Origin: a virus
Direction: 5' to 3' (one strand)
IMG/VR virus record: IMGVR_UViG_3300044683_000172
Location: 1 to 64,000 of that record
Length of the DNA: 64,000 nucleotides
In this document: one piece after another, positions 1 through 64,000 of the stretch
Layout: every line of letters starts with the position of its first letter
How positions within the stretch are numbered: the first letter of the stretch is position 1
Translations under genes and position numbers: made by a program
Notes under the pieces: generated by a model
The model's input: the letters and a program-made list of their open reading frames with translations, nothing else
Told to the model about the DNA's origin: nothing
Databases searched by the model: none

Positions 1-215
1 TTTACCGTGATGCTGGCAGAGAAATCAAGGTTCACAATCCAGTAGAATTCAGAAAAGGGAAGATTAGGATTCGCCTTTGCTTCTTCTTTGGAGAAGTTCA
101 GCTTGATTGTGATGGGCTGAAGTTGCAGATAGATGGAAATTGGAACGCCGCGAAAAATTCGCGGCAGCACTTGTCCATCCTTGATTTCATAAAAACCGCC
201 GACTCGTGCTGTCAT
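1..215 (-). CDS. hypothetical protein, N-terminal part (runs off the window start)
   Basis: Reverse-strand ORF with ATG near 215 (MTARVGGFYEIKDGQVLPRIF...), co-directional and close to the following structural genes. Confidence 0.35.
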   Translation of the reverse strand, partial: MTARVGGFYEIKDGQVLPRIFRGVPISIYLQLQPITIKLNFSKEEAKANPNLPFSEFYWIVNLDFSASITV

Positions 216-224
216 TTTCGCCTC

Positions 225-2051
225 TTAATTTGATGCATCGCCAATCTTTGACTGACGAGTCAGCCATTGTTTGTTCCCGCCATCCCAGTAGAAATTCACT
301 TCATTTCCGCCCATGATGTCCAACGTCTTGACGTTCTTGTATCCGCTGACAGAGTCATAAATGATCGTTGAGTCCGACAAATTGACGGTGATTTTCGATC
401 CCGATTTCATCAGGGCTTGGATTGTGAAGTTGTATCCGTTTTCCAACGTCTGAATCGTGGATGCAGCAGGAACCGTAAATACGACATTGGAAGACCCGGC
501 CGTGAAGAACATGGATCCACTTCTGGTGTTGGTGGCAAGCGACCGGCTGCTGCCGTCCGTCTTGCTTGCCGGCATCGCGTCAACCCAAGCGGTGCCGCTC
601 CACCAACGTGGCTTTCCGATTGCCGTGTCAAACCACATGTATCCGACTTGCGTCGTGCCCATATTCGCGGGCGCCGTTGCACTGGCGCTGAACATCTTTT
701 GCGCGATAAACGGATATGACCTGAATGAACTAGAATCAACCACAAACTCGGCGCCTTCACCAAATGCCAACGTAATCGGACAATTCATGTTGGGTCCGAT
801 TCCGCCGCAGCCAGCGGTCGCATTGACCGTTACAGGCGTCGGCAGGTAATTGATCACCTTGAGTCGATAGCCGTTCTTCACCCCTGCCGAAGACATTTGT
901 GCGGTAGTCGGCAAGTTGATTGTGTTTGTTCCGGACCACGCGATATAAATGTCACCGTCATTGAAAGACGTGATGTTCCAAGTGGCGCCATTTGTGACGG
1001 TAACTTTACCGTTCAGATTTCCGCTGACTCGCTGTCCATACCATGCGCCTTGCGTGAACTTGAACTCATACGTATCACCTTGGTTCATGACGAACGTTTT
1101 TCCGGTCGGTTGTTGATCGGCCGGGTTCGGATAAATCGGGTCCGAAAAATTCAGCGTCAACGTGGTGGCAGGAAACGTGCGTTGCCAATTCGTAATTCGA
1201 ATGCTCGAACCGACAGGAGTGCCAGCGGAGATGATGGACGCAATCGACGGAATGTTGACTGTTTGTGATTGATTTGCATTGTACGCAAACCAGTCGCCGT
1301 TGTTGAACGATCCAAGCGTTGAAGTGGCCGAACTGTTGACCAGGAAGGCTCCGCGCTTTCCATAGTCTGCCAATTTTCCATCCGAGTATGACTTTGCGCT
1401 GGCGAGCGTTGCGGCGTCTTGGTCATCAGAGTATTCCTTATTGACGACATCCGCAAGTTGTTGCGGTTTGCCGGTGACCATTCCGTGCGTCACGTCGAAA
1501 CTTATGACGCTGGGCTTTCCGTTTGAATCGACGGAAAGATCGCCAGAACTCAAGATGCCGCCGATTGCATTCGATTTTGCAACGGGAATTGGTTGTGTGA
1601 TCGTTGCCGAGTTGTAGCGTGTGAAATTGACGACTGCGTTGCCGCCCGAGTCGGAGAATTCCTGGGTCAGAAGTCCGGTTTCTCCGAACGCCAGCGTGAT
1701 TGACGTGGACGTTTGTCCAGTCGATGTATCACGAATCGGAACGGAGCCCTTTACGGTTGTGATGGTCACAATCGGCTTTTTGGTCTCATCGCCGCTGTTT
1801 GTCAACCAGTAATATTCGGGAATCGTGCCGGAAATCGGGTCGACGTTTCCGCCCAGCAGAAGCTTGACTTCCAGAGCTTCTTGGAACGAAGTCAAAACAA
1901 TTGGCGCATTGTGGTACATCCGCGCCAAAGTTCCGTTGTTCCCGATGATGTCCTGTCCCGTGACCTGTTGGACATTCGGGTGCAGCTGCGCCCACGCCGT
2001 TGATGCAGATGCGATAACGAGCATCGCAACTAGTCTGAAAAATCTTTTCAT
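225..2051 (-). CDS. secreted Gly/Ser/Thr/Asn-rich beta-type protein (possible fibre, receptor-binding or depolymerase-like protein) with N-terminal Sec-type signal peptide
   Basis: 608-aa ORF starting 10 bp after the MuF stop. N-terminus MKRFFRLVAMLVIASASTAWAQ is a classical signal peptide. Composition is repetitive and G/S/T/N-rich. Confidence 0.55.
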   Translation of the reverse strand: MKRFFRLVAMLVIASASTAWAQLHPNVQQVTGQDIIGNNGTLARMYHNAPIVLTSFQEALEVKLLLGGNVDPISGTIPEYYWLTNSGDETKKPIVTITTVKGSVPIRDTSTGQTSTSITLAFGETGLLTQEFSDSGGNAVVNFTRYNSATITQPIPVAKSNAIGGILSSGDLSVDSNGKPSVISFDVTHGMVTGKPQQLADVVNKEYSDDQDAATLASAKSYSDGKLADYGKRGAFLVNSSATSTLGSFNNGDWFAYNANQSQTVNIPSIASIISAGTPVGSSIRITNWQRTFPATTLTLNFSDPIYPNPADQQPTGKTFVMNQGDTYEFKFTQGAWYGQRVSGNLNGKVTVTNGATWNITSFNDGDIYIAWSGTNTINLPTTAQMSSAGVKNGYRLKVINYLPTPVTVNATAGCGGIGPNMNCPITLAFGEGAEFVVDSSSFRSYPFIAQKMFSASATAPANMGTTQVGYMWFDTAIGKPRWWSGTAWVDAMPASKTDGSSRSLATNTRSGSMFFTAGSSNVVFTVPAASTIQTLENGYNFTIQALMKSGSKITVNLSDSTIIYDSVSGYKNVKTLDIMGGNEVNFYWDGGNKQWLTRQSKIGDASN

Positions 2052-2060
2052 GTCGTCCTC

Positions 2061-2942
2061 TTAAATGACTGGAATTTTCCTGCAGCGACAATTTATTGCC
2101 CATCCTGGCGGCCCCAAATCGCCTTTCTTCAGATCGAATTCACCCCCGATTTGCCAAAGACGAGGGTCATTCAATTTGAATATGTGCCCATCCATTTTCT
2201 GGTGAGAATGGCGCGGTTCTTTTCCCGCCGATGAATGGGCCCATTCGAATTCTTCGACGCCATTTTCGGCCATTCGTTCGTCGCTCAAAGACGAATAAAG
2301 CTTACTTGTTTGGTCGCGCGCAATCAGTTTTACTTTATTCTTAGAGAAAGAGCCGATTTCCTTCAGTGCATTTTCTATCCCTGATTGGCCTTGTTCTTCA
2401 GGATTGGGCGACGTAAGAGAAAGCATCACCGCATTGAATACTTTTTCGTGAGTTTCTTTTTGTATGTTTGTGATGAGCGTGTGGTTGAACTCTTGCGCGG
2501 CTTGCAGCGTATTTGCGACATTCGAAGTATAGGCTGCGCGCGGCTGGTCGATTCCAGCCGTCTTCAGGCTCATCAGCGTCGCTGTTGTTGCGCCTTCATC
2601 GACTTTCTTGATGAATTCTGCAGCAGTCTTTTCTGCGAATGCATTGAAGATTCTTGCCCATCGCTTTTCCAATTTGGAAAGCGATGACGTGAGCTTATTT
2701 GTGGCTGCGGCATCTGTCGCAAAGAACTTGGCCACCGGACCAGACTTCAACGCTTCCTTGATTTGCGCGCGGTACTCTTCGATCATCAACTTGCAGATCG
2801 AATTGATTTCGCCCGCATACCATTCACGAATGGCAGCACTGGGGTTGATGGGGCGGCCGCGACCAACTGGTCGTTGATCGCGTCGTTTCCGCGATTTGGA
2901 TGCTGAGAAGGCCATCAAAGTTCTTTGCCAGTCAAGACCCAA
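2061..2942 (-). CDS. phage head morphogenesis protein, Mu F / SPP1 gp7 family
   Basis: C-terminal GPPGWAINCRCRKIPVI matches the MuF-family terminal motif. Lies downstream of the portal. Confidence 0.8.
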   Translation of the reverse strand: MGLDWQRTLMAFSASKSRKRRDQRPVGRGRPINPSAAIREWYAGEINSICKLMIEEYRAQIKEALKSGPVAKFFATDAAATNKLTSSLSKLEKRWARIFNAFAEKTAAEFIKKVDEGATTATLMSLKTAGIDQPRAAYTSNVANTLQAAQEFNHTLITNIQKETHEKVFNAVMLSLTSPNPEEQGQSGIENALKEIGSFSKNKVKLIARDQTSKLYSSLSDERMAENGVEEFEWAHSSAGKEPRHSHQKMDGHIFKLNDPRLWQIGGEFDLKKGDLGPPGWAINCRCRKIPVI

Positions 2943-3316
2943 CGCTTATTCTTCGGACCTTGTCCGGCTTCTTGATAGTTGACGGCTTCATATCGCTTGC
3001 CGTTCTTGTGAAACTCGCCAGTACTTCCGTTGCTATTTTTGATCGACAGGCCGCTGATCTTTTTGGTGCCGGCGATCTTTTCTGTTGCGGCTTCCAACTC
3101 TTTCGTTTTCGCTGCGCCCGGGCGCTGTGGAGTTCCAGAGGCGCTGAATTTGCCGGCCTGGTTCGGCTTTCCGTTGCCTTTCCTGGCACCGCTGGTATTT
3201 GCACCGCCGGAACCGAATTGTCCATTCGGTGCGCGCTTATGCTCGGACTCATTCCATTCGTCCATGGCCGAGTTTGCGGCCTTGAGTTTTGCGAGAATTT
3301 GCTTTGTGGTTACCAT
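2915..3316 (-). CDS. hypothetical basic, low-complexity protein (possible internal or packaged protein)
   Basis: 133-aa ORF rich in G/K/N/S, between portal and MuF. 28-nt overlap with MuF start. Confidence 0.45.
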   Translation of the reverse strand: MVTTKQILAKLKAANSAMDEWNESEHKRAPNGQFGSGGANTSGARKGNGKPNQAGKFSASGTPQRPGAAKTKELEAATEKIAGTKKISGLSIKNSNGSTGEFHKNGKRYEAVNYQEAGQGPKNKRWVLTGKEL

Positions 3317-3324
3317 GATTGAAA

Positions 3325-3762
3325 TTACGCCCCGATGATTGTGAAGTCACAAGTGTCGCCACTCGTCCCGCTGCTCATGCCGTAAAGATCATTCAGCGGA
3401 CCAAATGGAAGCGTTAGTGATTCCCCGGCAGAGATGCTGAAATCCACTGCCCCAACAGGCTTATTGAATGACAAATACAGCGTGTGATTTTGACTGTCAA
3501 CATTCTTGATCGTCAACGAGTTCTTGTAGGTTCCTCCTGCCGCAACAAGATCACGGCCACTCGTGCCGACCTTCATCGGCTCATTGATCACGATCCCGTT
3601 GTTGCTGATGCCGGTCTGAGGGTTTCCAGGAGCGGCGCCCGACTCGGGTGCACCAAGCGATACCGGCTTGCCCGTCTTCGGGTCGAGAACGAATGTTCCT
3701 ATGGCGGCATATTCGCCGCCACCGCCCTTGATAGGGGTTGGGTCGCCAGGCTTAAAGTACAT
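3325..3762 (-). CDS. hypothetical structural-module protein
   Basis: 145-aa ORF tightly packed directly downstream of the portal gene. Confidence 0.45.
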   Translation of the reverse strand: MYFKPGDPTPIKGGGGEYAAIGTFVLDPKTGKPVSLGAPESGAAPGNPQTGISNNGIVINEPMKVGTSGRDLVAAGGTYKNSLTIKNVDSQNHTLYLSFNKPVGAVDFSISAGESLTLPFGPLNDLYGMSSGTSGDTCDFTIIGA

Positions 3763-3765
3763 GTC

Positions 3766-6300
3766 TTATCCTTGATTATTGGATTCACCGTCCGCCATGT
3801 GCGGATTAACATCAGATTCTCGCCAGAATTCGTTTGTGTATGGGCCGCAGTGAGCTTTCTTTGAGTTCAACCAAGCCTTGAAGTCGTCCATCGACAACTC
3901 ATGAATGGAATCAAATCCGTCCCAACCTTCCGAGTAGGATTGGTCATATGCTTCTTTTGCTTCTTCGCGGCTGTCGAACCCGAGCATGCACTTGTGCTCG
4001 TCAAACTCGCCGTCTTTGCTGTTTTGATTGACGATGAACGCCTTTTGGGACTTCATGTTGGGTCCGACAAAGCAATCCATCTCATCGCCATCGGCGCCTT
4101 CGAATCCCTTGATGAAGCCATAGTGGTGCGGCATATTCACGCTCCACTCATCACCGTCCAGGGTGACGCCGCGACGAGTTGTCCCGCGCGGATTTTCGAT
4201 TGCCAGCGTCATGCCGTGAAGCTTGATCTTTGGAAGCTTCCAAGGCGCTTGCTCGGTCGCCACGGACAACGGCCCATGCGTCGATGCTCGGACGGACGAT
4301 GCGACGCCCGGCTTAACCGCGCGGTCTCGGCCGGGGACTTCGCCCGCTCGAATGTCCACACCTTCCGGACGAATCTCATCACTCAGACGCTCAATAACGT
4401 CCGTCATCCGACCCAGGATGTCCATGATTGCAGGCGATACGCCAGCAGCGGCCGGATCAAGCATCGTAGTTTGTTCTTGTTGTGCGCGCTTTTGTGCGGG
4501 CTCTTGGACTTCCGGAACGGCCGCGACCTTTGGAGGGACCTCGGTGGCCTCTGCGCTTTCGTTTGCGCCCATTCCAATCTTGCTGCCCTTGTTGACTTCT
4601 TCCTGGCGCGCACCTGCCGTCACGAGGGATGCCTTCGACTTCTCCTGTTGCGCGCCGGCCTTCTCCAACTCTGCCAGAACATCCGGCGACATGCCCGGCT
4701 CCGAATTCCCATCGTCGTTGCCCAGTCGGTTGTATCCGCTGTACTTGTCGTCCCGAATTCGATTGCGCTCCTCGTCCGGAGACAGCGCGCCGGATTCGAC
4801 CAAGGCAACGCCGGTTTGAGCCTTCGTCAAGTTCAGCTCAGCGCGTTGCTTGGCCGTCATCGAGTCAACAGGCTCCCAAACGTGCTGGATTTTCACCGTC
4901 AGCCCAAGCGACTTCTCCAGCAGCATGTAGTGCCGATCAAGGAGCGGCGACATGTCGTGCTTTTGAATCGATTCAAGTTCTTCGTGATAGTTGATCGTCT
5001 CAAACTCACCAGTAGAATTGAATCCCTTCGGGGACGTTCCCAGAAGCTTCGTTGCAGGAACCTTGCCAATCGCGGATACCAGCTGATACTGGTTCATGAT
5101 GACGGCGTCGAAGTCGGCCAGAGACGTGTCGAATTGCTCCATCGTCTCTTCTTTTCCCAAGACCTTCACTGCGTGATTGTCTCGGTACTTGACCCAGAAC
5201 TTGAGCTTGGCAATGAACTTGTCTTCGTTCAGAATTGCCTTTTCGGTATCGACGTGGATTGCCGTCGTTCGTTTGTTCGTAGCAAGCAGCGGCGCCTCAT
5301 TTGCCGTACGTTCGGCGGCATAGACGCGCTCATAGATGCGCTGGGTCAGCGGGATGCCGCCGAAAATGTACGTCGGCTTCAGAATGTCTGCCGGTTCCGG
5401 ACCGCGAACGATGATGAGGTGGCTTCGGTGATATTTCTTCCCGCTGATGATCCAGTATTCCGGTTCATAGAAGTGGATGGAGGAAGGATCGGCCGTTGCT
5501 TCAGCCGTCAGCATCGGCATCATCCAATACGGATCAACCTGTGAAATGCCCTTGTAGGAGCCCTTAGTAACGCCATCGATGTTGAATGGCTTCTCGTAAT
5601 AACGTTCATCGTCACTTTCCACCTCAAAGATGGCGACGCGGATGCCGAAGATGTTCTTGAATCGAACCAACTGTTTCAGGTTTTCCACCAACCTGAACTT
5701 GAGATCATAGCGCTCCAGCTCATCACGGGTTGCATCGTCCAACTCTTCATCTTCGCTGACCGCCTTGAGTGTCCAGCCGTTCCTCACGGCATCTTCCCCG
5801 GGCATAGAGCACGCCTTGTCCACAAGCCAATGCTGTGCGATAAGAGCGCACGCCTGATATCCGATGAACGACTGGGAAAGATACCAGTTCATCAGCTGCT
5901 CAGGGACTGCATACGGAGTTTGCATTGTTCCGGCCATGCTGGGATCGCACGTGCCGCAGGAATCATCCATTGCGTAAGTCTTCGCAATGGGCACGGCAGA
6001 GTCCATGACCAGGGAAGTGCCTGAGATCGTCTCCACTTTTGAATGGCTCTCATCTTCCAACTCGGCCATGGGGAATGAATCGACCCCTCGCAGAGTGAGG
6101 ATTCGCTCGCCGTCGGTTACGGTCCAACCTTCTTGGCGCCTGACGCGCTCCATCGGGTCCAACGGATCGGTGATCGGGACAAATTCCTGTTTGGCCTCGG
6201 GCGCGCGAGCCTTTCTTTTGCGACCAAACAGTCCGGTGATCTTATTGAGCATGGTGGATTCCGATGGGTGTACGCGCTCAGCCCGTAAGTTCACAGGCAT
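3766..6300 (-). CDS. portal protein with C-terminal inorganic-pyrophosphatase-like domain
   Basis: 844-aa ORF. The first ~530 aa sit in the usual portal position (after terminase, before MuF) and have portal-like size and composition. An acidic/Ala-rich linker follows. The last ~160 aa carry YGFI...DGDEMD...DGEFDEHK, which resembles the family I PPase signature (YGxI, DGDxxD, D..DxK). Confidence 0.7.
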   Translation of the reverse strand: MPVNLRAERVHPSESTMLNKITGLFGRKRKARAPEAKQEFVPITDPLDPMERVRRQEGWTVTDGERILTLRGVDSFPMAELEDESHSKVETISGTSLVMDSAVPIAKTYAMDDSCGTCDPSMAGTMQTPYAVPEQLMNWYLSQSFIGYQACALIAQHWLVDKACSMPGEDAVRNGWTLKAVSEDEELDDATRDELERYDLKFRLVENLKQLVRFKNIFGIRVAIFEVESDDERYYEKPFNIDGVTKGSYKGISQVDPYWMMPMLTAEATADPSSIHFYEPEYWIISGKKYHRSHLIIVRGPEPADILKPTYIFGGIPLTQRIYERVYAAERTANEAPLLATNKRTTAIHVDTEKAILNEDKFIAKLKFWVKYRDNHAVKVLGKEETMEQFDTSLADFDAVIMNQYQLVSAIGKVPATKLLGTSPKGFNSTGEFETINYHEELESIQKHDMSPLLDRHYMLLEKSLGLTVKIQHVWEPVDSMTAKQRAELNLTKAQTGVALVESGALSPDEERNRIRDDKYSGYNRLGNDDGNSEPGMSPDVLAELEKAGAQQEKSKASLVTAGARQEEVNKGSKIGMGANESAEATEVPPKVAAVPEVQEPAQKRAQQEQTTMLDPAAAGVSPAIMDILGRMTDVIERLSDEIRPEGVDIRAGEVPGRDRAVKPGVASSVRASTHGPLSVATEQAPWKLPKIKLHGMTLAIENPRGTTRRGVTLDGDEWSVNMPHHYGFIKGFEGADGDEMDCFVGPNMKSQKAFIVNQNSKDGEFDEHKCMLGFDSREEAKEAYDQSYSEGWDGFDSIHELSMDDFKAWLNSKKAHCGPYTNEFWRESDVNPHMADGESNNQG

Positions 6301-6408
6301 CGCCCGTGAATGGTAGCGATTAATGTCAGTCAGAGATAGTGTTGACTTGCCTGTGCATCAGAAATGGTATAATCTTGTATCACATCAATCAGCTGCCTGG
6401 AGCTAACC

Positions 6409-7242
6409 ATGGATTTCGATGACCTGGAAGACGATATCAACGCAGTGAGGACCAAACAAGTCGCACCCAAGGCGACTTATCGTGATGTGTGCCTGCGTTG
6501 TGGTGGAACCGGACGCTATAACGGCTCGTCATCGCTCGGATATCAATGCTTCCTATGCAAAGGGAAAGGATATCGAGAATACAAACAGTCGCCGGAACAG
6601 AGGGCGCGCGCAAAGACAAATGCCGCCAATCGCAAGGCTAAGAAGCAAGCGCAGAATCTTGAGTTGTTCGAAGCGGCCAACCCGGACTTCAAGGCTTGGT
6701 GGACCAATTCCACGTTCGATTTCGCGATCAGCCTTCGTGAATATGTCATCAAACACGGCGATTTGTCTGACGCACAACGAGCATCTGCACTTCGCTGCAT
6801 CGAGAAGAACAAGGCTTATCGCGCAGCGAAGATGGCAGCAGCAGAGCAAGCCCAGGAAGTGGATTTGAGCGGTGTTCAGGCTGTCTTCGAGCGCGCCCGC
6901 AAGAATGGCTATCACAGCCCAAGGATTTCGATCCTGGTGGGCGAGGATGGGCGATTGGTGCTTTCTCGCGCGCCTGATCACGGAGCCAACGCCGGATCGA
7001 TCTATTTGAAGGTCGGCGACTCATACATGGGCAAGGTTACAGGCGGCAAGTTCTATCGTTCGCGCGATTGCAGCAATGACGAAGAGTCCGACATTGTCGC
7101 GGCACTGCGCGATCCACTCGGCGCCGCCATAAAGTTCGGTCAACGCACCGGCATTTGCTCCTGCTGCAGCCGCAAGCTCACCAACGGTGAATCAATCGAA
7201 CTCGGGATTGGCCCGATCTGCCGAGAAAAGTTCTTTGGATAA
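6409..7242 (+). CDS. zinc-ribbon protein (CxxC..CxxC at N-terminus, CSCC..GPIC at C-terminus), function unknown
   Basis: 277-aa ORF on the opposite strand to the flanking packaging genes. Cys clusters CLRCGG...CFLCKG and GICSCCSRK...GIGPIC. Confidence 0.55.
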   Translation: MDFDDLEDDINAVRTKQVAPKATYRDVCLRCGGTGRYNGSSSLGYQCFLCKGKGYREYKQSPEQRARAKTNAANRKAKKQAQNLELFEAANPDFKAWWTNSTFDFAISLREYVIKHGDLSDAQRASALRCIEKNKAYRAAKMAAAEQAQEVDLSGVQAVFERARKNGYHSPRISILVGEDGRLVLSRAPDHGANAGSIYLKVGDSYMGKVTGGKFYRSRDCSNDEESDIVAALRDPLGAAIKFGQRTGICSCCSRKLTNGESIELGIGPICREKFFG

Positions 7243-7251
7243 GGAGATGAT

Positions 7252-7536
7252 ATGACTCGTTTGCATATGACTAGGTCGGATGCCGTTGAACTTCTGACGA
7301 ATGCCGCGCCAAACGACGCCTTCCAGATCGCGATCAAGAATTTGACGCAGGATGCGCTTGGATATGATTTGGATGGCCAAGGCCGTTCTTTCGTCCTTCT
7401 TCACGTCTCGCGGAATCAAGCGATCCGTGTCGCAAATAACTACATCACGGAAGGGCAGGAAGCGGCCGGTGCGCGCGTTCCGGTTTTCATGAAGCGCGGC
7501 CAGAACGGAAAGTGTACTTATTGCGTTGGATTCTGA
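7252..7536 (+). CDS. hypothetical protein
   Basis: 94-aa ORF 10 bp after the previous stop, same operon. Confidence 0.45.
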   Translation: MTRLHMTRSDAVELLTNAAPNDAFQIAIKNLTQDALGYDLDGQGRSFVLLHVSRNQAIRVANNYITEGQEAAGARVPVFMKRGQNGKCTYCVGF

Positions 7537-7572
7537 CGTATAATTCTGGAACAATCAGAAAGGAATAGAAAG

Positions 7573-8337
7573 ATGGAAGACTTGGAAAAGATCAAGGATC
7601 GCATTTCAAAGCTTCTGGCGATGGCCGATGACGCATCCAGCCCGGAAGAAGCCGCGATTGCTGCAGAGCGCGCTCGCAAGTTGATGGACAAATATCAACT
7701 GGAGCGATTCGATGTGGAAGGGCGCGTCAGCGAAGAGTTTGCATCGATGGCAGCCAGCCGCGCATTCGCGGCGGTTCCTCAATACATGGCCTTCTTGGCA
7801 ACATCCGTCGCCCGATACAACGACTGCCAGGCATTCTTTTCGTTCGATGAAGTCACATTCAAGAAAAAGAATGCGGCCTTCAAAAAGTTCGGCAAAGTCA
7901 TCTCGTTTCGCGGCTACAAGTCCGATGTTGAACTGGCTCATCAAATGTTCACAAAATTGATGAGCGTCGTTGACGGACTTTGCAAGGTATATCTCAAGGA
8001 CAAGGGCTACACCAAATATCCGGTGCGTATCGGCGGCCAGTTCAAGCTTGGCGCAATCATGGTCATCGGAAACCGAATCAACGAGATGGTGAAGGAGCGA
8101 GATGCCATCACATCCTCGTCGGGCAATGCGCTTGTCGTGATCAAGAAAACGGCGGTGGATGAACACTTCGGAAAATGTGAACCGAAGTACGTTAGCGTCA
8201 AACGTGCCGACCGAGACGAAGCAGAGGCCGACGCCCGACGCGCTGGCTACGTGGAGGGCTCCAAGGTCGAAATCGTTGGCTCGTTGGAGTCGGAAGAAGA
8301 GGGCGAGAGTCCGTCTTCGCTTCGACTTTCGGCTTAA
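7573..8337 (+). CDS. DUF2786-like N-terminal domain protein
   Basis: N-terminus KIKDRISKLLAMADDASSPEEAAIAAERARKLMDKYQL matches the DUF2786 pattern common in phage and plasmid proteins. Good RBS (agaaaggaatagaaagATG). Confidence 0.55.
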   Translation: MEDLEKIKDRISKLLAMADDASSPEEAAIAAERARKLMDKYQLERFDVEGRVSEEFASMAASRAFAAVPQYMAFLATSVARYNDCQAFFSFDEVTFKKKNAAFKKFGKVISFRGYKSDVELAHQMFTKLMSVVDGLCKVYLKDKGYTKYPVRIGGQFKLGAIMVIGNRINEMVKERDAITSSSGNALVVIKKTAVDEHFGKCEPKYVSVKRADRDEAEADARRAGYVEGSKVEIVGSLESEEEGESPSSLRLSA

Positions 8338-8514
8338 AACGTGTACGTTCGGGAGCCGAAATTGCTCGGAATTATCAGAAAGGACTGGAGGCGGATTAAT
8401 AGCCTACTTTACTTCCACGAAAAGGTCGCTTGTGCCGTCTTCTTGGCGTTGATCTTCGGAGCGCCATTTGCGGTGAACATGTTCACCCGATAGACTTTCT
8501 GACGGGAGTCTGTC

Positions 8515-8778
8515 ATGAGAACATTCAATTTGTCTGCCGCAAAGCGCGGTGCGAAATTGACGACTCGCAGCGGAAAATCTGCTCGTTTCGTCGGTCACAC
8601 AGCGTGCGCTCCGTCATTCGCCAGGGTTCGAGTCTATGTGGATGGTCGTCCAATCATGGTCAACGAACATGGTCGATTCAGCAATGAGCCGTCGCCGTTT
8701 GACGTCTTCCTTCAAGGCGATCCGGCGCCTTGTGTCACCGATGTGGTGATGGCCGGATGCATTGCCGCGCAGGAGTAG
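8515..8778 (+). CDS. hypothetical protein
   Basis: 87-aa ORF with RBS-like ggagtctgtcATG. Confidence 0.4.
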   Translation: MRTFNLSAAKRGAKLTTRSGKSARFVGHTACAPSFARVRVYVDGRPIMVNEHGRFSNEPSPFDVFLQGDPAPCVTDVVMAGCIAAQE

Positions 8779-8780
8779 TG

Positions 8781-8969
8781 ATGTTGTACCAACGCTACAA
8801 CGCATATACGCGTGATGGCAAGTTCCTCGGAGACTGCTTCGGTTATTCCGATGAAGGCGCCATCAAAATCGCTTCTGTCTTCTACGGCCACAATGAAATG
8901 GAAGTCGGAGTGGTTCCGCAGCACCTGGATAAGAGCGATGCAAGTGTGCGTTTGACGCTATTGCAGTAA
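8781..8969 (+). CDS. hypothetical protein
   Basis: In-frame ATG at 8781 immediately after the previous stop. Confidence 0.35.
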   Translation: MLYQRYNAYTRDGKFLGDCFGYSDEGAIKIASVFYGHNEMEVGVVPQHLDKSDASVRLTLLQ

Positions 8970-9023
8970 AGAAGTTCCGCAGGGCGTCTTCGGATGCCCT
9001 GAACCACCAGAAAGGATAGAACT

Positions 9024-9263
9024 ATGACCCAGAAGCGATATGGCTGCCATAATCGGCCGCAATTGAAGACGTCCATGTTTGCGCAGGTCGGCTATCGCCA
9101 TGAGAAGCACATCTTGGATAACGGATGTGCGCGAACGGTCATGGTGCCGGTGTTCCGTCAGATCAGAACCAACTGGAAAGACGGCTGCAACTATGACCAA
9201 AAGGCAATCGATCCGCGTTGCCTTAACTGCCACCACCAGGAGAAAGACCATGCACATTCGTGA
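9024..9263 (+). CDS. Cys/His-rich small protein (possible zinc binding)
   Basis: 79 aa with CHN...C..C..CLNCHHQEKDH. RBS agaaaggatagaactATG. Confidence 0.4.
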   Translation: MTQKRYGCHNRPQLKTSMFAQVGYRHEKHILDNGCARTVMVPVFRQIRTNWKDGCNYDQKAIDPRCLNCHHQEKDHAHS

Positions 9264-9909
9264 CTTCAGCGCAGCAAACAAAGCGCGCTCCGACAAGGAA
9301 TTCCCATCATGCGCCGATTGGCCGTTGGTCAATTGGATGAATGCCGCGCATGGCGAATTGGGCGAGGCGTCCAATGTTCTAAAGAAGATGCTGCGCGGCG
9401 ACTACGGCCCGAACGGCGAGCGCTCGCCCGAGTTTCTTGCGGCATTCGGCAAGGAGCTTCACGACGCTCTGGCGTACATCGATCTGGCTGCGACATGCGC
9501 CGGTCTGTCGCTGGAAACGGTGACCATCCAGAAGTGGAACGAAGTCAGCGAGCGCATCGGCTCGTCGATGCGCATCGACGCAGATGGGTTGTTCAACATC
9601 GAACAGAAGAAGCATTCCGCACCCGCTCTGGCCAGCGGATCGATCTGGCCTCGCCGTCTGAATCCGGATGAGGTGCGAATCGGTATGCTGGTGCGCTATG
9701 CCAACGGAGAAACGGCCCTGGCCAAGATCGCGTCGCCGCACGCCGGTGGATGGCACGCCCATCAATGCATGGGTGGAATGCTCTTCGTGAGCGCCAATGG
9801 GTATGGCGGCTATCTCTATGAGCCGACCCAACAGGACATCGATACGTGGAACGAGTGCAAGAAGTGGCGCACCGACTTCGGACGGCACGCCGACCCTTCT
9901 GGCGTTTAA
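9250..9909 (+). CDS. MazG-like all-alpha NTP pyrophosphohydrolase domain fused to unknown C-terminal domain
   Basis: AAHGELGEASNVLKK...FGKELHDALAYIDLAA fits the MazG/NTP-PPase EExxE...ELxD pattern. Start at ATG 9250 with RBS ggagaaagacc. Confidence 0.55.
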   Translation: MHIRDFSAANKARSDKEFPSCADWPLVNWMNAAHGELGEASNVLKKMLRGDYGPNGERSPEFLAAFGKELHDALAYIDLAATCAGLSLETVTIQKWNEVSERIGSSMRIDADGLFNIEQKKHSAPALASGSIWPRRLNPDEVRIGMLVRYANGETALAKIASPHAGGWHAHQCMGGMLFVSANGYGGYLYEPTQQDIDTWNECKKWRTDFGRHADPSGV

Positions 9910-11306
9910 AGATCGAAGAATCCTGCCGGGGCGCGCTTCGGCTTGATCAAGGACATGATTACGGCGTCGGCGATGTTTGGCGATTTGATTCCGCGCTTTT
10001 CTTTCATGTCCTTCTTCGATTCCACTTTGAACTTGCCCATCCCATCAATGTCCTTTCGGGGTGCGGCAAGTTCTTGGCACATCTTGTTGAGGGTCTTTTC
10101 GCCTACCATGGCGACAATCGCGTCTTTGTCGATTGAAACGAGTTCGTCAAATGGGTGATCGACACCCAAGACGACTGCTTCATAAGTCTTTCGGAACATC
10201 GATGCAACGCGATCCCACATCTGCGCCTTGATGTTCGAAAAGTGCTCTCTGTTGAGAATCTTGACGTGAGGCAATTCCATGTACACGCCGTCCGGCTCAA
10301 GAACGCTGCCGCCTGCGTTGAACGGGTTGTAGCTCAGAATGAATCCATCATTGTTCGAGTCATTCAACTCAGCAAACTTCGATCCAACGTGCGCTCCTAC
10401 GCCGATGGAGTCGAAGTTCACTTCTGCGCCATACACCTTTGCGGCATTGTAGACGCGCGTCGAAGATTTCAGAATTTCGTTCTCCAGCCCATCCCATTCT
10501 TCAACGTGATCGATGATGTTTCCGGTGCAACCGACCAAGGCATTCTTGTCGTCTCCGTCGTCTGCAACGTCGAAACCCATCACGCGCTTGCCTTCCTTTT
10601 TCCAGCCAAGCTTCTTGTGGGCGTCGATTGCGGCAAGTACATATTCAAGACTGATGACGCTCTTGTCGCCGCCAGTCTTTGGAATCCCTCCATAGACGTG
10701 TTCGGCGTTCTTCCGATCCTTGCGGTATGCGTCGGCAATGACCTTTAGCATCGTGTCGCTGAGGAATGGATTCAGTTGCCAATTGAACAGCCGCTGGATC
10801 GAGTCTTCCGGTGGATCAACAACGAAGTATTGATACACAAAGTCCATCATCTCATCTGGGTTCCAGATGATCCAAATCTGGGAGCCTTTCTTACGAATTG
10901 TCGGCTCGATGACGTTCCATTGGTCTTGTGTCAAGTAGTGAGCTTCTTCTAGCCAGAGGATATCGACGCCTTCAGTGGACTTGATTTCGCTCAGGTTACG
11001 AGCGATACCGTAGAACAGAAACGATGAGCCGGTGCGCTTGTTGACAATCGAGTTCTTCAGAATTTGGAAGTCATTGCGCCATGGGCTATCTTCGATCTTG
11101 TCTTTCAGAAGAGTGTACACCGATTCATCAATGCGGTTCTGGAACTGACGTGCGCAAAGAATCTTCAGTGTGAAGTTGGCCGCGAGATACACTGCAATGC
11201 CGGCAGCGTCGTGGGACTTGCCGGACGCACGTCCGCCATACAGGACTTTGTAGCGCTTGCGTGCGCGCCAGAAGTCCTTCAGATAAGGGTTGAGACGGTA
11301 AGCCAT
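9906..11306 (-). CDS. terL: terminase large subunit
   Basis: Walker A GGRASGKS, WLEEAH, IWNPDE nuclease and ATPase motifs. 466 aa. Confidence 0.9.
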   Translation of the reverse strand: MAYRLNPYLKDFWRARKRYKVLYGGRASGKSHDAAGIAVYLAANFTLKILCARQFQNRIDESVYTLLKDKIEDSPWRNDFQILKNSIVNKRTGSSFLFYGIARNLSEIKSTEGVDILWLEEAHYLTQDQWNVIEPTIRKKGSQIWIIWNPDEMMDFVYQYFVVDPPEDSIQRLFNWQLNPFLSDTMLKVIADAYRKDRKNAEHVYGGIPKTGGDKSVISLEYVLAAIDAHKKLGWKKEGKRVMGFDVADDGDDKNALVGCTGNIIDHVEEWDGLENEILKSSTRVYNAAKVYGAEVNFDSIGVGAHVGSKFAELNDSNNDGFILSYNPFNAGGSVLEPDGVYMELPHVKILNREHFSNIKAQMWDRVASMFRKTYEAVVLGVDHPFDELVSIDKDAIVAMVGEKTLNKMCQELAAPRKDIDGMGKFKVESKKDMKEKRGIKSPNIADAVIMSLIKPKRAPAGFFDL

Positions 11307-11511
11307 GCAGTGTCCTCAGATGTCATACGGCCACTATTGTATGGACTGAGGTTCACCAAAGATACGTCGCACGCAATCGAATATCAGAATTCCCGACCAA
11401 ATCATAGGGATATCACAAATATGTTGCCTGCTCGTCAGAAATGGAGCAATATTCACTCATGCGATGAACGTTGTCAATCAAACGGACTACGCAGAAGTTG
11501 AAGAAATTTCT

Positions 11512-11539
11512 TTGACTTGTTTGTTCGGTGCCCTATAAT
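11512..11539 (+). promoter_or_regulatory. sigma70-like promoter (TTGACT-16nt-TATAAT) for the early plus-strand operon
   Basis: Near-consensus -35 and -10 hexamers about 50 bp upstream of the first early ORF. Confidence 0.55.
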
Positions 11540-11588
11540 CACTCTACCGCTGGGATGCAGCGGCAACCTAGAAAGACGAGAATTGATC

Positions 11589-12287
11589 ATGAAAACCATT
11601 GCTGATATCAAGGCTGCGACCACTTCGGAACTGGTTGCGTTCTGGAACGAGCACGCAGAATCTCAGATCAAGAAGTTTTCCGATCGAAAGACCGCCGAGG
11701 CCCGCTGCATCAAGCTTCTCGAAGGTCTGATTGCTACCGGCGACATCGACGCTGGCAGCGAAAAGAAGACGGAAGACGAAGACCTGAAGGCCGCTGCTGA
11801 ATCGGCGACGAAGGCCGCCAAGGCAGCTGAAGCAGCAGCCGAATCCGCCAAGGCAGCAGCGAAAACGGTCGAAACCGTGGTCAAGCACCACGAAGAAATC
11901 GAAAAGCGCGATGCGGTCGGCGCGTCCTGGCTCCGCGAAGCCGAGGCGGCCGCGAACGCCAAGAAAGCCCAAGGCGGAACGCCCAAGGAAGTGTCCGAAG
12001 CGGCGCAAAAGGCTTCCCTGGCCCATCGGTCGGCCTCGAACGCCGCTGGCGTAGCGGCCAGCTGGCACGATCCAGAAGTGCGGGCGGCCCGCCAAAAGCG
12101 CGACGGCGTTACGGTGGAGGTTGACGGAAAGAAGACTTCGCATAAGAGTACGCGAGACGCCTTCCGCCACTATCGCCTGCCGGACTCGAAGCACATTCGC
12201 TTCCGCATGCGCCTGAAGGAGTCGCGCTCGGAAGTCTTCGAGCACAACGGCAAGAAGTACAAATTCACGATGGGGTCGGACGAGTAA
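11589..12287 (+). CDS. hypothetical Ala/Lys/Glu-rich protein
   Basis: In-frame ATG at 11589 after RBS gaaagacgag. Central AKAAEAAAESAKAA low-complexity helix. Confidence 0.5.
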   Translation: MKTIADIKAATTSELVAFWNEHAESQIKKFSDRKTAEARCIKLLEGLIATGDIDAGSEKKTEDEDLKAAAESATKAAKAAEAAAESAKAAAKTVETVVKHHEEIEKRDAVGASWLREAEAAANAKKAQGGTPKEVSEAAQKASLAHRSASNAAGVAASWHDPEVRAARQKRDGVTVEVDGKKTSHKSTRDAFRHYRLPDSKHIRFRMRLKESRSEVFEHNGKKYKFTMGSDE

Positions 12288-12364
12288 GAACAAGAGCGGG
12301 GAGAAGTCGGCTTGTGGGCGGTCCGAGGGTCGCCCATCTTTTTGAATTCAACCGGACACAAGAT

Positions 12365-12505
12365 ATGCCGAACAATCGAAAGTTTGACCGTCGCGCTGCC
12401 AATCGGGATCGCTTCGAAGATCGTGGCCGAAAGGCGAAGGCTTATTCGCGGACCGAACGCCGCGACTCGAAGCGTGCTGCTCGAAATTGGGCGCTGGAGG
12501 GTTGA
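12365..12505 (+). CDS. small basic hypothetical protein
   Basis: 46-aa Arg/Lys-rich ORF. Confidence 0.3.
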   Translation: MPNNRKFDRRAANRDRFEDRGRKAKAYSRTERRDSKRAARNWALEG

Positions 12506-12507
12506 TC

Positions 12508-12807
12508 ATGAACTATATCAAGCGCCAGTTCTGGGAAGAAGTCCGTCAACTCGCCACATTCTTTGTTACGCAGTGGTTTGAGCCGACGGAACCGCCCGTG
12601 CACATCGGATGGTATGAGACGGTGGCCATTCTGGATGAGAGTCGCCCGGCTCCTGCCGATACAGACGATGGATATATGGCCTTCTGGGACGGCAACGAAT
12701 GGAAAATCTTCGACCGCCAGGAATGGTTTGACGGTGATCGTTGGCACAAGGCTCGAATCGTTACCGCAAGGCACCAAACGCGATACTGGCGAGGCCATCA
12801 CAAATGA
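12508..12807 (+). CDS. hypothetical protein
   Basis: ATG 12508 after ggagggttgatc. Confidence 0.45.
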   Translation: MNYIKRQFWEEVRQLATFFVTQWFEPTEPPVHIGWYETVAILDESRPAPADTDDGYMAFWDGNEWKIFDRQEWFDGDRWHKARIVTARHQTRYWRGHHK

Positions 12808-13016
12808 TCGAAGACCTGCAATTCAGCATGTTTCTGAACGTCGTCGAAGACACGCTGAAGCGCAATCGTTGCAAGGCCGATTTGAACGCTCTTGAGATCG
12901 GCCTTGCTCGAAAGGCGTACGCCAATGGTGAACCCGCATATATTGCGGCTTCGGTTATCGTCTCATATCGCCTTCACGAATTCCGTAAGATGCCTACATC
13001 GCCAACCATTCACTAG
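12804..13016 (+). CDS. hypothetical protein
   Basis: ATG overlaps the upstream stop (ATGA). Confidence 0.4.
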   Translation: MIEDLQFSMFLNVVEDTLKRNRCKADLNALEIGLARKAYANGEPAYIAASVIVSYRLHEFRKMPTSPTIH

Positions 13017-13025
13017 GAGAACAAG

Positions 13026-13247
13026 ATGAATTTCATGCCAACCCAAATCACCATCGCCGTCCGCACGCTGTCTGGCCGGATGTACCCTCCCATCTTGGAC
13101 GGGATCGCGTGCGAGCCGATTCGCGTTGCTTGCCGTCACCTTCGTGATGAGCGCGCCATCGCCGACGGCGAATTCACCAGGCTGAAGAAGTCTTTGGTGC
13201 TGTTTGACGAAGCAGTCAAGCAAAAGAATAAGTCGAAGGTTCACTGA
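13026..13247 (+). CDS. hypothetical protein
   Basis: 73-aa ORF with RBS aggagaacaagATG. Confidence 0.4.
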   Translation: MNFMPTQITIAVRTLSGRMYPPILDGIACEPIRVACRHLRDERAIADGEFTRLKKSLVLFDEAVKQKNKSKVH

Positions 13248-13582
13248 TGTTCGACCATATCATCCACGAACATCCGGACGACCGCGCACGGAGAATCGCC
13301 GCGAGTCTGGCGAGCAATCCGATCTTCAACCGACTGAATGGAGCACAACGGCCCATGTCCGAACTTCTTCCTTTCCTGAAGGACGTCACGCGTGCAGAAA
13401 AGGCGAGCGCCCAGGCCGTCTCAGAGGCCGTCGAAAACCTGGACGCGGTCCTGTTCACCGGTGACCTGTTTTTCGATGCGGAGCGCGTGAGCCAGCTGGA
13501 GAATCTTCTGAACCGCTGGCGGAATCAGGCCGTCATCTGTCGCAGAATCGCCAGCGATATCGCGGCCGGAGACGGCCAATGA
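13247..13582 (+). CDS. hypothetical protein
   Basis: Start overlaps the previous stop. Confidence 0.45.
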   Translation: MFDHIIHEHPDDRARRIAASLASNPIFNRLNGAQRPMSELLPFLKDVTRAEKASAQAVSEAVENLDAVLFTGDLFFDAERVSQLENLLNRWRNQAVICRRIASDIAAGDGQ

Positions 13583-13914
13583 CCTTTTACTACACAGGAC
13601 GCGATCCTGTGGCAGACCTGCTCAAGATGTTCGAAGGGACGACGAAAGTTCAGGATGTCGTCGCCATCGGATGGCTGGATTTGACAGGTCGCCAGATCGG
13701 ATACGGCCGCGCTCAGCAGATTCTCAGTCTTCTGAACAAGAACATGGGCATCAACTCGTCCGGACCGATGGAAGCGACGGCAATCGACAGCCTACGGACC
13801 ATCGGGAACCAGATCGGCCACCAAAAGGCGCAGCGAATCCTGCAACTGCTGTGGGCGGACTATCTCAGAAAATGCGGCCATCCAATGGAAGGCGCGTTGA
13901 GTGGAGACCTTTGA
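13579..13914 (+). CDS. hypothetical protein
   Basis: Start overlaps the previous stop (ATGA). Confidence 0.45.
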   Translation: MTFYYTGRDPVADLLKMFEGTTKVQDVVAIGWLDLTGRQIGYGRAQQILSLLNKNMGINSSGPMEATAIDSLRTIGNQIGHQKAQRILQLLWADYLRKCGHPMEGALSGDL

Positions 13915-14016
13915 CACGTCCAACTCCTTCGCAAAATGATCATCCGCATCCTGGCAGCATCCGTTATCCTTGCTTTCTTCCTCTTTTGCTCGCCAATCTT
14001 GGCGTAAGGAGTCGTC

Positions 14017-14229
14017 TTGAAAATCTTTCTCAAGTTGGCGTTGATTCTCGCCATGGTGATGCTGATCTCCTTCATGTTGGGAGTCGTCTCGCCGATCCTT
14101 ATCAACTCCGATTCGTGGATCGGCATTGCCGTGCTGCCATTCGTGTGGTTGGCCGTAATCGGCGCCAACATCGTCGTGATCAAGCTTACTTTCTTCTCAA
14201 CCCTCCAACAACAAAAGGAGAACAAATGA
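14017..14229 (+). CDS. small two-TM membrane protein (possible NfeD-like partner of the SPFH protein)
   Basis: 70 aa, two hydrophobic helices. Overlaps the start of the SPFH gene. Confidence 0.5.
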   Translation: MKIFLKLALILAMVMLISFMLGVVSPILINSDSWIGIAVLPFVWLAVIGANIVVIKLTFFSTLQQQKENK

Positions 14230-15050
14230 AACGATTCCGTTCGCTCATCCTCGCGGCCTTCATCGGCTGCATGTCGCTTCTCGCTGGCTGCGACAACGTT
14301 CCGGCAGGCCACGTCGGCATCCAGGTCTCGCGCTACGGCGGCGACCGAGGCGTCAACATCGACGTGAAACAGCCGGGCCGATATTTCAACGGCTGGAACG
14401 TGGACATGTTCCTGTTCCCCACGTTCACCCAATCGCATGTCTGGGACAAGGCCGGTTCCGATGAATCGTTCACGTTCCAAACGGTCGAAGGCCTGAGCGT
14501 CAACACCGATGTCGGGATCAGCTATACCATCGCGCCCGAGAATGCTGCGAAGGTCTTCCAGAAATATCGGCGAGGTGTCGATGAGATCACGGCCGTGTAC
14601 CTTCGTGCCATGGTCCGCGATACGCTCAACCTTGCCGGCGCCCGTATGGCAATCGAAGACGTGTACGGCAAGGGCAAAGCTGATCTTCAGAAGAGCGTGG
14701 AAGACGACGTGAAGAAGCAAGCCGCGAGCGTCGGCATCACGGTCGAATCCGTGTACTTCGTGAATGAGATGCGATTGCCGCCTTCCGTCGTGAACTCGAT
14801 CAACGCGAAGATCGCCGCGACGCAAGTTGCCCAGCAGAAGGAAAACGAGCTACGCGCAGCCGAGGCGGATGCGGCCAAGGCGATTGCCCAGGCCAAGGGC
14901 GAAGCCGAAGCGACACGAATCCGTGGCGAGGCGCTACGATCCAGCCCGCAGGCGCTCCAGCAGTTGGCAATCGAGCGCTGGGACGGCAAGTTGCCTCAGT
15001 ACATCGGCGCCGGTCAGCCGGTCCCGTTTGTCGGCGCGACGGTGAAGTGA
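14226..15050 (+). CDS. SPFH/band-7 (stomatin/prohibitin-like) lipoprotein
   Basis: N-terminal MKRFRSLILAAFIGCMSLLAGC (signal plus lipobox), then SPFH-like core and a C-terminal Ala/Glu-rich coiled coil (AQQKENELRAAEADAAKAIAQAKGEAEA). RBS aaaaggagaacaaATG. The longer 13671 start in the ORF track overlaps upstream genes and is rejected. Confidence 0.65.
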   Translation: MKRFRSLILAAFIGCMSLLAGCDNVPAGHVGIQVSRYGGDRGVNIDVKQPGRYFNGWNVDMFLFPTFTQSHVWDKAGSDESFTFQTVEGLSVNTDVGISYTIAPENAAKVFQKYRRGVDEITAVYLRAMVRDTLNLAGARMAIEDVYGKGKADLQKSVEDDVKKQAASVGITVESVYFVNEMRLPPSVVNSINAKIAATQVAQQKENELRAAEADAAKAIAQAKGEAEATRIRGEALRSSPQALQQLAIERWDGKLPQYIGAGQPVPFVGATVK

Positions 15051-15277
15051 TGGCCAAGATGATGTTGGACGGCGAGCGCCGTGTGATCAAACGCATCGGA
15101 TGCGATATCGACCAGGGCGGCCTGTCCATGGATGTCGTGGCGATTCGGATTGACAGCGAAACTCCATATGTCGCTCTGAAGCACGGCAACCAGGAGTTCG
15201 TCTTCACCGACTCTGAGGCATCCGAACTCGCCGCGCGGATCAAGAAGGCTTTGGCGATCCTTCCATCCAGCAAATAG
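15047..15277 (+). CDS. hypothetical protein
   Basis: 76-aa ORF overlapping the upstream stop. Confidence 0.4.
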   Translation: MMAKMMLDGERRVIKRIGCDIDQGGLSMDVVAIRIDSETPYVALKHGNQEFVFTDSEASELAARIKKALAILPSSK

Positions 15278-15308
15278 CCCTTCACTTCAGTCGGATTTCT
15301 GATAGTTG

Positions 15309-15337
15309 TTGCCCGCGCCTCAAAACGCGGGCATAAT
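15309..15337 (+). promoter_or_regulatory. promoter-like TTGCCC-17nt-CATAAT whose spacer is a GC hairpin (also a likely terminator for the upstream gene)
   Basis: cccgcgcctcaaaacgcggg hairpin embedded between the -35-like and CATAAT elements. Confidence 0.4.
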
Positions 15338-15376
15338 TCTTTCTACGGTGATTGACCGTGCTAACCGAGAACTGAA

Positions 15377-15706
15377 ATGAACGCCAACCAAATTCTGCGT
15401 GGATTCCAAGCCCTCAACCAATCGGTACTCGGAGATAAGGTTACGGGCGACATTTTTGCTGATTGGGCAGCGGCGAGCGACGAACTCAAACGCGCGGCAA
15501 CGGAAGAGAAGAAGCGCCAGGACGCTCACGATCAATCGGAATTCGCCAAGGATGTGGCCGATGCTCAATACTACAAATCCGAAGACTTCCGACGGGACGT
15601 CATCGAAGCCCTTGTTGAAGAAGGCTGCACGGAACTTCAGGCCAACGGACGTACGCGCGATCAGTTCCACCTCTTCAAAGAGGCCCAACGGCTCGGTTTG
15701 ATGTGA
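15377..15706 (+). CDS. hypothetical protein
   Basis: 109-aa ORF. Confidence 0.45.
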   Translation: MNANQILRGFQALNQSVLGDKVTGDIFADWAAASDELKRAATEEKKRQDAHDQSEFAKDVADAQYYKSEDFRRDVIEALVEEGCTELQANGRTRDQFHLFKEAQRLGLM

Positions 15707-15724
15707 ATATTTTTGATATTCTGC

Positions 15725-15753
15725 TTGCCGACTCTCAAAAATACATGCATAAT
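15725..15753 (+). promoter_or_regulatory. sigma70-like promoter TTGCCG-17nt-CATAAT
   Basis: Spacing and hexamers fit. Same CATAAT -10 seen at other early-gene junctions. Confidence 0.45.
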
Positions 15754-15786
15754 CTCTTTACTGACTAACGCAACTAAGCGAACGAA

Positions 15787-15936
15787 ATGGGCAAGAAAGC
15801 AACTATCGAATGGGCGAAGAAGAATGGCGTTTCGCGCGTCTATCGCCACCGCGACGGTATTGGTCGCGTGTCGTTCTTTGCTACCAACGACGTTCGCGAA
15901 GAGTCGGCCTTCATCACCCTTGTTTGGAGCGCTTAA
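15787..15936 (+). CDS. small hypothetical protein (49 aa)
   Basis: ATG after gcgaacgaa. Below the ORF-track length cutoff. Confidence 0.3.
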   Translation: MGKKATIEWAKKNGVSRVYRHRDGIGRVSFFATNDVREESAFITLVWSA

Positions 15937-15938
15937 TC

Positions 15939-16142
15939 ATGATCCACATCGAATTTCAAGACGAAGACGGCGGCCAAGTCATCGCGTTCGCCGAGACGGA
16001 AGAGGAAGCCGTACGGATCGCGTGCGGCGCTCTGAAGTGCAACTCCGGCCCGCTCAGTCGCGCGCCTTGCAAACTGTTCTCCGTTCTCGCTGCGCGAGTG
16101 GACGATGCGTATGGCGGAGAAGCCGGTGTGGTGATGTACTAA
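15939..16142 (+). CDS. hypothetical protein
   Basis: ATG at 15939 overlapping the previous stop (TAATCATG). Confidence 0.4.
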   Translation: MIHIEFQDEDGGQVIAFAETEEEAVRIACGALKCNSGPLSRAPCKLFSVLAARVDDAYGGEAGVVMY

Positions 16143-16311
16143 GTCTGAGAATATCATGCTCACGTTCAAACTCAACGGCTATACTTACCGGACGAATGCC
16201 GACGCATCGACAGTGGAATATCTTCACGATGGCGTTTGGATTCGCACGACCTCTTTCCGCGTTATCTCAGCCGCCAGAACGGCGCTGGGTCTTTAACTCA
16301 GGAGATTTAAC

Positions 16312-16560
16312 ATGACTATTTCTGTCCGTCCTTCCCGCGCGAAGCCGCGAAACATGCTGGAGCAGATGTCGCCTATCGCCGTGCAGGCTGTCGCCGCCCT
16401 TCTCGGCTTTCACCACAACCTTCCGCAGGACCACATGGTTGGTCTGCGGAATCGCCTCAGCAACCTTCCGCCGTTGCTGGAAAAGGAAGGCGGCCACACC
16501 ATCGGCGACTACATGAGCGCTTATATCAAGTGCCTTGTGGTTGAATTCGAAGTCTATTGA
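16312..16560 (+). CDS. hypothetical protein
   Basis: RBS aggagatttaacATG. Confidence 0.45.
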   Translation: MTISVRPSRAKPRNMLEQMSPIAVQAVAALLGFHHNLPQDHMVGLRNRLSNLPPLLEKEGGHTIGDYMSAYIKCLVVEFEVY

Positions 16561-16572
16561 CTAGGTCGGCCA

Positions 16573-16842
16573 ATGAAAATCCTGGTCAAAATCCGAGCCA
16601 ACATCGGAGACGGCATCGAGCGCAACTGGATCGATTGTCCTTGGGCCGATTCTCTTCAGTCTGCGTGGCCGGTCCTGTCTGCACTTGCATCAGCGCACGG
16701 TTTCATTCTCGATGAGATCGTGGACGAGAGCGGCAGATTTTTCTACGGCCGCAATGATGAATACAAGGCGTCTGTCTTACAGATGCGGATGCTGACGAGA
16801 CTTTCACGAAGGTCGAGTTGCGCGCAATATTTGGATTTGTGA
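16573..16842 (+). CDS. hypothetical protein
   Basis: 89-aa ORF. Confidence 0.45.
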   Translation: MKILVKIRANIGDGIERNWIDCPWADSLQSAWPVLSALASAHGFILDEIVDESGRFFYGRNDEYKASVLQMRMLTRLSRRSSCAQYLDL

Positions 16843-16954
16843 CACAAATGACCATGCACTACACACGAATTCGCGGCGACTACTTCTGCAAACGTTGCGG
16901 CTATCTCAATCCTGCGTTTCTGAACGCGTGCTGGGTTTGCGGAACGAAGTCCTG

Positions 16955-17146
16955 ATGCCGTACATCTTCATCACAAGCCGCGATCCGCGCAGCGGCCGTA
17001 CTAACATCAAGTTTGTCCATCGTCGTCGCGCAGGCGCTTTGGGCCGTGGACCAGACACTGTCCTTCGTGAAGCAATTGGATTGACTGAACCTCAGTTGAT
17101 TCAGTTTCGCGATAAGATCAAGCGGGACTTTTCTTTGAAGGAGTGA
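16955..17146 (+). CDS. hypothetical protein
   Basis: Internal ATG chosen to avoid a long overlap. Confidence 0.35.
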   Translation: MPYIFITSRDPRSGRTNIKFVHRRRAGALGRGPDTVLREAIGLTEPQLIQFRDKIKRDFSLKE

Positions 17147-17149
17147 TCC

Positions 17150-17425
17150 ATGAACAACTGGATGATCGTTCTGCCGAATCCCAATGGCAATCACTCGGCC
17201 GCATTTGGCTCGACGCGCGAAGAGGCAGCCGCGAATCTCGTCGATCTCTATAAACGGAACAGGCGCGTTCTGGCCTCTGAGATCGCAGTGAATGGGCAAT
17301 ATCTCGGCGTCGAAGTCTTTCGAATCTCGGATGATCCATGCATCGAGAGCGTCATCACCAGCGGCGTGCGCGAAAACCTGTTTGATATCATGAAGACGAT
17401 CAATGGAACATCAAGCCTCAAGTGA
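17150..17425 (+). CDS. hypothetical protein
   Basis: RBS aaggagtgatccATG. Confidence 0.45.
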   Translation: MNNWMIVLPNPNGNHSAAFGSTREEAAANLVDLYKRNRRVLASEIAVNGQYLGVEVFRISDDPCIESVITSGVRENLFDIMKTINGTSSLK

Positions 17426-17675
17426 CGCTCTTCGTGAGCGCATCGACGAGTTTAACAGGAATCTCGTCCCAAAGATGATGCAGTCATTCATCCGCGAAAC
17501 ACGTCTTATGAAGAAGCCGAGCATTCGTCGTGTTCAGCTCAAACAGGGTAAGGATGCAGGCAAGTGGATCTGGGGCGCAAAGATCAGTGTTATTCACACG
17601 CCTGTGGAATTGGAACGGGCGGCGCTGGCCTTTTGCGATGAACTCAACCGGAAGGAATCCCAACATGGAACCTGA
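17403..17675 (+). CDS. hypothetical protein
   Basis: 90-aa ORF. Confidence 0.4.
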   Translation: MEHQASSDALRERIDEFNRNLVPKMMQSFIRETRLMKKPSIRRVQLKQGKDAGKWIWGAKISVIHTPVELERAALAFCDELNRKESQHGT

Positions 17676-18072
17676 AATGAAGTTCATGATTCTGGCACTT
17701 CTGGTGTCGCTCTTGGTATTCTGCATCGCGCTTGTGCGTTGGTGGATCGTGGTTGGAAGGAAGCCACCCAAGGCCGGCACTTACTGGCCAATGCCGCCTG
17801 TTCCTCCAGCGAATTTGCGGCGCCCTAACGCGAACTACAAGCGCGCCATAGCAGCGGCTGATGCCAGGAATAAGCCGGTCATTTCCAAGATTGAAACAAT
17901 AGGTATGTTTCCTGAAAGTCATATTTGGGCAGTAGTATATCCAATGTTGTACGATCACCTTCGAAATGCAGATGAGGCTAAAGCGTGCGAACATCATGCT
18001 CGAAGACTCAATCTAAAATCCCGAATCGAGAAAAGGAGCCAAAATGAAAGTCATCGCAAAATACAACAATGA
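17665..18072 (+). CDS. single-TM membrane protein
   Basis: MEPEMKFMILALLVSLLVFCIALVRWWIV hydrophobic helix. Confidence 0.45.
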   Translation: MEPEMKFMILALLVSLLVFCIALVRWWIVVGRKPPKAGTYWPMPPVPPANLRRPNANYKRAIAAADARNKPVISKIETIGMFPESHIWAVVYPMLYDHLRNADEAKACEHHARRLNLKSRIEKRSQNESHRKIQQ

Positions 18073-18406
18073 GTTCAGACCGTTCGAATTGATGATTCGA
18101 GTCGAGCACCAAACTGAACTGGAAGCGCTTTTCCAGCTGTCTCGATTGGTGACTTCTGTTCCGGAGACGGTCATTCGCCAGATGGAGCAGATGCACAGCA
18201 ATCCGCAGCTGAATGCAAGCTTGAGTTCCATCGAGAGCGATCTCCGCGCAGCGCTCAATGATGTTCTGGGCGCGCTTTCGCCGATTCGGAGTTCGCTCGT
18301 TGGTGCTACCGTCGCTGCTTACCAGAACGAGCCCAAGATCAGGTCCAGCAATGGCGACGACAAACTCACAACCGCCGAGGCAAAAGGGCTCAGCAGTCAC
18401 GGTTAA
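18044..18406 (+). CDS. hypothetical protein
   Basis: RBS aaaaggagccaaaATG. Confidence 0.45.
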   Translation: MKVIAKYNNEFRPFELMIRVEHQTELEALFQLSRLVTSVPETVIRQMEQMHSNPQLNASLSSIESDLRAALNDVLGALSPIRSSLVGATVAAYQNEPKIRSSNGDDKLTTAEAKGLSSHG

Positions 18407-18419
18407 CAAGGAGAAGAAC

Positions 18420-18782
18420 ATGGAATACATGGCAAAACGCAAGCCGGAAGAGTTCCGGCCCATCGATGTGACGTTCCGCATCCAGTCGCAAGCGGAGTTG
18501 GACAACTTACAGCGATTCCTAGCGTTTGATGGTACGGTGCCGTCCGCTGTGCGCGAATACGATGTGACGACTGGGGATGATGCTGCTCTGCGCATCCACA
18601 ATAAACGGCACGGCGGACGGCATTCGTCTGACTACGCCGTCTTCGAATACGATGATGATCTGGCTGGGTTCGTTTTTCGATTCATGGGCGGTCTGCGCAA
18701 TGCAGTGGTGGGTGCATTGGTCGATGATTGCGAACAGAACGGAGCGAGTGCCCAAATCGACGGTGCCGGCTTGCTGAAGTGA
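18420..18782 (+). CDS. hypothetical protein
   Basis: RBS aaggagaagaacATG. Confidence 0.45.
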   Translation: MEYMAKRKPEEFRPIDVTFRIQSQAELDNLQRFLAFDGTVPSAVREYDVTTGDDAALRIHNKRHGGRHSSDYAVFEYDDDLAGFVFRFMGGLRNAVVGALVDDCEQNGASAQIDGAGLLK

Positions 18783-18899
18783 ACGTTGATTCGTTCATCT
18801 GCGCCAACTAAGATTCGTCCTGTGCTGCGTTGATACCGGAGTTTGCCGCGCGACGGCTTTGAAGGTGAACCAAACGGCACGGCGCTTGTAGACCGCTTA

Positions 18900-19610
18900 A
18901 AGTCTACAGCCATTTATGGGCGAGTCCTTTATTGGACATCACTTGGAGACATCTAAGTGCCCATAAATGGCGGTCCCGGAAAAACGTATAGTCTGCTGCG
19001 TAGGCGTGCGCTGGTGGACGGCAGTACGGCCGTACGGGATCGCCAACCAGTTCCCAGCGTGGAGCGAACGATAACAGACCGAAAGGCGTCTATGCGCTTC
19101 TGGCGCGGTCTCAAGTCTGGTGCGCTTCATAGGCGAGGGTAGCGATGGCAGGCCGCGAGATAGTCTCCCCGTTTGGCGTCTTACGCACTTTGTGAGTGGC
19201 GCCCTTCGGTGTTCGTCTTTGAGGCGCCTTGCAGTGGCGTAACCCATTCCTCAAGGATGAACACCGAAGTCCTGTACGTCTCAGTGGTAGAGCGCGGTGC
19301 GGTATCCAATCCGTGCTGTGTGTCGTCGGTTCGATTCCGATCATGGACTTCAGCAAGCATATTCCGCTCAATCCCAGAACATCGACGGCGTGCGAGCAGG
19401 TGGCCTAGTCAGCCGCCACAACTGTTTCTCGCGGAAGCGCGTCTAAGGGGTTTGAACTACCGGACGCGGCAGAGAATCGACATGGGAAACCGCCTGAACC
19501 TGTCGGACAAGCCGGTACGTCCCGAGTGGCCGCGGTGAACGGTCAAGCAGCCGGTGAACTCACCCGAAGCCCGCGACACGTTGTGAAACGCTCGCGGGCT
19601 TCGTCATTTC
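18900..19610 (+). other. candidate structured non-coding RNA, tRNA-like element or replication/recombination site within a ~1 kb ORF-free region
   Basis: No credible ORF. 13-bp perfect inverted repeat gccatttatgggc / gcccataaatggc (18909-18921 and 18959-18971). Long-range complement cttcggtgttc / gaacaccgaag (19204-19214 and 19259-19269). tRNA-like D-loop and T-loop strings tctcagtggtagagcgc and gtcggttcgattccgat (19279-19340). GC hairpin gaagcccgcg...cgcgggcttc followed by a T-rich tract at about 19565-19610. Confidence 0.3.
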
Positions 19611-19854
19611 TACGCCAGAAACAATCCCATCGTGAGGCGAGCGTATCGACCAAGAAAATGGCGTTCAAATTCGCGTAATACCCATTACGTTAAATTGCCG
19701 TTCGCTTATCGCACGCCAGAATAGCCTCATTGTTTGAGGTTGCGAAACAATCTCTCATCTCACTTCGGCCCTCAACCATTTGGATGAGTTGCCAATGTGC
19801 ATCTCGTCAGGCATGATTGAGTCACCTAAACGAATCTCATACGGAGATACCGAA

Positions 19855-20370
19855 ATGCGCTACTTCAAGATCGACGGCCACTTCAACGTTGTTGCAATCG
19901 CCGAGTCGATGGACGAAGTCAAGGCCGATCTGGACAACGGCGGCCAATGGGCATTCAGCTGGCAAGGTCAGAAGATGGAGATTCGCAATCTGAAGCCGGA
20001 AGGTGGATGGATGTGCCGTAACGACATCGAATCTTGGGAAGAAGCCCAGGCCATCGCAAGTGCGGCAAACGCCTTCTGCGGATCGCCGGATGCCTGGATT
20101 GCCACCGACGCCGGTGAATGGGTCAGCCCGCGCTACGATGTGATCGAAGCGCCTAAAGTCGGTCAGTTCGTCTCGAAGGGCTTCAATGGCGATTACTACC
20201 CGCTGGGCACGATTACGAAGATCAGCCACGACTTCAAGCGCGTTACGGTCGAAAATGAGAACGGCACCAAATACGTCTTCTATCGCAAGAAGATGAGCGG
20301 TGTTTGGTTGCTGAATCGTATGTGGGGACTGGTATGCGGTAGCGTCAACGAGCGCAACCCGCATCTCTAA
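19855..20370 (+). CDS. hypothetical protein
   Basis: 171-aa ORF, RBS acggagataccgaaATG. Followed by a strong terminator. Confidence 0.5.
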   Translation: MRYFKIDGHFNVVAIAESMDEVKADLDNGGQWAFSWQGQKMEIRNLKPEGGWMCRNDIESWEEAQAIASAANAFCGSPDAWIATDAGEWVSPRYDVIEAPKVGQFVSKGFNGDYYPLGTITKISHDFKRVTVENENGTKYVFYRKKMSGVWLLNRMWGLVCGSVNERNPHL

Positions 20371-20390
20371 TTTCTGACCGATTTAAACAA

Positions 20391-20428
20391 AACGCCCGGC
20401 TCCTGAGTGGAGTTCCGGGCGTTTTCAA
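20391..20428. terminator. rho-independent terminator (aacgcccgg...ccgggcgtt + T-run). Second hairpin taaggccga...tcggcctta at 20451-20490. Bidirectional pair between convergent genes
   Basis: Perfect 9-bp stems followed by TTTTC / TTTCTTTG. Confidence 0.6.
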
Positions 20429-20481
20429 TTTCGGTGTTCTAGCCAATCAATAAGGCCGACCTAGGCAACGGGTCATCGGCC

Positions 20482-21063
20482 TTATTTCTTTGTGTTCTTG
20501 GCACCATCGGACACATATTCGGGCGCGTCTTCGGTCGATTCCTCGTCGCCTTCCGCGATACCGGCAGCCTGCAACGCATCAGAACGGGCCGCTGCCGTCT
20601 CTTCGTCCATCTCAGGGATGGATTCATAGAATGCGTTGAGGTTCTTCACGGCACGTGTTTTTCCGTTCTCATCCACAAAAGTGATGTTAGCCAGAACATT
20701 CAACTCCTTGATAGCCGCGAGTTGAGTGGAGCACTTGACAAATGGATTGTGCACCATTTGCAGAAGCGAATTGATGGACTTCTTTTGGTTCCACAGCTTA
20801 TCCATCGGCATTTCTGCGAGTCGCTGTTGGAATGTGTTTTGGAACCACGGATTCTGCTCGATCTGCTCGGCGTACATCGAAACGTCTTCAGCACGGTAGC
20901 CAGGGCCAAATGCGCGTCGGAATGCGGTGTACGGCGTAAAGCCATCGATGCGATTCTTCACGTATGACTCATATTGAGGCAAGTTTGCGAGAGCCATACG
21001 CTCTTCAGCAAACATCCTCGGGTCATACGGATCGTGCTCGAATTCGCCTGTCGCTTTGCTCAT
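20482..21063 (-). CDS. hypothetical protein (candidate DNA-binding, iteron-binding or small terminase-like; unassigned)
   Basis: 193-aa ORF with acidic C-terminus, transcribed away from the CAACTAT repeat array. Confidence 0.45.
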   Translation of the reverse strand: MSKATGEFEHDPYDPRMFAEERMALANLPQYESYVKNRIDGFTPYTAFRRAFGPGYRAEDVSMYAEQIEQNPWFQNTFQQRLAEMPMDKLWNQKKSINSLLQMVHNPFVKCSTQLAAIKELNVLANITFVDENGKTRAVKNLNAFYESIPEMDEETAAARSDALQAAGIAEGDEESTEDAPEYVSDGAKNTKK

Positions 21064-21249
21064 GATTTTGGTGATGCCGCGTGTTCGGTTGATGCTCGCG
21101 ATTGTATGTGAACGTGTTCGTCAGAGATAGGAGGTGCTTTGGCTGTCTGTTTTGTGTTAGTTGGGATGCTGTGTACGTGCCGATTGTGGTAGTGCTTGGG
21201 TTTGCCGCCCGATAAATCAGAACCACTTGCCTTAATTGTCGGACGGTTT

Positions 21250-21500
21250 GCCGCGCCCAACTATTGGTCGTTCATTGCAACGCCGCGCGGGCATTGGGTT
21301 TGCCGCGAGTCTGTTTCTTCTTAGTTGTATTAATTGTAATAGTTGTATAAGAAAGAAATACGTATAGGCCCGTACATGTACGATCCCGTAAGAGTCTGAC
21401 GACCCACCCAATTATCCAACTTTCGCAACTATTGGACCTAAGTCCTTGATTCGAAAGAAGAAAGATAGTTGGGCGCGGCACAACTATTAGTTGCAACTAT
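21250..21500. repeat. iteron-like array: at least 7 direct and inverted copies of CAACTAT(T)(G/A)G plus a 14-bp inverted repeat ccgcgcccaactat / atagttgggcgcgg
   Basis: CAACTATTGG at 21257 and 21425. CAACTATT at 21480. CAACTAT at 21493. Inverted copies at about 21321, 21338 and 21464. Flanking 14-mers at 21250-21263 and 21464-21477 are reverse complements. Confidence 0.55.
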
Positions 21501-21587
21501 CTCGCGGCAAGTGTCCGCCACAACAATACATACCGCATCGCGAAACGCACAACAACCAAGAAAAGCGCCCGAAGGCGCATTCTTCAC

Positions 21588-23348
21588 TCAAAACCCGCCA
21601 TTGGCAGACGATTTATCATCCTCAGCGGCTTCACCCTTGGCATCAGAATAATCACCTTCCTCATCAGCATCACCAATCTTGGACAAAATCCCCTTGTGCG
21701 GGTCTTCAAATTCCTCAACCGACGACCAATCATAAAAGCGATAAATCTTTCGAGCACCAGTGCCGATCACCGATTTCGCCCCCAAAGAAGCGAAGAAAGA
21801 ATCAACGTGGGACGGAATTGCATCTCGCTTTGATATGGCCAAAAGTCTTTGGTGGAACTCAACAGGCTTAATATCGACCGCAAACCGACCATGATTTTCC
21901 TTGCGGCCGCGCCACAAGTGCTTCTGGCACTTCAACAATGCCGTCACACCATAGGTCGCCAGCATCGAATCTTCCACCGCGCCAGACCCTCGATCCATCT
22001 CGTTCTGAGAGAATTTTTGCACCTCATTCGCCACCTGTCCGACCTCGTGATCGAACGCAGCAACGCCATTTTCCTCAATCCAACGAGCGGCCTCGGCCAA
22101 GCACAGCCACATGTACTCTTCGAAGCGACGATCTTGCGAAACAATCATCTCGCATTGATAAGGCGCTGGCTTCCAAGTTTTCTTGCCGTTCTTATCCGGC
22201 AACTGGCCGCAAAACACAGGATAAAAACGTCGGTTGCCCGTGTCATCTCGCTGAAGCCCCTCATACTTATTACCGTCCATCAAGATGATCCAACGCCGCA
22301 GCATCGTCTGCGATCCTTCGAACTTGAAATCAAAGGTATCTGACGAGTTGGTAACGAACGCCTTGACTCGATTCAAGTCGGCGCGCGTAAAGCCTGTCAT
22401 TTCTGGAATTGCCGCGACTACGCTATTGCCGGTGATCGTTCGAAGAAAGTCGATTCGCCCACCGCTCAGGTCCAGCGGCGTGGGAAACATCTTCTCGTCA
22501 CCCATAATCTCGCGCGTGATTCGAGTTCCGAAATGCGACTTCCCGCAGTTCTGGGCGCCAAATAACGACAAGACGATCCCAGCATTGTGGCCGCCATACA
22601 TCACACGCACGTAAAGCGATGTCCAAAAGTACCATCCCATTCGGCGATTCAGCGGCGTATCGAAGCACTCGAACAAATCCATCATGGACGTTTCGAGACG
22701 ATTCTTGCCGTCCCACTCCGGCAGCAACTTCGATAAACGCTCCTTCAATGGGTCGCGCCGAACGCTAAGCGCCCATTCAGCGAACGCATTTCGAACCGTC
22801 TCAGCGTTCTGTCCAAGCAAGTTCAATTCGCCCATCGCTTGGACTAAAGGCTCAATCGAATATTGCTTGTTGATTGTTTCGCCGTTCTCGTCGTTTCGAT
22901 AGCCGGTGAACTCATTATAGAAAGGTCGATGAGGCGAATCCTTATCCTCACCGAACAATAGCTCAAACGCTTTCCACCGATTGCGGTCGCTGGACATGTT
23001 TATCGTCGTCGGCTTTCCAGCGACGATCTTTTCGGTGTACTCTGGGAACTCGTTCAACCCGCTTTGTCGAATGGCTTTGGCGCGGGCAACCAAGTCCGGA
23101 ATCTCACGGATTTCAGCGAGACGACGTTTTGCTTCATCGCTGGAACGAGCCAACGTAATAACATTTAGCCGCGCTGCGTGTCGCGCTTTTTCTTCTCCGT
23201 CGGCGTCGGCGATTGAATCTGGCGCATCTGTCCAATCATCCGGCGAACTTCTTTCACCATCAGCCAGATCGCTTGGCTCCCAAGGCAGATCAGGAGTATC
23301 GTCACCAGGACTGTCAGGAATGTTGTCATTTTGCTTCTTCTTGGTCAT
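21588..23348 (-). CDS. primase-associated P-loop NTPase / helicase, VirE / D5-like family
   Basis: Walker A FGAQNCGKSHFG. 586 aa. Long acidic N-terminus. Adjacent to a primase-polymerase-like gene and iterons. Confidence 0.7.
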   Translation of the reverse strand: MTKKKQNDNIPDSPGDDTPDLPWEPSDLADGERSSPDDWTDAPDSIADADGEEKARHAARLNVITLARSSDEAKRRLAEIREIPDLVARAKAIRQSGLNEFPEYTEKIVAGKPTTINMSSDRNRWKAFELLFGEDKDSPHRPFYNEFTGYRNDENGETINKQYSIEPLVQAMGELNLLGQNAETVRNAFAEWALSVRRDPLKERLSKLLPEWDGKNRLETSMMDLFECFDTPLNRRMGWYFWTSLYVRVMYGGHNAGIVLSLFGAQNCGKSHFGTRITREIMGDEKMFPTPLDLSGGRIDFLRTITGNSVVAAIPEMTGFTRADLNRVKAFVTNSSDTFDFKFEGSQTMLRRWIILMDGNKYEGLQRDDTGNRRFYPVFCGQLPDKNGKKTWKPAPYQCEMIVSQDRRFEEYMWLCLAEAARWIEENGVAAFDHEVGQVANEVQKFSQNEMDRGSGAVEDSMLATYGVTALLKCQKHLWRGRKENHGRFAVDIKPVEFHQRLLAISKRDAIPSHVDSFFASLGAKSVIGTGARKIYRFYDWSSVEEFEDPHKGILSKIGDADEEGDYSDAKGEAAEDDKSSANGGF

Positions 23349-23375
23349 TGCGATACCTGCTAAGTGATTCGATTA

Positions 23376-23879
23376 TCAAACTTTCGACATGAAGGCGACG
23401 TATTCCACCACCTCATTGGTCAGTTGATCGAAATCACGGAGCAGATGCCCTTTACTGCCAGCGCCCGATTCCAAGACGCTCCGGCGTTGGGCTGCGGCTT
23501 CTCGGTAGAGTTCCGCTTCAATCTTCTCGCGGAAGTACTGAGGATGGGCGCGAAGGATTCCTACTGTGCAAAGATAAGTCAAGCAAGCGAGCGCGACCAT
23601 TGCCTTGAGTTCCTTCGGAAGCTTCACTTTGGGCATCGCGACGCCATTCAGGCCCGTTCCCATGTCGCCCGATCCGTCGAACAGGATGCACACCAGCAAC
23701 TTCGCTCGATATTCATCGGCGAATTCGATGGTGATGTGTGAGATGTTGACGCCGGAATTCCTGCCGACGTGCACGCGTATGGATCCTGCGATTTTGTCCG
23801 GATCGAATGAGAAATTCGGATCGAGATCAGCGCCTGTGGCGATGCGGAATAGTTGGCCATACAATACAGCTGCATTCAT
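23376..23879 (-). CDS. hypothetical protein
   Basis: 167-aa ORF between the primase-like and helicase-like genes. Confidence 0.45.
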   Translation of the reverse strand: MNAAVLYGQLFRIATGADLDPNFSFDPDKIAGSIRVHVGRNSGVNISHITIEFADEYRAKLLVCILFDGSGDMGTGLNGVAMPKVKLPKELKAMVALACLTYLCTVGILRAHPQYFREKIEAELYREAAAQRRSVLESGAGSKGHLLRDFDQLTNEVVEYVAFMSKV

Positions 23880-23903
23880 TGCTTATTCTCCTTGTGAGAA
23901 TGG

Positions 23904-25007
23904 TTATGGTTTGATGAATGGCGGAACGCCGCGTGATGCGTAAAACTCATTGATCTTTTTCAAGTCATCCTCCACGACTGGCAAGACAATCTCGTCCACG
24001 AAGTGGCCCCAAGTCTTCTTGTTGGTCTTCCGGTGGACATCGTGCGCGCAGCCGAAGACGAATTCGATTTCTGCGCCAGGGATGGGACCTCGGAAGTAAG
24101 CGCCGCTCGGATCGCCGTTTCCGTGCTCGTGACCCCAGGGACAAATGATGCGGACCTTCCCAGAACCGTTCTCGCGCACTTCGCCGCCGTTCTCGCCCAT
24201 AGATGCACCAGACAGAATCTTCACCGCCATGTTGTATTGAACTTTCTCGGCGATGTACGAATCCTCGTCGATTGCTCGTTGGACGATGGGCGGAACTGTG
24301 AACGAAAATCCGAACGCGCGGCAGATGCGGTCGATGCTGTAGCGTCGTTCGTAGTCGTGGTCCCGCAACGTAACGCTCCAGGGCTTTCCTGTGTGTTCGT
24401 CCGGGTACTTCAGCGCCGCGCCCGGCTCCGACGATACGCGCTTATTGTTGAAGCCGATGGGCATGCGGCCGAAGCGGCTCACGTCCTTAATCGTGTTGTC
24501 GCCGCCCGCTTTCAGGACGCTGTTGACGAAGGCTTGTAAGAAGTATTTGAACCGGCGCATATCGGGCTCGGGCGCATCGAGAAAGTACCAAGCCTGATAG
24601 TTGCGCGGCGAAGTCTCCACGACTGCGGTGGGAACCAATCTTTCATAGAGCCATCGAAGGCTGAGGCCGCCTTTGGAGCCTTTGCCGTCTCCGATGTCGT
24701 CCACCATGAGCGCCATGCCGTGGCCGAAGGACGATTCGCCGCGCCAGTAGCGCATGACGCCGGATTTGGGGTGAGGGGTTTTAATGCTGGATGAGATGCA
24801 AACGTATGCGTTCGCATTCACATTGATGTACTTGCCGGGCTTGTAGGGTACGGGCCACCATCCGGCGTGCTTAACTTGGCCATTTTCGTCGCGTTGCAGC
24901 GTTGCTTCTTCTGCGTAACCGACCATGACCCGTTCATCTTCTGGAATTCCTCTTTGCAATTGAGTCAGGAATTCCTCTGCGATGTTATATCGCTCTTTCG
25001 GTGTCAT
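23904..25007 (-). CDS. putative primase-polymerase (PrimPol-like) with C-terminal Cys/His zinc cluster
   Basis: MALMVDDIGDG (DxD-type metal site) and VETSPRNYQAWYF motifs resembling archaeo-eukaryotic primase-polymerase domains. C-terminal CPWGHEH...CAHDVH. Confidence 0.5.
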   Translation of the reverse strand: MTPKERYNIAEEFLTQLQRGIPEDERVMVGYAEEATLQRDENGQVKHAGWWPVPYKPGKYINVNANAYVCISSSIKTPHPKSGVMRYWRGESSFGHGMALMVDDIGDGKGSKGGLSLRWLYERLVPTAVVETSPRNYQAWYFLDAPEPDMRRFKYFLQAFVNSVLKAGGDNTIKDVSRFGRMPIGFNNKRVSSEPGAALKYPDEHTGKPWSVTLRDHDYERRYSIDRICRAFGFSFTVPPIVQRAIDEDSYIAEKVQYNMAVKILSGASMGENGGEVRENGSGKVRIICPWGHEHGNGDPSGAYFRGPIPGAEIEFVFGCAHDVHRKTNKKTWGHFVDEIVLPVVEDDLKKINEFYASRGVPPFIKP

Positions 25008-25165
25008 CGCTGTGATGCTCCTGGTGCTGATTGTGGTTGAAACGGGCCGCTAGTATAAGTGGCGCCAGGTGTATCGGGCAATTGGACTAGTCCATGCACG
25101 AGATGTTTGATGTGCGTTTGATAGACGCTTATACTACGCAGACCGATTGACCCAGAAAGGACAGA

Positions 25166-26305
25166 ATGATGAGCGAAGAATATTGCAGCAAGTGTGGCGG
25201 TGAAGGCGTGCCGCCGCCAAAGTACGTCTATAGCGCTGACGGAAAGATTGTCGCTCTGACGAATCCTCTAGACCGCCTGAAATATGAGGCCGATCAGAAA
25301 CAGAACGAGCAAACTGAATCTTCTGGTCTGTCATTCAACGACGCGATTAAGTGGATTGAGAAGCGCGCTGGCGAATATCTCGTTCAGCACTCCTATATTG
25401 ACCCAGACACAGGAGCCGTCGAGTTCGGGACAGGGCGTCATGCCCAAGCCAAACGTGAATACGTTAGCGAGCTGGAAGAGATCATCGAAGGTTTGCGCGC
25501 GCTTGCTCGCACCCATGCTGCGGATGGCAAGAAGATGGGCAATCGGAGTTGCCAAGGTACCGCAGACACGTGCCCGAACGAATGCTCGTCACCGTGCCAA
25601 CCGCAAGCCGCCCAACAGCAAGCCGAGCCGACCACGGGCGAAGAAATCCAAGTCAACGTGTCTGGTGGCGACGTTTACACACTACCGCTTCAGGCGAGTG
25701 GCATGGACAAGCCTCGATTTGTGGTGCATGTGCCGCGCCAACAGCAGGACGAGCCGAAGTGCAAATCCTGCGGCGGTAACAATGCCGACATGCCATGCGC
25801 GTATCCGGAAGGCGGCCAGCCGCATTGCTTGAAGCAGGCCGAGCCGGTTGCGGAAATTCGCCACAGAAACGGCCATCCCTATGCGGCCATGCGCAAAGCC
25901 TATGATGCCAACGGCAACACTCTGGCAGAAGGAACATTGCTTTATCCGGGTGCCCAGCAGGACGAGCCGGGGGCGGATGAGCGCGCGGCGTTTGAGCACG
26001 CAGCGCAGCGCTGGGGCTTCGACTTGTCAGTCTGTAATGGCGTCTACACGGAAAGCAAAACGCACCATGCTTGGTGCATGTGGCAAGTTGCCGCCCAGTC
26101 CGATCACAAAAACGCCCAGAACAACGCCGTCCTTGATCGAATCGCCGGAGCCATCCAAGACGCATTCAAGCGTACCGTCGCCGGCCAGAAGCCTCGTCTT
26201 GCGGACATTTGCTTCAACGACGGCCTCAAATTGGCGCTCAATATCGTTCGCGCCGAATTCAAATCGCAGGAAATCAACGACGCCATGTGCAAGGAGAAGA
26301 AATGA
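25166..26305 (+). CDS. hypothetical Cys-rich protein (several CxxC-like clusters)
   Basis: 379 aa. CSKCGGEG, CQGTADTCPNECSSPC, CKSCGG...C..C clusters. RBS cagaaaggacagaATGATG. Confidence 0.5.
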   Translation: MMSEEYCSKCGGEGVPPPKYVYSADGKIVALTNPLDRLKYEADQKQNEQTESSGLSFNDAIKWIEKRAGEYLVQHSYIDPDTGAVEFGTGRHAQAKREYVSELEEIIEGLRALARTHAADGKKMGNRSCQGTADTCPNECSSPCQPQAAQQQAEPTTGEEIQVNVSGGDVYTLPLQASGMDKPRFVVHVPRQQQDEPKCKSCGGNNADMPCAYPEGGQPHCLKQAEPVAEIRHRNGHPYAAMRKAYDANGNTLAEGTLLYPGAQQDEPGADERAAFEHAAQRWGFDLSVCNGVYTESKTHHAWCMWQVAAQSDHKNAQNNAVLDRIAGAIQDAFKRTVAGQKPRLADICFNDGLKLALNIVRAEFKSQEINDAMCKEKK

Positions 26306-26607
26306 TCAGCCACAAGCAGCCTCGGACGAAGGAAGTCGGTCCGTTTCCTCCAGAGATCAAGCCCGTTCACGTCGGCGTCTATCGAATCTCCAAAGTTGTG
26401 ACATCATCGTCCACGGTGATCCATAAGAAGAATAAACCGGCATTCCGTTGGTGGGACGGCAAAAACTGGGGATGGTCGGCAGCCACTCCGTATGACGCGA
26501 TGCAAAGGTCCGGAAGCGCATCCCATTACCAAGCCGTCGAATGGTACGGTCTCGCGCAAGCACGCGGCGAAGTCAAGAAAATTGCAAAAGGAGCAACAAC
26601 GCTGTGA
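26302..26607 (+). CDS. hypothetical protein
   Basis: ATG overlapping the upstream stop (ATGA). Confidence 0.45.
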   Translation: MISHKQPRTKEVGPFPPEIKPVHVGVYRISKVVTSSSTVIHKKNKPAFRWWDGKNWGWSAATPYDAMQRSGSASHYQAVEWYGLAQARGEVKKIAKGATTL

Positions 26608-26870
26608 CCTATTCTCTCGCTTACACCATCGCCATCTTCCTGATTCTCTTCGTGGCCTTCGCGGTCTATTCATTCGAAGACGAGTGGACGGACGCAAAAT
26701 TCTGGCGACAAGTCGATCCTGATCTCAGTTACTTCAGAGCGCTCATCAACGCTGCCTGCAAGTCGTCTGCCAGCGCGGCAATTGTGTCGACATGCATTTG
26801 CGCGGTAGGGTGGATTGCTATCGGGGCTTTCTTTCTGGTTTTGGCAGCAATTCGAACAATTTGGAGTTGA
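26604..26870 (+). CDS. small membrane protein (two TM helices). Start uncertain (GTG)
   Basis: Hydrophobic stretches IAIFLILFVAFAVY and AVGWIAIGAFFLVLAAI. Confidence 0.35.
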   Translation: MTYSLAYTIAIFLILFVAFAVYSFEDEWTDAKFWRQVDPDLSYFRALINAACKSSASAAIVSTCICAVGWIAIGAFFLVLAAIRTIWS

Positions 26871-26872
26871 TT

Positions 26873-27010
26873 ATGATCAAAAGAAATGGCACATCGATCA
26901 TCTTTGCTTTCTTCGCGCTGATGTCGATCTTTGGTGGTGAAAAGGGCGCTGCGCTCGCATTCTTCTTCTTTTGCGGATTGACTTTGGATTTGAAGAGAGG
27001 GTGTGAGTGA
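26873..27010 (+). CDS. small membrane peptide
   Basis: 45 aa, hydrophobic (IIFAFFALMSIFGG). Confidence 0.3.
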   Translation: MIKRNGTSIIFAFFALMSIFGGEKGAALAFFFFCGLTLDLKRGCE

Positions 27011-27027
27011 AACGAGAAGAGAATGAA

Positions 27028-27852
27028 ATGTTGGACCAAATCAAATTCACTTCCGAGCACGAATTGCCTGTGCAATCCCTAAAGAGATCAGGGATTTACC
27101 GCATCGTATCGCCAAGCGGAAATTTCTATGTAGGAAGTGCTGTTGAAATTCGAAAACGATGGCGCAATCACAAGCGTCAACTTATCTCTGGCGTTCACCA
27201 CAACAAACCGCTGCAAGCTGCTGCCAAAAAGTACGGTTTGGAAAGCCTGCGATTCGAGATCATCGAGCACTGCGATTCTGATGTGCTCATTAACAGGGAA
27301 CAGTTTTACATCGACGCGCTGCGCCCTAAGTACAACACGTGTTTGGTGGCCGGAAGCCCACGCGGCGTGAAGCGTTCCGAAGAGACGAAGGCGAAGGTGC
27401 GCGCCGCGAATGTCGGCAGGAAGCACTCCGAAGAGACGAAGGCAAAACTGAGTGCCGCGAAGATCGGTAAGAGGCTTTCTGAGGACCACAAAGCGAAGTT
27501 GAGCGCGGCACGAATCGGCAAGATCGGCAAGAAGCATTCCGAAGAGACAAAGGCGAAGATGAGTGCGGCACACACCGGTAAGAAGTTTTCTGAGGAGCAC
27601 AAGGCGAAGATGAGCGCCGCGAATATCGGCAAGAAGCATTCCGAAGAGGCAAAGGCAAAAATGAGCGCGACACGAACCGGTAAGAGGCTTTCTGAGGAGC
27701 ACAAGGCAAATATGAGCGCCGCGCTTACCGGCAGGAAGCTTTCTGAGGAGCACAAGGCGAAGCTGCGCGCAGCGCGTCTGGCCTATTTGTCAAGGCGCAA
27801 CGGCGAGATTGGCACTTCGCTCGGATTTTCTTTCCCTGCTGATTCACTTTGA
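27028..27852 (+). CDS. GIY-YIG homing endonuclease with about 10 tandem NUMOD3-like repeats
   Basis: GIYRIVSPSGNFYVGSAVEIRKRWRNH...E catalytic module, then repeated SEE(T/H)KAK(M/L)SAA..GKKHS units (repetitive also at the DNA level, 27360-27780). Confidence 0.8.
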   Translation: MLDQIKFTSEHELPVQSLKRSGIYRIVSPSGNFYVGSAVEIRKRWRNHKRQLISGVHHNKPLQAAAKKYGLESLRFEIIEHCDSDVLINREQFYIDALRPKYNTCLVAGSPRGVKRSEETKAKVRAANVGRKHSEETKAKLSAAKIGKRLSEDHKAKLSAARIGKIGKKHSEETKAKMSAAHTGKKFSEEHKAKMSAANIGKKHSEEAKAKMSATRTGKRLSEEHKANMSAALTGRKLSEEHKAKLRAARLAYLSRRNGEIGTSLGFSFPADSL

Positions 27853-27891
27853 AGCGCTAATATCAACTCTTTCTAACCTGGAGCCGTCTAC

Positions 27892-29040
27892 ATGACCGAC
27901 ATCCATTTCGAGCAATTCAACCCCCAACAAAAACGTGCCGTGGAATTGGCCGTCAGTTGGTACAAAGGCTGGGCTGACCGCAGCCATCGCAAGCAAATCT
28001 TTCGCCTCGGCGGTTATGCGGGCACTGGCAAAACGACCGTCGCACGAGTGATCGCTGAGTTGTGCGGCGGACAGCGCAAGGTCGTGTTCATTGCGCCGAC
28101 CGGAAAGGCCGCGAGTCGCCTGCGCCAAAAGGGTTGTGCCTACGCAAAGACCATGCACAGTTTCATCTACAACGTGCGCGGCGAAGACGAAGAAGGCGAA
28201 CCCATATTCAGCGCAAAAGGCGCGTTGGATGAGCGCCCGGTGCTTGTGATCATGGACGAGGCATCGATGGTCGGCGAGTATGACCGAAAGAACTTGCTGA
28301 TGCACGGCATCCCAATCCTGGAAATCGGCGACCCTGGCCAAATTCCACCGGTGAAAGACAAGCAAGTATTCACGCTCGATTCGCTGGACTTCGTTCTGGA
28401 AGACATCGAGCGCAACGCCGGCAATATCGTCAAGGCATCCATGTTTATTCGCCAAGGCAAGCGCCTTCCTGTCCGCGAGTATGACGATGCGCGCGTTCGC
28501 GAAGGGAAGCCGGACGATGCGACGATGCGCGAACATCTGGGCGAGGATGCCGTAATTCTGTGCGCATTCAACTCCAGCCGCGAGTGGATGAACGAACGGG
28601 CGCGACGACTGCTTGGCTTCTCCGGAGACATCCCGCAAGTTGGCGAGAAGGTTGTATGCACCTTCAACCAGCACGGCTATGGCTGGATGAACGGAGAACA
28701 GGGAATCATCATCAATTACTATGACATTCCTGACGAAGAGAAGGACGACGAAAACGAAGACTGCATGTTTGCAACGATCAAGTCCCTGACGGACGGAAAA
28801 GAGCGTCGCATCATGTTTAATCCGCTTTCGTTCTCGCCGGACGGCGAACAGAAGAAAGCCGCACAGCGCTCGATTGGCGGCGTGGACTACGGCTACTGCC
28901 TCACTGTCCACAAGTCGCAGGGGAGTGAGTGGCCGCGCGTGATGATTATCGAAGAAACATTGCGCGGTGTCCCATACGAGCAAATGATGTATACTGCTGT
29001 GACGCGCGCCATCGACCAATTCACGCTGTACCGACAATAG
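27892..29040 (+). CDS. Dda/RecD-like superfamily 1 DNA helicase
   Basis: Walker A GGYAGTGKTT, VLVIMDEASMV, and the RecD-family motif TVHKSQGSEW. Confidence 0.8.
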   Translation: MTDIHFEQFNPQQKRAVELAVSWYKGWADRSHRKQIFRLGGYAGTGKTTVARVIAELCGGQRKVVFIAPTGKAASRLRQKGCAYAKTMHSFIYNVRGEDEEGEPIFSAKGALDERPVLVIMDEASMVGEYDRKNLLMHGIPILEIGDPGQIPPVKDKQVFTLDSLDFVLEDIERNAGNIVKASMFIRQGKRLPVREYDDARVREGKPDDATMREHLGEDAVILCAFNSSREWMNERARRLLGFSGDIPQVGEKVVCTFNQHGYGWMNGEQGIIINYYDIPDEEKDDENEDCMFATIKSLTDGKERRIMFNPLSFSPDGEQKKAAQRSIGGVDYGYCLTVHKSQGSEWPRVMIIEETLRGVPYEQMMYTAVTRAIDQFTLYRQ

Positions 29041-29046
29041 TGAATG

Positions 29047-29089
29047 TTTTAAAGTTCCGATAGGACACTGATTTAAAGTGTACTTTAAA
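29047..29089. promoter_or_regulatory. operator-like palindrome TTTAAAGTGTACTTTAAA (29072-29089) with an additional TTTAAAGT half-site at 29047
   Basis: Perfect 8-bp arms around a GT centre, between the helicase gene and the next gene. Confidence 0.35.
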
Positions 29090-29133
29090 GGAAGCGGAGC
29101 CCATATGAAATTTATTTGGGAGTCGCTTCCTTT
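29090..29133 (+). terminator. rho-independent terminator (ggaagcg...cgcttcc + TTTTTCGTTTTTC)
   Basis: 7-bp GC-rich stem followed by a long T tract. Confidence 0.5.
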
Positions 29134-29210
29134 TTCGTTTTTCTGGAGGCATAATAACTACACCTCAGCGGAAACGCTTAATTCGATCTAACCAAATTTC
29201 GGAGAACATT

Positions 29211-29975
29211 ATGTCGCAAAACGAAGAACAAGCCAAGGCAGCACGGGACGAAGCAAAGGCCGCCAAGAAGGCCCAGCGCGAAGCCGAGAAGCAGCGCAAG
29301 GCCGAGGAAAAGGCCGCGAAGGACGCCGAGAAGCAAGCGCAGCGCGAAGCCGAACTGAAGAAGAAGGAAGAAGAGCGCGCCGCCAAGGCTGCCGAAAAGC
29401 AGGCCGAACGCGAAGCGAAGAACCGCGAAATGGCCGAGAAGCGCGAACAGGAAAAGGCCGCCAAGGCTGCTGAACGCGAAGCCGCGAAGGCCGAGGCCGC
29501 TGCGAAGAAGGAAGCCGACAAGGCCGCGAAGAAGGAAGCGCGCGAAGCCGAGAAGGCTGCTGCGAAGGCCCAGAAGGAAGCCGACAAGGAAGCGAAGAAG
29601 GCTGCCCGTCTGGCCGAAATCGAAGAGCGCAAGCAGGCTCGCAAGGCGGAAGCCAAGGCGCGTGCCGAGGCTGTGGCGGCCCGCAAGGCCGAAACCAAGG
29701 GCGACGGTCGGCGCGCGAAGGCAACGCACATCGTGTACAACGGCCATGGCCTGAGCAACCCGCAAGCAATGTCGGTGCGCGGCAATGTGCTGGCGAAGAT
29801 CAAGGAAAACTGCCCGGTCGGCGAACAAGTCAGCATCGAGCAAGTGGCCGCGTTCTGCAAGCCCGTTCTGTACGGCGCGAACGTTCGAAGCTTCCTGGCC
29901 AAACTCGAAGAGATGGGCCATCTGGATTTCGTGACCGTGTCCAGCGAGCCGGCTGCGGAACCTGAAGCCGCGTGA
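29211..29975 (+). CDS. Lys/Ala/Glu-rich coiled-coil protein (histone H1-like or KfrA-like low-complexity N-region) with globular C-terminal domain
   Basis: About 160 aa of AKAAEKQAEREAK-type repeats, then a compact C-terminal domain (HIVYNGHGLSNPQAMSVRGNVLAKIKENCPVGEQVSIEQVAAFC...). Confidence 0.6.
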   Translation: MSQNEEQAKAARDEAKAAKKAQREAEKQRKAEEKAAKDAEKQAQREAELKKKEEERAAKAAEKQAEREAKNREMAEKREQEKAAKAAEREAAKAEAAAKKEADKAAKKEAREAEKAAAKAQKEADKEAKKAARLAEIEERKQARKAEAKARAEAVAARKAETKGDGRRAKATHIVYNGHGLSNPQAMSVRGNVLAKIKENCPVGEQVSIEQVAAFCKPVLYGANVRSFLAKLEEMGHLDFVTVSSEPAAEPEAA

Positions 29976-30123
29976 CGCTCTCTAAGTAACTCCCCCACTC
30001 ACTGGTTACACCCACGGCCAGTGATTTTGTGCAGACCCGCTTAGATGTCAGAGACTCCCCGGAATCTGACGTATAATCTAAGCGGGTTCTTTTTCGTCTA
30101 AAGAATGAACAGAAAGGATAATC

Positions 30124-31107
30124 ATGGCTAAATACAATCGCATTATCGGCGCAGGCTTGGCTGGTCTGATCGCGGCGTGTCACTTCAAGGATGCCGAGAT
30201 TTACGAGGCCGGTCCACGGCAAGACAACCACAAGGCTCTTTTGCGATTTCGCGACGAGTCGGTGTCCAATCTGACTGGCATCCCGTTCAAACCGGTCACC
30301 GTCGATAAGGCGATCTACTTGGATGGCTGTTCGCCGGGATCGCGTGAGCGCGGCCTGTATGGCGCCTGTACCATCCAGATGGCCAATTGGTATGCCACGA
30401 AGACGACCGGACACGTTGCCGGCCGCAGCATCTGGAACCTGGAGCGGGCGACTCGCTATATCGCGCCGGAAGATTTCCATCAACGTCTCGTGGACAAGGC
30501 TGGATTCCTGGTCAACTACGAAAAGCCGATTGATACGATCCACTCGTGGGACAAACATCATTACAACACCATCAGCACCGCACCTTTGCCGGTCATGTTG
30601 AAGGCAGCTGGAATCGAGTTGCCGCATCTTCAAACGGAAAAGGCGCCGATCAAGGTTCAGCGTTTCCGCATTCCGAAGTGCGATGTTTACCAAACGATTT
30701 ATTTCCCTGAGATGGAATTGCGAGTGTTCCGAGCTTCCATAACCGGAGATATGTTGATCATCGAATCGGTGATGGAAAAGCACAATTCGGTGTTCGATTG
30801 GTGGTACATGCCAGATGCCGAATTGGATGTGGTTCTCACCGCGTTTGGTCTGAACCATCTACTGATGGACATCGAGCACCTGGAAGATGTTGAGCAGAAG
30901 TATGGCAAGATCGTGCCGATATCTTCCGAGCAGCGTCACGCGGTTCTCTATGAGCTCACCGAGCGATTCGGCGTCTATTCGCTGGGGCGATTCGCGACGT
31001 GGCGGAACATCCTTCTGGACGATGTGGTGAAGGACATCGCCGTGATCGACCGACTCATCAAGGCGTCCGACTATGGGCGCCTCCACATGACTTCGGAGAT
31101 GGTATGA
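30124..31107 (+). CDS. FAD/NAD(P)-binding flavoprotein of the UDP-galactopyranose mutase / amine-oxidase-like fold
   Basis: N-terminal IIGAGLAGLIAA dinucleotide-binding motif. C-terminal GRFATWRNILLDDVVKDIAVIDRLI resembles the UGM/amine-oxidase C-terminal signature (GRLGTYRYLDMD-like). Confidence 0.55.
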   Translation: MAKYNRIIGAGLAGLIAACHFKDAEIYEAGPRQDNHKALLRFRDESVSNLTGIPFKPVTVDKAIYLDGCSPGSRERGLYGACTIQMANWYATKTTGHVAGRSIWNLERATRYIAPEDFHQRLVDKAGFLVNYEKPIDTIHSWDKHHYNTISTAPLPVMLKAAGIELPHLQTEKAPIKVQRFRIPKCDVYQTIYFPEMELRVFRASITGDMLIIESVMEKHNSVFDWWYMPDAELDVVLTAFGLNHLLMDIEHLEDVEQKYGKIVPISSEQRHAVLYELTERFGVYSLGRFATWRNILLDDVVKDIAVIDRLIKASDYGRLHMTSEMV

Positions 31108-31463
31108 TCAGCAAGCTTGATAAGGCTCAAATGGCTGAATACGGCAACGCCAGCGTCGTGTGCACCGCTCCTGGTCCGTTGAACGGAAAGATGGCGTTGG
31201 CGCGGCCGCATCCGACTCAGCCGGACATGTTCTTGGTCCAGTTCAACGATCTGAATTCGCGTTGGCCTAACACTACGTTTGATGATTTCAACTACGAGTG
31301 GCAGCCGCGCAACTGCCTTGGCTTCGGGTGGACGGTCTTCCAATCCAAATTCTTCAAGTCGATGACGAAAGAGGATTTGGACAAGCGCGTGAAATTCCGA
31401 TGCTTGCCGTCTGGGTTGCCCGTTGGGCGACTCATATCTGTGACCACCAAATTCCCAGATTGA
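31104..31463 (+). CDS. hypothetical protein
   Basis: Start overlaps the upstream stop (ATGA). Confidence 0.45.
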   Translation: MISKLDKAQMAEYGNASVVCTAPGPLNGKMALARPHPTQPDMFLVQFNDLNSRWPNTTFDDFNYEWQPRNCLGFGWTVFQSKFFKSMTKEDLDKRVKFRCLPSGLPVGRLISVTTKFPD

Positions 31464-31507
31464 CGTGAACATCAGCGATGAGGCATAATAACCTCATCGC
31501 TTTTGCG
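31460..31507 (+). promoter_or_regulatory. promoter-like TTGACG-18nt-CATAAT whose -10 lies in the loop of a GC hairpin (gcgatgagg...cctcatcgc + TTTT), a combined terminator and promoter
   Basis: The hairpin plus T-run terminates the upstream gene. The motif GAGGCATAATAAC is also found at 29135-29147. Confidence 0.45.
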
Positions 31508-31529
31508 TTTCTCAGAAAGGAATAGAACT

Positions 31530-31715
31530 ATGAAGGCCGTACTTGCTTCCATCCGACAGTTGGCTTCCATCGCCGTTCAAGAGGCCGTCGCTCGCATCAA
31601 GGATCGTTCTGTCAGCGAGCCGCCGACGTTCTACTGCCAGGAGTTGGATTCGTTTACCGGAGATGACGGCCTTCAGTATGTTGTTGAAATCACTGTACGT
31701 CTGAAGGAGGATTGA
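31530..31715 (+). CDS. hypothetical protein
   Basis: RBS cagaaaggaatagaactATG. Confidence 0.4.
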   Translation: MKAVLASIRQLASIAVQEAVARIKDRSVSEPPTFYCQELDSFTGDDGLQYVVEITVRLKED

Positions 31716-31889
31716 ATGTACAAGGTTCTGGTCACGACGATTTATATCGGTTGCGGCTCGGGAGCAGCCGTCCATACGTCTACTATCGAATTCGATAGCC
31801 ACGCGCTCGCTACCGCTGCCGTTCGTATCATCAACGAAAACCACTGCGACAATAACTACAGCCAGAAAGCCCTGGCCCTCTTCCAATGA
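31716..31889 (+). CDS. small hypothetical protein (57 aa)
   Basis: RBS aaggaggattgaATG. Stop overlaps the ThyX-like start. Confidence 0.3.
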   Translation: MYKVLVTTIYIGCGSGAAVHTSTIEFDSHALATAAVRIINENHCDNNYSQKALALFQ

Positions 31890-32716
31890 AAGTCACCCTC
31901 ATATCCCACACCCAAAACGCTCTGGAGCTTCTGGTTGATACGAAGCACACGCGTATGCGCGGCAAGACGGCCGATCAGATGACTGAAGCCGAACGATATG
32001 AGCACTTCCAGTACATGCTTGATACGATCCGCTCGCCGTTCGAGTTCGTTGATTACATCTTCCAGATCGAAGGCGTGTCCAAGAACTTCACGCATCAACT
32101 GGTTCGCACACGTACGGGCGCGTATCAGCAGGAAACCAGTCGCGCGCTGGAAATATCGGCCTTCGATACGATCAAGCCGAAGGCATTCGATGGAAACGGA
32201 CAGATAGATACGCCCTTGAATGAAGTTTGGGCGGACGCAATCGCCGATGCAGACGCCAACTACAAACAGTTGATTGCAATGGGCGCCGACCTTCAAGACG
32301 CCCGCGCCATCCTTCCGTCCAACATGGCCACCAAGATCATGGCCAAGTTTAATCTCCGGACGCTTTCTGATATGGCCAAGAACCGCCTGTGCGCACGTAC
32401 ACAAGGTGAGTATCAGGAAGTCTTTCGGGCAATGCGCGCGGCGGTGTTGGAAGTTCATCCCTGGTCCGACCCGCTCTTGCAGGTGGCGTGCGTTGCGACA
32501 GGGCAATGCGCCTTTCCGCGTTGGGGATCGAAGGTTATCGAGACGACGGCAAACGTACTGGGCCGCGATACCGTCATCGGTCAGAAGTATCAGTGTCCGC
32601 ACTATCGGCCTTGGATGGACCTGTCCGCTCAGAAGGAAGCATTGCGCGTATCCTTCTGGTCCAAGGAAGAAATCGCGCAAGCCAACCCCGTCGCCAAGAA
32701 TGGCGTTTCCATGTAA
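31886..32716 (+). CDS. ThyX-family (flavin-dependent thymidylate synthase-like) enzyme with divergent signature (RTR..G....S.R instead of RHR..S....S.R)
   Basis: HQLVRTRTGAYQQETSRA aligns to the ThyX RHRxxSxxxxSxR motif. The second block NLRTLSDMAKNRLCARTQGEYQEV aligns to the ThyX dUMP-binding NxRxLxxxxxxRxxxxAQxEI block. Confidence 0.7.
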   Translation: MKVTLISHTQNALELLVDTKHTRMRGKTADQMTEAERYEHFQYMLDTIRSPFEFVDYIFQIEGVSKNFTHQLVRTRTGAYQQETSRALEISAFDTIKPKAFDGNGQIDTPLNEVWADAIADADANYKQLIAMGADLQDARAILPSNMATKIMAKFNLRTLSDMAKNRLCARTQGEYQEVFRAMRAAVLEVHPWSDPLLQVACVATGQCAFPRWGSKVIETTANVLGRDTVIGQKYQCPHYRPWMDLSAQKEALRVSFWSKEEIAQANPVAKNGVSM

Positions 32717-32724
32717 GGAACTTC

Positions 32725-33858
32725 ATGAACATCATCAACGAAACTCCCAAGCGACCGCTCTACATCTTCGACCTGGATGGCACCGTTTCATCGGACGGCT
32801 GGCGCAAGCATCTTCTGCCGAAACACCCGGACGGCCAGCCGCGTGCGGAGAATGATGGAACGATTCCCCACGATGCGTACGACAAGTACCATTCCCTGCT
32901 GGGCGGCGATATGCCCATGTACGCTGGATTCAAGTGCCTGAAGCGTGCCATTGCTTTGGGCGCCTTCATCGTTTTCTTCACGGCACGGCCGACGTCTTAT
33001 CACGAAAAGACTGTTGAATGGCTGGAAAAGTTTCTCGGCAACTTCGATTACTGGCTTTACATGCGTGACGATGATGATCTTCGCGGCTCCGTTGAGCTCA
33101 AGTTGGATATGTTGAGCCGTCTCAAAGAAACGCTGAAGTTGAGCGCCCATTGGCACTTGGAAACCATCGCCATCTACGATGACCGAGCCGATGTTCTTGG
33201 AGCAATCGGCAGCACCGGCATCAACGCCTTCCGTATCACCGAGAACAATGAAGTTGTGATGGTCTCGTATCACAACGGACATAAATTCCCGAAGGAGATG
33301 TCTGCTCTTCACGAACAGATCAACGCCGGAGCCGCCGGGAATTGCGACCCCAACAAAAAACAAGACGCGAACGTCAAGGCCATCGAAGAAACGAAAACCA
33401 TTGGCGATATCTCGATCAAGACGCGAACCGAATTCGTCGCGCCTGCCAATCACGTCAGCGGATTCGTTGATAAACCCGAATCCCTGGCCAAAGCCATTGG
33501 AAATGCATGGGAGGCTGTGATGGGCCTTACCGGGAAGCCCGTTCGAGAAACGAGCGCGGCCGACCTGCTGGACGAAATGGCCGCGACGTTCCGAGAGCGC
33601 AACAAGGTGTACGGCAACAACGAGAAGCTGGTTGGCGACGTGATGTCCGCGATGTTTCCGAATGGCGTGACGCTCCGGACGGCAGCAGACTTTCGCATGT
33701 GGCACCTGTTTGAATTGAAGGTGGTGAAGTTGACACGTTTCGCTGTCTCCGGCCTGCAGCACCAAGACTCCATCCACGACGACGGCGTTTATAGCGCCAT
33801 GTGTGAACGTCTGGTTGGTACCCACAACATTCAAATCAACCAGGACGAATCGGAGTGA
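32725..33858 (+). CDS. HAD-superfamily phosphatase (likely (deoxy)nucleotide 5'-phosphatase) with additional ~180-aa C-terminal domain
   Basis: Motif I LYIFDLDGTV. Motif II FFTARPT. Later YDDRADVLG (Asp pair). Confidence 0.6.
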   Translation: MNIINETPKRPLYIFDLDGTVSSDGWRKHLLPKHPDGQPRAENDGTIPHDAYDKYHSLLGGDMPMYAGFKCLKRAIALGAFIVFFTARPTSYHEKTVEWLEKFLGNFDYWLYMRDDDDLRGSVELKLDMLSRLKETLKLSAHWHLETIAIYDDRADVLGAIGSTGINAFRITENNEVVMVSYHNGHKFPKEMSALHEQINAGAAGNCDPNKKQDANVKAIEETKTIGDISIKTRTEFVAPANHVSGFVDKPESLAKAIGNAWEAVMGLTGKPVRETSAADLLDEMAATFRERNKVYGNNEKLVGDVMSAMFPNGVTLRTAADFRMWHLFELKVVKLTRFAVSGLQHQDSIHDDGVYSAMCERLVGTHNIQINQDESE

Positions 33859-33860
33859 CC

Positions 33861-34268
33861 ATGGAAGACAAATTCTCTGAAGACAATCCGAAATACGGAA
33901 TGCCACCGTTGAATGATTATGACCGCCGAAAGGAGTTGCAGGAAGCCGATTTGTTGCCTGCTTACAGTCACTTCTCCCAGCTGAATCCGGCCGAGCAAGA
34001 GCGGCTGACGCTTTTGTACGAAGAGGCCAGCGAAGTCATCAAGGAAGTGGCCAAGATTCAGCGACACGGCTTTGAGTCGCGCAATCCGGATAATCCGATG
34101 GCGAACACCAACCGGCAGAATTTGGCCATCGAAATCGGTCAACTTCAGTTTATCATCAACGTTCTGAAAGAGCGCGGCGATGTGGACGGAAAATTGGTTG
34201 ATCACGTCGCCAAGGAGCGCCATCTTTCCATCAACCGTTACCTCCACCACAACAAATTTCGAGCATGA
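33861..34268 (+). CDS. MazG-like nucleotide pyrophosphohydrolase
   Basis: LYEEASEVIKEVAKI...IEIGQLQFIINVL fits the EExxE...E..D/Q all-alpha NTP-PPase pattern. Confidence 0.6.
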   Translation: MEDKFSEDNPKYGMPPLNDYDRRKELQEADLLPAYSHFSQLNPAEQERLTLLYEEASEVIKEVAKIQRHGFESRNPDNPMANTNRQNLAIEIGQLQFIINVLKERGDVDGKLVDHVAKERHLSINRYLHHNKFRA

Positions 34269-34984
34269 ACTCCTTTGTGAACAAAACGTCTGACAACCGA
34301 CTCGCCGGCAAATCCTTCATCGTCACCGGCGCTGGCGCTGGTCTGGGCGCGGCGATCTGCCGACGCCTGAATGAATCCGGAGCGCGTACGTACGGCATCG
34401 ACATCAAGTGGGGAAGCGATGTGCGTGACCCGGCCATCTGGGATGCTTACAAGGGATGGGATATCGACGGCCTGATCAACTGCGCTGGCATCAACGCCAA
34501 CGACTGGTTTGAGGATGTTAGCCCTTTCCAGTTGCAGAACGTTATGGAAGTGAACGCATTCTCGATGGTGTACGCCGTGCAAGGTTTGCTGCCGCAGCTG
34601 CACAAATCGTCGGGCGTCGTCGTCAACATCGTATCCAACGCCGCTAGTATGCCGATGACCTCGTCTCTGGCCTACAACATGTCCAAGGCGGCAGCGCTGA
34701 TGGCCACGAAGCAGATGGCGCACGAGCTTACGAAGAAATACGGGATCACCGTCTTCAGCGTCTCGCCGAACAAGCTGAAAGGCACCGAGATGTCCAAGCA
34801 GATCGAGGCCGACGTGCAACGCGTTCGCGGCTGGACGCCCGAATTCGCCGCCGACTATCAGGCCAAGTCGCTTATGCACGGGCTGGAGACGCCGCCGGAA
34901 ATGGTCGCTGAGGTCATCGTCAATGCTCTAGAAACCGGCGCGTGGAAGTATATGAGCGGGACTGACATTCCGGTCGGCAAGTAA
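34265..34984 (+). CDS. short-chain dehydrogenase/reductase (SDR)
   Basis: TGAGAGLG cofactor motif and YNMSKAA (YxxxK) catalytic motif. Confidence 0.75.
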   Translation: MNSFVNKTSDNRLAGKSFIVTGAGAGLGAAICRRLNESGARTYGIDIKWGSDVRDPAIWDAYKGWDIDGLINCAGINANDWFEDVSPFQLQNVMEVNAFSMVYAVQGLLPQLHKSSGVVVNIVSNAASMPMTSSLAYNMSKAAALMATKQMAHELTKKYGITVFSVSPNKLKGTEMSKQIEADVQRVRGWTPEFAADYQAKSLMHGLETPPEMVAEVIVNALETGAWKYMSGTDIPVGK

Positions 34985-35022
34985 GCGCGTATCATCAACT
35001 TTCTCAACTTCAAGGATTCACC

Positions 35023-35691
35023 ATGACCCAACTGAAATTCCGCATCGAACAAATCGCCCTGGCTCCTGCCAACACCGGCCGCGCCATCAAGCTTCTTTCC
35101 GACCTCGGCCTCACCGACTGGTTCAAGGACAACGTGGTGGCCAGCGGGCATGTGTACGGCGTTCCTGGCCAGAACAGCGCCCTTTTGCAGTTCAACTACC
35201 AAGCCGGCAACGGCAACGATCCGGCCGGCAAGCCGTTGGAGTTGGAAGTGCTGAAGTACGTGGACGGCAACAACTGGCTGAACTATCGCCCGGACAACAC
35301 CACGTCGCATCTGGGCATGCACGTCACGAGCGAAGAACTGTACGCCTTCCAGAAGTATTTCGAGCGCGAAGGCATCCCCGTTGCCCAGGCCGTTTGGACG
35401 GATGCGCACACAAATCCCGCCATCGCCGGCAAGCGTTTCTACAACTACGTCATCTTCGATACACACCAGATCATCGGCGTCGATCTGAAGTTCATCGTGC
35501 GCCATGACGTCACGCAAGTGGAGCAGAAAGAATCGCGCTTGCATCGCAATGGCGAAATCACGAGCAATGTCAAGGTCGAAATCGATACGAAGGACATCGA
35601 CCGTGCCGTCAAGCGCGCTCTGTCCGCCAAGAAGACTGTCGCCAAGCCTGCCAAGCCGGTCGGGCGCAAAACCGCTGTGCGCTCGAAATAA
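35023..35691 (+). CDS. VOC/glyoxalase-like two-module protein with Lys-rich C-terminal tail (tentative)
   Basis: Two beta-alpha-beta-like modules (FRIEQIALAP...; HLGMHVTSEELYAFQKYFEREGIPV...). Basic tail KKTVAKPAKPVGRKTAVRSK. Assignment by pattern only. Confidence 0.4.
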   Translation: MTQLKFRIEQIALAPANTGRAIKLLSDLGLTDWFKDNVVASGHVYGVPGQNSALLQFNYQAGNGNDPAGKPLELEVLKYVDGNNWLNYRPDNTTSHLGMHVTSEELYAFQKYFEREGIPVAQAVWTDAHTNPAIAGKRFYNYVIFDTHQIIGVDLKFIVRHDVTQVEQKESRLHRNGEITSNVKVEIDTKDIDRAVKRALSAKKTVAKPAKPVGRKTAVRSK

Positions 35692-35729
35692 GACGCCGAC
35701 CTTATAATCGGCCCGCAAGGCCGGGAAGC

Positions 35730-35760
35730 TGCAAGGCTTTCCGGCCTTTTACTTAGAGCC
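35730..35760 (+). terminator. rho-independent terminator (gccggga...ttccggc + CTTTT)
   Basis: GC hairpin with T tract after the VOC-like gene. Confidence 0.45.
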
Positions 35761-35778
35761 AATAGAAAGGAGAATTTC

Positions 35779-36342
35779 ATGATATTCGCAGTAGCGGATA
35801 CGGAAACTACTGGCCTGCCATTCCATCGCGCGGCGCGACTCGATCAGCAGCCGCGCATCATCGAAATCGCAGGCGTCATAACGGACGGTGTTGATGTTCT
35901 GGACAAGTTCGAGTGCATCGTCAACCCCGGCGTGGCAATCGAACAGATCATCACCGACATCACCGGGTTGACGAATGCCGATTTGGCCGATAAGCCGGCA
36001 TTCAAGGACGTCATTCCGCAGGTTGCCGAGTTCTTCGGTAAAGCAGACGCCTGCATCTTCCACAACGCATCATTCGACCGATCCATGTTTGCCTATGATC
36101 TCCAACGCATCGGCTTGGAGTTGGACGCGATCAACTGGCCTGAGCTCACCATCTGTACCGTTGAAGAGACGATGCCGCGATATGGGCGCCGCATGAAGCT
36201 GGAAGAGCTTTACAACCTTCACTGCGGCGAATATGTCCAGAAGCACAGAGCATTGGACGACGTTTTGCTGCTTCATCAGGTCTGCATCAGGACAGGCGTT
36301 TACAGCGCATACAAGCAAACAGAAGAGATGAGGGCGCTATGA
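35779..36342 (+). CDS. DnaQ-like 3'-5' exonuclease (DEDDh)
   Basis: Exo I IFAVADTETTGL. Exo II IFHNASFDRSMF. Exo III HRALDDVLLLHQV. Confidence 0.8.
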   Translation: MIFAVADTETTGLPFHRAARLDQQPRIIEIAGVITDGVDVLDKFECIVNPGVAIEQIITDITGLTNADLADKPAFKDVIPQVAEFFGKADACIFHNASFDRSMFAYDLQRIGLELDAINWPELTICTVEETMPRYGRRMKLEELYNLHCGEYVQKHRALDDVLLLHQVCIRTGVYSAYKQTEEMRAL

Positions 36343-36500
36343 ATTGTGACATCTGCAAAAAGCCGTTGAGCGAAGACCCGAAGAAGGACAATTACAACTG
36401 CGGCGGTACATGCATGCGCTGCATGGCGTCGTTTGATGATCCTGAGTGCAAGAAGGCCATCGCTGAAATCGACGGTATTGAGTTGGAGGATGAGCAATGA
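36339..36500 (+). CDS. small zinc-ribbon protein (53 aa)
   Basis: CDICKK...CGGTCMRC. Overlaps both neighbours by 4 nt. Confidence 0.35.
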   Translation: MNCDICKKPLSEDPKKDNYNCGGTCMRCMASFDDPECKKAIAEIDGIELEDEQ

Positions 36501-39349
36501 ATCTACCACAACTGCGAGTCCGCACCGGCTATTCTTTCCGCAATGCCTATGGGAGAATGGAAGAAGTCTTCGCGCGACTGAAAGAAATCGAATCTCCGTC
36601 AGCCGCTATCGTTGACTGGGGCACATGGGGGCATGTACGTTTCGAGAAGGAAGCGAAAAAGACCGGCATTAAGCCTATGTTTGGGATGGAAGTTCCGATC
36701 ATCCAAACCATGGAAGACGGCGAGAAATCTAAGTTCAAACCTGTCGCATGGATGCTGGCTGCCGATACGCGCGCCTTCTATCGCGGAACGACGAAGGCCT
36801 GGGCCGAACGAGGGTTGTCGCCGGCCGAGTTCGCAGCGCTGCCCGGTGTCGTACGCTTCGCGGGCGCAGCATCCCGGGTCTTGACCCCAGACCAGTACGA
36901 TTTCATCGACGTCAACCCGGCATCGATTTCCGAAGCGGCACGAGGCGTGTGGATCGCGCGCGAAACTGGCAAGCCTCTGGTCATCACCTGTTACAACGAC
37001 ATGCCGAAGCCGGATCACATGGACTTCGCGTATGCGTGGGAAGTTCGGGATTCGGTCGGCCATCGCTTCTTGGACGGCATCGATGAGCTTTGGAAGCGAC
37101 TTCAGCGCGTGATGTCGTGGAGCGAATTCCAAGCCGCAATCGACAACACCGTGGAAATTGCCGACAAGCTTGCTGGCAAGGAACTGCCCAAGGCACCTCT
37201 GATTCACCTGGAAGGCGATCTGGTTGCCCTGATCCGAGAAGGGCAGCAATCGCGCTTGCAGCGAGGTCACATCGCGGAATGGACCCAGGAATATGAGGAT
37301 CGTGTTCAAGAAGAGATCAAGCAAATTCAGCTGAAGAACTTCGACAGCTACTTTCTTGTTGTTGCTGATCTCGTCCGATTTGCAAAACAGCACATGCTGG
37401 TCGGACCCGCTCGCGGCTCGGCGGCAGGTTCATTGGTCTGCTATCTTCTCGGCATCACAGAAGTCGATCCTATTCCCCACGACCTTCTGTTCCAGCGGTT
37501 CATCGACATCAGCCGCGCTGACCTTCCGGATATCGACATCGACTTTGCCGACAACAAGCGTCATATGGTGTTCACGTACTTGCAAGAAAAGTACGGAACG
37601 CAGAACGTCGCCAAGCTTGGGAATATCAACACGCTGAAGGCCAACTCTGTGATGGCGCAAGTCGGCAAGCGTTTCGGCATTTCTTTCGGCGAAACTTCCC
37701 AAGTCAAAAATGCGCTCATTGAATACTCTTCTGGCGATGCTCGATACGGAAAAGGTTTGGAAGATACCTTCTCCACCACCGGACCCGGACAGGAATTCAC
37801 CCAGAAGCATCCGGACGCCGCGCGATGCATGGGCGACCTCGAAATCCATCCAAGTCATACAGGCGTACACGCTGCGGGCATCCTCGTCTGTAATGATCCA
37901 ATCAGCGATTACTGCACGGTCACCGAAGAAGGCGTGGCACAAATCGATAAGCCGGATTCTGAGTATCTGAACCTGCTGAAGATCGACGCGCTTGGCTTGC
38001 GTACTCTGGGCATCATCGATGATACGGGCGTCGTCACGGCCGAAGAACTCTACAGTCTGCGACTTGACGATCCCGCCGTGTTCGAAATCCTCAATGAGGA
38101 CAAGGTGAGTGGCATCTTCCAGTTTGAAGGGGATGCCGTTCGATCTGTGACGCGCTCTGTTAACGTGGATCGGTTCTCGAAAATCGACAACTTGACAGCT
38201 CTGGCGCGGCCCGGCCCGCTCGCGTCCGGTATGGCCCAAAAGTACATCGCCCGCGCCAACGGATCGGAGCCTGTTACGTACGATGTTCCGCAGCTGGAGA
38301 AGTACCTAAAGGACACGTACGGCGTTTTCCTTTACCAAGAGCAGATCATGTCCGTGGTGAAGGAAATTGGCTTGTTCGACTGGGTGAAGACTTCTGCTGT
38401 CCGAAAGGCCATGTCTGGTCGAAAGGGCGAAGAATACTTCAACCAGATGGGTGCCGACTTTGTTGCAGGCGCGACTTCGCAAGGAGTGCCGGAAGATCAG
38501 GCCAAGAAGATTTGGAACGAGATGGTGACGTTCGGCTCTTGGGGCTTCAATAAATCGCACTCGGTCTCATATGCCGTCGTGACGTATTGGACTTGCTGGC
38601 TCAAGCGTTATCATCCACTGGAGTTTGCCGCAGCCTGTCTGCGCGCGGCGAAAGACGATGATCAAGTAATCGCAATTCTTCGAGAATTGGCCAAGGAAGG
38701 AATCCATTACACGCCAATCGATCCGTCGTTCAGCGATATGAATTGGAAGGTGGCCGATGGCCGACTGATCGGCGGCATCATGAATGCCAAGGGTTTTGGA
38801 CCGGCCAAGGCGATGAAGTACATCCAGGATCGCGAGAAATGGAAGAGGCTTCGCGACTTGGGGCCGCTGACGAAGAAGGATACGGCGCTGTACCTGAAGC
38901 ACGTCGAATCGCTCGCCAAGGCTGAGGTCCAATACTCCGACTTGAATGAAGCGCACACCAAGTGGGGCCACTTCTATCGGAACCCGGAACTGGCCGGCGT
39001 TACGTCCGGCAACCCTATCGTCAACATGAAGTCGGTGAAGGACAAAGACGATGGTCTGATCATCGCCAAGCTGACCAAGAAGGTTTTGGCCGACGAGAAC
39101 GAAGCCATTCGGATCAAAAAGCGCGGCGGGAAAGTCATGACCGGCCAGACGCAGTTCATCGACTTGATGATGGTGGACGATTCCGCCGACTCGCCGATGC
39201 GTTTCCGTATCCGCCCTAACAAGTTCCTTGACCTAGGCAAGCCCATCGCGGAAACCGCTCCGATCAATTCTTGGTTTCTGATCAAAGCATGGAAGATCGA
39301 AGGAATTGATATGTTCATCGTTAAGAACATAAAGAGGATCGACCAATGA
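36497..39349 (+). CDS. dnaE: DNA polymerase III alpha subunit (DnaE-type replicative polymerase)
   Basis: 950 aa. PHP-like N-terminus. GPARGSAAGSLVCYLLGITEVDP polymerase-core motif. Confidence 0.9.
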   Translation: MNLPQLRVRTGYSFRNAYGRMEEVFARLKEIESPSAAIVDWGTWGHVRFEKEAKKTGIKPMFGMEVPIIQTMEDGEKSKFKPVAWMLAADTRAFYRGTTKAWAERGLSPAEFAALPGVVRFAGAASRVLTPDQYDFIDVNPASISEAARGVWIARETGKPLVITCYNDMPKPDHMDFAYAWEVRDSVGHRFLDGIDELWKRLQRVMSWSEFQAAIDNTVEIADKLAGKELPKAPLIHLEGDLVALIREGQQSRLQRGHIAEWTQEYEDRVQEEIKQIQLKNFDSYFLVVADLVRFAKQHMLVGPARGSAAGSLVCYLLGITEVDPIPHDLLFQRFIDISRADLPDIDIDFADNKRHMVFTYLQEKYGTQNVAKLGNINTLKANSVMAQVGKRFGISFGETSQVKNALIEYSSGDARYGKGLEDTFSTTGPGQEFTQKHPDAARCMGDLEIHPSHTGVHAAGILVCNDPISDYCTVTEEGVAQIDKPDSEYLNLLKIDALGLRTLGIIDDTGVVTAEELYSLRLDDPAVFEILNEDKVSGIFQFEGDAVRSVTRSVNVDRFSKIDNLTALARPGPLASGMAQKYIARANGSEPVTYDVPQLEKYLKDTYGVFLYQEQIMSVVKEIGLFDWVKTSAVRKAMSGRKGEEYFNQMGADFVAGATSQGVPEDQAKKIWNEMVTFGSWGFNKSHSVSYAVVTYWTCWLKRYHPLEFAAACLRAAKDDDQVIAILRELAKEGIHYTPIDPSFSDMNWKVADGRLIGGIMNAKGFGPAKAMKYIQDREKWKRLRDLGPLTKKDTALYLKHVESLAKAEVQYSDLNEAHTKWGHFYRNPELAGVTSGNPIVNMKSVKDKDDGLIIAKLTKKVLADENEAIRIKKRGGKVMTGQTQFIDLMMVDDSADSPMRFRIRPNKFLDLGKPIAETAPINSWFLIKAWKIEGIDMFIVKNIKRIDQ

Positions 39350-39438
39350 AGTTCATTGATTTCATCATGTTGTGCGTGGCTCTTCTGTTGGCCGCGCACG
39401 TCGCCATTCAACAAAGCCTAGGAGTTATGTGGGCATGA
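39346..39438 (+). CDS. tiny hydrophobic peptide (30 aa)
   Basis: MKFIDFIMLCVALLLAAHV. Fills the gap with 4-nt overlaps. Confidence 0.25.
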   Translation: MKFIDFIMLCVALLLAAHVAIQQSLGVMWA

Positions 39439-39878
39439 GCCGACTGAAAGAGCAACGCGAATGGGATGTCTTCAGCAAGCATGCTGCAGGCCGTCTTCTT
39501 TTGCATCGGGTGGAAAACTCGGTGCGCGAATCGATGCCGGATGTGATCGGCGAAAACCGCGATGGGAAGGCATTCTGGCTGGAACTCAAGGCACTATATG
39601 AATGGCCGAAGCGCGCGACTACGAAGCCATTGCGCGGCGCATTCGAAAAGGGCCAGATTCCATTCGGCAAAGAGTGGATCATGTGGGGCGGCAATGCGTA
39701 CGTGCTGTTGCGAGTCGGACAAGATGAATGGTTTTTGCTCTCTTGCAAGCCGCGAATCATCGGAATGACTTGGCCGGAGAACAGCATCGATCTGGCAGAT
39801 ATGACGCGAGATCAAATCAACTCATCGGCCGTTGCAATCGGACTTGAACCAATCATCGAATTCTTGGAGCAACTATGA
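39435..39878 (+). CDS. VRR-NUC domain nuclease (PD-(D/E)xK)
   Basis: MPDVIGENRDGKAFWLELKAL is a PD...ELK motif. Immediately upstream of the SNF2 helicase, the usual phage arrangement. Confidence 0.6.
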   Translation: MSRLKEQREWDVFSKHAAGRLLLHRVENSVRESMPDVIGENRDGKAFWLELKALYEWPKRATTKPLRGAFEKGQIPFGKEWIMWGGNAYVLLRVGQDEWFLLSCKPRIIGMTWPENSIDLADMTRDQINSSAVAIGLEPIIEFLEQL

Positions 39879-41341
39879 AGACAAAAGGAATGATCCACCA
39901 GTTGATCGGCCTCAATCGAATGGAAGGAAAGCGCAACTTCGCGCTTCTGATGGAGCAGGGGACAGGCAAGACGTGGGTCAGCATGGCTGATGCCGAGCGC
40001 TGCTTCATCGCCGACAAGATCGATGCGCTGCTGGTCTTCGCTCCGAATGGCGTGCACATCAACTGGACGCGCCGCGAGATTCCGACGCACATGGAAGTCC
40101 CGACGGTCACGTATGCATGGAAAGGCAAACCGACCAGCAAGCGTGCGATTGCCGCTCACGAAAAGCTGTATGCCACTCATTTCGCGCAGCCGACTCTTCG
40201 CGTGTTCACAATCAACTTCGAAGCCGTCAACACCGCTGCTGGCTATGAAGCCGTGGAGCGGTTCCTTGGCACGTTCCGAGTCATGTGCGTGGTCGATGAA
40301 TCGACGCGCATCAAGAATCCGTCGGCGAAGCGGACAAAGAAGATCGTGAAGCTGGGGCGAATGGCGACTGCTCGACGAATCCTCAGCGGCACGCCTCTGA
40401 CCAAAGCACCAACGGACCTTTACAGTCAATTCGACTTCCTGAAGTCAGGGTTGCTCGGGACCACATCTTATCGCGCTTTCGTTGCGGAGCACGCAGTGCT
40501 GCTCACTGAAGACGATCCGAAGATGAAGGCCATCATGCGCAAGCTTGCTGGAAAGACTTTCGGCATGCCTCAAGTTGTCGCAGAGGACGAGAACGGAAAC
40601 AAGCAGTGGCGAAATCTTGAACGTCTTCGCGACATGATTGCGCCCCATTCGTATCGTGTCAGAAAAGAGGATTGCTTGGACCTTCCGCCGAAGGTCTACA
40701 AGCGCGTTTACTTTGAGTTGGACGCAAAGCAGCGCCGAGTCTATGATTTGCTGAAGGAAGACTACCACTACGTCCACTTGGATTCGGAAGATATGTCATT
40801 CCAGGCAATCGCCGCGCGGACAAAGTTGAAGCAAGTGGTGTCTGGATTCATCAACATCCACGGCGAGCCGTTCCTGATCGACCCGAAGGAAAACCCGCGA
40901 ATGTCGGTGTTCAAGGAGTTGATCGAAGGGATCGAAGGACAGTTCATCGTCTGGGCGATGTTTGAAGAAGAAATCAAACAGATCATGGACGCCCTTTCAG
41001 ATGCCGGGATCAGCGCGGCTGCATACTATGGAGCCACGCCGAAAGAAGAGCGCGAACAGATCATCGACGACTTCCAGAGCGGTCGGTTGACCGTATTTGT
41101 CGGCCACGCTGCAGCGGCAGGGATCGGCATTACGCTGACGGCCGCGCAGACTGCCATTTATTATTCGTGCTCATTCGACAATGAGCTTCGGCTCCAGTCG
41201 GAAGATCGATGCCACCGGATCGGGACGAAGGGCACCGTGGTCTATTACGACATCATCGCAGAAGACACGATTGATGAAGATGTCGTGCGGTCTTTGGCCA
41301 TCAAATCGCATCTGGCCGATGTGGTGATCGACGGTAAGTGA
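39875..41341 (+). CDS. SNF2-family helicase/ATPase
   Basis: GTGKTW Walker A. VVDESTRIKN (DExH-type motif II). C-terminal helicase domain. Confidence 0.85.
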   Translation: MKTKGMIHQLIGLNRMEGKRNFALLMEQGTGKTWVSMADAERCFIADKIDALLVFAPNGVHINWTRREIPTHMEVPTVTYAWKGKPTSKRAIAAHEKLYATHFAQPTLRVFTINFEAVNTAAGYEAVERFLGTFRVMCVVDESTRIKNPSAKRTKKIVKLGRMATARRILSGTPLTKAPTDLYSQFDFLKSGLLGTTSYRAFVAEHAVLLTEDDPKMKAIMRKLAGKTFGMPQVVAEDENGNKQWRNLERLRDMIAPHSYRVRKEDCLDLPPKVYKRVYFELDAKQRRVYDLLKEDYHYVHLDSEDMSFQAIAARTKLKQVVSGFINIHGEPFLIDPKENPRMSVFKELIEGIEGQFIVWAMFEEEIKQIMDALSDAGISAAAYYGATPKEEREQIIDDFQSGRLTVFVGHAAAAGIGITLTAAQTAIYYSCSFDNELRLQSEDRCHRIGTKGTVVYYDIIAEDTIDEDVVRSLAIKSHLADVVIDGK

Positions 41342-41405
41342 TGGTTGCCGGGGCCATGCGACTCCGGCAAAATAGCGCCAACTAGAACCACGAGAAAGGA
41401 ACCAA

Positions 41406-41738
41406 ATGGCACGAGTATTCATCCCACAGGTAGTCACGCGATTCAATCCCGTCTCGAAGACAAAAGAGCCGGTTTTTGACTTCAGCGCCGCCGCGCAGCA
41501 TGGGACTCTGATCAACGTGCTGAGTGAAGAGGACAATCCCCTGTTTCTGGCCCATCTTGCTCCAAAGATTCGAAAGGCTTTGGATGATTTCAAGGAAGAG
41601 GATCGGTTGCTGGCCGTTGGCGACCCCTCTGTGATCGCCATTTGCAGCGGCATCATCCTGCGGCGACAACGAGTCCTCAACATGCTTAAGTGGGATCGCA
41701 AGCTGCAAGTTTACATCAATGTGGAGGTAAGACCATGA
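41406..41738 (+). CDS. hypothetical protein
   Basis: 110-aa ORF. Confidence 0.45.
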   Translation: MARVFIPQVVTRFNPVSKTKEPVFDFSAAAQHGTLINVLSEEDNPLFLAHLAPKIRKALDDFKEEDRLLAVGDPSVIAICSGIILRRQRVLNMLKWDRKLQVYINVEVRP

Positions 41739-42376
41739 GTGACGAACCGATTCAACAGAATCTTGTTACAGACGGATTTGACGATCCGGAAAGCAACGGC
41801 AGCATTCCGACATCCGCCTACTTCGAAGACACAGGTCCGGTCAGCAATGAAGAGCCTGCGACTTTGGAGGCTCTGAGCTTGATGGCCCGGAAGAGTGGCG
41901 AGTTGGAGGCCGAAATCATGGCGCTGGAAGTTCAACTGGCCGAGAAGACGGACCAACTGAACATCATCAAGCGCAAGAGCATGCCCGACATCATGGAGCG
42001 TCTGGGCTTTGAATCGTTCAAGATGGAAGATGGCCGAACCATTGAGATCGAGAAGAAGATCAATGCATCCATCAGCGCCGAGAACAAGCCGCTGGCATTC
42101 GCTTGGCTCCGCGAGCACAACTGTGACGGCATCATCAAGATGAAGGTCGGCACCGACTTCGGCAAGGGCGAAAGCGACTTGGCTGAAAAGGCAATCAAAG
42201 CGCTGCGCGAAGCCGGTTTCGATCCGAACGTTGACGAGAACGTTCACCCGGCCACGCTCAAGGCATTCGTCCGCGAGCAACTGGAAGAAGGCACCGATAT
42301 TCCAATCGATGTCTTCGGCATCTTCGAATTCAAAGAGGCAAAAATCAAATTGCCTCGGACATCGAAGCGCAAGTAA
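41735..42376 (+). CDS. hypothetical acidic coiled-coil protein (recombination or replication accessory?)
   Basis: RBS ggaggtaagaccATG. Precedes the SSB-like gene. Confidence 0.5.
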   Translation: MSDEPIQQNLVTDGFDDPESNGSIPTSAYFEDTGPVSNEEPATLEALSLMARKSGELEAEIMALEVQLAEKTDQLNIIKRKSMPDIMERLGFESFKMEDGRTIEIEKKINASISAENKPLAFAWLREHNCDGIIKMKVGTDFGKGESDLAEKAIKALREAGFDPNVDENVHPATLKAFVREQLEEGTDIPIDVFGIFEFKEAKIKLPRTSKRK

Positions 42377-42432
42377 TCTAGCGCTTCCTCAACCGAGTAG
42401 TTTCAATTCAGTTTCAACAAGGAGCATCAAAT

Positions 42433-43287
42433 ATGGCAAAGAAAGAAGAGAATGCAGTGGTGGAAGTGAAGGCTGGCGCGCTGGCCACGGTTCCGGAATT
42501 CATGGACGTCGCCGACTTCGGCGCGGGCTTCGAAGGCACCGACAAGGACTCCTATGCGATCCCGTTCCTTCAAGTCCTGCAGAAGATGTCGCCGCTGGTC
42601 GATGAAGACAGTCCCAAGTACATCGAAGGCGCCAAGGCCGGCATGTTCTTCAATACCGTCACTGGTCGCCTGTACGATGGCAAAAACGGCCTGACCGTCA
42701 TCCCGTGCGCCTACAAGCGTTCCTTCATCCAGTGGGGTGCACGCGAGGCTGGCGGCGGCTTCAAGGGCGAGTTCACGCCTGAGCACGCCGAGCAGATGGT
42801 GGCTGAAGGCAAGTGGCTGCAGATCGAGAACCGCATCTACGTTCCGGACGAAAACGGCAAGGTCGATCCGAAGAAGCAGGACTACGTTGCCGACACGCGA
42901 TCCCACTTCATCGTCGGCATCGATCCCGAAACCAACGAAACGTTCCGCGCGATCCTCTCGCTGGCTTCCTCGCAGATCAAGGCCAGCCGCAACCTGATGA
43001 CGTCGCTGAGCCAGAAGAAAGTCACGCTGCCGGACGGCTCGAAGCGCACGCCGCCGACGTTTGCCAACCTGGTCCAACTGACGACCGTCGGCCAGACGAA
43101 CGATCAGGGCTCCTGGTCCGGCGTCGTCTTCAAACTGGACGGCACGATCACTGACAAGGCGCTGTTCGAAGAGGCCAAGGACTTCCACAAGTCCATCGCG
43201 GCCGGCGAAGTGAAGGTGGACTACAGCAAGGCGGCAGACGATGGCACCAGCGCCAGCGACAAGCCGCAAGAAGCCGAAGGGTTCTAA
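42433..43287 (+). CDS. single-stranded DNA-binding protein, T7 gp2.5-like (acidic C-terminal tail ending in Phe)
   Basis: 284 aa. C-terminus ...DDGTSASDKPQEAEGF (acidic tail with terminal aromatic) typical of the gp2.5/DUF2815 SSB family. RBS aaggagcatcaaatATG. Confidence 0.5.
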   Translation: MAKKEENAVVEVKAGALATVPEFMDVADFGAGFEGTDKDSYAIPFLQVLQKMSPLVDEDSPKYIEGAKAGMFFNTVTGRLYDGKNGLTVIPCAYKRSFIQWGAREAGGGFKGEFTPEHAEQMVAEGKWLQIENRIYVPDENGKVDPKKQDYVADTRSHFIVGIDPETNETFRAILSLASSQIKASRNLMTSLSQKKVTLPDGSKRTPPTFANLVQLTTVGQTNDQGSWSGVVFKLDGTITDKALFEEAKDFHKSIAAGEVKVDYSKAADDGTSASDKPQEAEGF

Positions 43288-43356
43288 GCAGAGCCAGCAC
43301 AAAAGGGTAAGATAAGGGCCGGGCGATCCGGCCCTTATTCTACTCAGGAGCAAATC

Positions 43357-43680
43357 ATGTTTAACAAAGGCATCTTGGCGGCAATTGGCGCTGCACTTCT
43401 GGCTGTTTTGTACGCAATCAAGCGGCTGTTCGATTCGAAGCAGGAAAAGGATCAACGCGCGGAAGTTGCGAATGCCGCCAATTCGGTTGCAGAAAAGGCA
43501 AATGGCAATGCAAAAACGGCATCCGAAATCGCCAATATGACGGCCGAAGATATGGCCAAGGAGTTGTCCAATGTACAAGTCCAAACTGATGCTGATCGTG
43601 GCGCCGTTGCTTCTGGCGGCCTGCGCGACGGTTCCGACGCCCTCAACGCCGCAATTGATCGCGCCAACGGTCGCGTGTAA
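43357..43680 (+). CDS. i-spanin (Rz-like): N-terminal TM plus periplasmic coiled coil
   Basis: MFNKGILAAIGAALLAVLYAI TM segment. Overlaps the o-spanin gene in another frame. Confidence 0.5.
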   Translation: MFNKGILAAIGAALLAVLYAIKRLFDSKQEKDQRAEVANAANSVAEKANGNAKTASEIANMTAEDMAKELSNVQVQTDADRGAVASGGLRDGSDALNAAIDRANGRV

Positions 43681-43879
43681 CGAGAACGCGGCGCCCGCTC
43701 TGCTCCCCAAGTATCCGACCGCCCCCGAGGTCGAAGACGCCATTTCGCTGAAGGCTTACAGCAAGCAACAGCAGGCGTGGGCAGTGGAAGCAATCGGCGC
43801 CTATTCGCAGGAGCGTGCAAAGCGTCGCGCAACTGCGGAATGCCTCAACAAACTCCGCCAACGAGGAATTATCAACTAA
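43571..43879 (+). CDS. o-spanin (Rz1-like) outer-membrane lipoprotein
   Basis: Signal plus lipobox LLLAAC. Pro-rich. Starts inside the i-spanin gene (overlapped architecture). Confidence 0.5.
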   Translation: MYKSKLMLIVAPLLLAACATVPTPSTPQLIAPTVACNENAAPALLPKYPTAPEVEDAISLKAYSKQQQAWAVEAIGAYSQERAKRRATAECLNKLRQRGIIN

Positions 43880-43889
43880 GGAGAAGTGA

Positions 43890-44453
43890 ATGACTGAATA
43901 CAACATTTCCATCCAAGACCTTTTCGCTGCCGTCGTTGCCTGGGCGAAAGCGCGCAATCTCATCGCAGGCAGCGATCCGAAGACGCAAACGCTCAAGACC
44001 GTCAGCGAATTCGCCGAGATCGGCGCTGGCATCTTCAAAGAAGACATCGACGAAATCAAGGACGGATTGGGCGACACCCTTGTCACCGTGATCATCGTCG
44101 CGGCGCAGCTTGGCAAGGACGCATATGATGCATTCGAAACGAAAATCAGCCTGGAAAGCGAGCTTGGCGAAGATTTCGAAATGTACAACTACGAACTGGC
44201 AAGCGCAACGCTGGGGCTGATGGCCGACAACGTCATCAAGGGGCAAGTCAACGACTACATGATCAATCTCGCCGTGTTCATCCAGCTGCTTGCCGATATC
44301 GCCGAATCCCGCAGTTGCAGCCTTCACGACTGTCTGGCCGCTGCCTACGATGAGATCAAGGACCGCAAGGGCGTGATGTACCACGGCGCCTTCATCAAGG
44401 ATTCGGACCCGCGCTATGCAGGCGCCTGCGCCGAACTTGGCCTGGAGGCTTAA
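43890..44453 (+). CDS. MazG-family nucleoside triphosphate pyrophosphohydrolase
   Basis: VSEFAEIGAGIFKEDIDEIKDGLGDTLVTVIIVAAQLG fits the MazG E.GE...E..ELGD consensus. Confidence 0.65.
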   Translation: MTEYNISIQDLFAAVVAWAKARNLIAGSDPKTQTLKTVSEFAEIGAGIFKEDIDEIKDGLGDTLVTVIIVAAQLGKDAYDAFETKISLESELGEDFEMYNYELASATLGLMADNVIKGQVNDYMINLAVFIQLLADIAESRSCSLHDCLAAAYDEIKDRKGVMYHGAFIKDSDPRYAGACAELGLEA

Positions 44454-44454
44454 C

Positions 44455-44664
44455 ATGCCGCGACGCCCTGGCCAATCCATCTGGTACATCGACGCCCACG
44501 GCAACGTCCAAGTCGGGTCATTCATCAACGAGCGCGACGGCAACGTGACGCTCGGTGTGGCCGGCGCTGGAACGATTACGGTGCGAGACATCAACACGTT
44601 CAACACCGAAGTCGCGGCGAACCGCGCCCAGGTCAATCGATGGTCGGCCAAATCTGGCCATTGA
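44455..44664 (+). CDS. hypothetical protein
   Basis: 69 aa, start overlapping the MazG stop. Confidence 0.4.
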   Translation: MPRRPGQSIWYIDAHGNVQVGSFINERDGNVTLGVAGAGTITVRDINTFNTEVAANRAQVNRWSAKSGH

Positions 44665-44744
44665 TGGACTGCTGATCTAGACCTATCATAAAGGCTCTGA
44701 CGATTCAGGGCCTTTATCACATTCAACAAGAAAGGAAAGAACTC

Positions 44745-45668
44745 ATGACCGACATCAAGAAGCCGATGCTTGCCCCGAATGATGAATTCGATGCTGACAC
44801 CTGCAAATTCCCCAAGCAGTGCTCGCCCAAGATCGATGGATTCCGCGCCTTCAACCAAGACGGCGTGATGTACACCCGCAGCGGCAAGCCGATTGCCAAT
44901 GAATTCACGCAGTCGCTGTTTTCACGAATCGAGTTCAGCGGCCTGGATGGTGAACTGGTTGTTGGCGAGCCGAACCATCCTGATGTCTTCAATAACAGCC
45001 AAGGTCCGCTGCGTCGGAAAGAAGGTGATCCTGGCGCTCGATGGTTTATCTTCGATGATCGAACTGATCCGACGCTGCCGTTTGAAGAGCGCATCCAGAT
45101 CGCCCATGCGCGCGTCTTTCAAATGCAACGGGAAGGAGTTCCGGGCTGCGATCGACTTGTGGCGCTGCCGCACATCATGATCCACGACAAGGATCATCTT
45201 GATCAATGCAAGTCCGACAACCTCAAAGACGGCTACGAAGGGACCATGCTGCGCGACCCGCAGGGCGTCTACAAGTTCGGCCGAGCCACGTACAAAGAGC
45301 AATTGCTGCTGAAGGTTAAGGACTTGGTTCACGAAGAAGGAACTATTCTCTATCTGGAAGAACAGATGATCAATGAGAATGAAGCTTTCAAGGACGAACT
45401 CGGTCGCACGAAGCGCTCTCAGCACTCCGAAAACATGGTTCCATCCGGCATGGCTGGCGCAGTGTGGATGAAGAACGATAAGTGGCCCGAACCTTTCAAG
45501 ATTTCCCTGGGCTCTGTGACGCACGAAGAGAAGAAGCGGATGTGGGCCTGCCGCGACCACTTCGTCGGGTGCATCGGAGCCTACAAGTACTTCGGCTACG
45601 GCTCAATCAACGCGCCGCGCCAAGGCGTTTGGAAGGGGTTGCGCTCGCCGGACGATATGGGCGAATAA
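44745..45668 (+). CDS. ATP-dependent DNA ligase
   Basis: Motif I CSPKIDGFRA (KxDG adenylation lysine). 307 aa. Confidence 0.85.
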   Translation: MTDIKKPMLAPNDEFDADTCKFPKQCSPKIDGFRAFNQDGVMYTRSGKPIANEFTQSLFSRIEFSGLDGELVVGEPNHPDVFNNSQGPLRRKEGDPGARWFIFDDRTDPTLPFEERIQIAHARVFQMQREGVPGCDRLVALPHIMIHDKDHLDQCKSDNLKDGYEGTMLRDPQGVYKFGRATYKEQLLLKVKDLVHEEGTILYLEEQMINENEAFKDELGRTKRSQHSENMVPSGMAGAVWMKNDKWPEPFKISLGSVTHEEKKRMWACRDHFVGCIGAYKYFGYGSINAPRQGVWKGLRSPDDMGE

Positions 45669-45836
45669 TCGCCGTTTTCGTGGGCCGAAAGTCGCGGCCA
45701 GACGGTCGCGACGACCTAAACTTTCGCCTTATTTTGTGTACGTTCGGGAGCCAATTTTAAGTCAGAATCGAGTAGTAACGTTCATTTGTATCATATATGC
45801 TTTAATCATCACAGAAAGATTAGAAAGGATCAAAAC

Positions 45837-46220
45837 ATGGACCATACTATCACGCTCAACCGAAACGGCGCAACAAGGACGATTCCGGTTGGCTTCAGCT
45901 GGACAACGCTTTTCTTTGCCATCGCGCCTTCGATCATCCGCAATCACTGGTCGTTCGTTTGGTATTGGTGCTTTGCGAACTTTCTGTCCATTCTTGCGGT
46001 CTTAGCCTGTGTCAATCTCGCTGAGGCGTATCCGGAAGCCGCGAGCAACTTCAGCATTCTCAGCGTCTTCGCCCTGTTCTTCGGGCACGTTTGGTGCGCC
46101 GTCTACCGAAACGAAATGCTGCTGAAGCACCTGATCAAGGATGGCTGGCAACTCGGATTCATTCAGCCGGTTAAAGTGAAGGCGGCTGTAGAGCTAAACG
46201 GCGAATCGGCCAATCAATAA
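45837..46220 (+). CDS. multi-TM membrane protein
   Basis: 127 aa with three or more hydrophobic helices. Confidence 0.45.
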   Translation: MDHTITLNRNGATRTIPVGFSWTTLFFAIAPSIIRNHWSFVWYWCFANFLSILAVLACVNLAEAYPEAASNFSILSVFALFFGHVWCAVYRNEMLLKHLIKDGWQLGFIQPVKVKAAVELNGESANQ

Positions 46221-46230
46221 GGAGGGCATC

Positions 46231-46926
46231 ATGCTCAAGCGTATTTCCAAGTTCAAACTCAATGGATGGTTCGTTCTCGGCCTGTTCATCGCGGCCATCC
46301 TCTTGGCCAACGTCGCAGCCCAGCGCGGCAAAGACGCCCAAAAATCGGCCGGCAATATCATTGCTTCTCTGCCCGTTTCGGATGCAAAGATTGTTGACGG
46401 AACGATCCAAAAGAAGCTCAAGGTGACCGTCGATCCCAAGAATGGCCAGCAGATGTATGGATCGACAAACTATCTGGCTTGGCGTGACGAAATCACAGGC
46501 GGCAAATATTGGAATTTGATGACGTTCAGTTCCGATCAAACGCAGGCCATTTCCATCGTCCAGAACCCCAGCGGGCGCGGCGCGGTTTTCGTGTTTCCGA
46601 GGTGGCTCGCCGCCGACATGGATGGCAACGTCATCGTTCAAGCGCGCTTCACAATGCGCGATGGAACGGCCGTCGTTCGGGAGTACCGGGCGCGCCTGTC
46701 TGTCGTCCGCGAGACGATGAATCAGGCCGTGTTGCTGACGAAAGAAGCGTCCAATGACCTGGCAGCCCTCATGACGACATCCGTCCACGTCGCGGCCCGA
46801 GCGCCAGCCGCCAATGGCGAAGACACATTCATCCGGCTGCAGATCGACCCGGTTGATTGGATGGCGTCGATTCGAAATGAGCGGATTGTGCCGCTGGATG
46901 AAACGATAAACGGGAAGCAATCATGA
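46231..46926 (+). CDS. membrane-anchored periplasmic protein
   Basis: N-terminal TM WFVLGLFIAAILLANVAA. 231 aa. Confidence 0.5.
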   Translation: MLKRISKFKLNGWFVLGLFIAAILLANVAAQRGKDAQKSAGNIIASLPVSDAKIVDGTIQKKLKVTVDPKNGQQMYGSTNYLAWRDEITGGKYWNLMTFSSDQTQAISIVQNPSGRGAVFVFPRWLAADMDGNVIVQARFTMRDGTAVVREYRARLSVVRETMNQAVLLTKEASNDLAALMTTSVHVAARAPAANGEDTFIRLQIDPVDWMASIRNERIVPLDETINGKQS

Positions 46927-47090
46927 GGATTGCCCTGGTTTTTGTTCTTCTAGTGTTAACGGGATGTAGTACAATTCAGGAGCGCTATTCTCGCGCCTAT
47001 GAACGCCATCCCTGCGGCAACATCTGGGACTACTGCCCAGGAGATAACGAGTTCATTGACCAACTCAATAAGATTCTCCAGGGGAAATAG
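46923..47090 (+). CDS. small lipoprotein (55 aa)
   Basis: Lipobox VLTGC. Confidence 0.35.
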   Translation: MRIALVFVLLVLTGCSTIQERYSRAYERHPCGNIWDYCPGDNEFIDQLNKILQGK

Positions 47091-47092
47091 TG

Positions 47093-47329
47093 ATGTTCCG
47101 TCGATTCAGAAAGCCGCGCGCAGTTGAAGGGTCGGTATTCTCGCCAGCCAGCAAGGAAACTACCGACCAATTGACCATCGTCTTGATCAAGTTGATCGGC
47201 GAGACGGTCCACGGGAAGCTTCTGAGGGCGGCCCTGGTCGGCGCGGTTTCGGCGGGAACGTACTATGCCACGGACACAGGGCAAACGCCCAATCCAACGC
47301 ATCAAGTCGCCGTCAAACCGGCGCAATAA
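47093..47329 (+). CDS. hypothetical small protein (possible holin-like, weak)
   Basis: 79 aa with one hydrophobic segment. Converges on the endolysin gene. Confidence 0.35.
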   Translation: MFRRFRKPRAVEGSVFSPASKETTDQLTIVLIKLIGETVHGKLLRAALVGAVSAGTYYATDTGQTPNPTHQVAVKPAQ

Positions 47330-47358
47330 AAAGGGCTCCAATCGGAGCCCTTTTCTTT
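47328..47358. terminator. bidirectional rho-independent terminator (aaaa gggctcc aatc ggagccc tttt)
   Basis: Perfect 7-bp stem flanked by A-run and T-run between convergent genes. Confidence 0.65.
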
Positions 47359-47827
47359 ACTTGATCCATCCCGGCATATAACCCGTGCCGGTCTTGATGG
47401 TCAGAAGTTGCCGTCGTGGCTTCTGGCCTGCAGGAGCAAGACCGATGTGGACCCAACGACCGAATTCATGGATGAGTTGATCAAACTCGATTCCGGCGCG
47501 TTGGATTGCGAGTCCGAATTCATACGGCGTCATGCCCGGCTGGTTGATGTCCGCAGCGAGACCTAGAACATGGGCGCTGTTCGCGGCGCCGCCAACGGCC
47601 TTGTTGAGCTCAGGGCAACGGTAGCCGCTGGTGACGATGATCGGCTTGTTGCCGGCTGCCTTGGAGCGTACTTCTTCCAGCGTCTGCGCCGTCCGAAGAA
47701 GATTGGCCAGGGCGAAGTCCGACGGCGTGTTGTCGATTCCGCGACGCGCGGCTGTATCGCTGGCCGTGAGCTCTGCCAGGGTGAAGTGCGTAGTCAGTTG
47801 ATTGTTCATTTCGGCATCTCCGGCCAT
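47357..47827 (-). CDS. endolysin, peptidase M15 family (L-Ala-D-Glu / D-Ala-D-Ala peptidase)
   Basis: SGYRCPELNKAVGGAANSAHVLGLAADI zinc-binding M15 motif set. Confidence 0.75.
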   Translation of the reverse strand: MAGDAEMNNQLTTHFTLAELTASDTAARRGIDNTPSDFALANLLRTAQTLEEVRSKAAGNKPIIVTSGYRCPELNKAVGGAANSAHVLGLAADINQPGMTPYEFGLAIQRAGIEFDQLIHEFGRWVHIGLAPAGQKPRRQLLTIKTGTGYMPGWIK

Positions 47828-48216
47828 TGGATGTTTTGCGGGAAACCTTCTTGCAACGGAAGATCGCGAAGGGCCTGTCTCACGGCGCCAATTTCCTTCA
47901 TGGCTTCCTGGTCGCCAGATTCCAGGGCCTTCATGAATGGGCCGTCCGTCTTGGCCAATAGAGTGTCGCGCTGGGCGCGCGCGATATAGGACGCCACCGC
48001 GCTTTTCGCCTCGTCACCGTATTTTTGGACAAGTTCCTTCAACTCGTCTTCGCTCGGTTGAGGAATGTCTTCCCGGAACCAGAAATAGATCGCGGCTTCC
48101 TTCCCCTGCTGGTTCGTTTCTGGGTCGATCTCAGCGCCAACAAGGAAGTCAACGCCCTGCTTCAGATTCGGATACTTCTTCTGAATACAATAAGTCAATT
48201 CGTCATGAGTTACCAT
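47806..48216 (-). CDS. putative tail fibre assembly / chaperone protein
   Basis: 136-aa gene immediately downstream of the tail fibre gene. Confidence 0.4.
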   Translation of the reverse strand: MVTHDELTYCIQKKYPNLKQGVDFLVGAEIDPETNQQGKEAAIYFWFREDIPQPSEDELKELVQKYGDEAKSAVASYIARAQRDTLLAKTDGPFMKALESGDQEAMKEIGAVRQALRDLPLQEGFPQNIQWPEMPK

Positions 48217-48225
48217 TTGAACCTC

Positions 48226-49944
48226 TTATGATTGAATCACCACTGCGCCGCGAAGCCAAACGATGGTGGTGTTTCCCTGGTTGCGCATGCCGCACATGAA
48301 GTACGGAGTCGGGATATCATACGTTTGGTCGCCGCCTGCCGAGATGTTGATTGCGCCGAATTCCACGACGCCGCCTCGTGCTGCGGTCGCGCCATTGATT
48401 GCAACGGCGCCAACTCCGCTGACTTGCGGCCTCTGCTCGAAAGTGGCGATCCCTGTAGCGCGAGAAATCAGGAGCGCGTTATTCAGATAGGTGCCATTGT
48501 CCGAGTATCTTGCCAGAACAAAGCTGCTGCCTGCATTGCCACCGGTTTCACCATCACCAGCACCGCCCATGAACCAACGTTGGATATTGTTGGTCAATGC
48601 GAACATTCCTCTGAGCGTGCCTGCTCCGGAGCTGACGTTCACTTGGCTGTTGTTTCCAAGCGCTCCGTTTGTGACGCTCAAGATGCCGTCAAAAGATATC
48701 GTCCCGAGTCGTCTGTTTATGATCATCGGAACATTGATGATCGATCCATCGTCTGCGTATCGCTCAATTCTGAAGTTGCTTCCGTTGTTGCTGCCGCTCT
48801 CGCCGTCCGCAGAGGATGCAATAACCCACCTAGCATTGTTGTTCGTTGAGAACAGAACGTACTTAGGTTGATTCAAAATCCCGTTGACGACCAAAGTCGC
48901 AGCCCCATTCAGCGGTGAAATCCCCAGATTGCCAGTCAGCGTTCCGCCAGTAAGAGGGAGATATTTACTGGGATCAAAATTGCCGCTATCCCACGGAGTC
49001 TTACCGGCCCACTTTGGCTGATATTTGAAATTGAATACACCATCAGCCCGACCGACAACGACAACATCATCAATATAACTTCCATTGTCTGCGTACCGGC
49101 TGATGGCATAGCTGGACCCTGCATTGGCCCCAGTCTCTGCATCCGATCCACGGCCGACTTGCCAACGCATCGACCCGTTCGTCAGGTATTTGTTGAATGC
49201 GCCGTTGGCTGCTGCAGTGCTGATGCTGATGTTGCCGCTGAACGTATCGCCTGCCAAATTCGCCGCGACAATCCAGTTGGACCATGCACCATTGGTCGCG
49301 CCGCGAACCATGATTCGACCGGTTCTCGCCGAGTATCGCTGGATGACGTTCGTGTTGGAGCCATCCTTCCAGGTCTTGACTTCGAGCATGCCGCTGACGA
49401 CAGTGCCCAAGTTGGCGCAGCCTGCGGCGACGGCGTCATTCTGGATTTCGTAAGTCGCATTCGCCGTGAGCGTGTTGAGATCGACAGGAGCGCCGATGAC
49501 TTCCGCTGACGGCGTGCCGGCGCCAGAAGGCATCGGGACATACGGAATGATGTCACTGACCTGCTGCACATAGGACCACTTGTCAGGGTTGCCAGTCGGG
49601 TCCGAAACGTTGTTTTGGACCAAGGACCGGTAGGGGCGCCACACGCCGTCTGCGCCTTGACGCATCACGAATGCGTTTTGGGCGTAGCCGTTAGGCATGT
49701 TGGAGAACCATGGCGAAAAACCGAACTGCTGCCAAACTTGGACGTTCGAAGTCAGCAAGTTGAACAGATAGTTCTGAACGCCGCGCTCCACCGCCTTGGC
49801 CTGCGGGTCGCCACTCGAAAGGCTGATTTCATAATACTTCGTATAGCCTTCGGTATTGTTGACGAATCCGTTCGGATCGGTATCCGGAGTGGCAGTTTTG
49901 TCGCCTTGGTCGGCAAACGGAATTTTGATCAGATCAGCGGACAT
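48226..49944 (-). CDS. tail fibre protein
   Basis: 572 aa, Gly/Asn/Thr/Ser-rich repetitive beta-type sequence after baseplate genes I and J. Confidence 0.7.
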   Translation of the reverse strand: MSADLIKIPFADQGDKTATPDTDPNGFVNNTEGYTKYYEISLSSGDPQAKAVERGVQNYLFNLLTSNVQVWQQFGFSPWFSNMPNGYAQNAFVMRQGADGVWRPYRSLVQNNVSDPTGNPDKWSYVQQVSDIIPYVPMPSGAGTPSAEVIGAPVDLNTLTANATYEIQNDAVAAGCANLGTVVSGMLEVKTWKDGSNTNVIQRYSARTGRIMVRGATNGAWSNWIVAANLAGDTFSGNISISTAAANGAFNKYLTNGSMRWQVGRGSDAETGANAGSSYAISRYADNGSYIDDVVVVGRADGVFNFKYQPKWAGKTPWDSGNFDPSKYLPLTGGTLTGNLGISPLNGAATLVVNGILNQPKYVLFSTNNNARWVIASSADGESGSNNGSNFRIERYADDGSIINVPMIINRRLGTISFDGILSVTNGALGNNSQVNVSSGAGTLRGMFALTNNIQRWFMGGAGDGETGGNAGSSFVLARYSDNGTYLNNALLISRATGIATFEQRPQVSGVGAVAINGATAARGGVVEFGAINISAGGDQTYDIPTPYFMCGMRNQGNTTIVWLRGAVVIQS

Positions 49945-50624
49945 TATGGCACCAAAGTGACTGTGATTTTACTTCCTGCAAATTGCGGCAGGATTCCGTA
50001 TTCAGTTTCTTGCAGAAGGTTCGTGAATTGCGCCGAAAGATTCAAGCCCGAGCCGAAGAGATATTCAATTTGGAACGGCCCTTGAGCGCCAGACACGTGA
50101 GTTACATCACGAACCACGGCAAACTTTTTCGCCGTGTAGTCATATGCAGCGTCTGGAGAAAAAATGTTCTTCAACATCCGGTTGACGAATTCGATTCGAC
50201 CATTGCTCACCAGCGCGGCATATCGCAGAAGTAGGGCATATCTGACTTCCGTAAGACTCGTCAAGGTCGTTCGGCCACCACCATAGAAGTTACCGCCAAT
50301 GGTATTTGGATTCTGCAACCCAGGGCTCAGGCTCGGGTCCCATTTGAAGTTTTGACGGTTCTTTCCGTATGCCCATGCATTGGAAGTTCCTTGAAGGCCG
50401 AACAGCTGAGAAGGAACCCCAAGAATCACACACCACACCATCAGGCCGAAAGTGTTGGCCGTCTTCAAGTTGAAGACGTTCGTTTGCCATGCATCCCAGA
50501 ATGCTTTGTTATTCAGATCGTACCATTTGGCCTTTGCCTGAATGATAGATTGAATTCTGGGAGCGTTCGACTGGAGCCACTTCAGCGCTTGCTGAATGTC
50601 TCCATTCCAAATGGGCATGCTCAT
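49944..50624 (-). CDS. baseplate / tail protein I-like (P2 gpI / Mu gp48-like)
   Basis: Position after the baseplate J gene. Size 226 aa. Confidence 0.55.
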   Translation of the reverse strand: MSMPIWNGDIQQALKWLQSNAPRIQSIIQAKAKWYDLNNKAFWDAWQTNVFNLKTANTFGLMVWCVILGVPSQLFGLQGTSNAWAYGKNRQNFKWDPSLSPGLQNPNTIGGNFYGGGRTTLTSLTEVRYALLLRYAALVSNGRIEFVNRMLKNIFSPDAAYDYTAKKFAVVRDVTHVSGAQGPFQIEYLFGSGLNLSAQFTNLLQETEYGILPQFAGSKITVTLVP

Positions 50625-51877
50625 TGGACCACCACGATGATTCGGCCGCGATCTGCGATGCCTTGTTCGAAGGGCTTCAGCGGATACTCATACACATAGT
50701 CGGCCGGATAGCTCGGCGGCGACGCGCCGTGGGGAACGACCGCCACGCGGCACTCCTTCACGTACATCCCAGGAAGCTCTCGGCTTACAGCGCCTGCAAT
50801 CTCCCAAGACGACACCGAGGTGCCAACGGTCAGACCGTCTTCGCCAGCCAGCTGGCCGGTTGCATAATCCATGACGGCGTTGCGAATGGCCGGCTCGGGA
50901 TCGGCCACCGATTGGGTCTGCGACACAATGAAGTGCACATATACGTCATACAGAACCGGGGTTGTGAACTGGACGTAATATTGCTGCTGCGTGCTTTGGT
51001 CCACAACGGTGATGCCATTGGGAGGGCTGACTGCCACGCCAGAATTCGATCCGTAGTCCCATGGGCATCCGCCTTGGTGCGCGGCATACAGCGCATTGGC
51101 CACATCCTGAAGGTTGGGAGTTCCGGCGACGCAAACCCACATGGCATTCGGCTTTGTGAAGGTCACGCCATTCACGACGCCGGCCGTGCCTGTGTTGTTT
51201 TCGACGACTTGGCACGACGTAACGTTGGCTACGTCCAAGACCGCCGCGCGGATTGCAGCGGACGAGCCGAGTCCTTGAGCAGCCAATCTCTGGTTCCGAA
51301 GGTTCTTCAACTTCGGATCGTTTACTGCGGTTGTTCCGGGCGTGACAGTCGTCGTCGGCAGCACTTGAATGGAGCCCCATCCGATAATACCATCAAGGAT
51401 CGTCATCGATCCAACAGGAAGATCAACGCTGCCATACTGTTGAGAAGCGACGACTGCCGTATCGATGGTTCCGGCCGCAGGAATGGTGATGTCTCCGACC
51501 GTCACAAATACATCGCCAGCGCCCGTTTGGACGCGCGATCCGTCAGGAACAACCGTGTTGAGGTTGCCTGTGACACGAAGGTTCCGGCCGACGGTGGATT
51601 GGTTCTTGCCGCGATCAACACCGAGAAGCGCGGCCAGCGCGTCCAGGAAAACGCCATAGGCTTCGTTCGGATTGATCTGATTTGCCAGCTCTGCGTTGTT
51701 CCGCATCACAGCGGAACGGGCGATGACTTCCGCCGCGATGATCGTGCCTTGGGGCGTTGAAGCATCCAGATCGAGATTGTTTCCGAATGCATCTTTCCAT
51801 TCGTTTTGGACCTCGGTCAGGATGTCTTGCGTATCGGCGACGATTACGCCGGTATCCATCAAATATTGATATGGCAT
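50621..51877 (-). CDS. baseplate J-like protein
   Basis: 418 aa. N-terminal region typical of the baseplate J family. Synteny with the I-like and fibre genes. Confidence 0.75.
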   Translation of the reverse strand: MPYQYLMDTGVIVADTQDILTEVQNEWKDAFGNNLDLDASTPQGTIIAAEVIARSAVMRNNAELANQINPNEAYGVFLDALAALLGVDRGKNQSTVGRNLRVTGNLNTVVPDGSRVQTGAGDVFVTVGDITIPAAGTIDTAVVASQQYGSVDLPVGSMTILDGIIGWGSIQVLPTTTVTPGTTAVNDPKLKNLRNQRLAAQGLGSSAAIRAAVLDVANVTSCQVVENNTGTAGVVNGVTFTKPNAMWVCVAGTPNLQDVANALYAAHQGGCPWDYGSNSGVAVSPPNGITVVDQSTQQQYYVQFTTPVLYDVYVHFIVSQTQSVADPEPAIRNAVMDYATGQLAGEDGLTVGTSVSSWEIAGAVSRELPGMYVKECRVAVVPHGASPPSYPADYVYEYPLKPFEQGIADRGRIIVVVQ

Positions 51878-51879
51878 GA

Positions 51880-52641
51880 TCAGAATTGATTCGTGTTGGC
51901 GTTGCCGGGCTGAACGCCGCCGTGGACGTGGTGGTCAACTCGTTTGCCGGCCACCGTCGTTTCCGTCGGAAGATCGCAAGGCTTCCCAGAGGCCGCGCCA
52001 AATCCGCCGTTCGCAGCCGTAGGCCCTTGCAGAGTCGTCGATTGCTCAACAGTAAGGTTGCCGTCGATTTTCACATCCTTTGAGAACTCTGCCAAAGGAA
52101 CGTCCACAAGCACTTTCGAAGGTGCTGTGATTTTTATGTTGTCTGACCGAATGGAAATTCGAGTCGCGCCGTCTGTCGATTGAATGACCATGGCGTCCGA
52201 ATCTTCGGCGTTCATCACGTACTTACTAAACACATCTGGAACAAACAGGCCGTCCGCGAATTTGTGGAATCGATCAGTCGGCGGGTATTGCTCAGTTAGA
52301 GTTTGCTTCCACAGAGAAATATCTCTGTCGGATGCATAAATCCAACCATTAGACCCTGGCTTGAGCGGAAAGGAGATGTGGTAGCCGCCGCCGCCCAACG
52401 ACAATACGCAGATGTCAATCAGTTCATTTCTTGGAATTAGCTGATCGCGCTGACCAACAAACATGATCTGCGGCTTGACCCTGGCGACATTTCTCGTTCG
52501 GTCGAAGGAGACGACCACGGCCGGGATCATGACTTCAAAATCGATTGCGAATCGCTCAAGGATGTACCTGAACGCCGCAGTATCACTCGTGGTGTCTGAC
52601 GGCTTTTGCGCTAAAATCGGATTTTGCTGACTTTCGGCCAT
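51880..52641 (-). CDS. baseplate assembly protein (gpV / gp45-spike or gpW-like)
   Basis: 253-aa ORF directly upstream of J. Confidence 0.45.
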   Translation of the reverse strand: MAESQQNPILAQKPSDTTSDTAAFRYILERFAIDFEVMIPAVVVSFDRTRNVARVKPQIMFVGQRDQLIPRNELIDICVLSLGGGGYHISFPLKPGSNGWIYASDRDISLWKQTLTEQYPPTDRFHKFADGLFVPDVFSKYVMNAEDSDAMVIQSTDGATRISIRSDNIKITAPSKVLVDVPLAEFSKDVKIDGNLTVEQSTTLQGPTAANGGFGAASGKPCDLPTETTVAGKRVDHHVHGGVQPGNANTNQF

Positions 52642-52694
52642 TGAGCATCCTTTTTGTCGCCATATTATAGGATGTACTCATGGCCATGTAAATC

Positions 52695-53261
52695 TCATCG
52701 CTTCTTGGTTTTGGCTTCCTTTTCGGCTGCTTCATAAGCGAGTGCTTTATTGATGCCTTGAACGACAAGAACATCGAACATCTTGAAGGCATCCTCAAGC
52801 GAGTAATACTCTTCCAATTCTTTAAGGGTCGCCGCGCCCTCTTGAATGAGATGGGAAAGCATCGGGTCCAAAGCTTCGCTGCGAACAGCGTCAACTCCGC
52901 TGACAAATCGAGCAGGAACTTTGGCGCTTTTCCAATTCTTCAGGAATCCGAATGAGTGATCCGAAACCAATGCGCAGACGCCATTCAAAGCAAGCTTGGG
53001 CATCATCATTCCGGTGATATCGCCAACTTTCTTGTTTATGACGTCTCGATCATTGAGCTTCAGCCAATTGTCTCCGTCCAGGAGTTCAGTGTCGCAAAGA
53101 ATTTCCAAGGGACTCATATCTGTGGCTCTGTTCAGATATTCCATCGCCTTGGTTGCGGAGAACTGTTTCGTTCGATACTTCTTTCCGAATGCATCGAACA
53201 CAAGAATCTGTCTCATTGAATCTCTCTGCTGATGGTTCCTGCGGGCGGCGATCCAAGGCAC
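52695..53261 (-). CDS. hypothetical protein embedded in the baseplate module
   Basis: 188-aa ORF without recognisable structural motifs. Overlaps the upstream gene by ~50 nt. Confidence 0.4.
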   Translation of the reverse strand: MPWIAARRNHQQRDSMRQILVFDAFGKKYRTKQFSATKAMEYLNRATDMSPLEILCDTELLDGDNWLKLNDRDVINKKVGDITGMMMPKLALNGVCALVSDHSFGFLKNWKSAKVPARFVSGVDAVRSEALDPMLSHLIQEGAATLKELEEYYSLEDAFKMFDVLVVQGINKALAYEAAEKEAKTKKR

Positions 53262-54133
53262 TGCATGTAGAACGCGGTATCCCGGCTGCTGAGATCGTAT
53301 TGTATCGCGTAGATCAAATAATCGATGTTGTTGACCAGCGGATTCATCTTGGACTGCAAACGCGCGGCATTGGTCAGACGCATGTTCGGATCAAACATTG
53401 TCTTGAAAGTGACGCCCCAATCTTGCCAAACCGGAGTTCCGATGAATTCCGACAGCGTCATTTTTGCATCGGGATTCACCAGTTTATCTCGGTCTTTCAC
53501 GTATAGGAAATCATCATCAATGAATGCTGAGACATCCGCAGAGTAATAACCCTGGATTTCGATCAAAAGCGCGGATACAACCGCAACGCCGCGCATGGCG
53601 TTCGGTATGATCTCATCATTGTGGCTTGTGTCACAAACGAATCTATCGTCAAACTGCATTTGTTTCGCGGCCCACGCGACCAATTCTTTGAATGTGGCAT
53701 TCTCAGGCGGCGCTCCTGAGATGTTCTTGGTCTTGTCAGACTGCCGCGTGAAGCATTGAATCGTCATCACCAAGTTTGGTGGCGGAGAAGATATATCCAC
53801 CGTCACGATCTGGCCTTGGTACACCACAGATTTGGTCTCAACGCCATTGGACGAATATCCGGCTTCAATTTGAATATTCGCCCAATATTGAACATCGCCG
53901 CCGCGATCAATCTTTCTCTTGTCCCACGCCGTGAAGTTGGACAGCAGAAGTTCTCGCAGAGAAGTAGACATCCCGCCGATATCGATGGTGGCCATGTTCT
54001 GGATGGCCAAAGCCGCCTTGTTTATTCGGGCTCTGAGCATCAATGATTCATCCAGGACGACACGAGTCATCGTGCCGTCCGTTCCCACAGGGATGTCAAT
54101 TGTGAATCGAAGGATTCTCTTTTTCAGAGGCAT
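53213..54133 (-). CDS. baseplate hub / tail protein (gp44 / gpD-like position)
   Basis: 306 aa, immediately after the tape measure gene. Confidence 0.45.
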   Translation of the reverse strand: MPLKKRILRFTIDIPVGTDGTMTRVVLDESLMLRARINKAALAIQNMATIDIGGMSTSLRELLLSNFTAWDKRKIDRGGDVQYWANIQIEAGYSSNGVETKSVVYQGQIVTVDISSPPPNLVMTIQCFTRQSDKTKNISGAPPENATFKELVAWAAKQMQFDDRFVCDTSHNDEIIPNAMRGVAVVSALLIEIQGYYSADVSAFIDDDFLYVKDRDKLVNPDAKMTLSEFIGTPVWQDWGVTFKTMFDPNMRLTNAARLQSKMNPLVNNIDYLIYAIQYDLSSRDTAFYMQCLGSPPAGTISREIQ

Positions 54134-56385
54134 TATCGTTTGATCGAATTCGATTGTTGGTTGACCAATGCGGTGTTTTCGGTCTTCTTGTAGAATTCTT
54201 CTTTGACCGCGCGAGCCGTGGCGAATGGGTTATCGGAGCCGTTGACGCTGATGATCACGGAATTCGCGCCAAACGTGATGTTTCTGCCTCCTTCAGCGCC
54301 CAGGCCGACGACTTCGCCGCCAACCTTCTTCATCGTCTCCAAGTTCTTCTGGGCGTCTTGCAATTCCCGTTTCAACTTGGCCACTTCCGTCGCAGGAAGG
54401 CCAATGCCTTCCAACCGCGTCTTAATGGAGTTGATGTGGTTGATTTGACCGTTGTACATCTCGCCCATGACCTTGGACATATCGCCCTTGGACAGGCCGC
54501 CCTGCTTGATCTGAGCGAAAGGCACTCCAGTGGCGGCTTCGATGTTCCTGATCACGTCGTCGCGCGCCATCGTTGACGGGGAAGGCGCCTCGAATCGTGC
54601 GCCCTTGTAGAACGGTCGAGCAGGAGCGACTTCAGCGCTTGCGGCTTGTCCGATGTTCTGCCCAAGAATGTACGAAGGGTAAGCATTCGTGTATCGTCCC
54701 CATTTCGCCTGATTCGGGCCGCCATGGTACATCTTGAGAGCCATCTCAACATTACCGCCAGTCGCCTTGAGGTTTTCGGCGAGAAGGCGCGTACCGCCCA
54801 TGATGTTGGATGCAGGATCATAAGCGTTCGCAATCCCGTACGCCTTTTGAATTTCCGGCATCAACTGCATCAACCCCATCGCGCCCTTTGGACTGGTGAT
54901 ATTAGGATCGAATTTGCTTTCGCCAGAAATGACCTTTTTGATGAGATCGAACGGGACGCCGTATTTTTTTGATGCCTCTGCAATCAAAGAGTCATAATTG
55001 TTGTTGATGCCGTTCGGAGCAAGCTTGATGCCCGCAACGATATCGCCAGGAGATGCGGCCGCGCCACGAGACAGGCCAGCGCCGGCCACCGGCGTTTCTC
55101 CGAAGCGAGGATGGGGTGGAGCGATGTTCCCCGATGGGCCTTGGTCGTTCCGAAGGCCCGAGGCTGCCCCGGCCAGTCCGGCCCAAGCGGCCCACGCCTC
55201 GCGCTCGTCGATGGCGTTGGCGAAGGACATCACGGCATTCGAGAACAAATTGGCGGCGCGCTCATATTGAATGATGTTCTGTCGCTCCAACTCTGCGCCC
55301 TTATTCGCCTCTTTGACCACTTTCTCTGTGGCCTTTTGCTGCCTTTCATCCGATTGGCCAATTGTGTCCTCGAAGGTCTTCGAGACTGCAGAACCCAGCG
55401 CGCCTGCGATCCCTTCTTCACCCGGATTCAAAAGCGCATTCTTCAAATTCTTCCAAAGATTAACGTGGAAGTCCTTGAATATATTCCATCCCTCAACGGC
55501 GCCCTTGGCACCTTCTTTCAGGCCCTTTGTAACAGTTTCTGCAACTTGTCCGAACGCCTCCAAAGCCGGAGTCAAGGAATCGGCCAGGGTCTGACGCGCT
55601 TCTCGAAGTTGCTCATCCGCCGCGCCCATAGAACGGCGGAAGGCTTCCATTGATGCGTTTGCTTTTTGACGCGCTTGGAATTCACCATTCGTGAGAGTTG
55701 ACGAGCGGCCTTGTTCGATGGCATATTCGCGAAGCGCCTTAGCTTGATCGATGGTAAGCCCGTTGACGGTGCCCATTGCAACTGCAACTTGCTCGGACGA
55801 AACCGCCATCTTGTCCATCATCTGCTTGATGGCTTCGGTTGTGCTTGTCAACTCGCCTTGCGGACCACGAACCGAAACACCGGCCATGCGCAAGGCGATG
55901 GACGCACGATTGTTCATGTTCGGATCGGTCTGAGCGGCCCGCAATTTGTCCGCGATTGTCTCGATGGCGTTTCGCGCGGCTTCGGGACCCACTCGGCCGC
56001 CAGAGCCTCTTGCGAATTGCCGTTGGAAATCTTCGACTTGAATCGGACTCATCCCAGCGCGCTGCGCCGTCGCTCTCTGTGCATCGTACTCGCGCATGTT
56101 GTAGGTGATGAGTTTAATGGCGCCCGCCACGGCCAGAAGCGCCGCGACTGCGCCATAGGCGGCTGGAGGAATCTTGGACAAGAGAACGCCCATGCGCTCA
56201 ATGCCGCCCAGCTTCGCGCCAATTTCGGGCATGACTCTGTTGGTCAACTCCTTGAACTTGTCGATGACCTTATCCTGCTCTGACGCGGTCTTTCGGACTT
56301 TGTCTTGCAGCTGCTCCAGACGCTTGATTGAGTCCTTTAGCTCAACCGTGTACTGGAGAACGAATTTGTCCAAAGAGTCGGCCAT
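54133..56385 (-). CDS. tail tape measure protein with internal soluble lytic transglycosylase (SLT) domain
   Basis: 750 aa, Ala/Gln-rich helical. SLT motif ESKFDPNITSPKGAMGLMQLMPE. Confidence 0.8.
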   Translation of the reverse strand: MADSLDKFVLQYTVELKDSIKRLEQLQDKVRKTASEQDKVIDKFKELTNRVMPEIGAKLGGIERMGVLLSKIPPAAYGAVAALLAVAGAIKLITYNMREYDAQRATAQRAGMSPIQVEDFQRQFARGSGGRVGPEAARNAIETIADKLRAAQTDPNMNNRASIALRMAGVSVRGPQGELTSTTEAIKQMMDKMAVSSEQVAVAMGTVNGLTIDQAKALREYAIEQGRSSTLTNGEFQARQKANASMEAFRRSMGAADEQLREARQTLADSLTPALEAFGQVAETVTKGLKEGAKGAVEGWNIFKDFHVNLWKNLKNALLNPGEEGIAGALGSAVSKTFEDTIGQSDERQQKATEKVVKEANKGAELERQNIIQYERAANLFSNAVMSFANAIDEREAWAAWAGLAGAASGLRNDQGPSGNIAPPHPRFGETPVAGAGLSRGAAASPGDIVAGIKLAPNGINNNYDSLIAEASKKYGVPFDLIKKVISGESKFDPNITSPKGAMGLMQLMPEIQKAYGIANAYDPASNIMGGTRLLAENLKATGGNVEMALKMYHGGPNQAKWGRYTNAYPSYILGQNIGQAASAEVAPARPFYKGARFEAPSPSTMARDDVIRNIEAATGVPFAQIKQGGLSKGDMSKVMGEMYNGQINHINSIKTRLEGIGLPATEVAKLKRELQDAQKNLETMKKVGGEVVGLGAEGGRNITFGANSVIISVNGSDNPFATARAVKEEFYKKTENTALVNQQSNSIKR

Positions 56386-56391
56386 GGATTA

Positions 56392-56832
56392 TTACCCTTG
56401 AGATTCTTGATCTTTGATCGTTTGCTCCATCGCCGGCCCCATCAACTTGACCACATTGGTGATGAATGCGACGGCCATGTCGCCGCCAACTTGCTCCCAG
56501 TAGCCAGGGCGATCAGCGTGCGTGTCCGGGTTGATGCCGTTGCGCTCCAGGATAGTCCGGAACACGATGTTGATCGCTTCCCACGAGCGAAGATGGTTCT
56601 CGACCACGGCGACGGTGTTGATTGGAATGCGGGTATCGTTGACGATGATTGCCGCATGGCTGAGAACTTCCAGCGTGTAAGCGCGTCGCAGGTCTTTGTC
56701 CGAGGTCGATACAAATTCGAGATAGCGGTGCTGGATGTCCCAGCCGTCCATGGCAGGGAATTTCCCGATGGCGATTGCTCGCGATTCACCATTCTCCAAT
56801 TCGATTGTCAGGATGTGATCGATTTCATTCAT
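56392..56832 (-). CDS. putative tail assembly chaperone
   Basis: 146-aa gene just upstream of the tape measure. Confidence 0.4.
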   Translation of the reverse strand: MNEIDHILTIELENGESRAIAIGKFPAMDGWDIQHRYLEFVSTSDKDLRRAYTLEVLSHAAIIVNDTRIPINTVAVVENHLRSWEAINIVFRTILERNGINPDTHADRPGYWEQVGGDMAVAFITNVVKLMGPAMEQTIKDQESQG

Positions 56833-57404
56833 GGTAAGATTCCGATGGTTTTGGCCACCTTATTATACAGGTCACCGACTTGTTTTGTGATGCTCACCGG
56901 AGATTGGAGACGAACGCCGCGAGTCGGTTGGTCAGCAGGTTGCGCGGCGACGAAGTTGTCCGGCTTCGCAGAGCCAATTGCTTGCTCCAATTCCATGGTG
57001 AGCAATGATGCCGTGATATTCTCGGGCGTCTGCTCAATCTCAAGGGAAATGATCACCATCGAATCGGATATCATCGATTTGGAAGTGACTTGCAACGTCG
57101 CTTCCTGATCAAGAAAGGACTGAATCACAGAATTCGTTGTCGATATATCGGGCGACCAAAATGCGACTTTAATTCGATGAGGCCGAATTATCTTGCCTGT
57201 TTGCAGGTCTGCTTCAAGAAGCTTTTTATATTCGCCTTGCGCGTTGATCTGAATCGCGGACAAGGGCATGTAAGTGTTCTCTGATTCCGCTGCAATTTCA
57301 ACCGAGCGCACCTTTATGTTTTGCCAACGAATGGTATTGGTCCGTTCATCGATAATTTTGATGGACGGCTTGCTTAGAAGAGATGTGACCAAAGAGGCGG
57401 GCAT
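56829..57404 (-). CDS. tail-module protein, paralog of 57407-57946
   Basis: Shares MP(A/V)S(L/F)V(T/S)SLLS N-terminus, EQTPEN and AQP(A/G)D motifs with the neighbour. Confidence 0.5.
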   Translation of the reverse strand: MPASLVTSLLSKPSIKIIDERTNTIRWQNIKVRSVEIAAESENTYMPLSAIQINAQGEYKKLLEADLQTGKIIRPHRIKVAFWSPDISTTNSVIQSFLDQEATLQVTSKSMISDSMVIISLEIEQTPENITASLLTMELEQAIGSAKPDNFVAAQPADQPTRGVRLQSPVSITKQVGDLYNKVAKTIGILP

Positions 57405-57406
57405 GC

Positions 57407-57946
57407 TTATACCCCCAAGACCTTTCCGACCTGTTCTCTGGCGCGGCTGAACAAATCCTGTGCGGTCTGCGCGGCATTATTCAGCGCCGCGATGCCGCGA
57501 TCTACAATCGATGCATCCCCTGGTTGTGCCGTGATCTTTTGCTGCGTTCCTTCCAGGAGGATTTGTTGGAACATGATCCTTGTTGGAATAGACGAAAGAT
57601 TCTCAGGCGTCTGACTGATGCCATCGTGCATGAGCATCATGTTATCGAAAATCAGCCCTTTGCTAGTGATCTGATATAGCGAAGAGCGATCTTCAAAGAC
57701 GCCCATGACTTGCCCTGCGACATTTAAATCCGGGCAGATGAATTCAATCTCAAGACTGCAGGGAAGTATGATTCTGGTGTCTATGATCGAATTGCCGTCT
57801 TCCAGCATATGTCGCATGGCAGCGGCCGACAGATACGCCTTGGTGCGCAGCACCTTTACTTGGCGCATCACCTGAAAGCCGCGCGTGACATTCATCACCT
57901 TCAGAGGCGTCGGGCTCAGAAGGCTGGATACAAAGGAAACGGGCAT
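57407..57946 (-). CDS. tail-module protein, paralog of 56829-57404
   Basis: See paralog. Tandem duplication. Confidence 0.5.
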   Translation of the reverse strand: MPVSFVSSLLSPTPLKVMNVTRGFQVMRQVKVLRTKAYLSAAAMRHMLEDGNSIIDTRIILPCSLEIEFICPDLNVAGQVMGVFEDRSSLYQITSKGLIFDNMMLMHDGISQTPENLSSIPTRIMFQQILLEGTQQKITAQPGDASIVDRGIAALNNAAQTAQDLFSRAREQVGKVLGV

Positions 57947-58443
57947 TACAATAGCCCCAGGAGATTCTGACCAATCGTCGCCGCGACTTGAAGACCGCTT
58001 TGGAGGCCGGCGAACGATCCGAAGGCAAATGTGTACGTGTTGGCCTTCTTTCGGCCCGTTTGGATGATGCTGTCTGCGAGTGGCCCTTTGACAATCGTTC
58101 CATTCGTCAACATCACCATCCCATTGTTTGGATACTGAATGGACATCGATGTCACATCTTCAATCGGCAAAATCGATGGACCGCTCTTTTTATTGGAAAG
58201 CAGAATGCGAAGATTCATGTCATCTTCGCTTCCTGGAATCACGGATACGTGCGCCAATACAGGAGCCGCACTTTCGAAGGAGTACAATCCGCCATCGTAC
58301 ATCATTTCATACCCGACGGGTTGGACTTCTTCGAAAATGATAGGGTCAACATCATCAGCGAATTCGGACAAGGTGAATCCCATAGGGAAGGTCTGGAGGG
58401 CCAGAACCGTAACCTTGGCTCCAAATCCGCTGATGTTTTGCAT
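57946..58443 (-). CDS. tail tube-like protein, paralog of 59359-59823
   Basis: MQNISGFG... and FPMGFTLSEFADD match MQNISGYG... and FPTGFSITEFADD of the other copy. Confidence 0.5.
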   Translation of the reverse strand: MQNISGFGAKVTVLALQTFPMGFTLSEFADDVDPIIFEEVQPVGYEMMYDGGLYSFESAAPVLAHVSVIPGSEDDMNLRILLSNKKSGPSILPIEDVTSMSIQYPNNGMVMLTNGTIVKGPLADSIIQTGRKKANTYTFAFGSFAGLQSGLQVAATIGQNLLGLL

Positions 58444-58466
58444 GTCCTATTTCCTGGTAAGTCGCC

Positions 58467-58676
58467 TTACTTGGCCGTCGTCGTCTTGGCGTCGGACGGC
58501 TTGGCTTGCTCGGCCTTCTTGGTGGCAGGCGCTTGCTCCGACTCGCCGTTGGCCGAGCTTGCGTCTTCGGAGGCTTGCTTTGCCGAGTCGGCCTTGACGT
58601 CTTGGTTGGGCGTGAAGGTGTTGTCGCCGGTCGCGTGATCGATGCGGAGAACGCCGTTGCTGAATTGGATGGTCAT
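58467..58676 (-). CDS. hypothetical small tail-module protein
   Basis: 69-aa ORF with Ala/Lys-rich C-terminus. Confidence 0.35.
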   Translation of the reverse strand: MTIQFSNGVLRIDHATGDNTFTPNQDVKADSAKQASEDASSANGESEQAPATKKAEQAKPSDAKTTTAK

Positions 58677-59029
58677 GATTGGTTGCTCACAGTCAATTGG
58701 CCGTAGATCGTTAGGATTTGGGCCGTGAAAAAGAAACCATCGCCACGGATATCAATGCTGAGTGACTCAACGCTCAAAACGTCAGGCACGCTCAGTATCG
58801 CATCCGTCAGCGACTTCCGCGCGGCGTCCACATCTCTATGTGCCGTGAAGATGGTTCCGAGGTAATCGACACCATTTAGCACGTTGTAGATGTCTTCAGT
58901 TGTGCGCATCAAAGTCTTATGCAGCACGTTCTGGGCGCACGCCGCAGCGCCGGTGATGATTGCCAGGTTCCGTCCGTCGGGCAAGAACAGATCATTGTTG
59001 GAGTCAGTCTGGATGGTCGCTGTGGCCAT
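58673..59029 (-). CDS. hypothetical tail-module protein
   Basis: 118-aa ORF with overlapping start and stop. Confidence 0.45.
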   Translation of the reverse strand: MATATIQTDSNNDLFLPDGRNLAIITGAAACAQNVLHKTLMRTTEDIYNVLNGVDYLGTIFTAHRDVDAARKSLTDAILSVPDVLSVESLSIDIRGDGFFFTAQILTIYGQLTVSNQS

Positions 59030-59358
59030 TACACACTTCCTCGCTTCAACATCGCTGAATATGCCGCGAATTCGGTCTTGTTCAAATACATCAGCGAAAC
59101 TGCTTGGTCAAAGTTGGTCCAGTCAGGTTCGCCATCAAAAACGAAGTTCCCGAAATCCGGAGCGTACATATAACTGTACGGCATCAGAGGTTCGCCGCTT
59201 ACGCAGCGAATGCCCCGGATTATGTCCTGGCCATTTCGTCGGATATCAGCGCACATATGCGTGATCGCCTGGAAGATTCGAACTTGCCAGAAGGCGCCGT
59301 CAACGTTGAAGGAGACGGCTTGGTTCGGGATCGCGGCCAGCGGAACCTGATACATCAC
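59029..59358 (-). CDS. hypothetical tail-module protein
   Basis: 109-aa ORF. Confidence 0.45.
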   Translation of the reverse strand: MMYQVPLAAIPNQAVSFNVDGAFWQVRIFQAITHMCADIRRNGQDIIRGIRCVSGEPLMPYSYMYAPDFGNFVFDGEPDWTNFDQAVSLMYLNKTEFAAYSAMLKRGSV

Positions 59359-59823
59359 TTACGCCTGTTGCGCGTTCGGGTTGGTGCGCGAGATGTTTTC
59401 AAAACGGAAGCGGTATGCATTCGTTTTGAACCGACCCGAGCTTGCAACTCGATTGATGAACGGACCGGTGACGACGGCGCCGGAGTTCAGGTTTGCGATT
59501 TCACCCGTCGGATAGTTGATCGTCATGTCAACCACGTCACGAGCGCCGCGCTTCTTGAAACCGACGCGGTTCGCTTCCACAAGCGCTTTCAGGTTCACGT
59601 CCGCGTCGCTGTTCGGAATCACCGCGATGGTGATTTCCAGACCTTGCGGCCGCGACCAGATGACCATGTTGCCGTTGAGACCAAAGGCGGTGTCTGCCAG
59701 GTCCAGGTCCGGGCTGTCCAGCGGGTCGGCGTCGTCAGCGAATTCGGTGATGGAGAAGCCGGTCGGGAAGCTGTTGGAGGCCACCAGGCTCGCGCTCAAG
59801 CCGTAGCCGGAAATGTTTTGCAT
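59359..59823 (-). CDS. tail tube-like protein (directly after sheath), paralog of 57946-58443
   Basis: Position immediately downstream of the sheath-like gene. 154 aa. Confidence 0.5.
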   Translation of the reverse strand: MQNISGYGLSASLVASNSFPTGFSITEFADDADPLDSPDLDLADTAFGLNGNMVIWSRPQGLEITIAVIPNSDADVNLKALVEANRVGFKKRGARDVVDMTINYPTGEIANLNSGAVVTGPFINRVASSGRFKTNAYRFRFENISRTNPNAQQA

Positions 59824-59895
59824 GTCTAACTCCTGTTGCTCGGGATTATACGAGGCAGCGCCCTATCAGAACTACTGAAAGGGCGCTGGTCACGT

Positions 59896-61413
59896 TTAGA
59901 TCAGAACGTCGCTGCCTTCCACGTAACGGATAACGTCATCCTTGGAGTAGATCAGCTGGTAGACCGCTTTGTACTCCTTCAACTTGGTGTTGTTGTTCAC
60001 ATAATCGGTGAACGTGAGGTCGATCCAGTAGCCGATGTTTTGGACTTGCCGCCAAGCCATCGCATCGCCGCTGACGCGCGTGATGTACTGCTTCTGGAGT
60101 TCGGTCAGCGTCTTCCCGGCGCTGATGACGCCGTTGTTGCGGGCCTTGGTGATGATCGATTGGATGATTGCCAGGAGCATGGCTTGGCCGATTTCGTTGG
60201 CCGGCACTTCAGGCGAATTCAAGAACAGCGCCAGAACTTGTGCCGAGATTGCCGACTTCAGCCACATCTCGTTGGCGTACGTGTTCATGTCCAGCGCAGC
60301 CTGAGAGCCGCCCATCAGCAAGCCGCGCTGATAGAAGGAGAACAGTTGGCCGGCCGATTGCGTCACGCCGATATAGTTCGCGCGCAGGGCGTCCATCTGG
60401 TCGGCCATCGCATCGGTGGAGACCGTTGCAGGACGCGCCGGGAACTGGTAGAACATGTAGTTCTGGGTTGCATTCACCGTGTTGTAGTTGGTCGCCGCGA
60501 GAATTTCGCAGGGCGATTGCTCAATGAACTCGTTCGCGGTGCCGGCCATGATGTTGAGTGCGCAACCGCTGTACGGCAGAAGCAACGGCGACAGCGTAGT
60601 GGCATCCGCAGGCAGCGCGGCCAGGGAGTACATGTACATGTTGTTCTGCGCGTCGTTCCATGCGGCAATGGCGACGATTTCATCGTTCGTCAGAGCGACG
60701 GACGGCGTGCAGAAGATGAACGAGCCGAAGTTGTTGCTGATGTCCGACGACTTTGCAACGGCCTGATCCGGGGTATCAGCGGCTTGGCCGGAGACGGCGA
60801 CCGCGTTGCCGGTGGACCAACCCAGCGCCACGGACATGTCCTGGGGATCGTTCGTTGCAATGCACTTGATGGAGCCGCTGCCCGTGACGCTGCCGGTGAG
60901 CACAAATTGATTCGTGTTGCTGTTGTACGTCACCGTCGCGTTGGTAAGCTGAGCTTCGGTGCTGGTGCGAATCTTCGCTTGCACTGCCGCAGCAACCTGC
61001 GTGAGATCGGTCGATCCGCTGGTGTTGATGGCGTCGATGGAGACCGGCGAATTGCCGACCATCAAGCTGAGCTTGCCAGCGTTGAATTGGGCGAAAGTCG
61101 AAATGTCCTTCGGCAAGGAATCGCCGACGATCATCGGAGCAATGGCGGCATTGACCCAGCGCGCGAAACTGATCAGCGTCGGCGATTGGATCGACTTGCT
61201 GACAAAGGTGAAGTATGCGAGAGCGCGCCGGTACTCTTCCGAGTTCGTGCCAAAGTATGCACCGACTGCATCGGAAGTGCCGAATTCAGCGACGATGCCA
61301 GGCGGCAGAACGCTGTTTTGAGTCATCGCCCGCATGATGAGTTGGCGTTCGGCAACCGCCACGCCAGCTCCCACACCGGAAACGATACGGATATAACGCC
61401 GTTGATTGATCAT
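59896..61413 (-). CDS. tail sheath protein (tentative; a major structural protein of about 500 aa)
   Basis: 505 aa. Lies between the virion-morphogenesis/neck genes and the tube-like gene. Ala/Ser/Thr-rich. Confidence 0.5.
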   Translation of the reverse strand: MINQRRYIRIVSGVGAGVAVAERQLIMRAMTQNSVLPPGIVAEFGTSDAVGAYFGTNSEEYRRALAYFTFVSKSIQSPTLISFARWVNAAIAPMIVGDSLPKDISTFAQFNAGKLSLMVGNSPVSIDAINTSGSTDLTQVAAAVQAKIRTSTEAQLTNATVTYNSNTNQFVLTGSVTGSGSIKCIATNDPQDMSVALGWSTGNAVAVSGQAADTPDQAVAKSSDISNNFGSFIFCTPSVALTNDEIVAIAAWNDAQNNMYMYSLAALPADATTLSPLLLPYSGCALNIMAGTANEFIEQSPCEILAATNYNTVNATQNYMFYQFPARPATVSTDAMADQMDALRANYIGVTQSAGQLFSFYQRGLLMGGSQAALDMNTYANEMWLKSAISAQVLALFLNSPEVPANEIGQAMLLAIIQSIITKARNNGVISAGKTLTELQKQYITRVSGDAMAWRQVQNIGYWIDLTFTDYVNNNTKLKEYKAVYQLIYSKDDVIRYVEGSDVLI

Positions 61414-61421
61414 TGCTTACC

Positions 61422-61898
61422 TCAAACGATTTTGCTGTTGACGGTTTTCCACATGTGGGCCGAATCAATCAGCGGTTTATCAAAGCCCTTCTTTTTCACC
61501 GTGGATGGTGCATTCTTCTCCCATCCGCCATTTCTGATGCTACGTACAATAGTAGCCACCAAAAAATCTCCAATTTGCGCCAAAGCTTGTTCTTGTGTTA
61601 TTTCGCCTGCAACAACCTTCTTCGCCAATTTAACTTGCACTTCAACCCGACGTTGGTTAAAGTCGCTCCAAGCCTTTCGCATAAACGGACGAGCCGGGAT
61701 AACTATCTTGTGTCCGTCTCGCTCGATAGTCGCTCCAAACTCTTGGATTCGCGCGACCGCCGCGACTGGTATGCCGACACTCTTGCCTTTCGCTGCTGGA
61801 TACCGGTCTGATTCGAACCATCCCGCTTCAACGGTCTTGTGTTCGATTCCTTTGAGAGCCTTCAAATGCCTCTCGATAAGTTCAGACTTGGCTTTCAC
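61422..61898 (-). CDS. phage virion morphogenesis / tail completion protein (Mu gpG / Phage_tail_S-like)
   Basis: GFDKPLIDSAHMWK motif characteristic of this family. Confidence 0.6.
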   Translation of the reverse strand: MKAKSELIERHLKALKGIEHKTVEAGWFESDRYPAAKGKSVGIPVAAVARIQEFGATIERDGHKIVIPARPFMRKAWSDFNQRRVEVQVKLAKKVVAGEITQEQALAQIGDFLVATIVRSIRNGGWEKNAPSTVKKKGFDKPLIDSAHMWKTVNSKIV

Positions 61899-62488
61899 GG
61901 AACAGGATAAACTTCAATTTCAGCACTTCGAACAACTCCGATGTCATTTTCAATCGATCTGATGTGAGTCAGAACAATATCAAAACTCGGATAAGCCTCA
62001 AATCGAAGCTTATCATCTTCAAAGTACGGGTTTCGAACTTCCGTGACCCGATACATGCCAACATTCGCGATCTTCAATTTCCGAACGGTTGCGCGACTGC
62101 CAATCAGCATTCGAAGTCTCTCGGTGATGTCTGCGGCAGTCGGAAGCGTTATGTCTTTTGGATCTTCCTGAATGAAAGAACTGATTTGGAAAGTCGTTTG
62201 AAACCATTGACTTTCCTTTTCTTTGAAAACATCTTCGGCAGGAACGTACGAATAATCTGATTTTGCAAATCCGTACTGAGTGCTGAAAAGTTTTTCAAAA
62301 AAGACTGATGGACCTTCCGGCATGCCTTCTTGATGCGGCTGGTTTTTCTGGATGACCGGATATGTCCACCCTGATGCCGCGACTGCTTCTTCAAGCAGAC
62401 CGGCCACCAGGATTTTCAGTTCATTGTCAGTCACTTGGATCGCCTTTGAATACGCCAACATCAACGGCCAAGCAACTTGCCCAGCCAT
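61895..62488 (-). CDS. hypothetical neck / head-tail joining protein
   Basis: 197-aa ORF in the neck module. Confidence 0.45.
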   Translation of the reverse strand: MAGQVAWPLMLAYSKAIQVTDNELKILVAGLLEEAVAASGWTYPVIQKNQPHQEGMPEGPSVFFEKLFSTQYGFAKSDYSYVPAEDVFKEKESQWFQTTFQISSFIQEDPKDITLPTAADITERLRMLIGSRATVRKLKIANVGMYRVTEVRNPYFEDDKLRFEAYPSFDIVLTHIRSIENDIGVVRSAEIEVYPVP

Positions 62489-62816
62489 CTTGAATAAACC
62501 AATCAGTTTGGCTATTCAGTTGATACAAATGTCCATTCCAAACAAATTTGTCTCCTGACGTATCCCTTGAAAGATCGAAGAAATCGACAGGAGCAAAGAT
62601 TTTGATATACTGCTTTTGAAGGTCCAGACCAAGTTGTTGGTAGACGTTTCGAGAAACTGCCTGGACGGAAGCTTTAATCACAATCGGATCGGCATATGCC
62701 GAAATCCATTGCTTAACTGGATTAAGCGTTCGTCCAAGCCACTTGTAATAAGTGATATTCGTTGGCTTGATTAGTCGGATTGCCTGTTTAAACAGGTTGG
62801 AGCCGGGAGTACTCAC
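62427..62816 (-). CDS. hypothetical neck-module protein
   Basis: 129-aa ORF. Confidence 0.4.
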   Translation of the reverse strand: MSTPGSNLFKQAIRLIKPTNITYYKWLGRTLNPVKQWISAYADPIVIKASVQAVSRNVYQQLGLDLQKQYIKIFAPVDFFDLSRDTSGDKFVWNGHLYQLNSQTDWFIQDGWASCLAVDVGVFKGDPSD

Positions 62817-63280
62817 AGGAATACGCCCCCAATTTTACGGAAGCCTGTACGCTCGGGCAAGCCGCCGATGGCCAATCCGCCAACGGCCAGCAACGATACA
62901 AGCGCCCAAATTTGTTGGCCATATGGCGTTTGAGCGAGCCAGAATTGCCATCCATCAGCGGCTGGCGGCGTCATACGCGCGACGCTGATTTCACCAATGT
63001 GCGACGATGTTTCATATCCGCCTGCGGCCGGGATCGAAGCGCCACCGGCTTGGCCGGACGTGTCACCGTCGGCCTGAGAAGACAGCGCCAAAAGATGCGC
63101 CGTCATGAGGTTCAGAATTGCGGTCCTCTGTTTGCCGCTGATCGATCCGCAAGGACATCCTTGCGTACCAATGAAGGCCGTCGCCAAATCCCAGTACATC
63201 TCCAGCATTGCATCTGGATATTTCTGGGTGTCTTTGAATTCCGGGAACATCTCCCGGAATTTTGCCGGATCGAATTCCAT
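62813..63280 (-). CDS. hypothetical head-completion / neck protein
   Basis: 155-aa ORF. Hydrophobic C-terminus. Confidence 0.45.
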   Translation of the reverse strand: MEFDPAKFREMFPEFKDTQKYPDAMLEMYWDLATAFIGTQGCPCGSISGKQRTAILNLMTAHLLALSSQADGDTSGQAGGASIPAAGGYETSSHIGEISVARMTPPAADGWQFWLAQTPYGQQIWALVSLLAVGGLAIGGLPERTGFRKIGGVFL

Positions 63281-63296
63281 GGCGACGGCCTTTTGG

Positions 63297-63734
63297 TTAA
63301 ATGCGGAACTGGGTTTCTTGTTCGAGTTCCAGAGGCGTCTTGACCTTCACTTTGGTCTTGAACGTCTCAGGCGTCAGCTGCGCAAAGTCGTCGCGCTGAT
63401 TCATGTCTCGGACGATTTCTTTCACAGCCTTGTGATTGCCGGAGATGTCGCTGTTGAGGACTTTGACCCAGCCGCCTTCGAGATGTTGCTTGAAAAGCCA
63501 GTGGTCTTTGAGCCTGTCATATTGCTCTTCGGTGATGCTTGTGACGATGCCCTTGGCCGTCCAAATCGGCATTCCTTCTTTGTCCTGTGTCTGGTCCCCG
63601 AAGCCAGATCGAATCGACGGAAGGCCCGCGCCGCCGTGGATCAGAACGCCGTGCTTCTTGCGCGGAAGGTCGCCAATCGTCTCATACCAGTTGTATGAAA
63701 TCGAATTGGTCATGGTGCTGAGGATATATTTCAT
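63297..63734 (-). CDS. hypothetical head-module protein
   Basis: 145-aa ORF. Confidence 0.45.
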   Translation of the reverse strand: MKYILSTMTNSISYNWYETIGDLPRKKHGVLIHGGAGLPSIRSGFGDQTQDKEGMPIWTAKGIVTSITEEQYDRLKDHWLFKQHLEGGWVKVLNSDISGNHKAVKEIVRDMNQRDDFAQLTPETFKTKVKVKTPLELEQETQFRI

Positions 63735-63844
63735 GATGCGTAGTCCTTGTAGTTACGCCGATTTCAGCCCCTACAGCCTCATCGGTCGGGTGAAAGTAAG
63801 GCCGCGCGATGGCGGCCTTACTTGTGTTCAGGCCGAAGCCCGAT

Positions 63845-64000
63845 TAGATGCCGGCCATACGGACGACTGCCCACGGACGCTTGCAGAGGACACCGGCCGT
63901 TGCGTTGGCGTAGTCTTCCACGTAGGACTTGGCGCGCTTCTCCACGCCCAGCGTCATGAACTTGGTCTGCACCAGCTGTGCGAACGTTTCGCCGCCATCG
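63845..64000 (-). CDS. C-terminal end of a structural gene (possibly major capsid) running off the window
   Basis: Open reverse-strand frame ending ...MAGI-stop at 63845. Confidence 0.35.

Follow-up and report, generated by a model that had tools for sequence, protein, structure and literature searches.

Several phages replace part of their thymidine with bulky C5 substituents that block restriction enzymes. In the 5-hmdU-derived pathways of phiW-14, SP10, ViI, M6 and PaMx11, a dUMP hydroxymethylase from the ThyA family works with a P-loop 5-hmdU DNA kinase and with aGPT-Pplase transferases, in one case also with an FAD-dependent enzyme, and the genes form a multi-enzyme cluster near replication genes (PMC5889632, PMC8989533). 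A similar partial replacement has been described in virion DNA of Pbunavirus F8 and 14-1, where novel nucleosides of 362 and 390 u, sugar-type hypermodified thymidines in a TG context, take the place of about a quarter of T and render TG-containing sites resistant to cleavage by enzymes such as ApaLI, FspI and NdeI (Yee et al., 2025 preprint, bioRxiv 10.1101/2025.03.31.646159). The authors report such phages to be without known modification genes and identified no biosynthetic genes (bioRxiv 10.1101/2025.03.31.646159).

The window analyzed here (IMGVR_UViG_3300044683_000172) covers 64 kb of the 68.9 kb of a metagenomic myovirus, a distant relative of Pbunavirus, Wifcevirus, Kyle and Pluto. Like the 5-hmdU-derived clusters, it holds a multi-enzyme block embedded among replication genes that includes a flavoprotein, but its thymidylate-synthase-related enzyme has the ThyX fold rather than belonging to the ThyA family, and a Pfam scan of 46 window proteins found no ThyA-like hydroxymethylase, P-loop DNA kinase or aGPT-Pplase. 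The broad lineage, gene order and a TG-sparing palindrome pattern are common to this phage and F8/14-1; the modification chemistry comes from F8/14-1.

Architecture and conservation of the block

All six plus-strand ORFs of the original prediction are present where it placed them, and their folds (flavoprotein, ThyX, HAD, MazG, SDR and VOC) are borne out. The features of the region are as follows.

30124..31107, +, FAD-type flavoprotein of 327 aa with a UGM/protoporphyrinogen-oxidase-like fold (phrog_4828), core member 1
31104..31463, +, small ORF of 119 aa between flavoprotein and ThyX, lineage-specific filler
31474..31501, +, terminator-like hairpin with a 10-bp stem and T tract; a promoter-like site (31460-31489) overlaps it
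31530..31715, +, small ORF of 61 aa between flavoprotein and ThyX, lineage-specific filler
31886..32716, +, divergent ThyX of 276 aa with a Cys-rich C-terminal extension (Pfam Thy1, E 3.5e-31), core member 2
32725..33279, +, capless HAD phosphatase domain, residues 1-185 (DxDGT motif, FDLDGTV), core member 3
33280..33555, +, variable low-confidence linker of the HAD fusion (AF2 pLDDT <50 over a large part of residues 210-273)
33556..33858, +, conserved four-helix C-terminal domain of the HAD fusion, DUF6378-like (AF2 helices 278-363, pLDDT ~85-90)
33861..34268, +, MazG-like NTP pyrophosphatase (phrog_4856, E 1.3e-14), sporadic accessory
34265..34984, +, classical SDR oxidoreductase (adh_short, E 1.5e-30; TGxxxGxG and YxxxK motifs), optional, paired with VOC
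35023..35691, +, VOC protein, Glyoxalase_4-like, ending in a Lys-rich tail (PF13669 matches in homologs), optional, paired with SDR
35779..36342, +, DnaQ-like 3'-5' exonuclease (RNase_T, E 2.4e-21), invariably inherited along with the trio in DnaE phages
36497..39349, +, DnaE-type DNA polymerase III alpha (62-74% identity to F8, Kyle and Pluto), co-inherited
43890..44453, +, second MazG-like pyrophosphatase (phrog_1992, E 1e-52), orthologous to F8 ORF49 and conserved throughout the lineage

The gene order of the block is kept in hundreds of phage genomes and contigs and is therefore not a chance arrangement. The block is not uniform, however: a core trio of UGM-like-fold flavoprotein, divergent ThyX and T4-PNKP-type HAD phosphatase/four-helix fusion always occurs together, the SDR and VOC form an optional pair, and MazG is sporadic. 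Rather than the single six-gene pathway that had been proposed, the evidence favors three core genes plus accessories, inherited along with DnaE and the DnaQ-like exonuclease. Among 50 loci seeded on the flavoprotein, each with at least 7 kb downstream, ThyX and the C-terminal domain of the HAD fusion are present in all 50 and the HAD domain in 48. The reciprocal search seeded on ThyX recovers the flavoprotein at 57/57 loci and the C-terminal domain at 49/50, and the exonuclease and DnaE accompany the trio at 50/50 loci in both sets. Identity to F8 is 40% for the flavoprotein, 61% for ThyX, 60% for the exonuclease and 62% for DnaE, and the two phages have their genes in the same order between the Dda helicase and DnaE. 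The F8 counterparts of the trio are ORF65 for the flavoprotein, ORF59 for ThyX and ORF57 for the HAD. Outside the replisome, the trio and one MazG-like gene are the enzymes common to the window and F8.

The trio is also carried by two unrelated phages. In the 207-kb Rhizobium phage RHph_Y65, it adjoins a dUTPase and a ribonucleotide reductase, a context of ordinary nucleotide supply. The second, podophage Ss1 (42 kb), has a flavoprotein gene that runs over the start codon of ThyX; Ss1 and the window have just four proteins in common (flavoprotein, ThyX, DnaE and the exonuclease), besides a HAD at the equivalent position.

The accessory genes follow a different distribution. The SDR+VOC pair, inserted between the phosphatase and exonuclease genes in about two-thirds of relatives (SDR in 33/50 flavoprotein-seeded and 34/50 ThyX-seeded loci, VOC in 34/50 and 33/50, respectively), is absent from Pbunavirus, including F8. 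The nearest PDB relatives of the SDR are carbonyl reductases, butanediol dehydrogenases and FabG (E ~1e-12 to 1e-13). The window VOC protein itself has no Pfam match; 12 of 34 homologs match Glyoxalase_4 (PF13669), residues Q10, E73, E75, H96, H100, H129, D154 and K156 are invariant, and the 55 phage records that carry the gene include no Pbunavirus. A homolog of the block MazG, for which the Pfam MazG match is sub-threshold (E 0.11), occurs in 1/50 related loci and in none of F8, Kyle and Ss1, such that the window phage differs from F8 in its extra SDR, VOC and block MazG genes. As for the two further MazG-like genes that had been noted, the one at 43890 on the plus strand stands (37.5% identity to F8 ORF049), while the gene at 9250 returned nothing from Pfam, PHROGs or NCBIfam and has an ExxE...ExxD-like motif by eye only. 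The small ORFs at 31104 and 31530 have no Pfam or PHROG match and are present in 0/50 related loci, and hairpin and promoter-like sites in the block region do not exceed the number expected from shuffling and are hence mere pattern matches.

Besides the second MazG-like gene, a ligase and an endolysin, the block contains the only recognisable small-molecule enzymes among the 46 window proteins scanned with Pfam, which include no glycosyltransferase, TET/JBP, radical SAM enzyme or methyltransferase. Window scans likewise found no dNMP kinase and no 5-hmdU DNA kinase or transferase. Many small hypothetical proteins are also common to the lineage, and the true pathway could lie among them.

The three core enzymes

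The ThyX protein shares with canonical ThyX (T. maritima TM0449, PF02511/TIGR02170) the fold, the domain and residues Q75, R78, R80, Y84, R90, R147, N163, R165 and R174, so that the Arg, Gln and Asn residues that bind dUMP and FAD are all conserved. The altered active-site signature claimed for it is real, RTR-X7-T-S-R-A replacing RHR-X7-S-G-R-Y: His79 is changed to Thr, Ser88 to Thr, Gly89 to Ser, Tyr91 to Ala and His178 to Arg, and His53 is missing. Also unlike canonical ThyX, the protein has the Cys-rich C-terminal extension, always has the flavoprotein gene as its partner, and scores 82.7 bits against TIGR02170, below the NCBIfam equivalog cut-off of 87.9 bits. These changes extend across the clade. 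All flavoprotein-linked ThyX homologs with a readable motif in IMG/VR loci have R-[TSN]-R...R-[AV], the RHR...S...RY signature never occurs, and none of the relatives examined retains Tyr91 or His53, whereas the arginines that bind substrate persist. Tyr91 and Ser88 of ThyX are described as 'strictly conserved' and critical, a Y91 mutation makes methylation 1000 times slower, and His53 is stacked against the folate (PMC11940539). A ThyX that keeps every substrate-binding arginine could still make dTMP.

The HAD phosphatase carries the DxDGT motif and the extra C-terminal domain attributed to it, but Foldseek places it with capless PNKP-type phosphatases in place of the expected NT5C-type nucleotidases. 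Its top matches are the T4 PNKP 3'-phosphatase (5uj0/1ltq) and Pnkp1 (E 1e-5, target TM 0.76-0.78), and the nearest structures are thus phosphatases acting on polynucleotide ends; Pfam HAD_PNKP is sub-threshold on the window protein (E 4.9e-5) and precomputed on most homologs. Unlike T4 PNKP, with which it has the capless DxDxT HAD fold in common, the window protein has no kinase domain and is fused instead to the four-helix domain, which matches PF19905 (DUF6378) weakly (E 0.099 for the window protein, 0.002 for F8). The database name 'polynucleotide kinase' is therefore unsupported. The linker differs in length and sequence among relatives. The C-terminal domain is likewise fused to HAD in RHph_Y65, and the partner in Ss1 is DUF3310, a domain also found in the T7 gp1.7 nucleotide kinase.

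The flavoprotein is rich in invariant Arg, Lys and His residues. At 327 aa it is shorter than UDP-galactopyranose mutase (365-510 aa) and has no GLF match in Pfam, and hhalign gives a probability of 2.9% against an E. coli Glf sequence that may be inexact.

Palindrome avoidance and the TG context

The observed/expected ratio of 6-bp palindromes with and without TG is 1.01 vs 0.73 in the window, 0.96 vs 0.73 in F8, 0.97 vs 0.76 in 14-1, 0.87 vs 0.66 in Kyle and 0.96 vs 0.69 in Ss1, and the ratio is higher for TG palindromes in 28/28 IMG/VR loci of at least 20 kb. TG-containing palindromes are thus spared in trio phages and other palindromes avoided, a contrast missing in six control phages. The difference is +0.21 to +0.28 in trio phages vs -0.09 to +0.16 in the controls, a comparison in which the controls number six, the positives are phylogenetically related and modification is read indirectly; in control phages too, TG palindromes are slightly less avoided than others.

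Candidate roles of the trio

Our leading but tentative reading, which falls somewhat short of probable, is that the trio makes the TG-context sugar-type hypermodified thymidine of F8/14-1 and that the window phage carries a related modification. The divergent ThyX would carry out chemistry at C5 of dUMP with an outcome other than plain reduction to a methyl group, the flavoprotein would supply or process the attached group, as PaMx11 gp47 offers a precedent for an FAD-dependent enzyme within a thymidine hypermodification pathway, and the HAD phosphatase would take the phosphate off an intermediate. Where present, the SDR and VOC may alter the appended sugar-like group. They cannot be essential because they are absent from F8, where modification was demonstrated, and are at most tailoring enzymes. 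The dedicated DnaE and exonuclease pair would replicate the modified DNA. Specificity for a TG context implies a step that reads DNA sequence, which a nucleotide-level ThyX reaction alone cannot explain, and the block proteins contain no recognisable DNA-reading domain.

This keeps the idea of a modified-pyrimidine pathway from the original prediction, in line with the clade-wide aberrant ThyX, the modified relatives and the TG-sparing pattern, but not the route proposed for it. That route, in which a dUMP hydroxymethylase of the ThyX type, together with a dTMP phosphatase and pyrophosphatases for dTTP and dUTP, keeps canonical dTTP out and leads to complete replacement of T, on the model of SPO1 or phiW-14, before redox enzymes decorate the base, drew on the divergent ThyX, phosphatase and MazG-like genes that are indeed present; it is nonetheless very improbable, given that relatives replace only ~25% of T, in a TG context, leaving about three-quarters canonical, that the block MazG is so rare, that the HAD is not nucleotidase-type, that the kinases and transferase are missing from the window scans, and that phages with demonstrated modification do without SDR and VOC. 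An unlikely alternative of a different kind would have ThyX act as a plain thymidylate synthase, with the flavoprotein and PNKP-type phosphatase (and SDR/VOC where present) working at TG on thymine or an intermediate in duplex DNA. The DNA-level step that the TG context in F8 needs, the similarity of the capless HAD to polynucleotide-end enzymes, the basic invariant residues of the flavoprotein and the Lys-rich VOC tail fit such a route, as do known FAD-dependent enzymes on DNA bases (PaMx11 gp47) and the FAD-dependent lyase and others of the M6/PaMx11 pathways. It lacks a thymine-methyl-activating enzyme in the window scans (TET/JBP, radical SAM or 5-hmdU kinase), it leaves the loss of conserved catalytic residues in every linked ThyX unexplained, and hydroxylation of an unactivated methyl group is not known for flavoproteins of the UGM-like fold.

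Ordinary nucleotide supply is a real possibility, if a doubtful one. ThyX, perhaps as a two-component system with the flavoprotein as reductase or one-carbon supplier, would make dTMP for the replisome, the HAD fusion and MazG would be housekeeping, SDR and VOC would be unrelated auxiliary metabolic genes, and modification would fall to other anonymous proteins. A ThyX adjoining the polymerase is common in phages, the Thy1 domain is strong with its dUMP/FAD-binding residues conserved, and the position within replication genes and the RHph_Y65 neighborhood both suit this role. Strict flavoprotein-ThyX coupling would also fit a partner taking over the role of the lost Tyr91 and His53, and free formaldehyde is reportedly usable by ThyX through a flavin carbinolamine (PMC8316439). 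Against this stand the clade-wide absence of Tyr91, reported to be strictly conserved and critical for methylation (PMC11940539), and the sub-cut-off equivalog score; moreover, dTMP supply offers no candidate enzyme for the known Pbunavirus modification and does not account for the TG-sparing signature, which accompanies the cassette even in podophage Ss1.

As a whole, the block makes up the enzymatic portion of a replication cassette common to a large group of DnaE-encoding phages. Assigning its trio to the F8/14-1 modification is new and, on circumstantial evidence, unproven; on that same evidence, the trio is the best available candidate for the thymidine modification of F8 and 14-1, therapeutic Pseudomonas phages related to the window phage.

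Gene order and linkage around the block

All six plus-strand ORFs named in the original prediction are present in the block at 30124-35691:

30124-31107, plus strand, flavoprotein
31886-32716, plus strand, divergent ThyX
32725-33858, plus strand, HAD phosphatase fused to a helical C-terminal domain (HAD fusion)
33861-34268, plus strand, MazG-like protein
34265-34984, plus strand, SDR oxidoreductase
35023-35691, plus strand, VOC-like protein

The block is flanked by a Dda-like helicase and a TolA-like protein on one side and by a DnaQ-like exonuclease and DnaE on the other. Megablast found no close DNA relatives of the window among deposited phage genomes, and the distant relatives recovered by blastn, with conserved genes at ~68-71% nucleotide identity, are Luteibacter phage Pluto, Xanthomonas phage Carpasina, Pantoea phage Kyle, Burkholderia phage WTB and also ~290 Pseudomonas Pbunavirus genomes. 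The gene order around the block is identical in Pluto, Kyle and the Pbunavirus phages Epa7 and F8. The window phage and Pbunavirus share a lineage, with terminase, helicases, primases, DnaE, exonuclease, ligase, ThyX, flavoprotein and HAD fusion at 26-69% identity. A promoter and terminator scan gave site counts not above chance.

The flavoprotein, divergent ThyX and HAD fusion (the trio, or cassette) travel together. Using the flavoprotein alignment, 80 IMG/VR loci were retrieved and scanned for each block protein, and counts were made on the 50 with at least 7 kb of downstream sequence (see table). SDR and VOC nearly always co-occur, mostly between the phosphatase and the exonuclease. A search in the other direction, from an alignment of the variant ThyX, places the flavoprotein in all 57 loci whose upstream sequence is long enough and the helical domain in 49/50.

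Table. Block and neighbouring proteins in flavoprotein-found IMG/VR loci
Protein, loci
ThyX homolog, 50/50
Helical C-terminal domain, 50/50
HAD domain, 48/50
Exonuclease, 50/50
DnaE, 50/50
SDR, 33/50
VOC, 34/50
Block MazG (33861-34268), 1/50
Two small ORFs of the block, 0/50

The trio also occurs in cultured phages. The complete F8 genome has the flavoprotein, ThyX and HAD fusion and lacks the SDR, VOC and block MazG genes. The trio is also seen outside this lineage. Rhizobium phage RHph_Y65 (207 kb, Kleczkowskaviridae) encodes a flavoprotein of 36% identity 1.5 kb upstream of a ThyX with the same variant signature; 4 kb downstream of the flavoprotein it has a HAD protein that ends in the same helical domain, beyond which are dUTPase and ribonucleotide reductase. 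In Cronobacter podophage vB_CsaP_Ss1 (42 kb), the gene for a 43%-identical flavoprotein overlaps the start of the variant ThyX, after which come a HAD domain fused to DUF3310 rather than DUF6378, the exonuclease and DnaE. The only proteins that Ss1 shares with the window at E <1e-5 are the flavoprotein, ThyX, exonuclease and DnaE, to which the positionally equivalent HAD protein can be added. The VOC protein is spread across Wifcevirus, Serratia, Xanthomonas, Pantoea, Luteibacter and Aeromonas phages and is absent from Pbunavirus.

Directly 5′ of the flavoprotein gene is a highly charged, low-complexity Lys/Glu/Ala-rich protein (29211-29975, plus strand), named 'TolA' in relatives and found at the same position in the closer relatives Pluto, Kyle and F8 and in 17/50 IMG/VR loci. 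A GIY-YIG homing endonuclease (27007-27852, plus strand; Pfam E 1.5e-10 and 8e-28), which carries five NUMOD3 repeats, is encoded just upstream of the Dda-like helicase. It has no counterpart at the same position in Kyle, Pluto or Epa7 and is therefore probably a mobile insertion. The window also encodes a 459-aa SPFH/Band 7 protein (13671-15050, plus strand; E 1.1e-22; phrog_200 'lipoprotein'), an unusual cargo for a phage early region.

The divergent ThyX and its partner proteins

ThyX matches Pfam Thy1 (PF02511) at full length (E 3.5e-31; 108.9 bits against a cut-off of 24.8; profile positions 1-191) and scores 82.7 bits against the NCBI equivalog TIGR02170, just under the cut-off of 87.9. 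The altered active-site signature that had been predicted for this protein is indeed there, with RTR-X7-T-S-R-A in place of RHR-X7-S...R-Y and no His at position 53, which is Ile if the alignment is ungapped and Arg, Lys or Pro with a one-residue gap. Compared with a T. maritima ThyX sequence that matches the PDB alignment over residues 49-213, the window protein retains Y84 and the entire dUMP- and FAD-binding set (Q75, R78, R80, R90, R147, N163, R165 and R174), and carries the substitutions His79 to Thr, Ser88 to Thr, Gly89 to Ser, Tyr91 to Ala and His178 to Arg. This residue pattern recurs in Pluto, Kyle, F8, RHph_Y65 and Ss1, and every flavoprotein-linked IMG/VR homolog with a readable motif has R-[TSN]-R...R-[AV], His79 and Tyr91 occurring in none. 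Deposited phage ThyX proteins with at least 40% identity come from flavoprotein-carrying groups only, and every other phage ThyX is at most 31% identical. A 2025 structural paper describes Tyr91 and Ser88 as 'strictly conserved' and critical, reports that mutation of Y91 makes flavin oxidation in the methylation reaction 1000-fold slower, proposes Tyr91 as the general acid by which the flavin carbinolamine loses water, and shows the conserved His53 stacking on the folate pterin and hydrogen-bonding to Tyr91 (PMC11940539).

The ThyX protein also has a C-terminal extension (32480-32716, residues ~198-276) with conserved Cys and His in the arrangement C-X5-C ... C-P-H, common to Pluto, Kyle and F8 and absent from RHph_Y65 and Ss1. 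Its first and last Cys are conserved in 29 IMG/VR homologs, and the extension could be a metal site.

The flavoprotein is a member of phrog_4828, where its function is listed as unknown, and has 2910 homologs, mostly on phage-sized contigs; an identical copy is present on a 68,892-bp JGI metagenome contig. An alignment of 34 sequences shows an invariant GxGxxG together with many invariant Arg, Lys and His residues. Foldseek with the confident AF2 model (pLDDT 88.5) ranks fungal UDP-galactopyranose mutase (UGM) top (E 7e-10), followed by VioD, amine oxidases, halogenases and monoamine oxidase, and the protein is thus predicted to have the UGM fold. Sequence searches did not place it in the UGM family (GLF domain, conserved UGM residues), and no Pfam family matches, GLF included. 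Profile searches against PDB sequences gave matches confined to the dinucleotide-binding motif. A suspected likeness to the C-terminal motifs of UGM was not supported either: hhalign with an approximate E. coli Glf sequence returned a probability of 2.9% and aligned the N-terminus alone.

The AF2 model of the HAD fusion (pLDDT 80) consists of a confident HAD domain (residues 1-185), a disordered and variable linker, and a four-helix domain (278-363). The HAD domain carries the nucleophile motif FDLDGTV (DxDxT) on a capless fold. An NT5C-like HAD enzyme had been expected; the closest structures turned out to be 5uj0 and 1ltq, the 3′-phosphatase domain of T4 PNKP (target TM 0.76-0.78), with Pnkp1 also close. 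The usual annotation, 'polynucleotide kinase', is unfounded, as neither Pfam nor PHROGs nor the AF2 model reveals a kinase domain. The four-helix domain gives a weak, sub-threshold match to DUF6378 and no PDB sequence match. Another domain is fused at the equivalent position in Ss1 orf32 (7710-8390 of the fetched Ss1 sequence L090), where the HAD phosphatase is joined to DUF3310 (E 4e-9), as it is in one IMG/VR locus (L154). DUF3310 is also the C-terminal part of the gp1.7 nucleotide kinase of T7 (gene 1.7, 8166-8756; E 4.5e-23), and for this reason the Ss1 fusion hints that the small helical domains fused to HAD may bind or phosphorylate nucleotides. We do not claim the window domain as a homolog of the T7 nucleotide-kinase domain: there is no profile similarity between it and the DUF3310 proteins (T7 gp1.7, Ss1 orf32) or dGTP_diPhyd_N of phiKMV gp25, and the likeness is therefore limited to equivalent position in the fusion.

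Among the other block genes, the SDR had been correctly recognised and is a classical one (adh_short, 106.6 bits) with intact TGxxxGxG cofactor and S...YxxxK catalytic motifs, to which no specific subfamily can be assigned. The MazG-like protein at 33861-34268 scores 13.2 bits against a Pfam MazG cut-off of 22, and PHROGs is the sole source of its MazG-like status (phrog_4856 'NTP pyrophosphohydrolase', E 1.3e-14). A further MazG-like gene proposed at 9250 finds no support in Pfam, PHROGs or NCBIfam. By eye, this ORF (9250-9909, plus strand) contains the motifs GELGEASNVLKK and ELHDALAYIDL, which look somewhat like those of all-alpha NTP pyrophosphatases, with ~110 more residues after them. 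The VOC-like protein has no Pfam match itself, and 12/34 of its homologs match Glyoxalase_4 (PF13669, best E 1.5e-6); its profile has no match to PDB sequences. Its invariant residues Q10, E73/E75, H96/H100 and D154 are at what we take to be the positions of VOC metal ligands. The C-terminal ~57 residues (35518-35691) form a Lys/Ala/Arg-rich tail that varies in length and sequence and is missing in many homologs, and this Lys-rich tail might bind nucleic acid.

Thymidine modification in relatives and palindrome avoidance

In the Pbunavirus phages F8 and 14-1, ~1/4 of T gives way to novel nucleosides with masses of 362 and 390 u; F8 DNA is cut by EcoRI, HindIII, XbaI, DraI and BsaI and left uncut by BsgI, FspI, BmrI, ApaLI as well as NdeI, all five resistant sites containing TG, and such phages can be overlooked because they are without known modification genes (Yee et al., bioRxiv 10.1101/2025.03.31.646159). 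Our literature searches found no paper assigning genes to the Pbunavirus modification, and a search on phage Ss1 DNA yielded nothing useful. Window proteins were scanned for known routes with Pfam (46 proteins, from ORFs of ~110 aa upward and part of the structural genes) and PHROGs (20). Pfam found no ThyA-type hydroxymethylase (Thymidylat_synt) among the 46 proteins, and the two scans together found no P-loop 5-hmdU DNA kinase, aGPT-Pplase or amino-acid:DNA transferase, nor any glycosyltransferase, TET/JBP dioxygenase, radical SAM enzyme or methyltransferase. The scanned window proteins thus include neither the ThyA-family hydroxymethylase nor the P-loop kinase and transferase of the Lee/Weigele 5-hmdU pathway.

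Outside the replisome, the trio and a single MazG-like protein (F8 ORF49, window 43890-44453) make up the enzyme-like proteins that the window has in common with F8. Other shared proteins, of unknown function, are Pam3 gp32/33/34-like, DUF2786/DUF7168 and DUF6011. Three successive plus-strand genes at 41406-43287 belong to the Pam3 gp32-, gp33- (DUF7307) and gp34-like families. With 61% identity to F8 ORF51, the gp34-like protein ranks with the lineage's best-conserved non-structural proteins of unknown function, which makes it an alternative candidate for lineage-specific DNA transactions.

Between F8 and 14-1, the HAD fusion (F8 ORF57, 45771-46835; 14-1 ORF57, 45939-46955) is 79.7% identical, the lowest value among block proteins, and its neighbours are at 94-98% (exonuclease 97.8, DnaE 96.4, ThyX 93.8, flavoprotein 96.6). 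These two phages carry different thymidine modifications, and they were compared for a single block gene that would mark the contrast. The HAD differences lie mostly in the acidic linker, one indel included, and several early genes diverge equally, so that nothing diagnostic comes out of the comparison.

Protection of TG sites should let restriction-type palindromes that contain TG (= CA) escape the avoidance seen in others. We compared the 16 six-base palindromes with TG to the rest of the 64, using expectations from a maximal-order Markov model (see table).

Table. Observed/expected ratios of six-base palindromes
Genome, TG class, others, Mann-Whitney p
Window, 1.01, 0.73, 0.005
F8, 0.96, 0.73, 0.045
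14-1 (50 kb), 0.97, 0.76, 0.048
Kyle, 0.87, 0.66, 0.043
Ss1, 0.96, 0.69, 0.001
Lambda (control), 0.73, 0.63, 0.28
phiKMV (control), 0.61, 0.45, 0.26
DMS3 (control), 0.74, 0.61, 0.38
LUZ24 (control), 0.62, 0.71, 0.73
phiCTX (control), 0.91, 0.90
T7 (control), 0.65, 0.62

The TG minus non-TG difference runs from +0.21 to +0.28 in the interrelated cassette carriers and from -0.09 to +0.16 in the six controls. Each of the 28 IMG/VR loci that are 20 kb or longer avoids the TG class less (median 0.90 vs 0.66). With G+C-matched palindromes (four G/C positions) the contrast in the window is kept, at 1.00 for TG vs 0.52 for others. The most depleted window palindromes are AGATCT, CCGCGG, CGATCG, CTCGAG, AGGCCT, GGATCC and GTCGAC. 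In phiKMV, CAGCTG, CTGCAG and GTGCAC have 0 sites each vs 21, 17 and 11 expected; the host-matched F8 has 24, 11 and 4. The TG/non-TG avoidance ratio alone was rejected as a discriminator, as controls such as phiKMV also avoid TG palindromes somewhat less, and the separation of the groups rests on the absence of TG-class avoidance together with the size of the TG/non-TG difference. A 19-kb fragment of RHph_Y65 shows no palindrome avoidance of any kind and is therefore uninformative for this test. The pattern is indirect, genome-composition evidence from a small control set; it groups the window phage with F8 and 14-1, whose modification is experimental fact, and extends to Ss1.

Candidate chemistry, alternatives and implications

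Our best, though tentative, reading takes the trio as the biosynthetic core of Pbunavirus-type thymidine hypermodification, with the window phage carrying a related modification. SDR and VOC would then be optional tailoring enzymes and MazG incidental. The non-canonical thymidine pathway in the original prediction narrows to the trio as candidate core; the exclusion of dTTP in the manner of SPO1 fits poorly, and the roles given there to MazG, SDR and VOC shrink as just described. The main rival, possible if doubtful, is that an unusual, perhaps two-component ThyX supplies ordinary dTMP and that the modification is made elsewhere: the divergent ThyX could still be a thymidylate synthase working differently, but the clade-wide loss of Tyr91 and His53 and the constant flavoprotein partner make a routine thymidylate synthase unlikely. 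No nucleotide-level scheme explains the TG specificity. It is best accounted for if the flavoprotein and the PNKP-type phosphatase act on DNA after replication and ThyX is an ordinary synthase, a route that nevertheless has no enzyme to activate the methyl group of thymine and that we consider unlikely. Since DnaE and the exonuclease are inherited together with the trio, one may speculate that the TG context could be set by the polymerase through its proofreading as well as its synthesis.

Canonical ThyX moves a one-carbon unit from flavin N5 to dUMP C5, and UGM forms a flavin-N5 adduct with sugar C1. It is conceivable, though very unlikely, that the divergent ThyX and the UGM-fold flavoprotein join a sugar carbon (C1) directly to dUMP C5 through a flavin-N5 carbinolamine/iminium, and such merged chemistry would yield a C-C linked polyhydroxyalkyl-dU. 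The loss of the bulky Tyr91 and the folate-stacking His53 would make room for a donor larger than folate; if the donors were sugar phosphates, the fused phosphatase would strip the terminal phosphate; and the co-inherited DnaE and exonuclease would incorporate the analogue, extension versus proofreading possibly deciding its context. By arithmetic, dU 228 + pentose 150 - 18 + 2 = 362, which in reduced open-chain form equals thymidine plus a C4 sugar alcohol, and dU 228 + hexose 180 - 18 = 390, which when cyclised equals thymidine plus a 'circularised aldopentose'. These masses agree with the masses and descriptions of both reported nucleosides, but O-linked 5-hmdU ethers fit equally (258 + 122 - 18 = 362; 258 + 150 - 18 = 390), so the arithmetic does not discriminate C-C from C-O linkage.

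A candidate thymidine hypermodification pathway built on a ThyX-fold enzyme and a partner flavoprotein is partly supported, the link from gene to function being a proposed one. Among Pseudomonas phages, Pbunaviruses are some of the most used in therapy, and their hypermodification, found in 2025, sets END nuclease sensitivity and restriction resistance; a three-gene candidate makes the question of their modification genes directly testable. The candidate trio is conserved in thousands of phage contigs, including those of Wifcevirus coliphages and phages of plant pathogens. If the ThyX clade without Tyr91 and His53 makes a product other than dTMP, it would represent new flavin chemistry on a nucleotide and a way to modified DNA that is new and does not depend on the ThyA/kinase/transferase scheme. 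If it makes plain dTMP with a partner flavoprotein, it would still be a new form, with two components, of an enzyme under study as an antibiotic target.

Follow-up and report, generated by a model that had tools for sequence, protein, structure and literature searches.

A ThyX-family gene of a PB1-like phage with a replaced RHR histidine lies in a conserved gene order of flavoprotein, ThyX and HAD phosphatase

The flavin-dependent thymidylate synthase ThyX (FDTS) has drawn interest both as a drug target and as a model of flavin-mediated methylene transfer. Its textbook signature (RHRX7S, His53 and a lid Tyr) derives from a few enzymes of cellular organisms and a single one from an algal virus. 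His53 of the T. maritima enzyme reportedly stacks on the folate pterin, an observation attributed to Koehn et al. in 2012. Phages also carry canonical enzymes, such as mycobacteriophage L5 gp48, which has reportedly been studied biochemically, and Clostridium phage phiCP26F gp43. Both are Thy1-domain proteins encoded in nucleotide-metabolism/replication regions, like the ORF described here, and both keep RHR and the H53-equivalent His, unlike this ORF. In the canonical enzyme, the RHR motif forms hydrogen bonds with the AMP phosphate, the ribityl and the FMN phosphate of FAD (review, PMC6514825), and the lid Tyr keeps solvent away from dUMP C5 and flavin N5 (PMC6514825).

Recruitment of a ThyX-fold enzyme into another pathway, with changed specificity, has a precedent in PolB, a ThyX paralog of polyoxin biosynthesis that acts as a UMP/dUMP C5-methylase (PMC5954106). 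PolB is a Streptomyces biosynthetic-cluster enzyme with an unrelated gene context, and we saw no sequence-level affinity between it and the ORF. In the ThyA family, phage enzymes (T4 gp42, SPO1 gp29, RB69 gp48) have acquired a different product through just one or two substitutions in the active site and seed DNA hypermodification (PMC13326640; PMC8989533), and across that superfamily water access to the site marks hydroxymethylases, with single substitutions marking new chemistry (PMC13326640). The ThyA-family dUMP/dCMP hydroxymethylases and 5-hydroxy-dCMP synthases are a works-like analogy only, their fold and mechanism (with a Cys nucleophile) being unrelated. Phages with ThyA-type hydroxymethylases carry dNMP kinases and transferases, none of which was detectable in the window analyzed here.

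This window is a stretch of 64,000 nucleotides (positions 1 to 64,000 of IMG/VR record IMGVR_UViG_3300044683_000172) from a PB1-like myophage, which agrees with the phage context read in the initial annotation. The protein encoded by the ThyX-like ORF is 70% identical to its homolog in Burkholderia phage vB_BglM_WTB, and more than 300 phage records label their homologs as thymidylate synthase. It consists of a Thy1 domain (residues 1 to ~195) and a C-terminal extension of ~80 residues. The Pfam Thy1 profile (PF02511) is matched along its full length (1-191 of 191) with 108.9 bits (E 3.5e-31), exceeding the gathering score of 24.8 bits, and PHROG 85 'thymidylate synthase' is matched with E 4e-44; the score of 82.7 bits for TIGR02170, the NCBIfam thyX equivalog, just misses the cut-off of 87.9. 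The AF2 model (pLDDT 88.6) shows a ThyX fold over ~200 residues. Foldseek returned only ThyX as top matches, and the PDB matches were led by the T. maritima, T. thermophilus and mycobacterial enzymes (T. maritima 1o26_A, E 3.7e-11, target-normalised TM 0.75); folate-complex entries of the H53A and H53D variants occur among the structure matches. By Foldseek, nothing in the solved structures of ThyX corresponds to the C-terminal extension. The ORF is therefore a real, intact ThyX-family gene of a PB1-like phage, as initially annotated. No other TS-family gene was found in the window, and ThyA, Dut and dCMP deaminase were not detected there.

Table 1 Coordinates of the ThyX-like ORF, its sequence features and neighbouring genes in the window
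Feature	Position	Strand	Details
p327, predicted FAD-binding flavoprotein	30124..31107	+	upstream partner; N-terminal GAGLAG motif; PHROG 4828 (unknown function), E 9e-107
ThyX-like ORF	31886..32716	+	276 aa, ATG to stop
ThyX-motif block VRTRTGAYQQETSRA	32102..32146	+	residues 73-87; alignment to T. maritima ThyX
T75 codon	32108..32110		ACA; aligned with T. maritima H79
Second ThyX block NLRTLSDMAKNRLCARTQGEYQEV	32351..32422	+	residues 156-179; holds R158 (= T. maritima R165), R167 (= T. maritima R174) and C169
Predicted Cys4 metal-binding site, span	32390..32596	+	C169, C202, C208, C237
C169 codon	32390..32392		
C202 codon	32489..32491		
C208 codon	32507..32509		
C237 codon	32594..32596		
HAD377	32725..33858	+	downstream partner; N-terminal HAD/PNKP-type phosphatase-like domain; Pfam HAD_PNKP sub-threshold; PHROG 4889, E 5e-55
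MazG-like NTP pyrophosphohydrolase	33855..34268	+	137 aa; PHROG 4856, E 1.3e-14; Pfam MazG just E 0.12
FabG-like short-chain dehydrogenase (SDR)	34265..34984	+	239 aa; Pfam adh_short, E 1.5e-30
DnaQ-like 3'-5' exonuclease	35779..36342	+	PHROG 192, E 2e-40; opens the Pol III alpha replication module
Second MazG-like gene	43890..44453		10 kb off

Both hallmark blocks recognized at first reading are present (Table 1). Alignment by HMMER and MAFFT places the T. maritima segment R78-H79-R80-I-A-S83-Y-N-E86-L-S88-G-R90-Y91 against R74-T75-R76-T-G-A79-Y-Q-Q-E-T84-S-R86-A87 of the query, so the His of RHR is indeed replaced with Thr. The accompanying claim that the first signature Ser had become Gly arose from a register error: S83 is replaced with A79, and the Gly aligns with A82. 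Instead of RHR-X7-S, the query reads R74-T75-R76-X7-T84, in which both Arg residues are retained and the motif Ser (S88) is conservatively replaced with Thr, keeping the hydroxyl. The T. maritima H53 corresponds to Ile48, and the lid Tyr that follows S-x-R (Y91 in T. maritima, Y108 in M. tuberculosis) to Ala87; the changes at S88, H53 and Y91 were absent from the initial annotation. Further differences from T. maritima ThyX are Gln for E86 and Arg for H178, and residues near the nucleotide loop also differ. The dUMP/FAD-binding set is present as Q71, E53, R74, R76, R86, R140, R158 and R167 (T. maritima Q75, E58, R78, R80, R90, R147, R165 and R174, respectively). The ORF thus has the domain, fold and dUMP/FAD-binding residues in common with canonical ThyX (T. 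maritima TM0449, M. tuberculosis Rv2754c, H. pylori, PBCV-1 A674R), and differs in the substitutions at H53, H79, E86, Y91 and H178, in its C-terminal extension and Cys set, in belonging to a virus-only branch, and in having flavoprotein and HAD phosphatase neighbours in ~95% of loci.

Of the 120 homologs closest to the query (59-100% identity), 119 carry RTR. Across IMG/VR loci (n = 151), the triplet at the His site is RTR in 132, RSR in 16, RNR in 2 and RHR in 1, and among subfamily representatives the His position is occupied by T (78), H (27), Q (20), S (10) or N (7). Judged from these alignments, RTR is no private mutation but what a large, virus-only branch of ThyX normally carries. Ala87 is conserved in 119/119 sequences of the close clade; across the subfamily the lid position is V/F/T/A/I, with Tyr in just 3 of ~143 representatives. 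The H53 site is I/L/V in about 136-147 of 151 aligned representatives (His in 2, the others being gaps or single N/A), and I/L in 150 of the 151 scorable IMG/VR subfamily genes. An alignment of 83 subfamily sequences with 21% mean column identity showed E53, R74, R76, R140 and R167 to be invariant and Q71, R86 and R158 nearly so, and the ligand-binding Arg residues are invariant among subfamily sequences as low as 30% identical. Two members bear inteins, inserted at the active-site motif between RAF and THQ. At the level of sequence, then, the branch breaks three signature features (RHRX7S, His53 and the lid Tyr) and keeps every substrate-binding Arg, and the conservation of RTR points to purifying selection.

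The branch occurs in therapeutic Pbunavirus phages, Wifcevirus, cluster-D actinophages and many uncultivated phages. It was not found in isolate cellular genomes: patterns from alignment A1 returned no cellular relatives and alignment A3 just 10 MAG contigs, so that there is no organism shown to rely on the branch for dTMP. A long RQR subgroup (450-570 aa) was considered as chlamydial ThyX, which would have made it a characterised enzyme without the His. This was rejected, since a search with P0232 matched only metagenomic contigs of 55-66 kb and Mycobacterium phage Hawkeye gp78 showed the subgroup to be the actinophage type. L5 gp48 was likewise rejected as a member; its RHR and H53 are canonical, which makes it uninformative for the subfamily. 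Our literature search found no biochemically or genetically characterised member, and nothing on His-less ThyX, metal-binding ThyX or Pbunavirus DNA base composition.

Four cysteines co-vary within the branch. They are all-or-none in 150 diverse representatives, with zero partial patterns among the full-length ones, and are invariant across the RTR and RQR clades (alignment A1), which are only 30% identical. The motif is R-L-C...C-x5-C-x(7-28)-C-[PS], the last Cys usually being followed by Pro; three of the four lie in the C-terminal extension, and C169 is two residues from R167. This pattern predicts a metal site (Zn or Fe-S; structural or redox) in about half of the branch. The phiCP26F ThyX carries a cysteine set, R-x-C...C-x4-C-x2-C, and retains RHR, so the Cys feature is separable from RHR loss. 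Neither the Cys4 set nor the gene cassette described below was part of the initial annotation.

The order FAD flavoprotein, ThyX, HAD phosphatase is conserved in ~95% of 160 subfamily loci and was not seen at any of 84 loci with canonical ThyX. Upstream of the ThyX gene and on its strand, a p327 homolog was present in 152/160 subfamily loci (at a distance of ≤300 nt in 72) and in none of the 84 controls, with near-contiguous pairs such as Cronobacter Ss1 orf34/orf33. The AF2 model of p327 (pLDDT 90) adopts a GR2-type FAD fold, as in UGM, amine oxidase, PPO and class-A monooxygenases. A second nucleotide-binding domain is missing from p327, and its similarity to reductases is no greater than that to oxidases, mutases and monooxygenases. 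Hawkeye gp70, annotated as 'oxidoreductase', was examined as a p327 homolog; it has a GxGxxG start and an LGR.[AG].W tail in common with p327, but with E 0.13 it is at most a remote analogue. HAD377, whose C-terminal domain of ~100 aa is well conserved, occurs at 149/160 subfamily loci but at none of the 84 control loci. The FabG-like SDR, a homolog of Hawkeye gp73 (E 6e-15), accompanies the cassette in 73/160 loci and again in 0/84 controls. Canonical phage ThyX loci lack p327, HAD377 and the SDR, and those of the L5 type have dCMP deaminase and RNR instead.

The initial annotation had placed the gene between a nucleotide phosphatase and pyrophosphatases. A HAD/PNKP-type phosphatase-like gene and one MazG-like gene do follow it, but the second MazG-like gene is distant (Table 1). 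Homologs of the adjacent MazG-like protein were not detected in the 160 subfamily loci at E<1e-4, and we regard it as accessory, outside the universal cassette. Searches of PDB, Pfam and NCBIfam by sequence gave nothing significant for p327, the C-terminal domain of HAD377, or the 137-aa and 222-aa proteins. The cassette is attached to a Pol III alpha module, which is syntenic with those annotated in WTB and E217; DnaQ is found in 131/160 subfamily loci. In E217, p327, the ThyX-like ORF and HAD377 correspond to gp67, gp61 and gp59, respectively, and PB1 also has an ortholog of the ThyX-like ORF. In Rhizobium phage TM61, the ThyX homolog sits with dUTPase and RNR.

We consider that the ORF probably encodes a functional flavin-dependent thymidylate synthase of a divergent virus-only subfamily, providing the phage's own dTMP supply. 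The enzyme would convert dUMP, CH2-H4folate and a reductant to dTMP, the expected product, within a Pol III alpha-type replication module. Thr75 would stand in for the RHR His, donating hydrogen bonds to the phosphates and the ribityl of FAD, alongside the retained dUMP/FAD-binding residues (R74, R76, R86, R140, R158 and R167, with Q71 and E53). C169, C202, C208 and C237 may coordinate a metal with a structural or redox role, and the p327 flavoprotein and the HAD phosphatase may serve the same nucleotide pathway as ThyX. Observations that count against a dTMP synthase are the sub-cut-off TIGR02170 score, the three replaced hallmarks, the fact that canonical ThyX needs no such cassette, and the resistance of Wifcevirus to restriction-modification (RM) systems.

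The initial annotation had favoured altered chemistry, for example hydroxymethylation without reductive methylation, over loss of function. Its argument against loss of function finds good support in RTR in 119/120 homologs, the retention of Ala87 and the ligand Arg residues, the inteins in the active-site motif, and the standing of the ORF as the sole TS-family gene found in the window. As a case for altered chemistry, the His to Thr replacement is weak, because the RHR motif, through its hydrogen bonds to the FAD phosphates and ribityl, serves in cofactor anchoring, and T, H, Q, S and N at this position can all form hydrogen bonds. What keeps altered chemistry alive is the loss of the lid Tyr, the flavoprotein/phosphatase cassette and the unexplained RM resistance of Wifcevirus (PMC11990801). 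Overall, we regard altered chemistry or partner dependence as unlikely, though with a probability that is not negligible.

One such arrangement, to which we give a minor but appreciable chance, is that dTMP is made but the flavin is reduced via p327 (together with an Fe-S or other metal site in the Cys4 branch), acting as a dedicated reductase or relay of electrons, and not directly by NAD(P)H. The occurrence of p327 upstream in 152/160 subfamily loci versus 0/84 canonical loci, its modelled FAD fold, which is assigned with confidence, the replacement of H53 with I/L/V in nearly all members, and the all-or-none cysteines, the last mostly before Pro, are consistent with this arrangement. However, the Cys-less branch has the same cassette, so a metal site is unnecessary for any partnership. 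Lacking a second nucleotide-binding domain, p327 is no more reductase-like than it is oxidase-, mutase- or monooxygenase-like, and joint inheritance with the Pol III alpha module, not biochemistry, could account for its position next to ThyX, given DnaQ in 131/160 loci. A broader proposal, which we hold to be unlikely, is that the cassette, often with the FabG-like SDR, constitutes a nucleotide pathway of its own, confined to viruses. ThyX would then either depend on the partner flavoprotein, and in half of the branch on a Cys4 Fe-S or Zn site beside the catalytic Arg, for its reductive half-reaction, or, with the lid Tyr and both hallmark His lost, release a C5-modified dUMP such as 5-hmdUMP.

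The release of a modified nucleotide can be framed more specifically. Ala in place of the lid Tyr would let water attack the exocyclic-methylene intermediate, giving 5-hydroxymethyl-dUMP or another C5-substituted dUMP, with the HAD nucleotidase and MazG-like enzymes clearing canonical nucleotides. We judge this rather improbable. The solvent-shielding Tyr is replaced with Ala87 in 119/119 sequences of the close clade, a water-opened site marks the hydroxymethylases of the ThyA superfamily (PMC13326640), the ThyX paralog PolB is already neofunctionalised (PMC5954106), and a HAD 'nucleotidase' and an NTP pyrophosphatase adjoin the gene. On the other hand, V/F/T/A/I at the lid site across the subfamily means that there is no single consistent 'opened' state, and the phage would be left without its own dTMP source. 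Hypermodification genes (kinase, glycosyltransferase and aminotransferase domains) were absent from the 40 window ORFs scanned, and no ThyA-family dUMP hydroxymethylase or follow-on kinase, transferase, lyase or other post-replicative modification gene of a 5-hmdU pathway was found in the window. Restriction data bear on both sides. The DNA of PB1-like phages is cut by all four enzymes tested, Sau3A, AluI, EcoRI and HindIII, the last two incompletely (PMC3634792). Wifcevirus relatives resist most RM systems tested by an unexplained mechanism, with no known protection, but are very sensitive to EcoP1_I (PMC11990801). Pbunavirus genomes cloned in yeast reboot (PMC10913387; JG024 and F8 are rebootable), and hundreds of PB1-like genomes have been sequenced routinely (504 phage records).

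A different substrate, with the ORF methylating UMP as PolB does, methylating dCMP or acting on uracil in polynucleotides, is very improbable. In its favour, PolB methylates both UMP and dUMP with relaxed specificity (PMC5954106), T. maritima E86 is Gln here and the surroundings of the nucleotide loop differ, and the ~80-aa extension is unmatched in solved ThyX structures; but the phosphate- and uracil-binding Arg residues are all kept as in dUMP-specific ThyX, the Arg to acidic change expected for cytosine recognition is not seen, and the replication-module context suits dNTP supply. That the ORF is a catalytically dead ThyX-like protein with a structural or regulatory role, as the departure from RHRX7S and the sub-cut-off TIGR02170 score might suggest, is scarcely credible against ligand-binding Arg residues invariant at 30% identity, inteins within the active-site motif and ~95% conservation of the cassette.

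These results define a large virus-only ThyX branch, about half of it with a predicted Cys4 site, whose genes almost always have an uncharacterised FAD flavoprotein gene on one side and a HAD phosphatase gene on the other. If its members are simply dTMP synthases, as we favour, they show which of the 'invariant' residues ThyX can do without and may point to a reductant partner of physiological relevance. If the product differs, this would be the first case of a ThyX-family enzyme redirected to making modified bases in phages; release of a C5-modified dUMP would imply an unrecognised DNA modification in PB1-like and Wifcevirus phages and account for the RM resistance that has been reported.

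The 276-aa ThyX-family protein matched Pfam Thy1 (PF02511) across the whole profile (108.9 bits, E 3.5e-31) and PHROG 85 'thymidylate synthase' (E 4e-44), and a PDB sequence search detected remote similarity to solved ThyX proteins, with T. maritima TM0449 (Tm) as the top match (E 1.5e-7). The AlphaFold2 model was built with 64 homologs as input (pLDDT 88.6). It recovered the ThyX fold, superposing on T. maritima, T. thermophilus and other ThyX structures over ~200 residues with a TM-score of 0.75 normalised to the target, while residues ~200-276 are without counterpart in the matched structures. These matches are far beyond chance: the query is a genuine ThyX-fold protein, and the family membership first claimed for it is borne out.

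Features of the ThyX region and related genes in the window
Feature	Position	Strand
GIY-YIG + NUMOD3 homing-endonuclease gene	27007..27852	+
Dda-like helicase	27892..29040	
254-aa protein, PHROG 4765	29211..29975	+
p327, FAD-fold flavoprotein	30124..31107	+
ThyX-family gene, ATG to stop	31886..32716	+
C169, C202, C208, C237 of ThyX	32390..32596	
HAD377, HAD/PNKP-type phosphatase-like	32725..33858	+
MazG-like NTP pyrophosphohydrolase	33855..34268	+
FabG-like short-chain dehydrogenase (SDR)	34265..34984	+
222-aa protein, between SDR and DnaQ	35023..35691	+
MazG-like NTP pyrophosphohydrolase	43890..44453	+

For residue-level comparison, the query was aligned to the Tm sequence, which was consistent with the PDB alignment of the same protein. 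Tm R78-H79-R80-I-A-S83-Y-N-E86-L-S88-G-R90-Y91 aligns with query R74-T75-R76-T-G-A79-Y-Q-Q-E-T84-S-R86-A87. The signature RHR...S....S.R had been read as RTR...G....S.R, an observation that is real but imprecise: His is indeed replaced by Thr (Tm H79, query T75), but the reported change of the first Ser to Gly reflects a one-residue register slip, since Tm S83 corresponds to A79. The motif serine Tm S88 is conservatively replaced by T84. The second block (query 156-179) aligns with Tm N163...Q180 and holds R158 and R167, equivalent to R165 and R174. Two further hallmark losses had been missed, namely Tm H53, which is Ile48, and the Tyr following S-x-R (Tm Y91), which is Ala87. In FDTS this Tyr is a lid that keeps solvent off dUMP C5 and flavin N5, the RHR motif hydrogen bonds to the AMP phosphate, ribityl and FMN phosphate of FAD, and the first Arg of the motif touches the isoalloxazine and dUMP (PMC6514825).

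RTR was the reading in 119 of the 120 nearest homologs in the databases (59-100% identity), and Ala occupied the lid position in 119/119. When all 1.84 billion cluster representatives were scanned with HMMER, 575 relatives were recovered at E<1e-10. Among the best 150 of these, reaching down to ~33% identity, the His79 position was T in 78, H in 27, Q in 20, S in 10 and N in 7; the H53 position was I/L/V in all but a few, and Q75, R78, R80, R90, R147, R165 and R174 (Tm numbering) were essentially invariant. Across 83 aligned sequences averaging 21% column identity, only E53, R74, R76, R140 and R167 (query numbering) were invariant. In a second, independent sample, 160 loci from IMG/VR, the counts were RTR 132, RSR 16, RNR 2 and RHR 1, with Ile/Leu at the H53 equivalent in 150 of the 151 motif-scorable genes and the position not placeable in the remaining one. 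Judged from these alignments, RTR is a clade character rather than a lesion. Every residue tolerated at the RHR-His site (Thr, Ser, Asn, Gln, His) can donate or accept a hydrogen bond, a choice that fits a retained role in anchoring FAD. The altered chemistry initially proposed was pinned on the wrong residue, and the His-to-Thr swap alone gives no reason to expect different chemistry.

Two metagenomic members (P0164 and P0166) carry inteins at GVTRAF/C...HN/THQLVRHR, in the most conserved ThyX active-site motif. The insertion site, RAF/THQLVRHR, lies six residues ahead of R-x-R, and one of the two inteins has an endonuclease-sized insert. Mycobacteriophage inteins also adjoin conserved active-site motifs of the proteins that carry them (PMC5050341). 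The conservation of RTR and the lid Ala, the invariant arginines and the active-site inteins together show that strong functional constraint acts on the query protein.

The window derives from a PB1-like myophage. The query shares 70% identity with the thymidylate synthase annotated in Burkholderia phage vB_BglM_WTB, ~61% with those in 292 Pseudomonas Pbunavirus records, and 57-60% with counterparts in Wifcevirus, Myosmarvirus, Xanthomonas and Xylella phages; as a gene it is unremarkable, with hundreds of phage orthologs annotated 'thymidylate synthase'. Its score against the NCBI curated equivalog model TIGR02170 (82.7 bits) is slightly below the 87.9 cut-off. The long RQR subgroup corresponds to the actinophage 'ThyX-like' type, such as Mycobacterium phage Hawkeye gp78. 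Unlike the query, the canonical phage enzymes L5 gp48 and Clostridium phage phiCP26F gp43 keep both RHR and the H53-equivalent His. In scans that took one genome for each of 185,579 species, clade-specific patterns recovered no relative; broader ones recovered just ten, each on a 1.6-59 kb contig from a metagenome-assembled genome, with isolate genomes yielding none.

Four cysteines absent from every corresponding position of Tm ThyX, C169, C202, C208 and C237, did not vary when sequences of the RTR and RQR clades (~30% identical) were aligned. They follow the motif R-L-C ... HPW ... C-x5-C-x(7-28)-C, usually with Pro or Ser after the last Cys, and C169 lies two residues past the active-site Arg R167. 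Among 150 diverse representatives they were all-or-none in every full-length sequence, with partial patterns only in truncated fragments, whichever residue occupied position 75. Because a metal site is expected to leave just such a pattern, the cysteines are predicted to form a Cys4 site binding Zn or Fe-S; the ThyX reviews searched made no mention of one. The otherwise canonical phiCP26F gp43 (RHR, H53-equivalent His) carries R-K-C ... C-x4-C-x2-C, so the cysteine feature is separable from RHR loss, and such clusters may be commoner in ThyX than solved structures indicate.

Gene neighbourhoods were compared by local tblastn on fetched loci, 160 from the subfamily and 84 canonical-ThyX controls.

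Neighbours of ThyX genes, as number of loci
Group	n	p327	HAD377	FabG-like SDR	DnaQ
Cys-less branch	80	76 same strand (75 ≤2.5 kb upstream)	73 same strand	30	67
Cys4 branch	80	76 same strand	76 same strand	43	64
Canonical (80 L5-type, 4 phiCP26F-type)	84	0	0	0	0

The p327/ThyX-like/HAD377 cassette thus occurred in ~95% of the subfamily loci, in very different phages, and in none of the controls. All p327 matches lay upstream of ThyX (median gap ~300-390 nt); HAD377 matches were mostly downstream (136/149 within 2.5 kb), with at least one moved upstream. The gene order of the window matches that of phage vB_BglM_WTB and of E217, another annotated relative: Dda-like helicase, p327, small ORFs, ThyX, PNK/phosphatase-like, DnaQ, Pol III alpha and helicase. 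The homing-endonuclease gene directly upstream of the Dda-like helicase in the window is absent from the equivalent position in both. The cassette is seen in unrelated named phages as well. In Cronobacter podophage Ss1 the p327 homolog orf34 abuts the ThyX gene orf33, and downstream orf32 begins with a HAD-type DxDGT motif, its similarity to HAD377 not being significant. Rhizobium phage TM61 (~200 kb) carries the cassette with dUTPase and RNR just beyond, and it is also present on nine MAG contigs, whose bins span six phyla. In Hawkeye, an 'oxidoreductase', a HAD 'nucleotidase' and a FabG-like SDR (gp73, homologous to the window SDR, E 6e-15) adjoin Pol III alpha and ThyX.

The confident p327 model (pLDDT 90; PHROG 4828) shows a compact FAD flavoprotein of the GR2 type. 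In structure it neighbours UDP-galactopyranose mutase, amine oxidases, protoporphyrinogen oxidase and class-A monooxygenases, none of them similar enough to assign a function. HAD377 is best conserved in its C-terminal domain, which had no family match. The SDR, within the replication and nucleotide module, has homologs alongside the cassette in 73/160 subfamily loci; one guess is a pteridine or folate reductase. The 222-aa protein (homologs in 61/160 subfamily loci) had no Pfam, PHROG or NCBIfam match. The 254-aa protein, extremely Lys/Ala/Glu-rich and low-complexity over its N-terminal two-thirds, has a conserved place ahead of p327 in PB1-like phages and in 30/80 Cys4-branch loci. A search around ThyX in the 160 related loci detected, at E<1e-4, neither of the two separate small MazG-like genes.

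The best-supported reading, which we consider probable, is that the gene encodes an active dTMP synthase from a diverged ThyX branch confined to viruses, where Thr would replace His in FAD anchoring. It is plausible, at distinctly lower probability, that the enzyme draws on the neighbouring flavoprotein, or on the metal site, to be reduced. Cassette and DnaQ/Pol III alpha replication module are inherited together, and this co-inheritance could account for part of the linkage without biochemical coupling.

Altered product chemistry yielding a modified base is possible but unsupported, and we regard it as improbable: loss of the lid Tyr, the admission of water to the exocyclic methylene that sets ThyA-superfamily hydroxymethylases apart (PMC13326640), the neofunctionalised ThyX paralog PolB (PMC5954106) and the incomplete EcoRI and HindIII digestion of PB1-like DNA (PMC3634792) favour it weakly, but EcoRI, HindIII, Sau3A and AluI all cut that DNA (PMC3634792), Pbunavirus genomes cloned in yeast can be rebooted (PMC10913387), a scan of 40 window ORFs turned up neither a kinase nor a glycosyltransferase nor any comparable modification enzyme, and no ThyA, Dut or dCMP deaminase was found in the window with sequence probes, of which those for Dut and dCMP deaminase matched true positives in other loci. 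Wifcevirus relatives carry the same ThyX type and cassette, and Wifcevirus Bas98-101 of the BASEL collection are reported to be insensitive to all tested RM systems but EcoP1_I, with no known genome-protection mechanism (PMC11990801); this unexplained insensitivity is the one phenotypic hint compatible with unrecognised DNA modification.

The literature searched yielded no experimental work on, and no characterised member of, this subfamily. What is new is the picture at the level of the branch: a ThyX lineage with three hallmark residues lost, a predicted Cys4 site and a conserved cassette.
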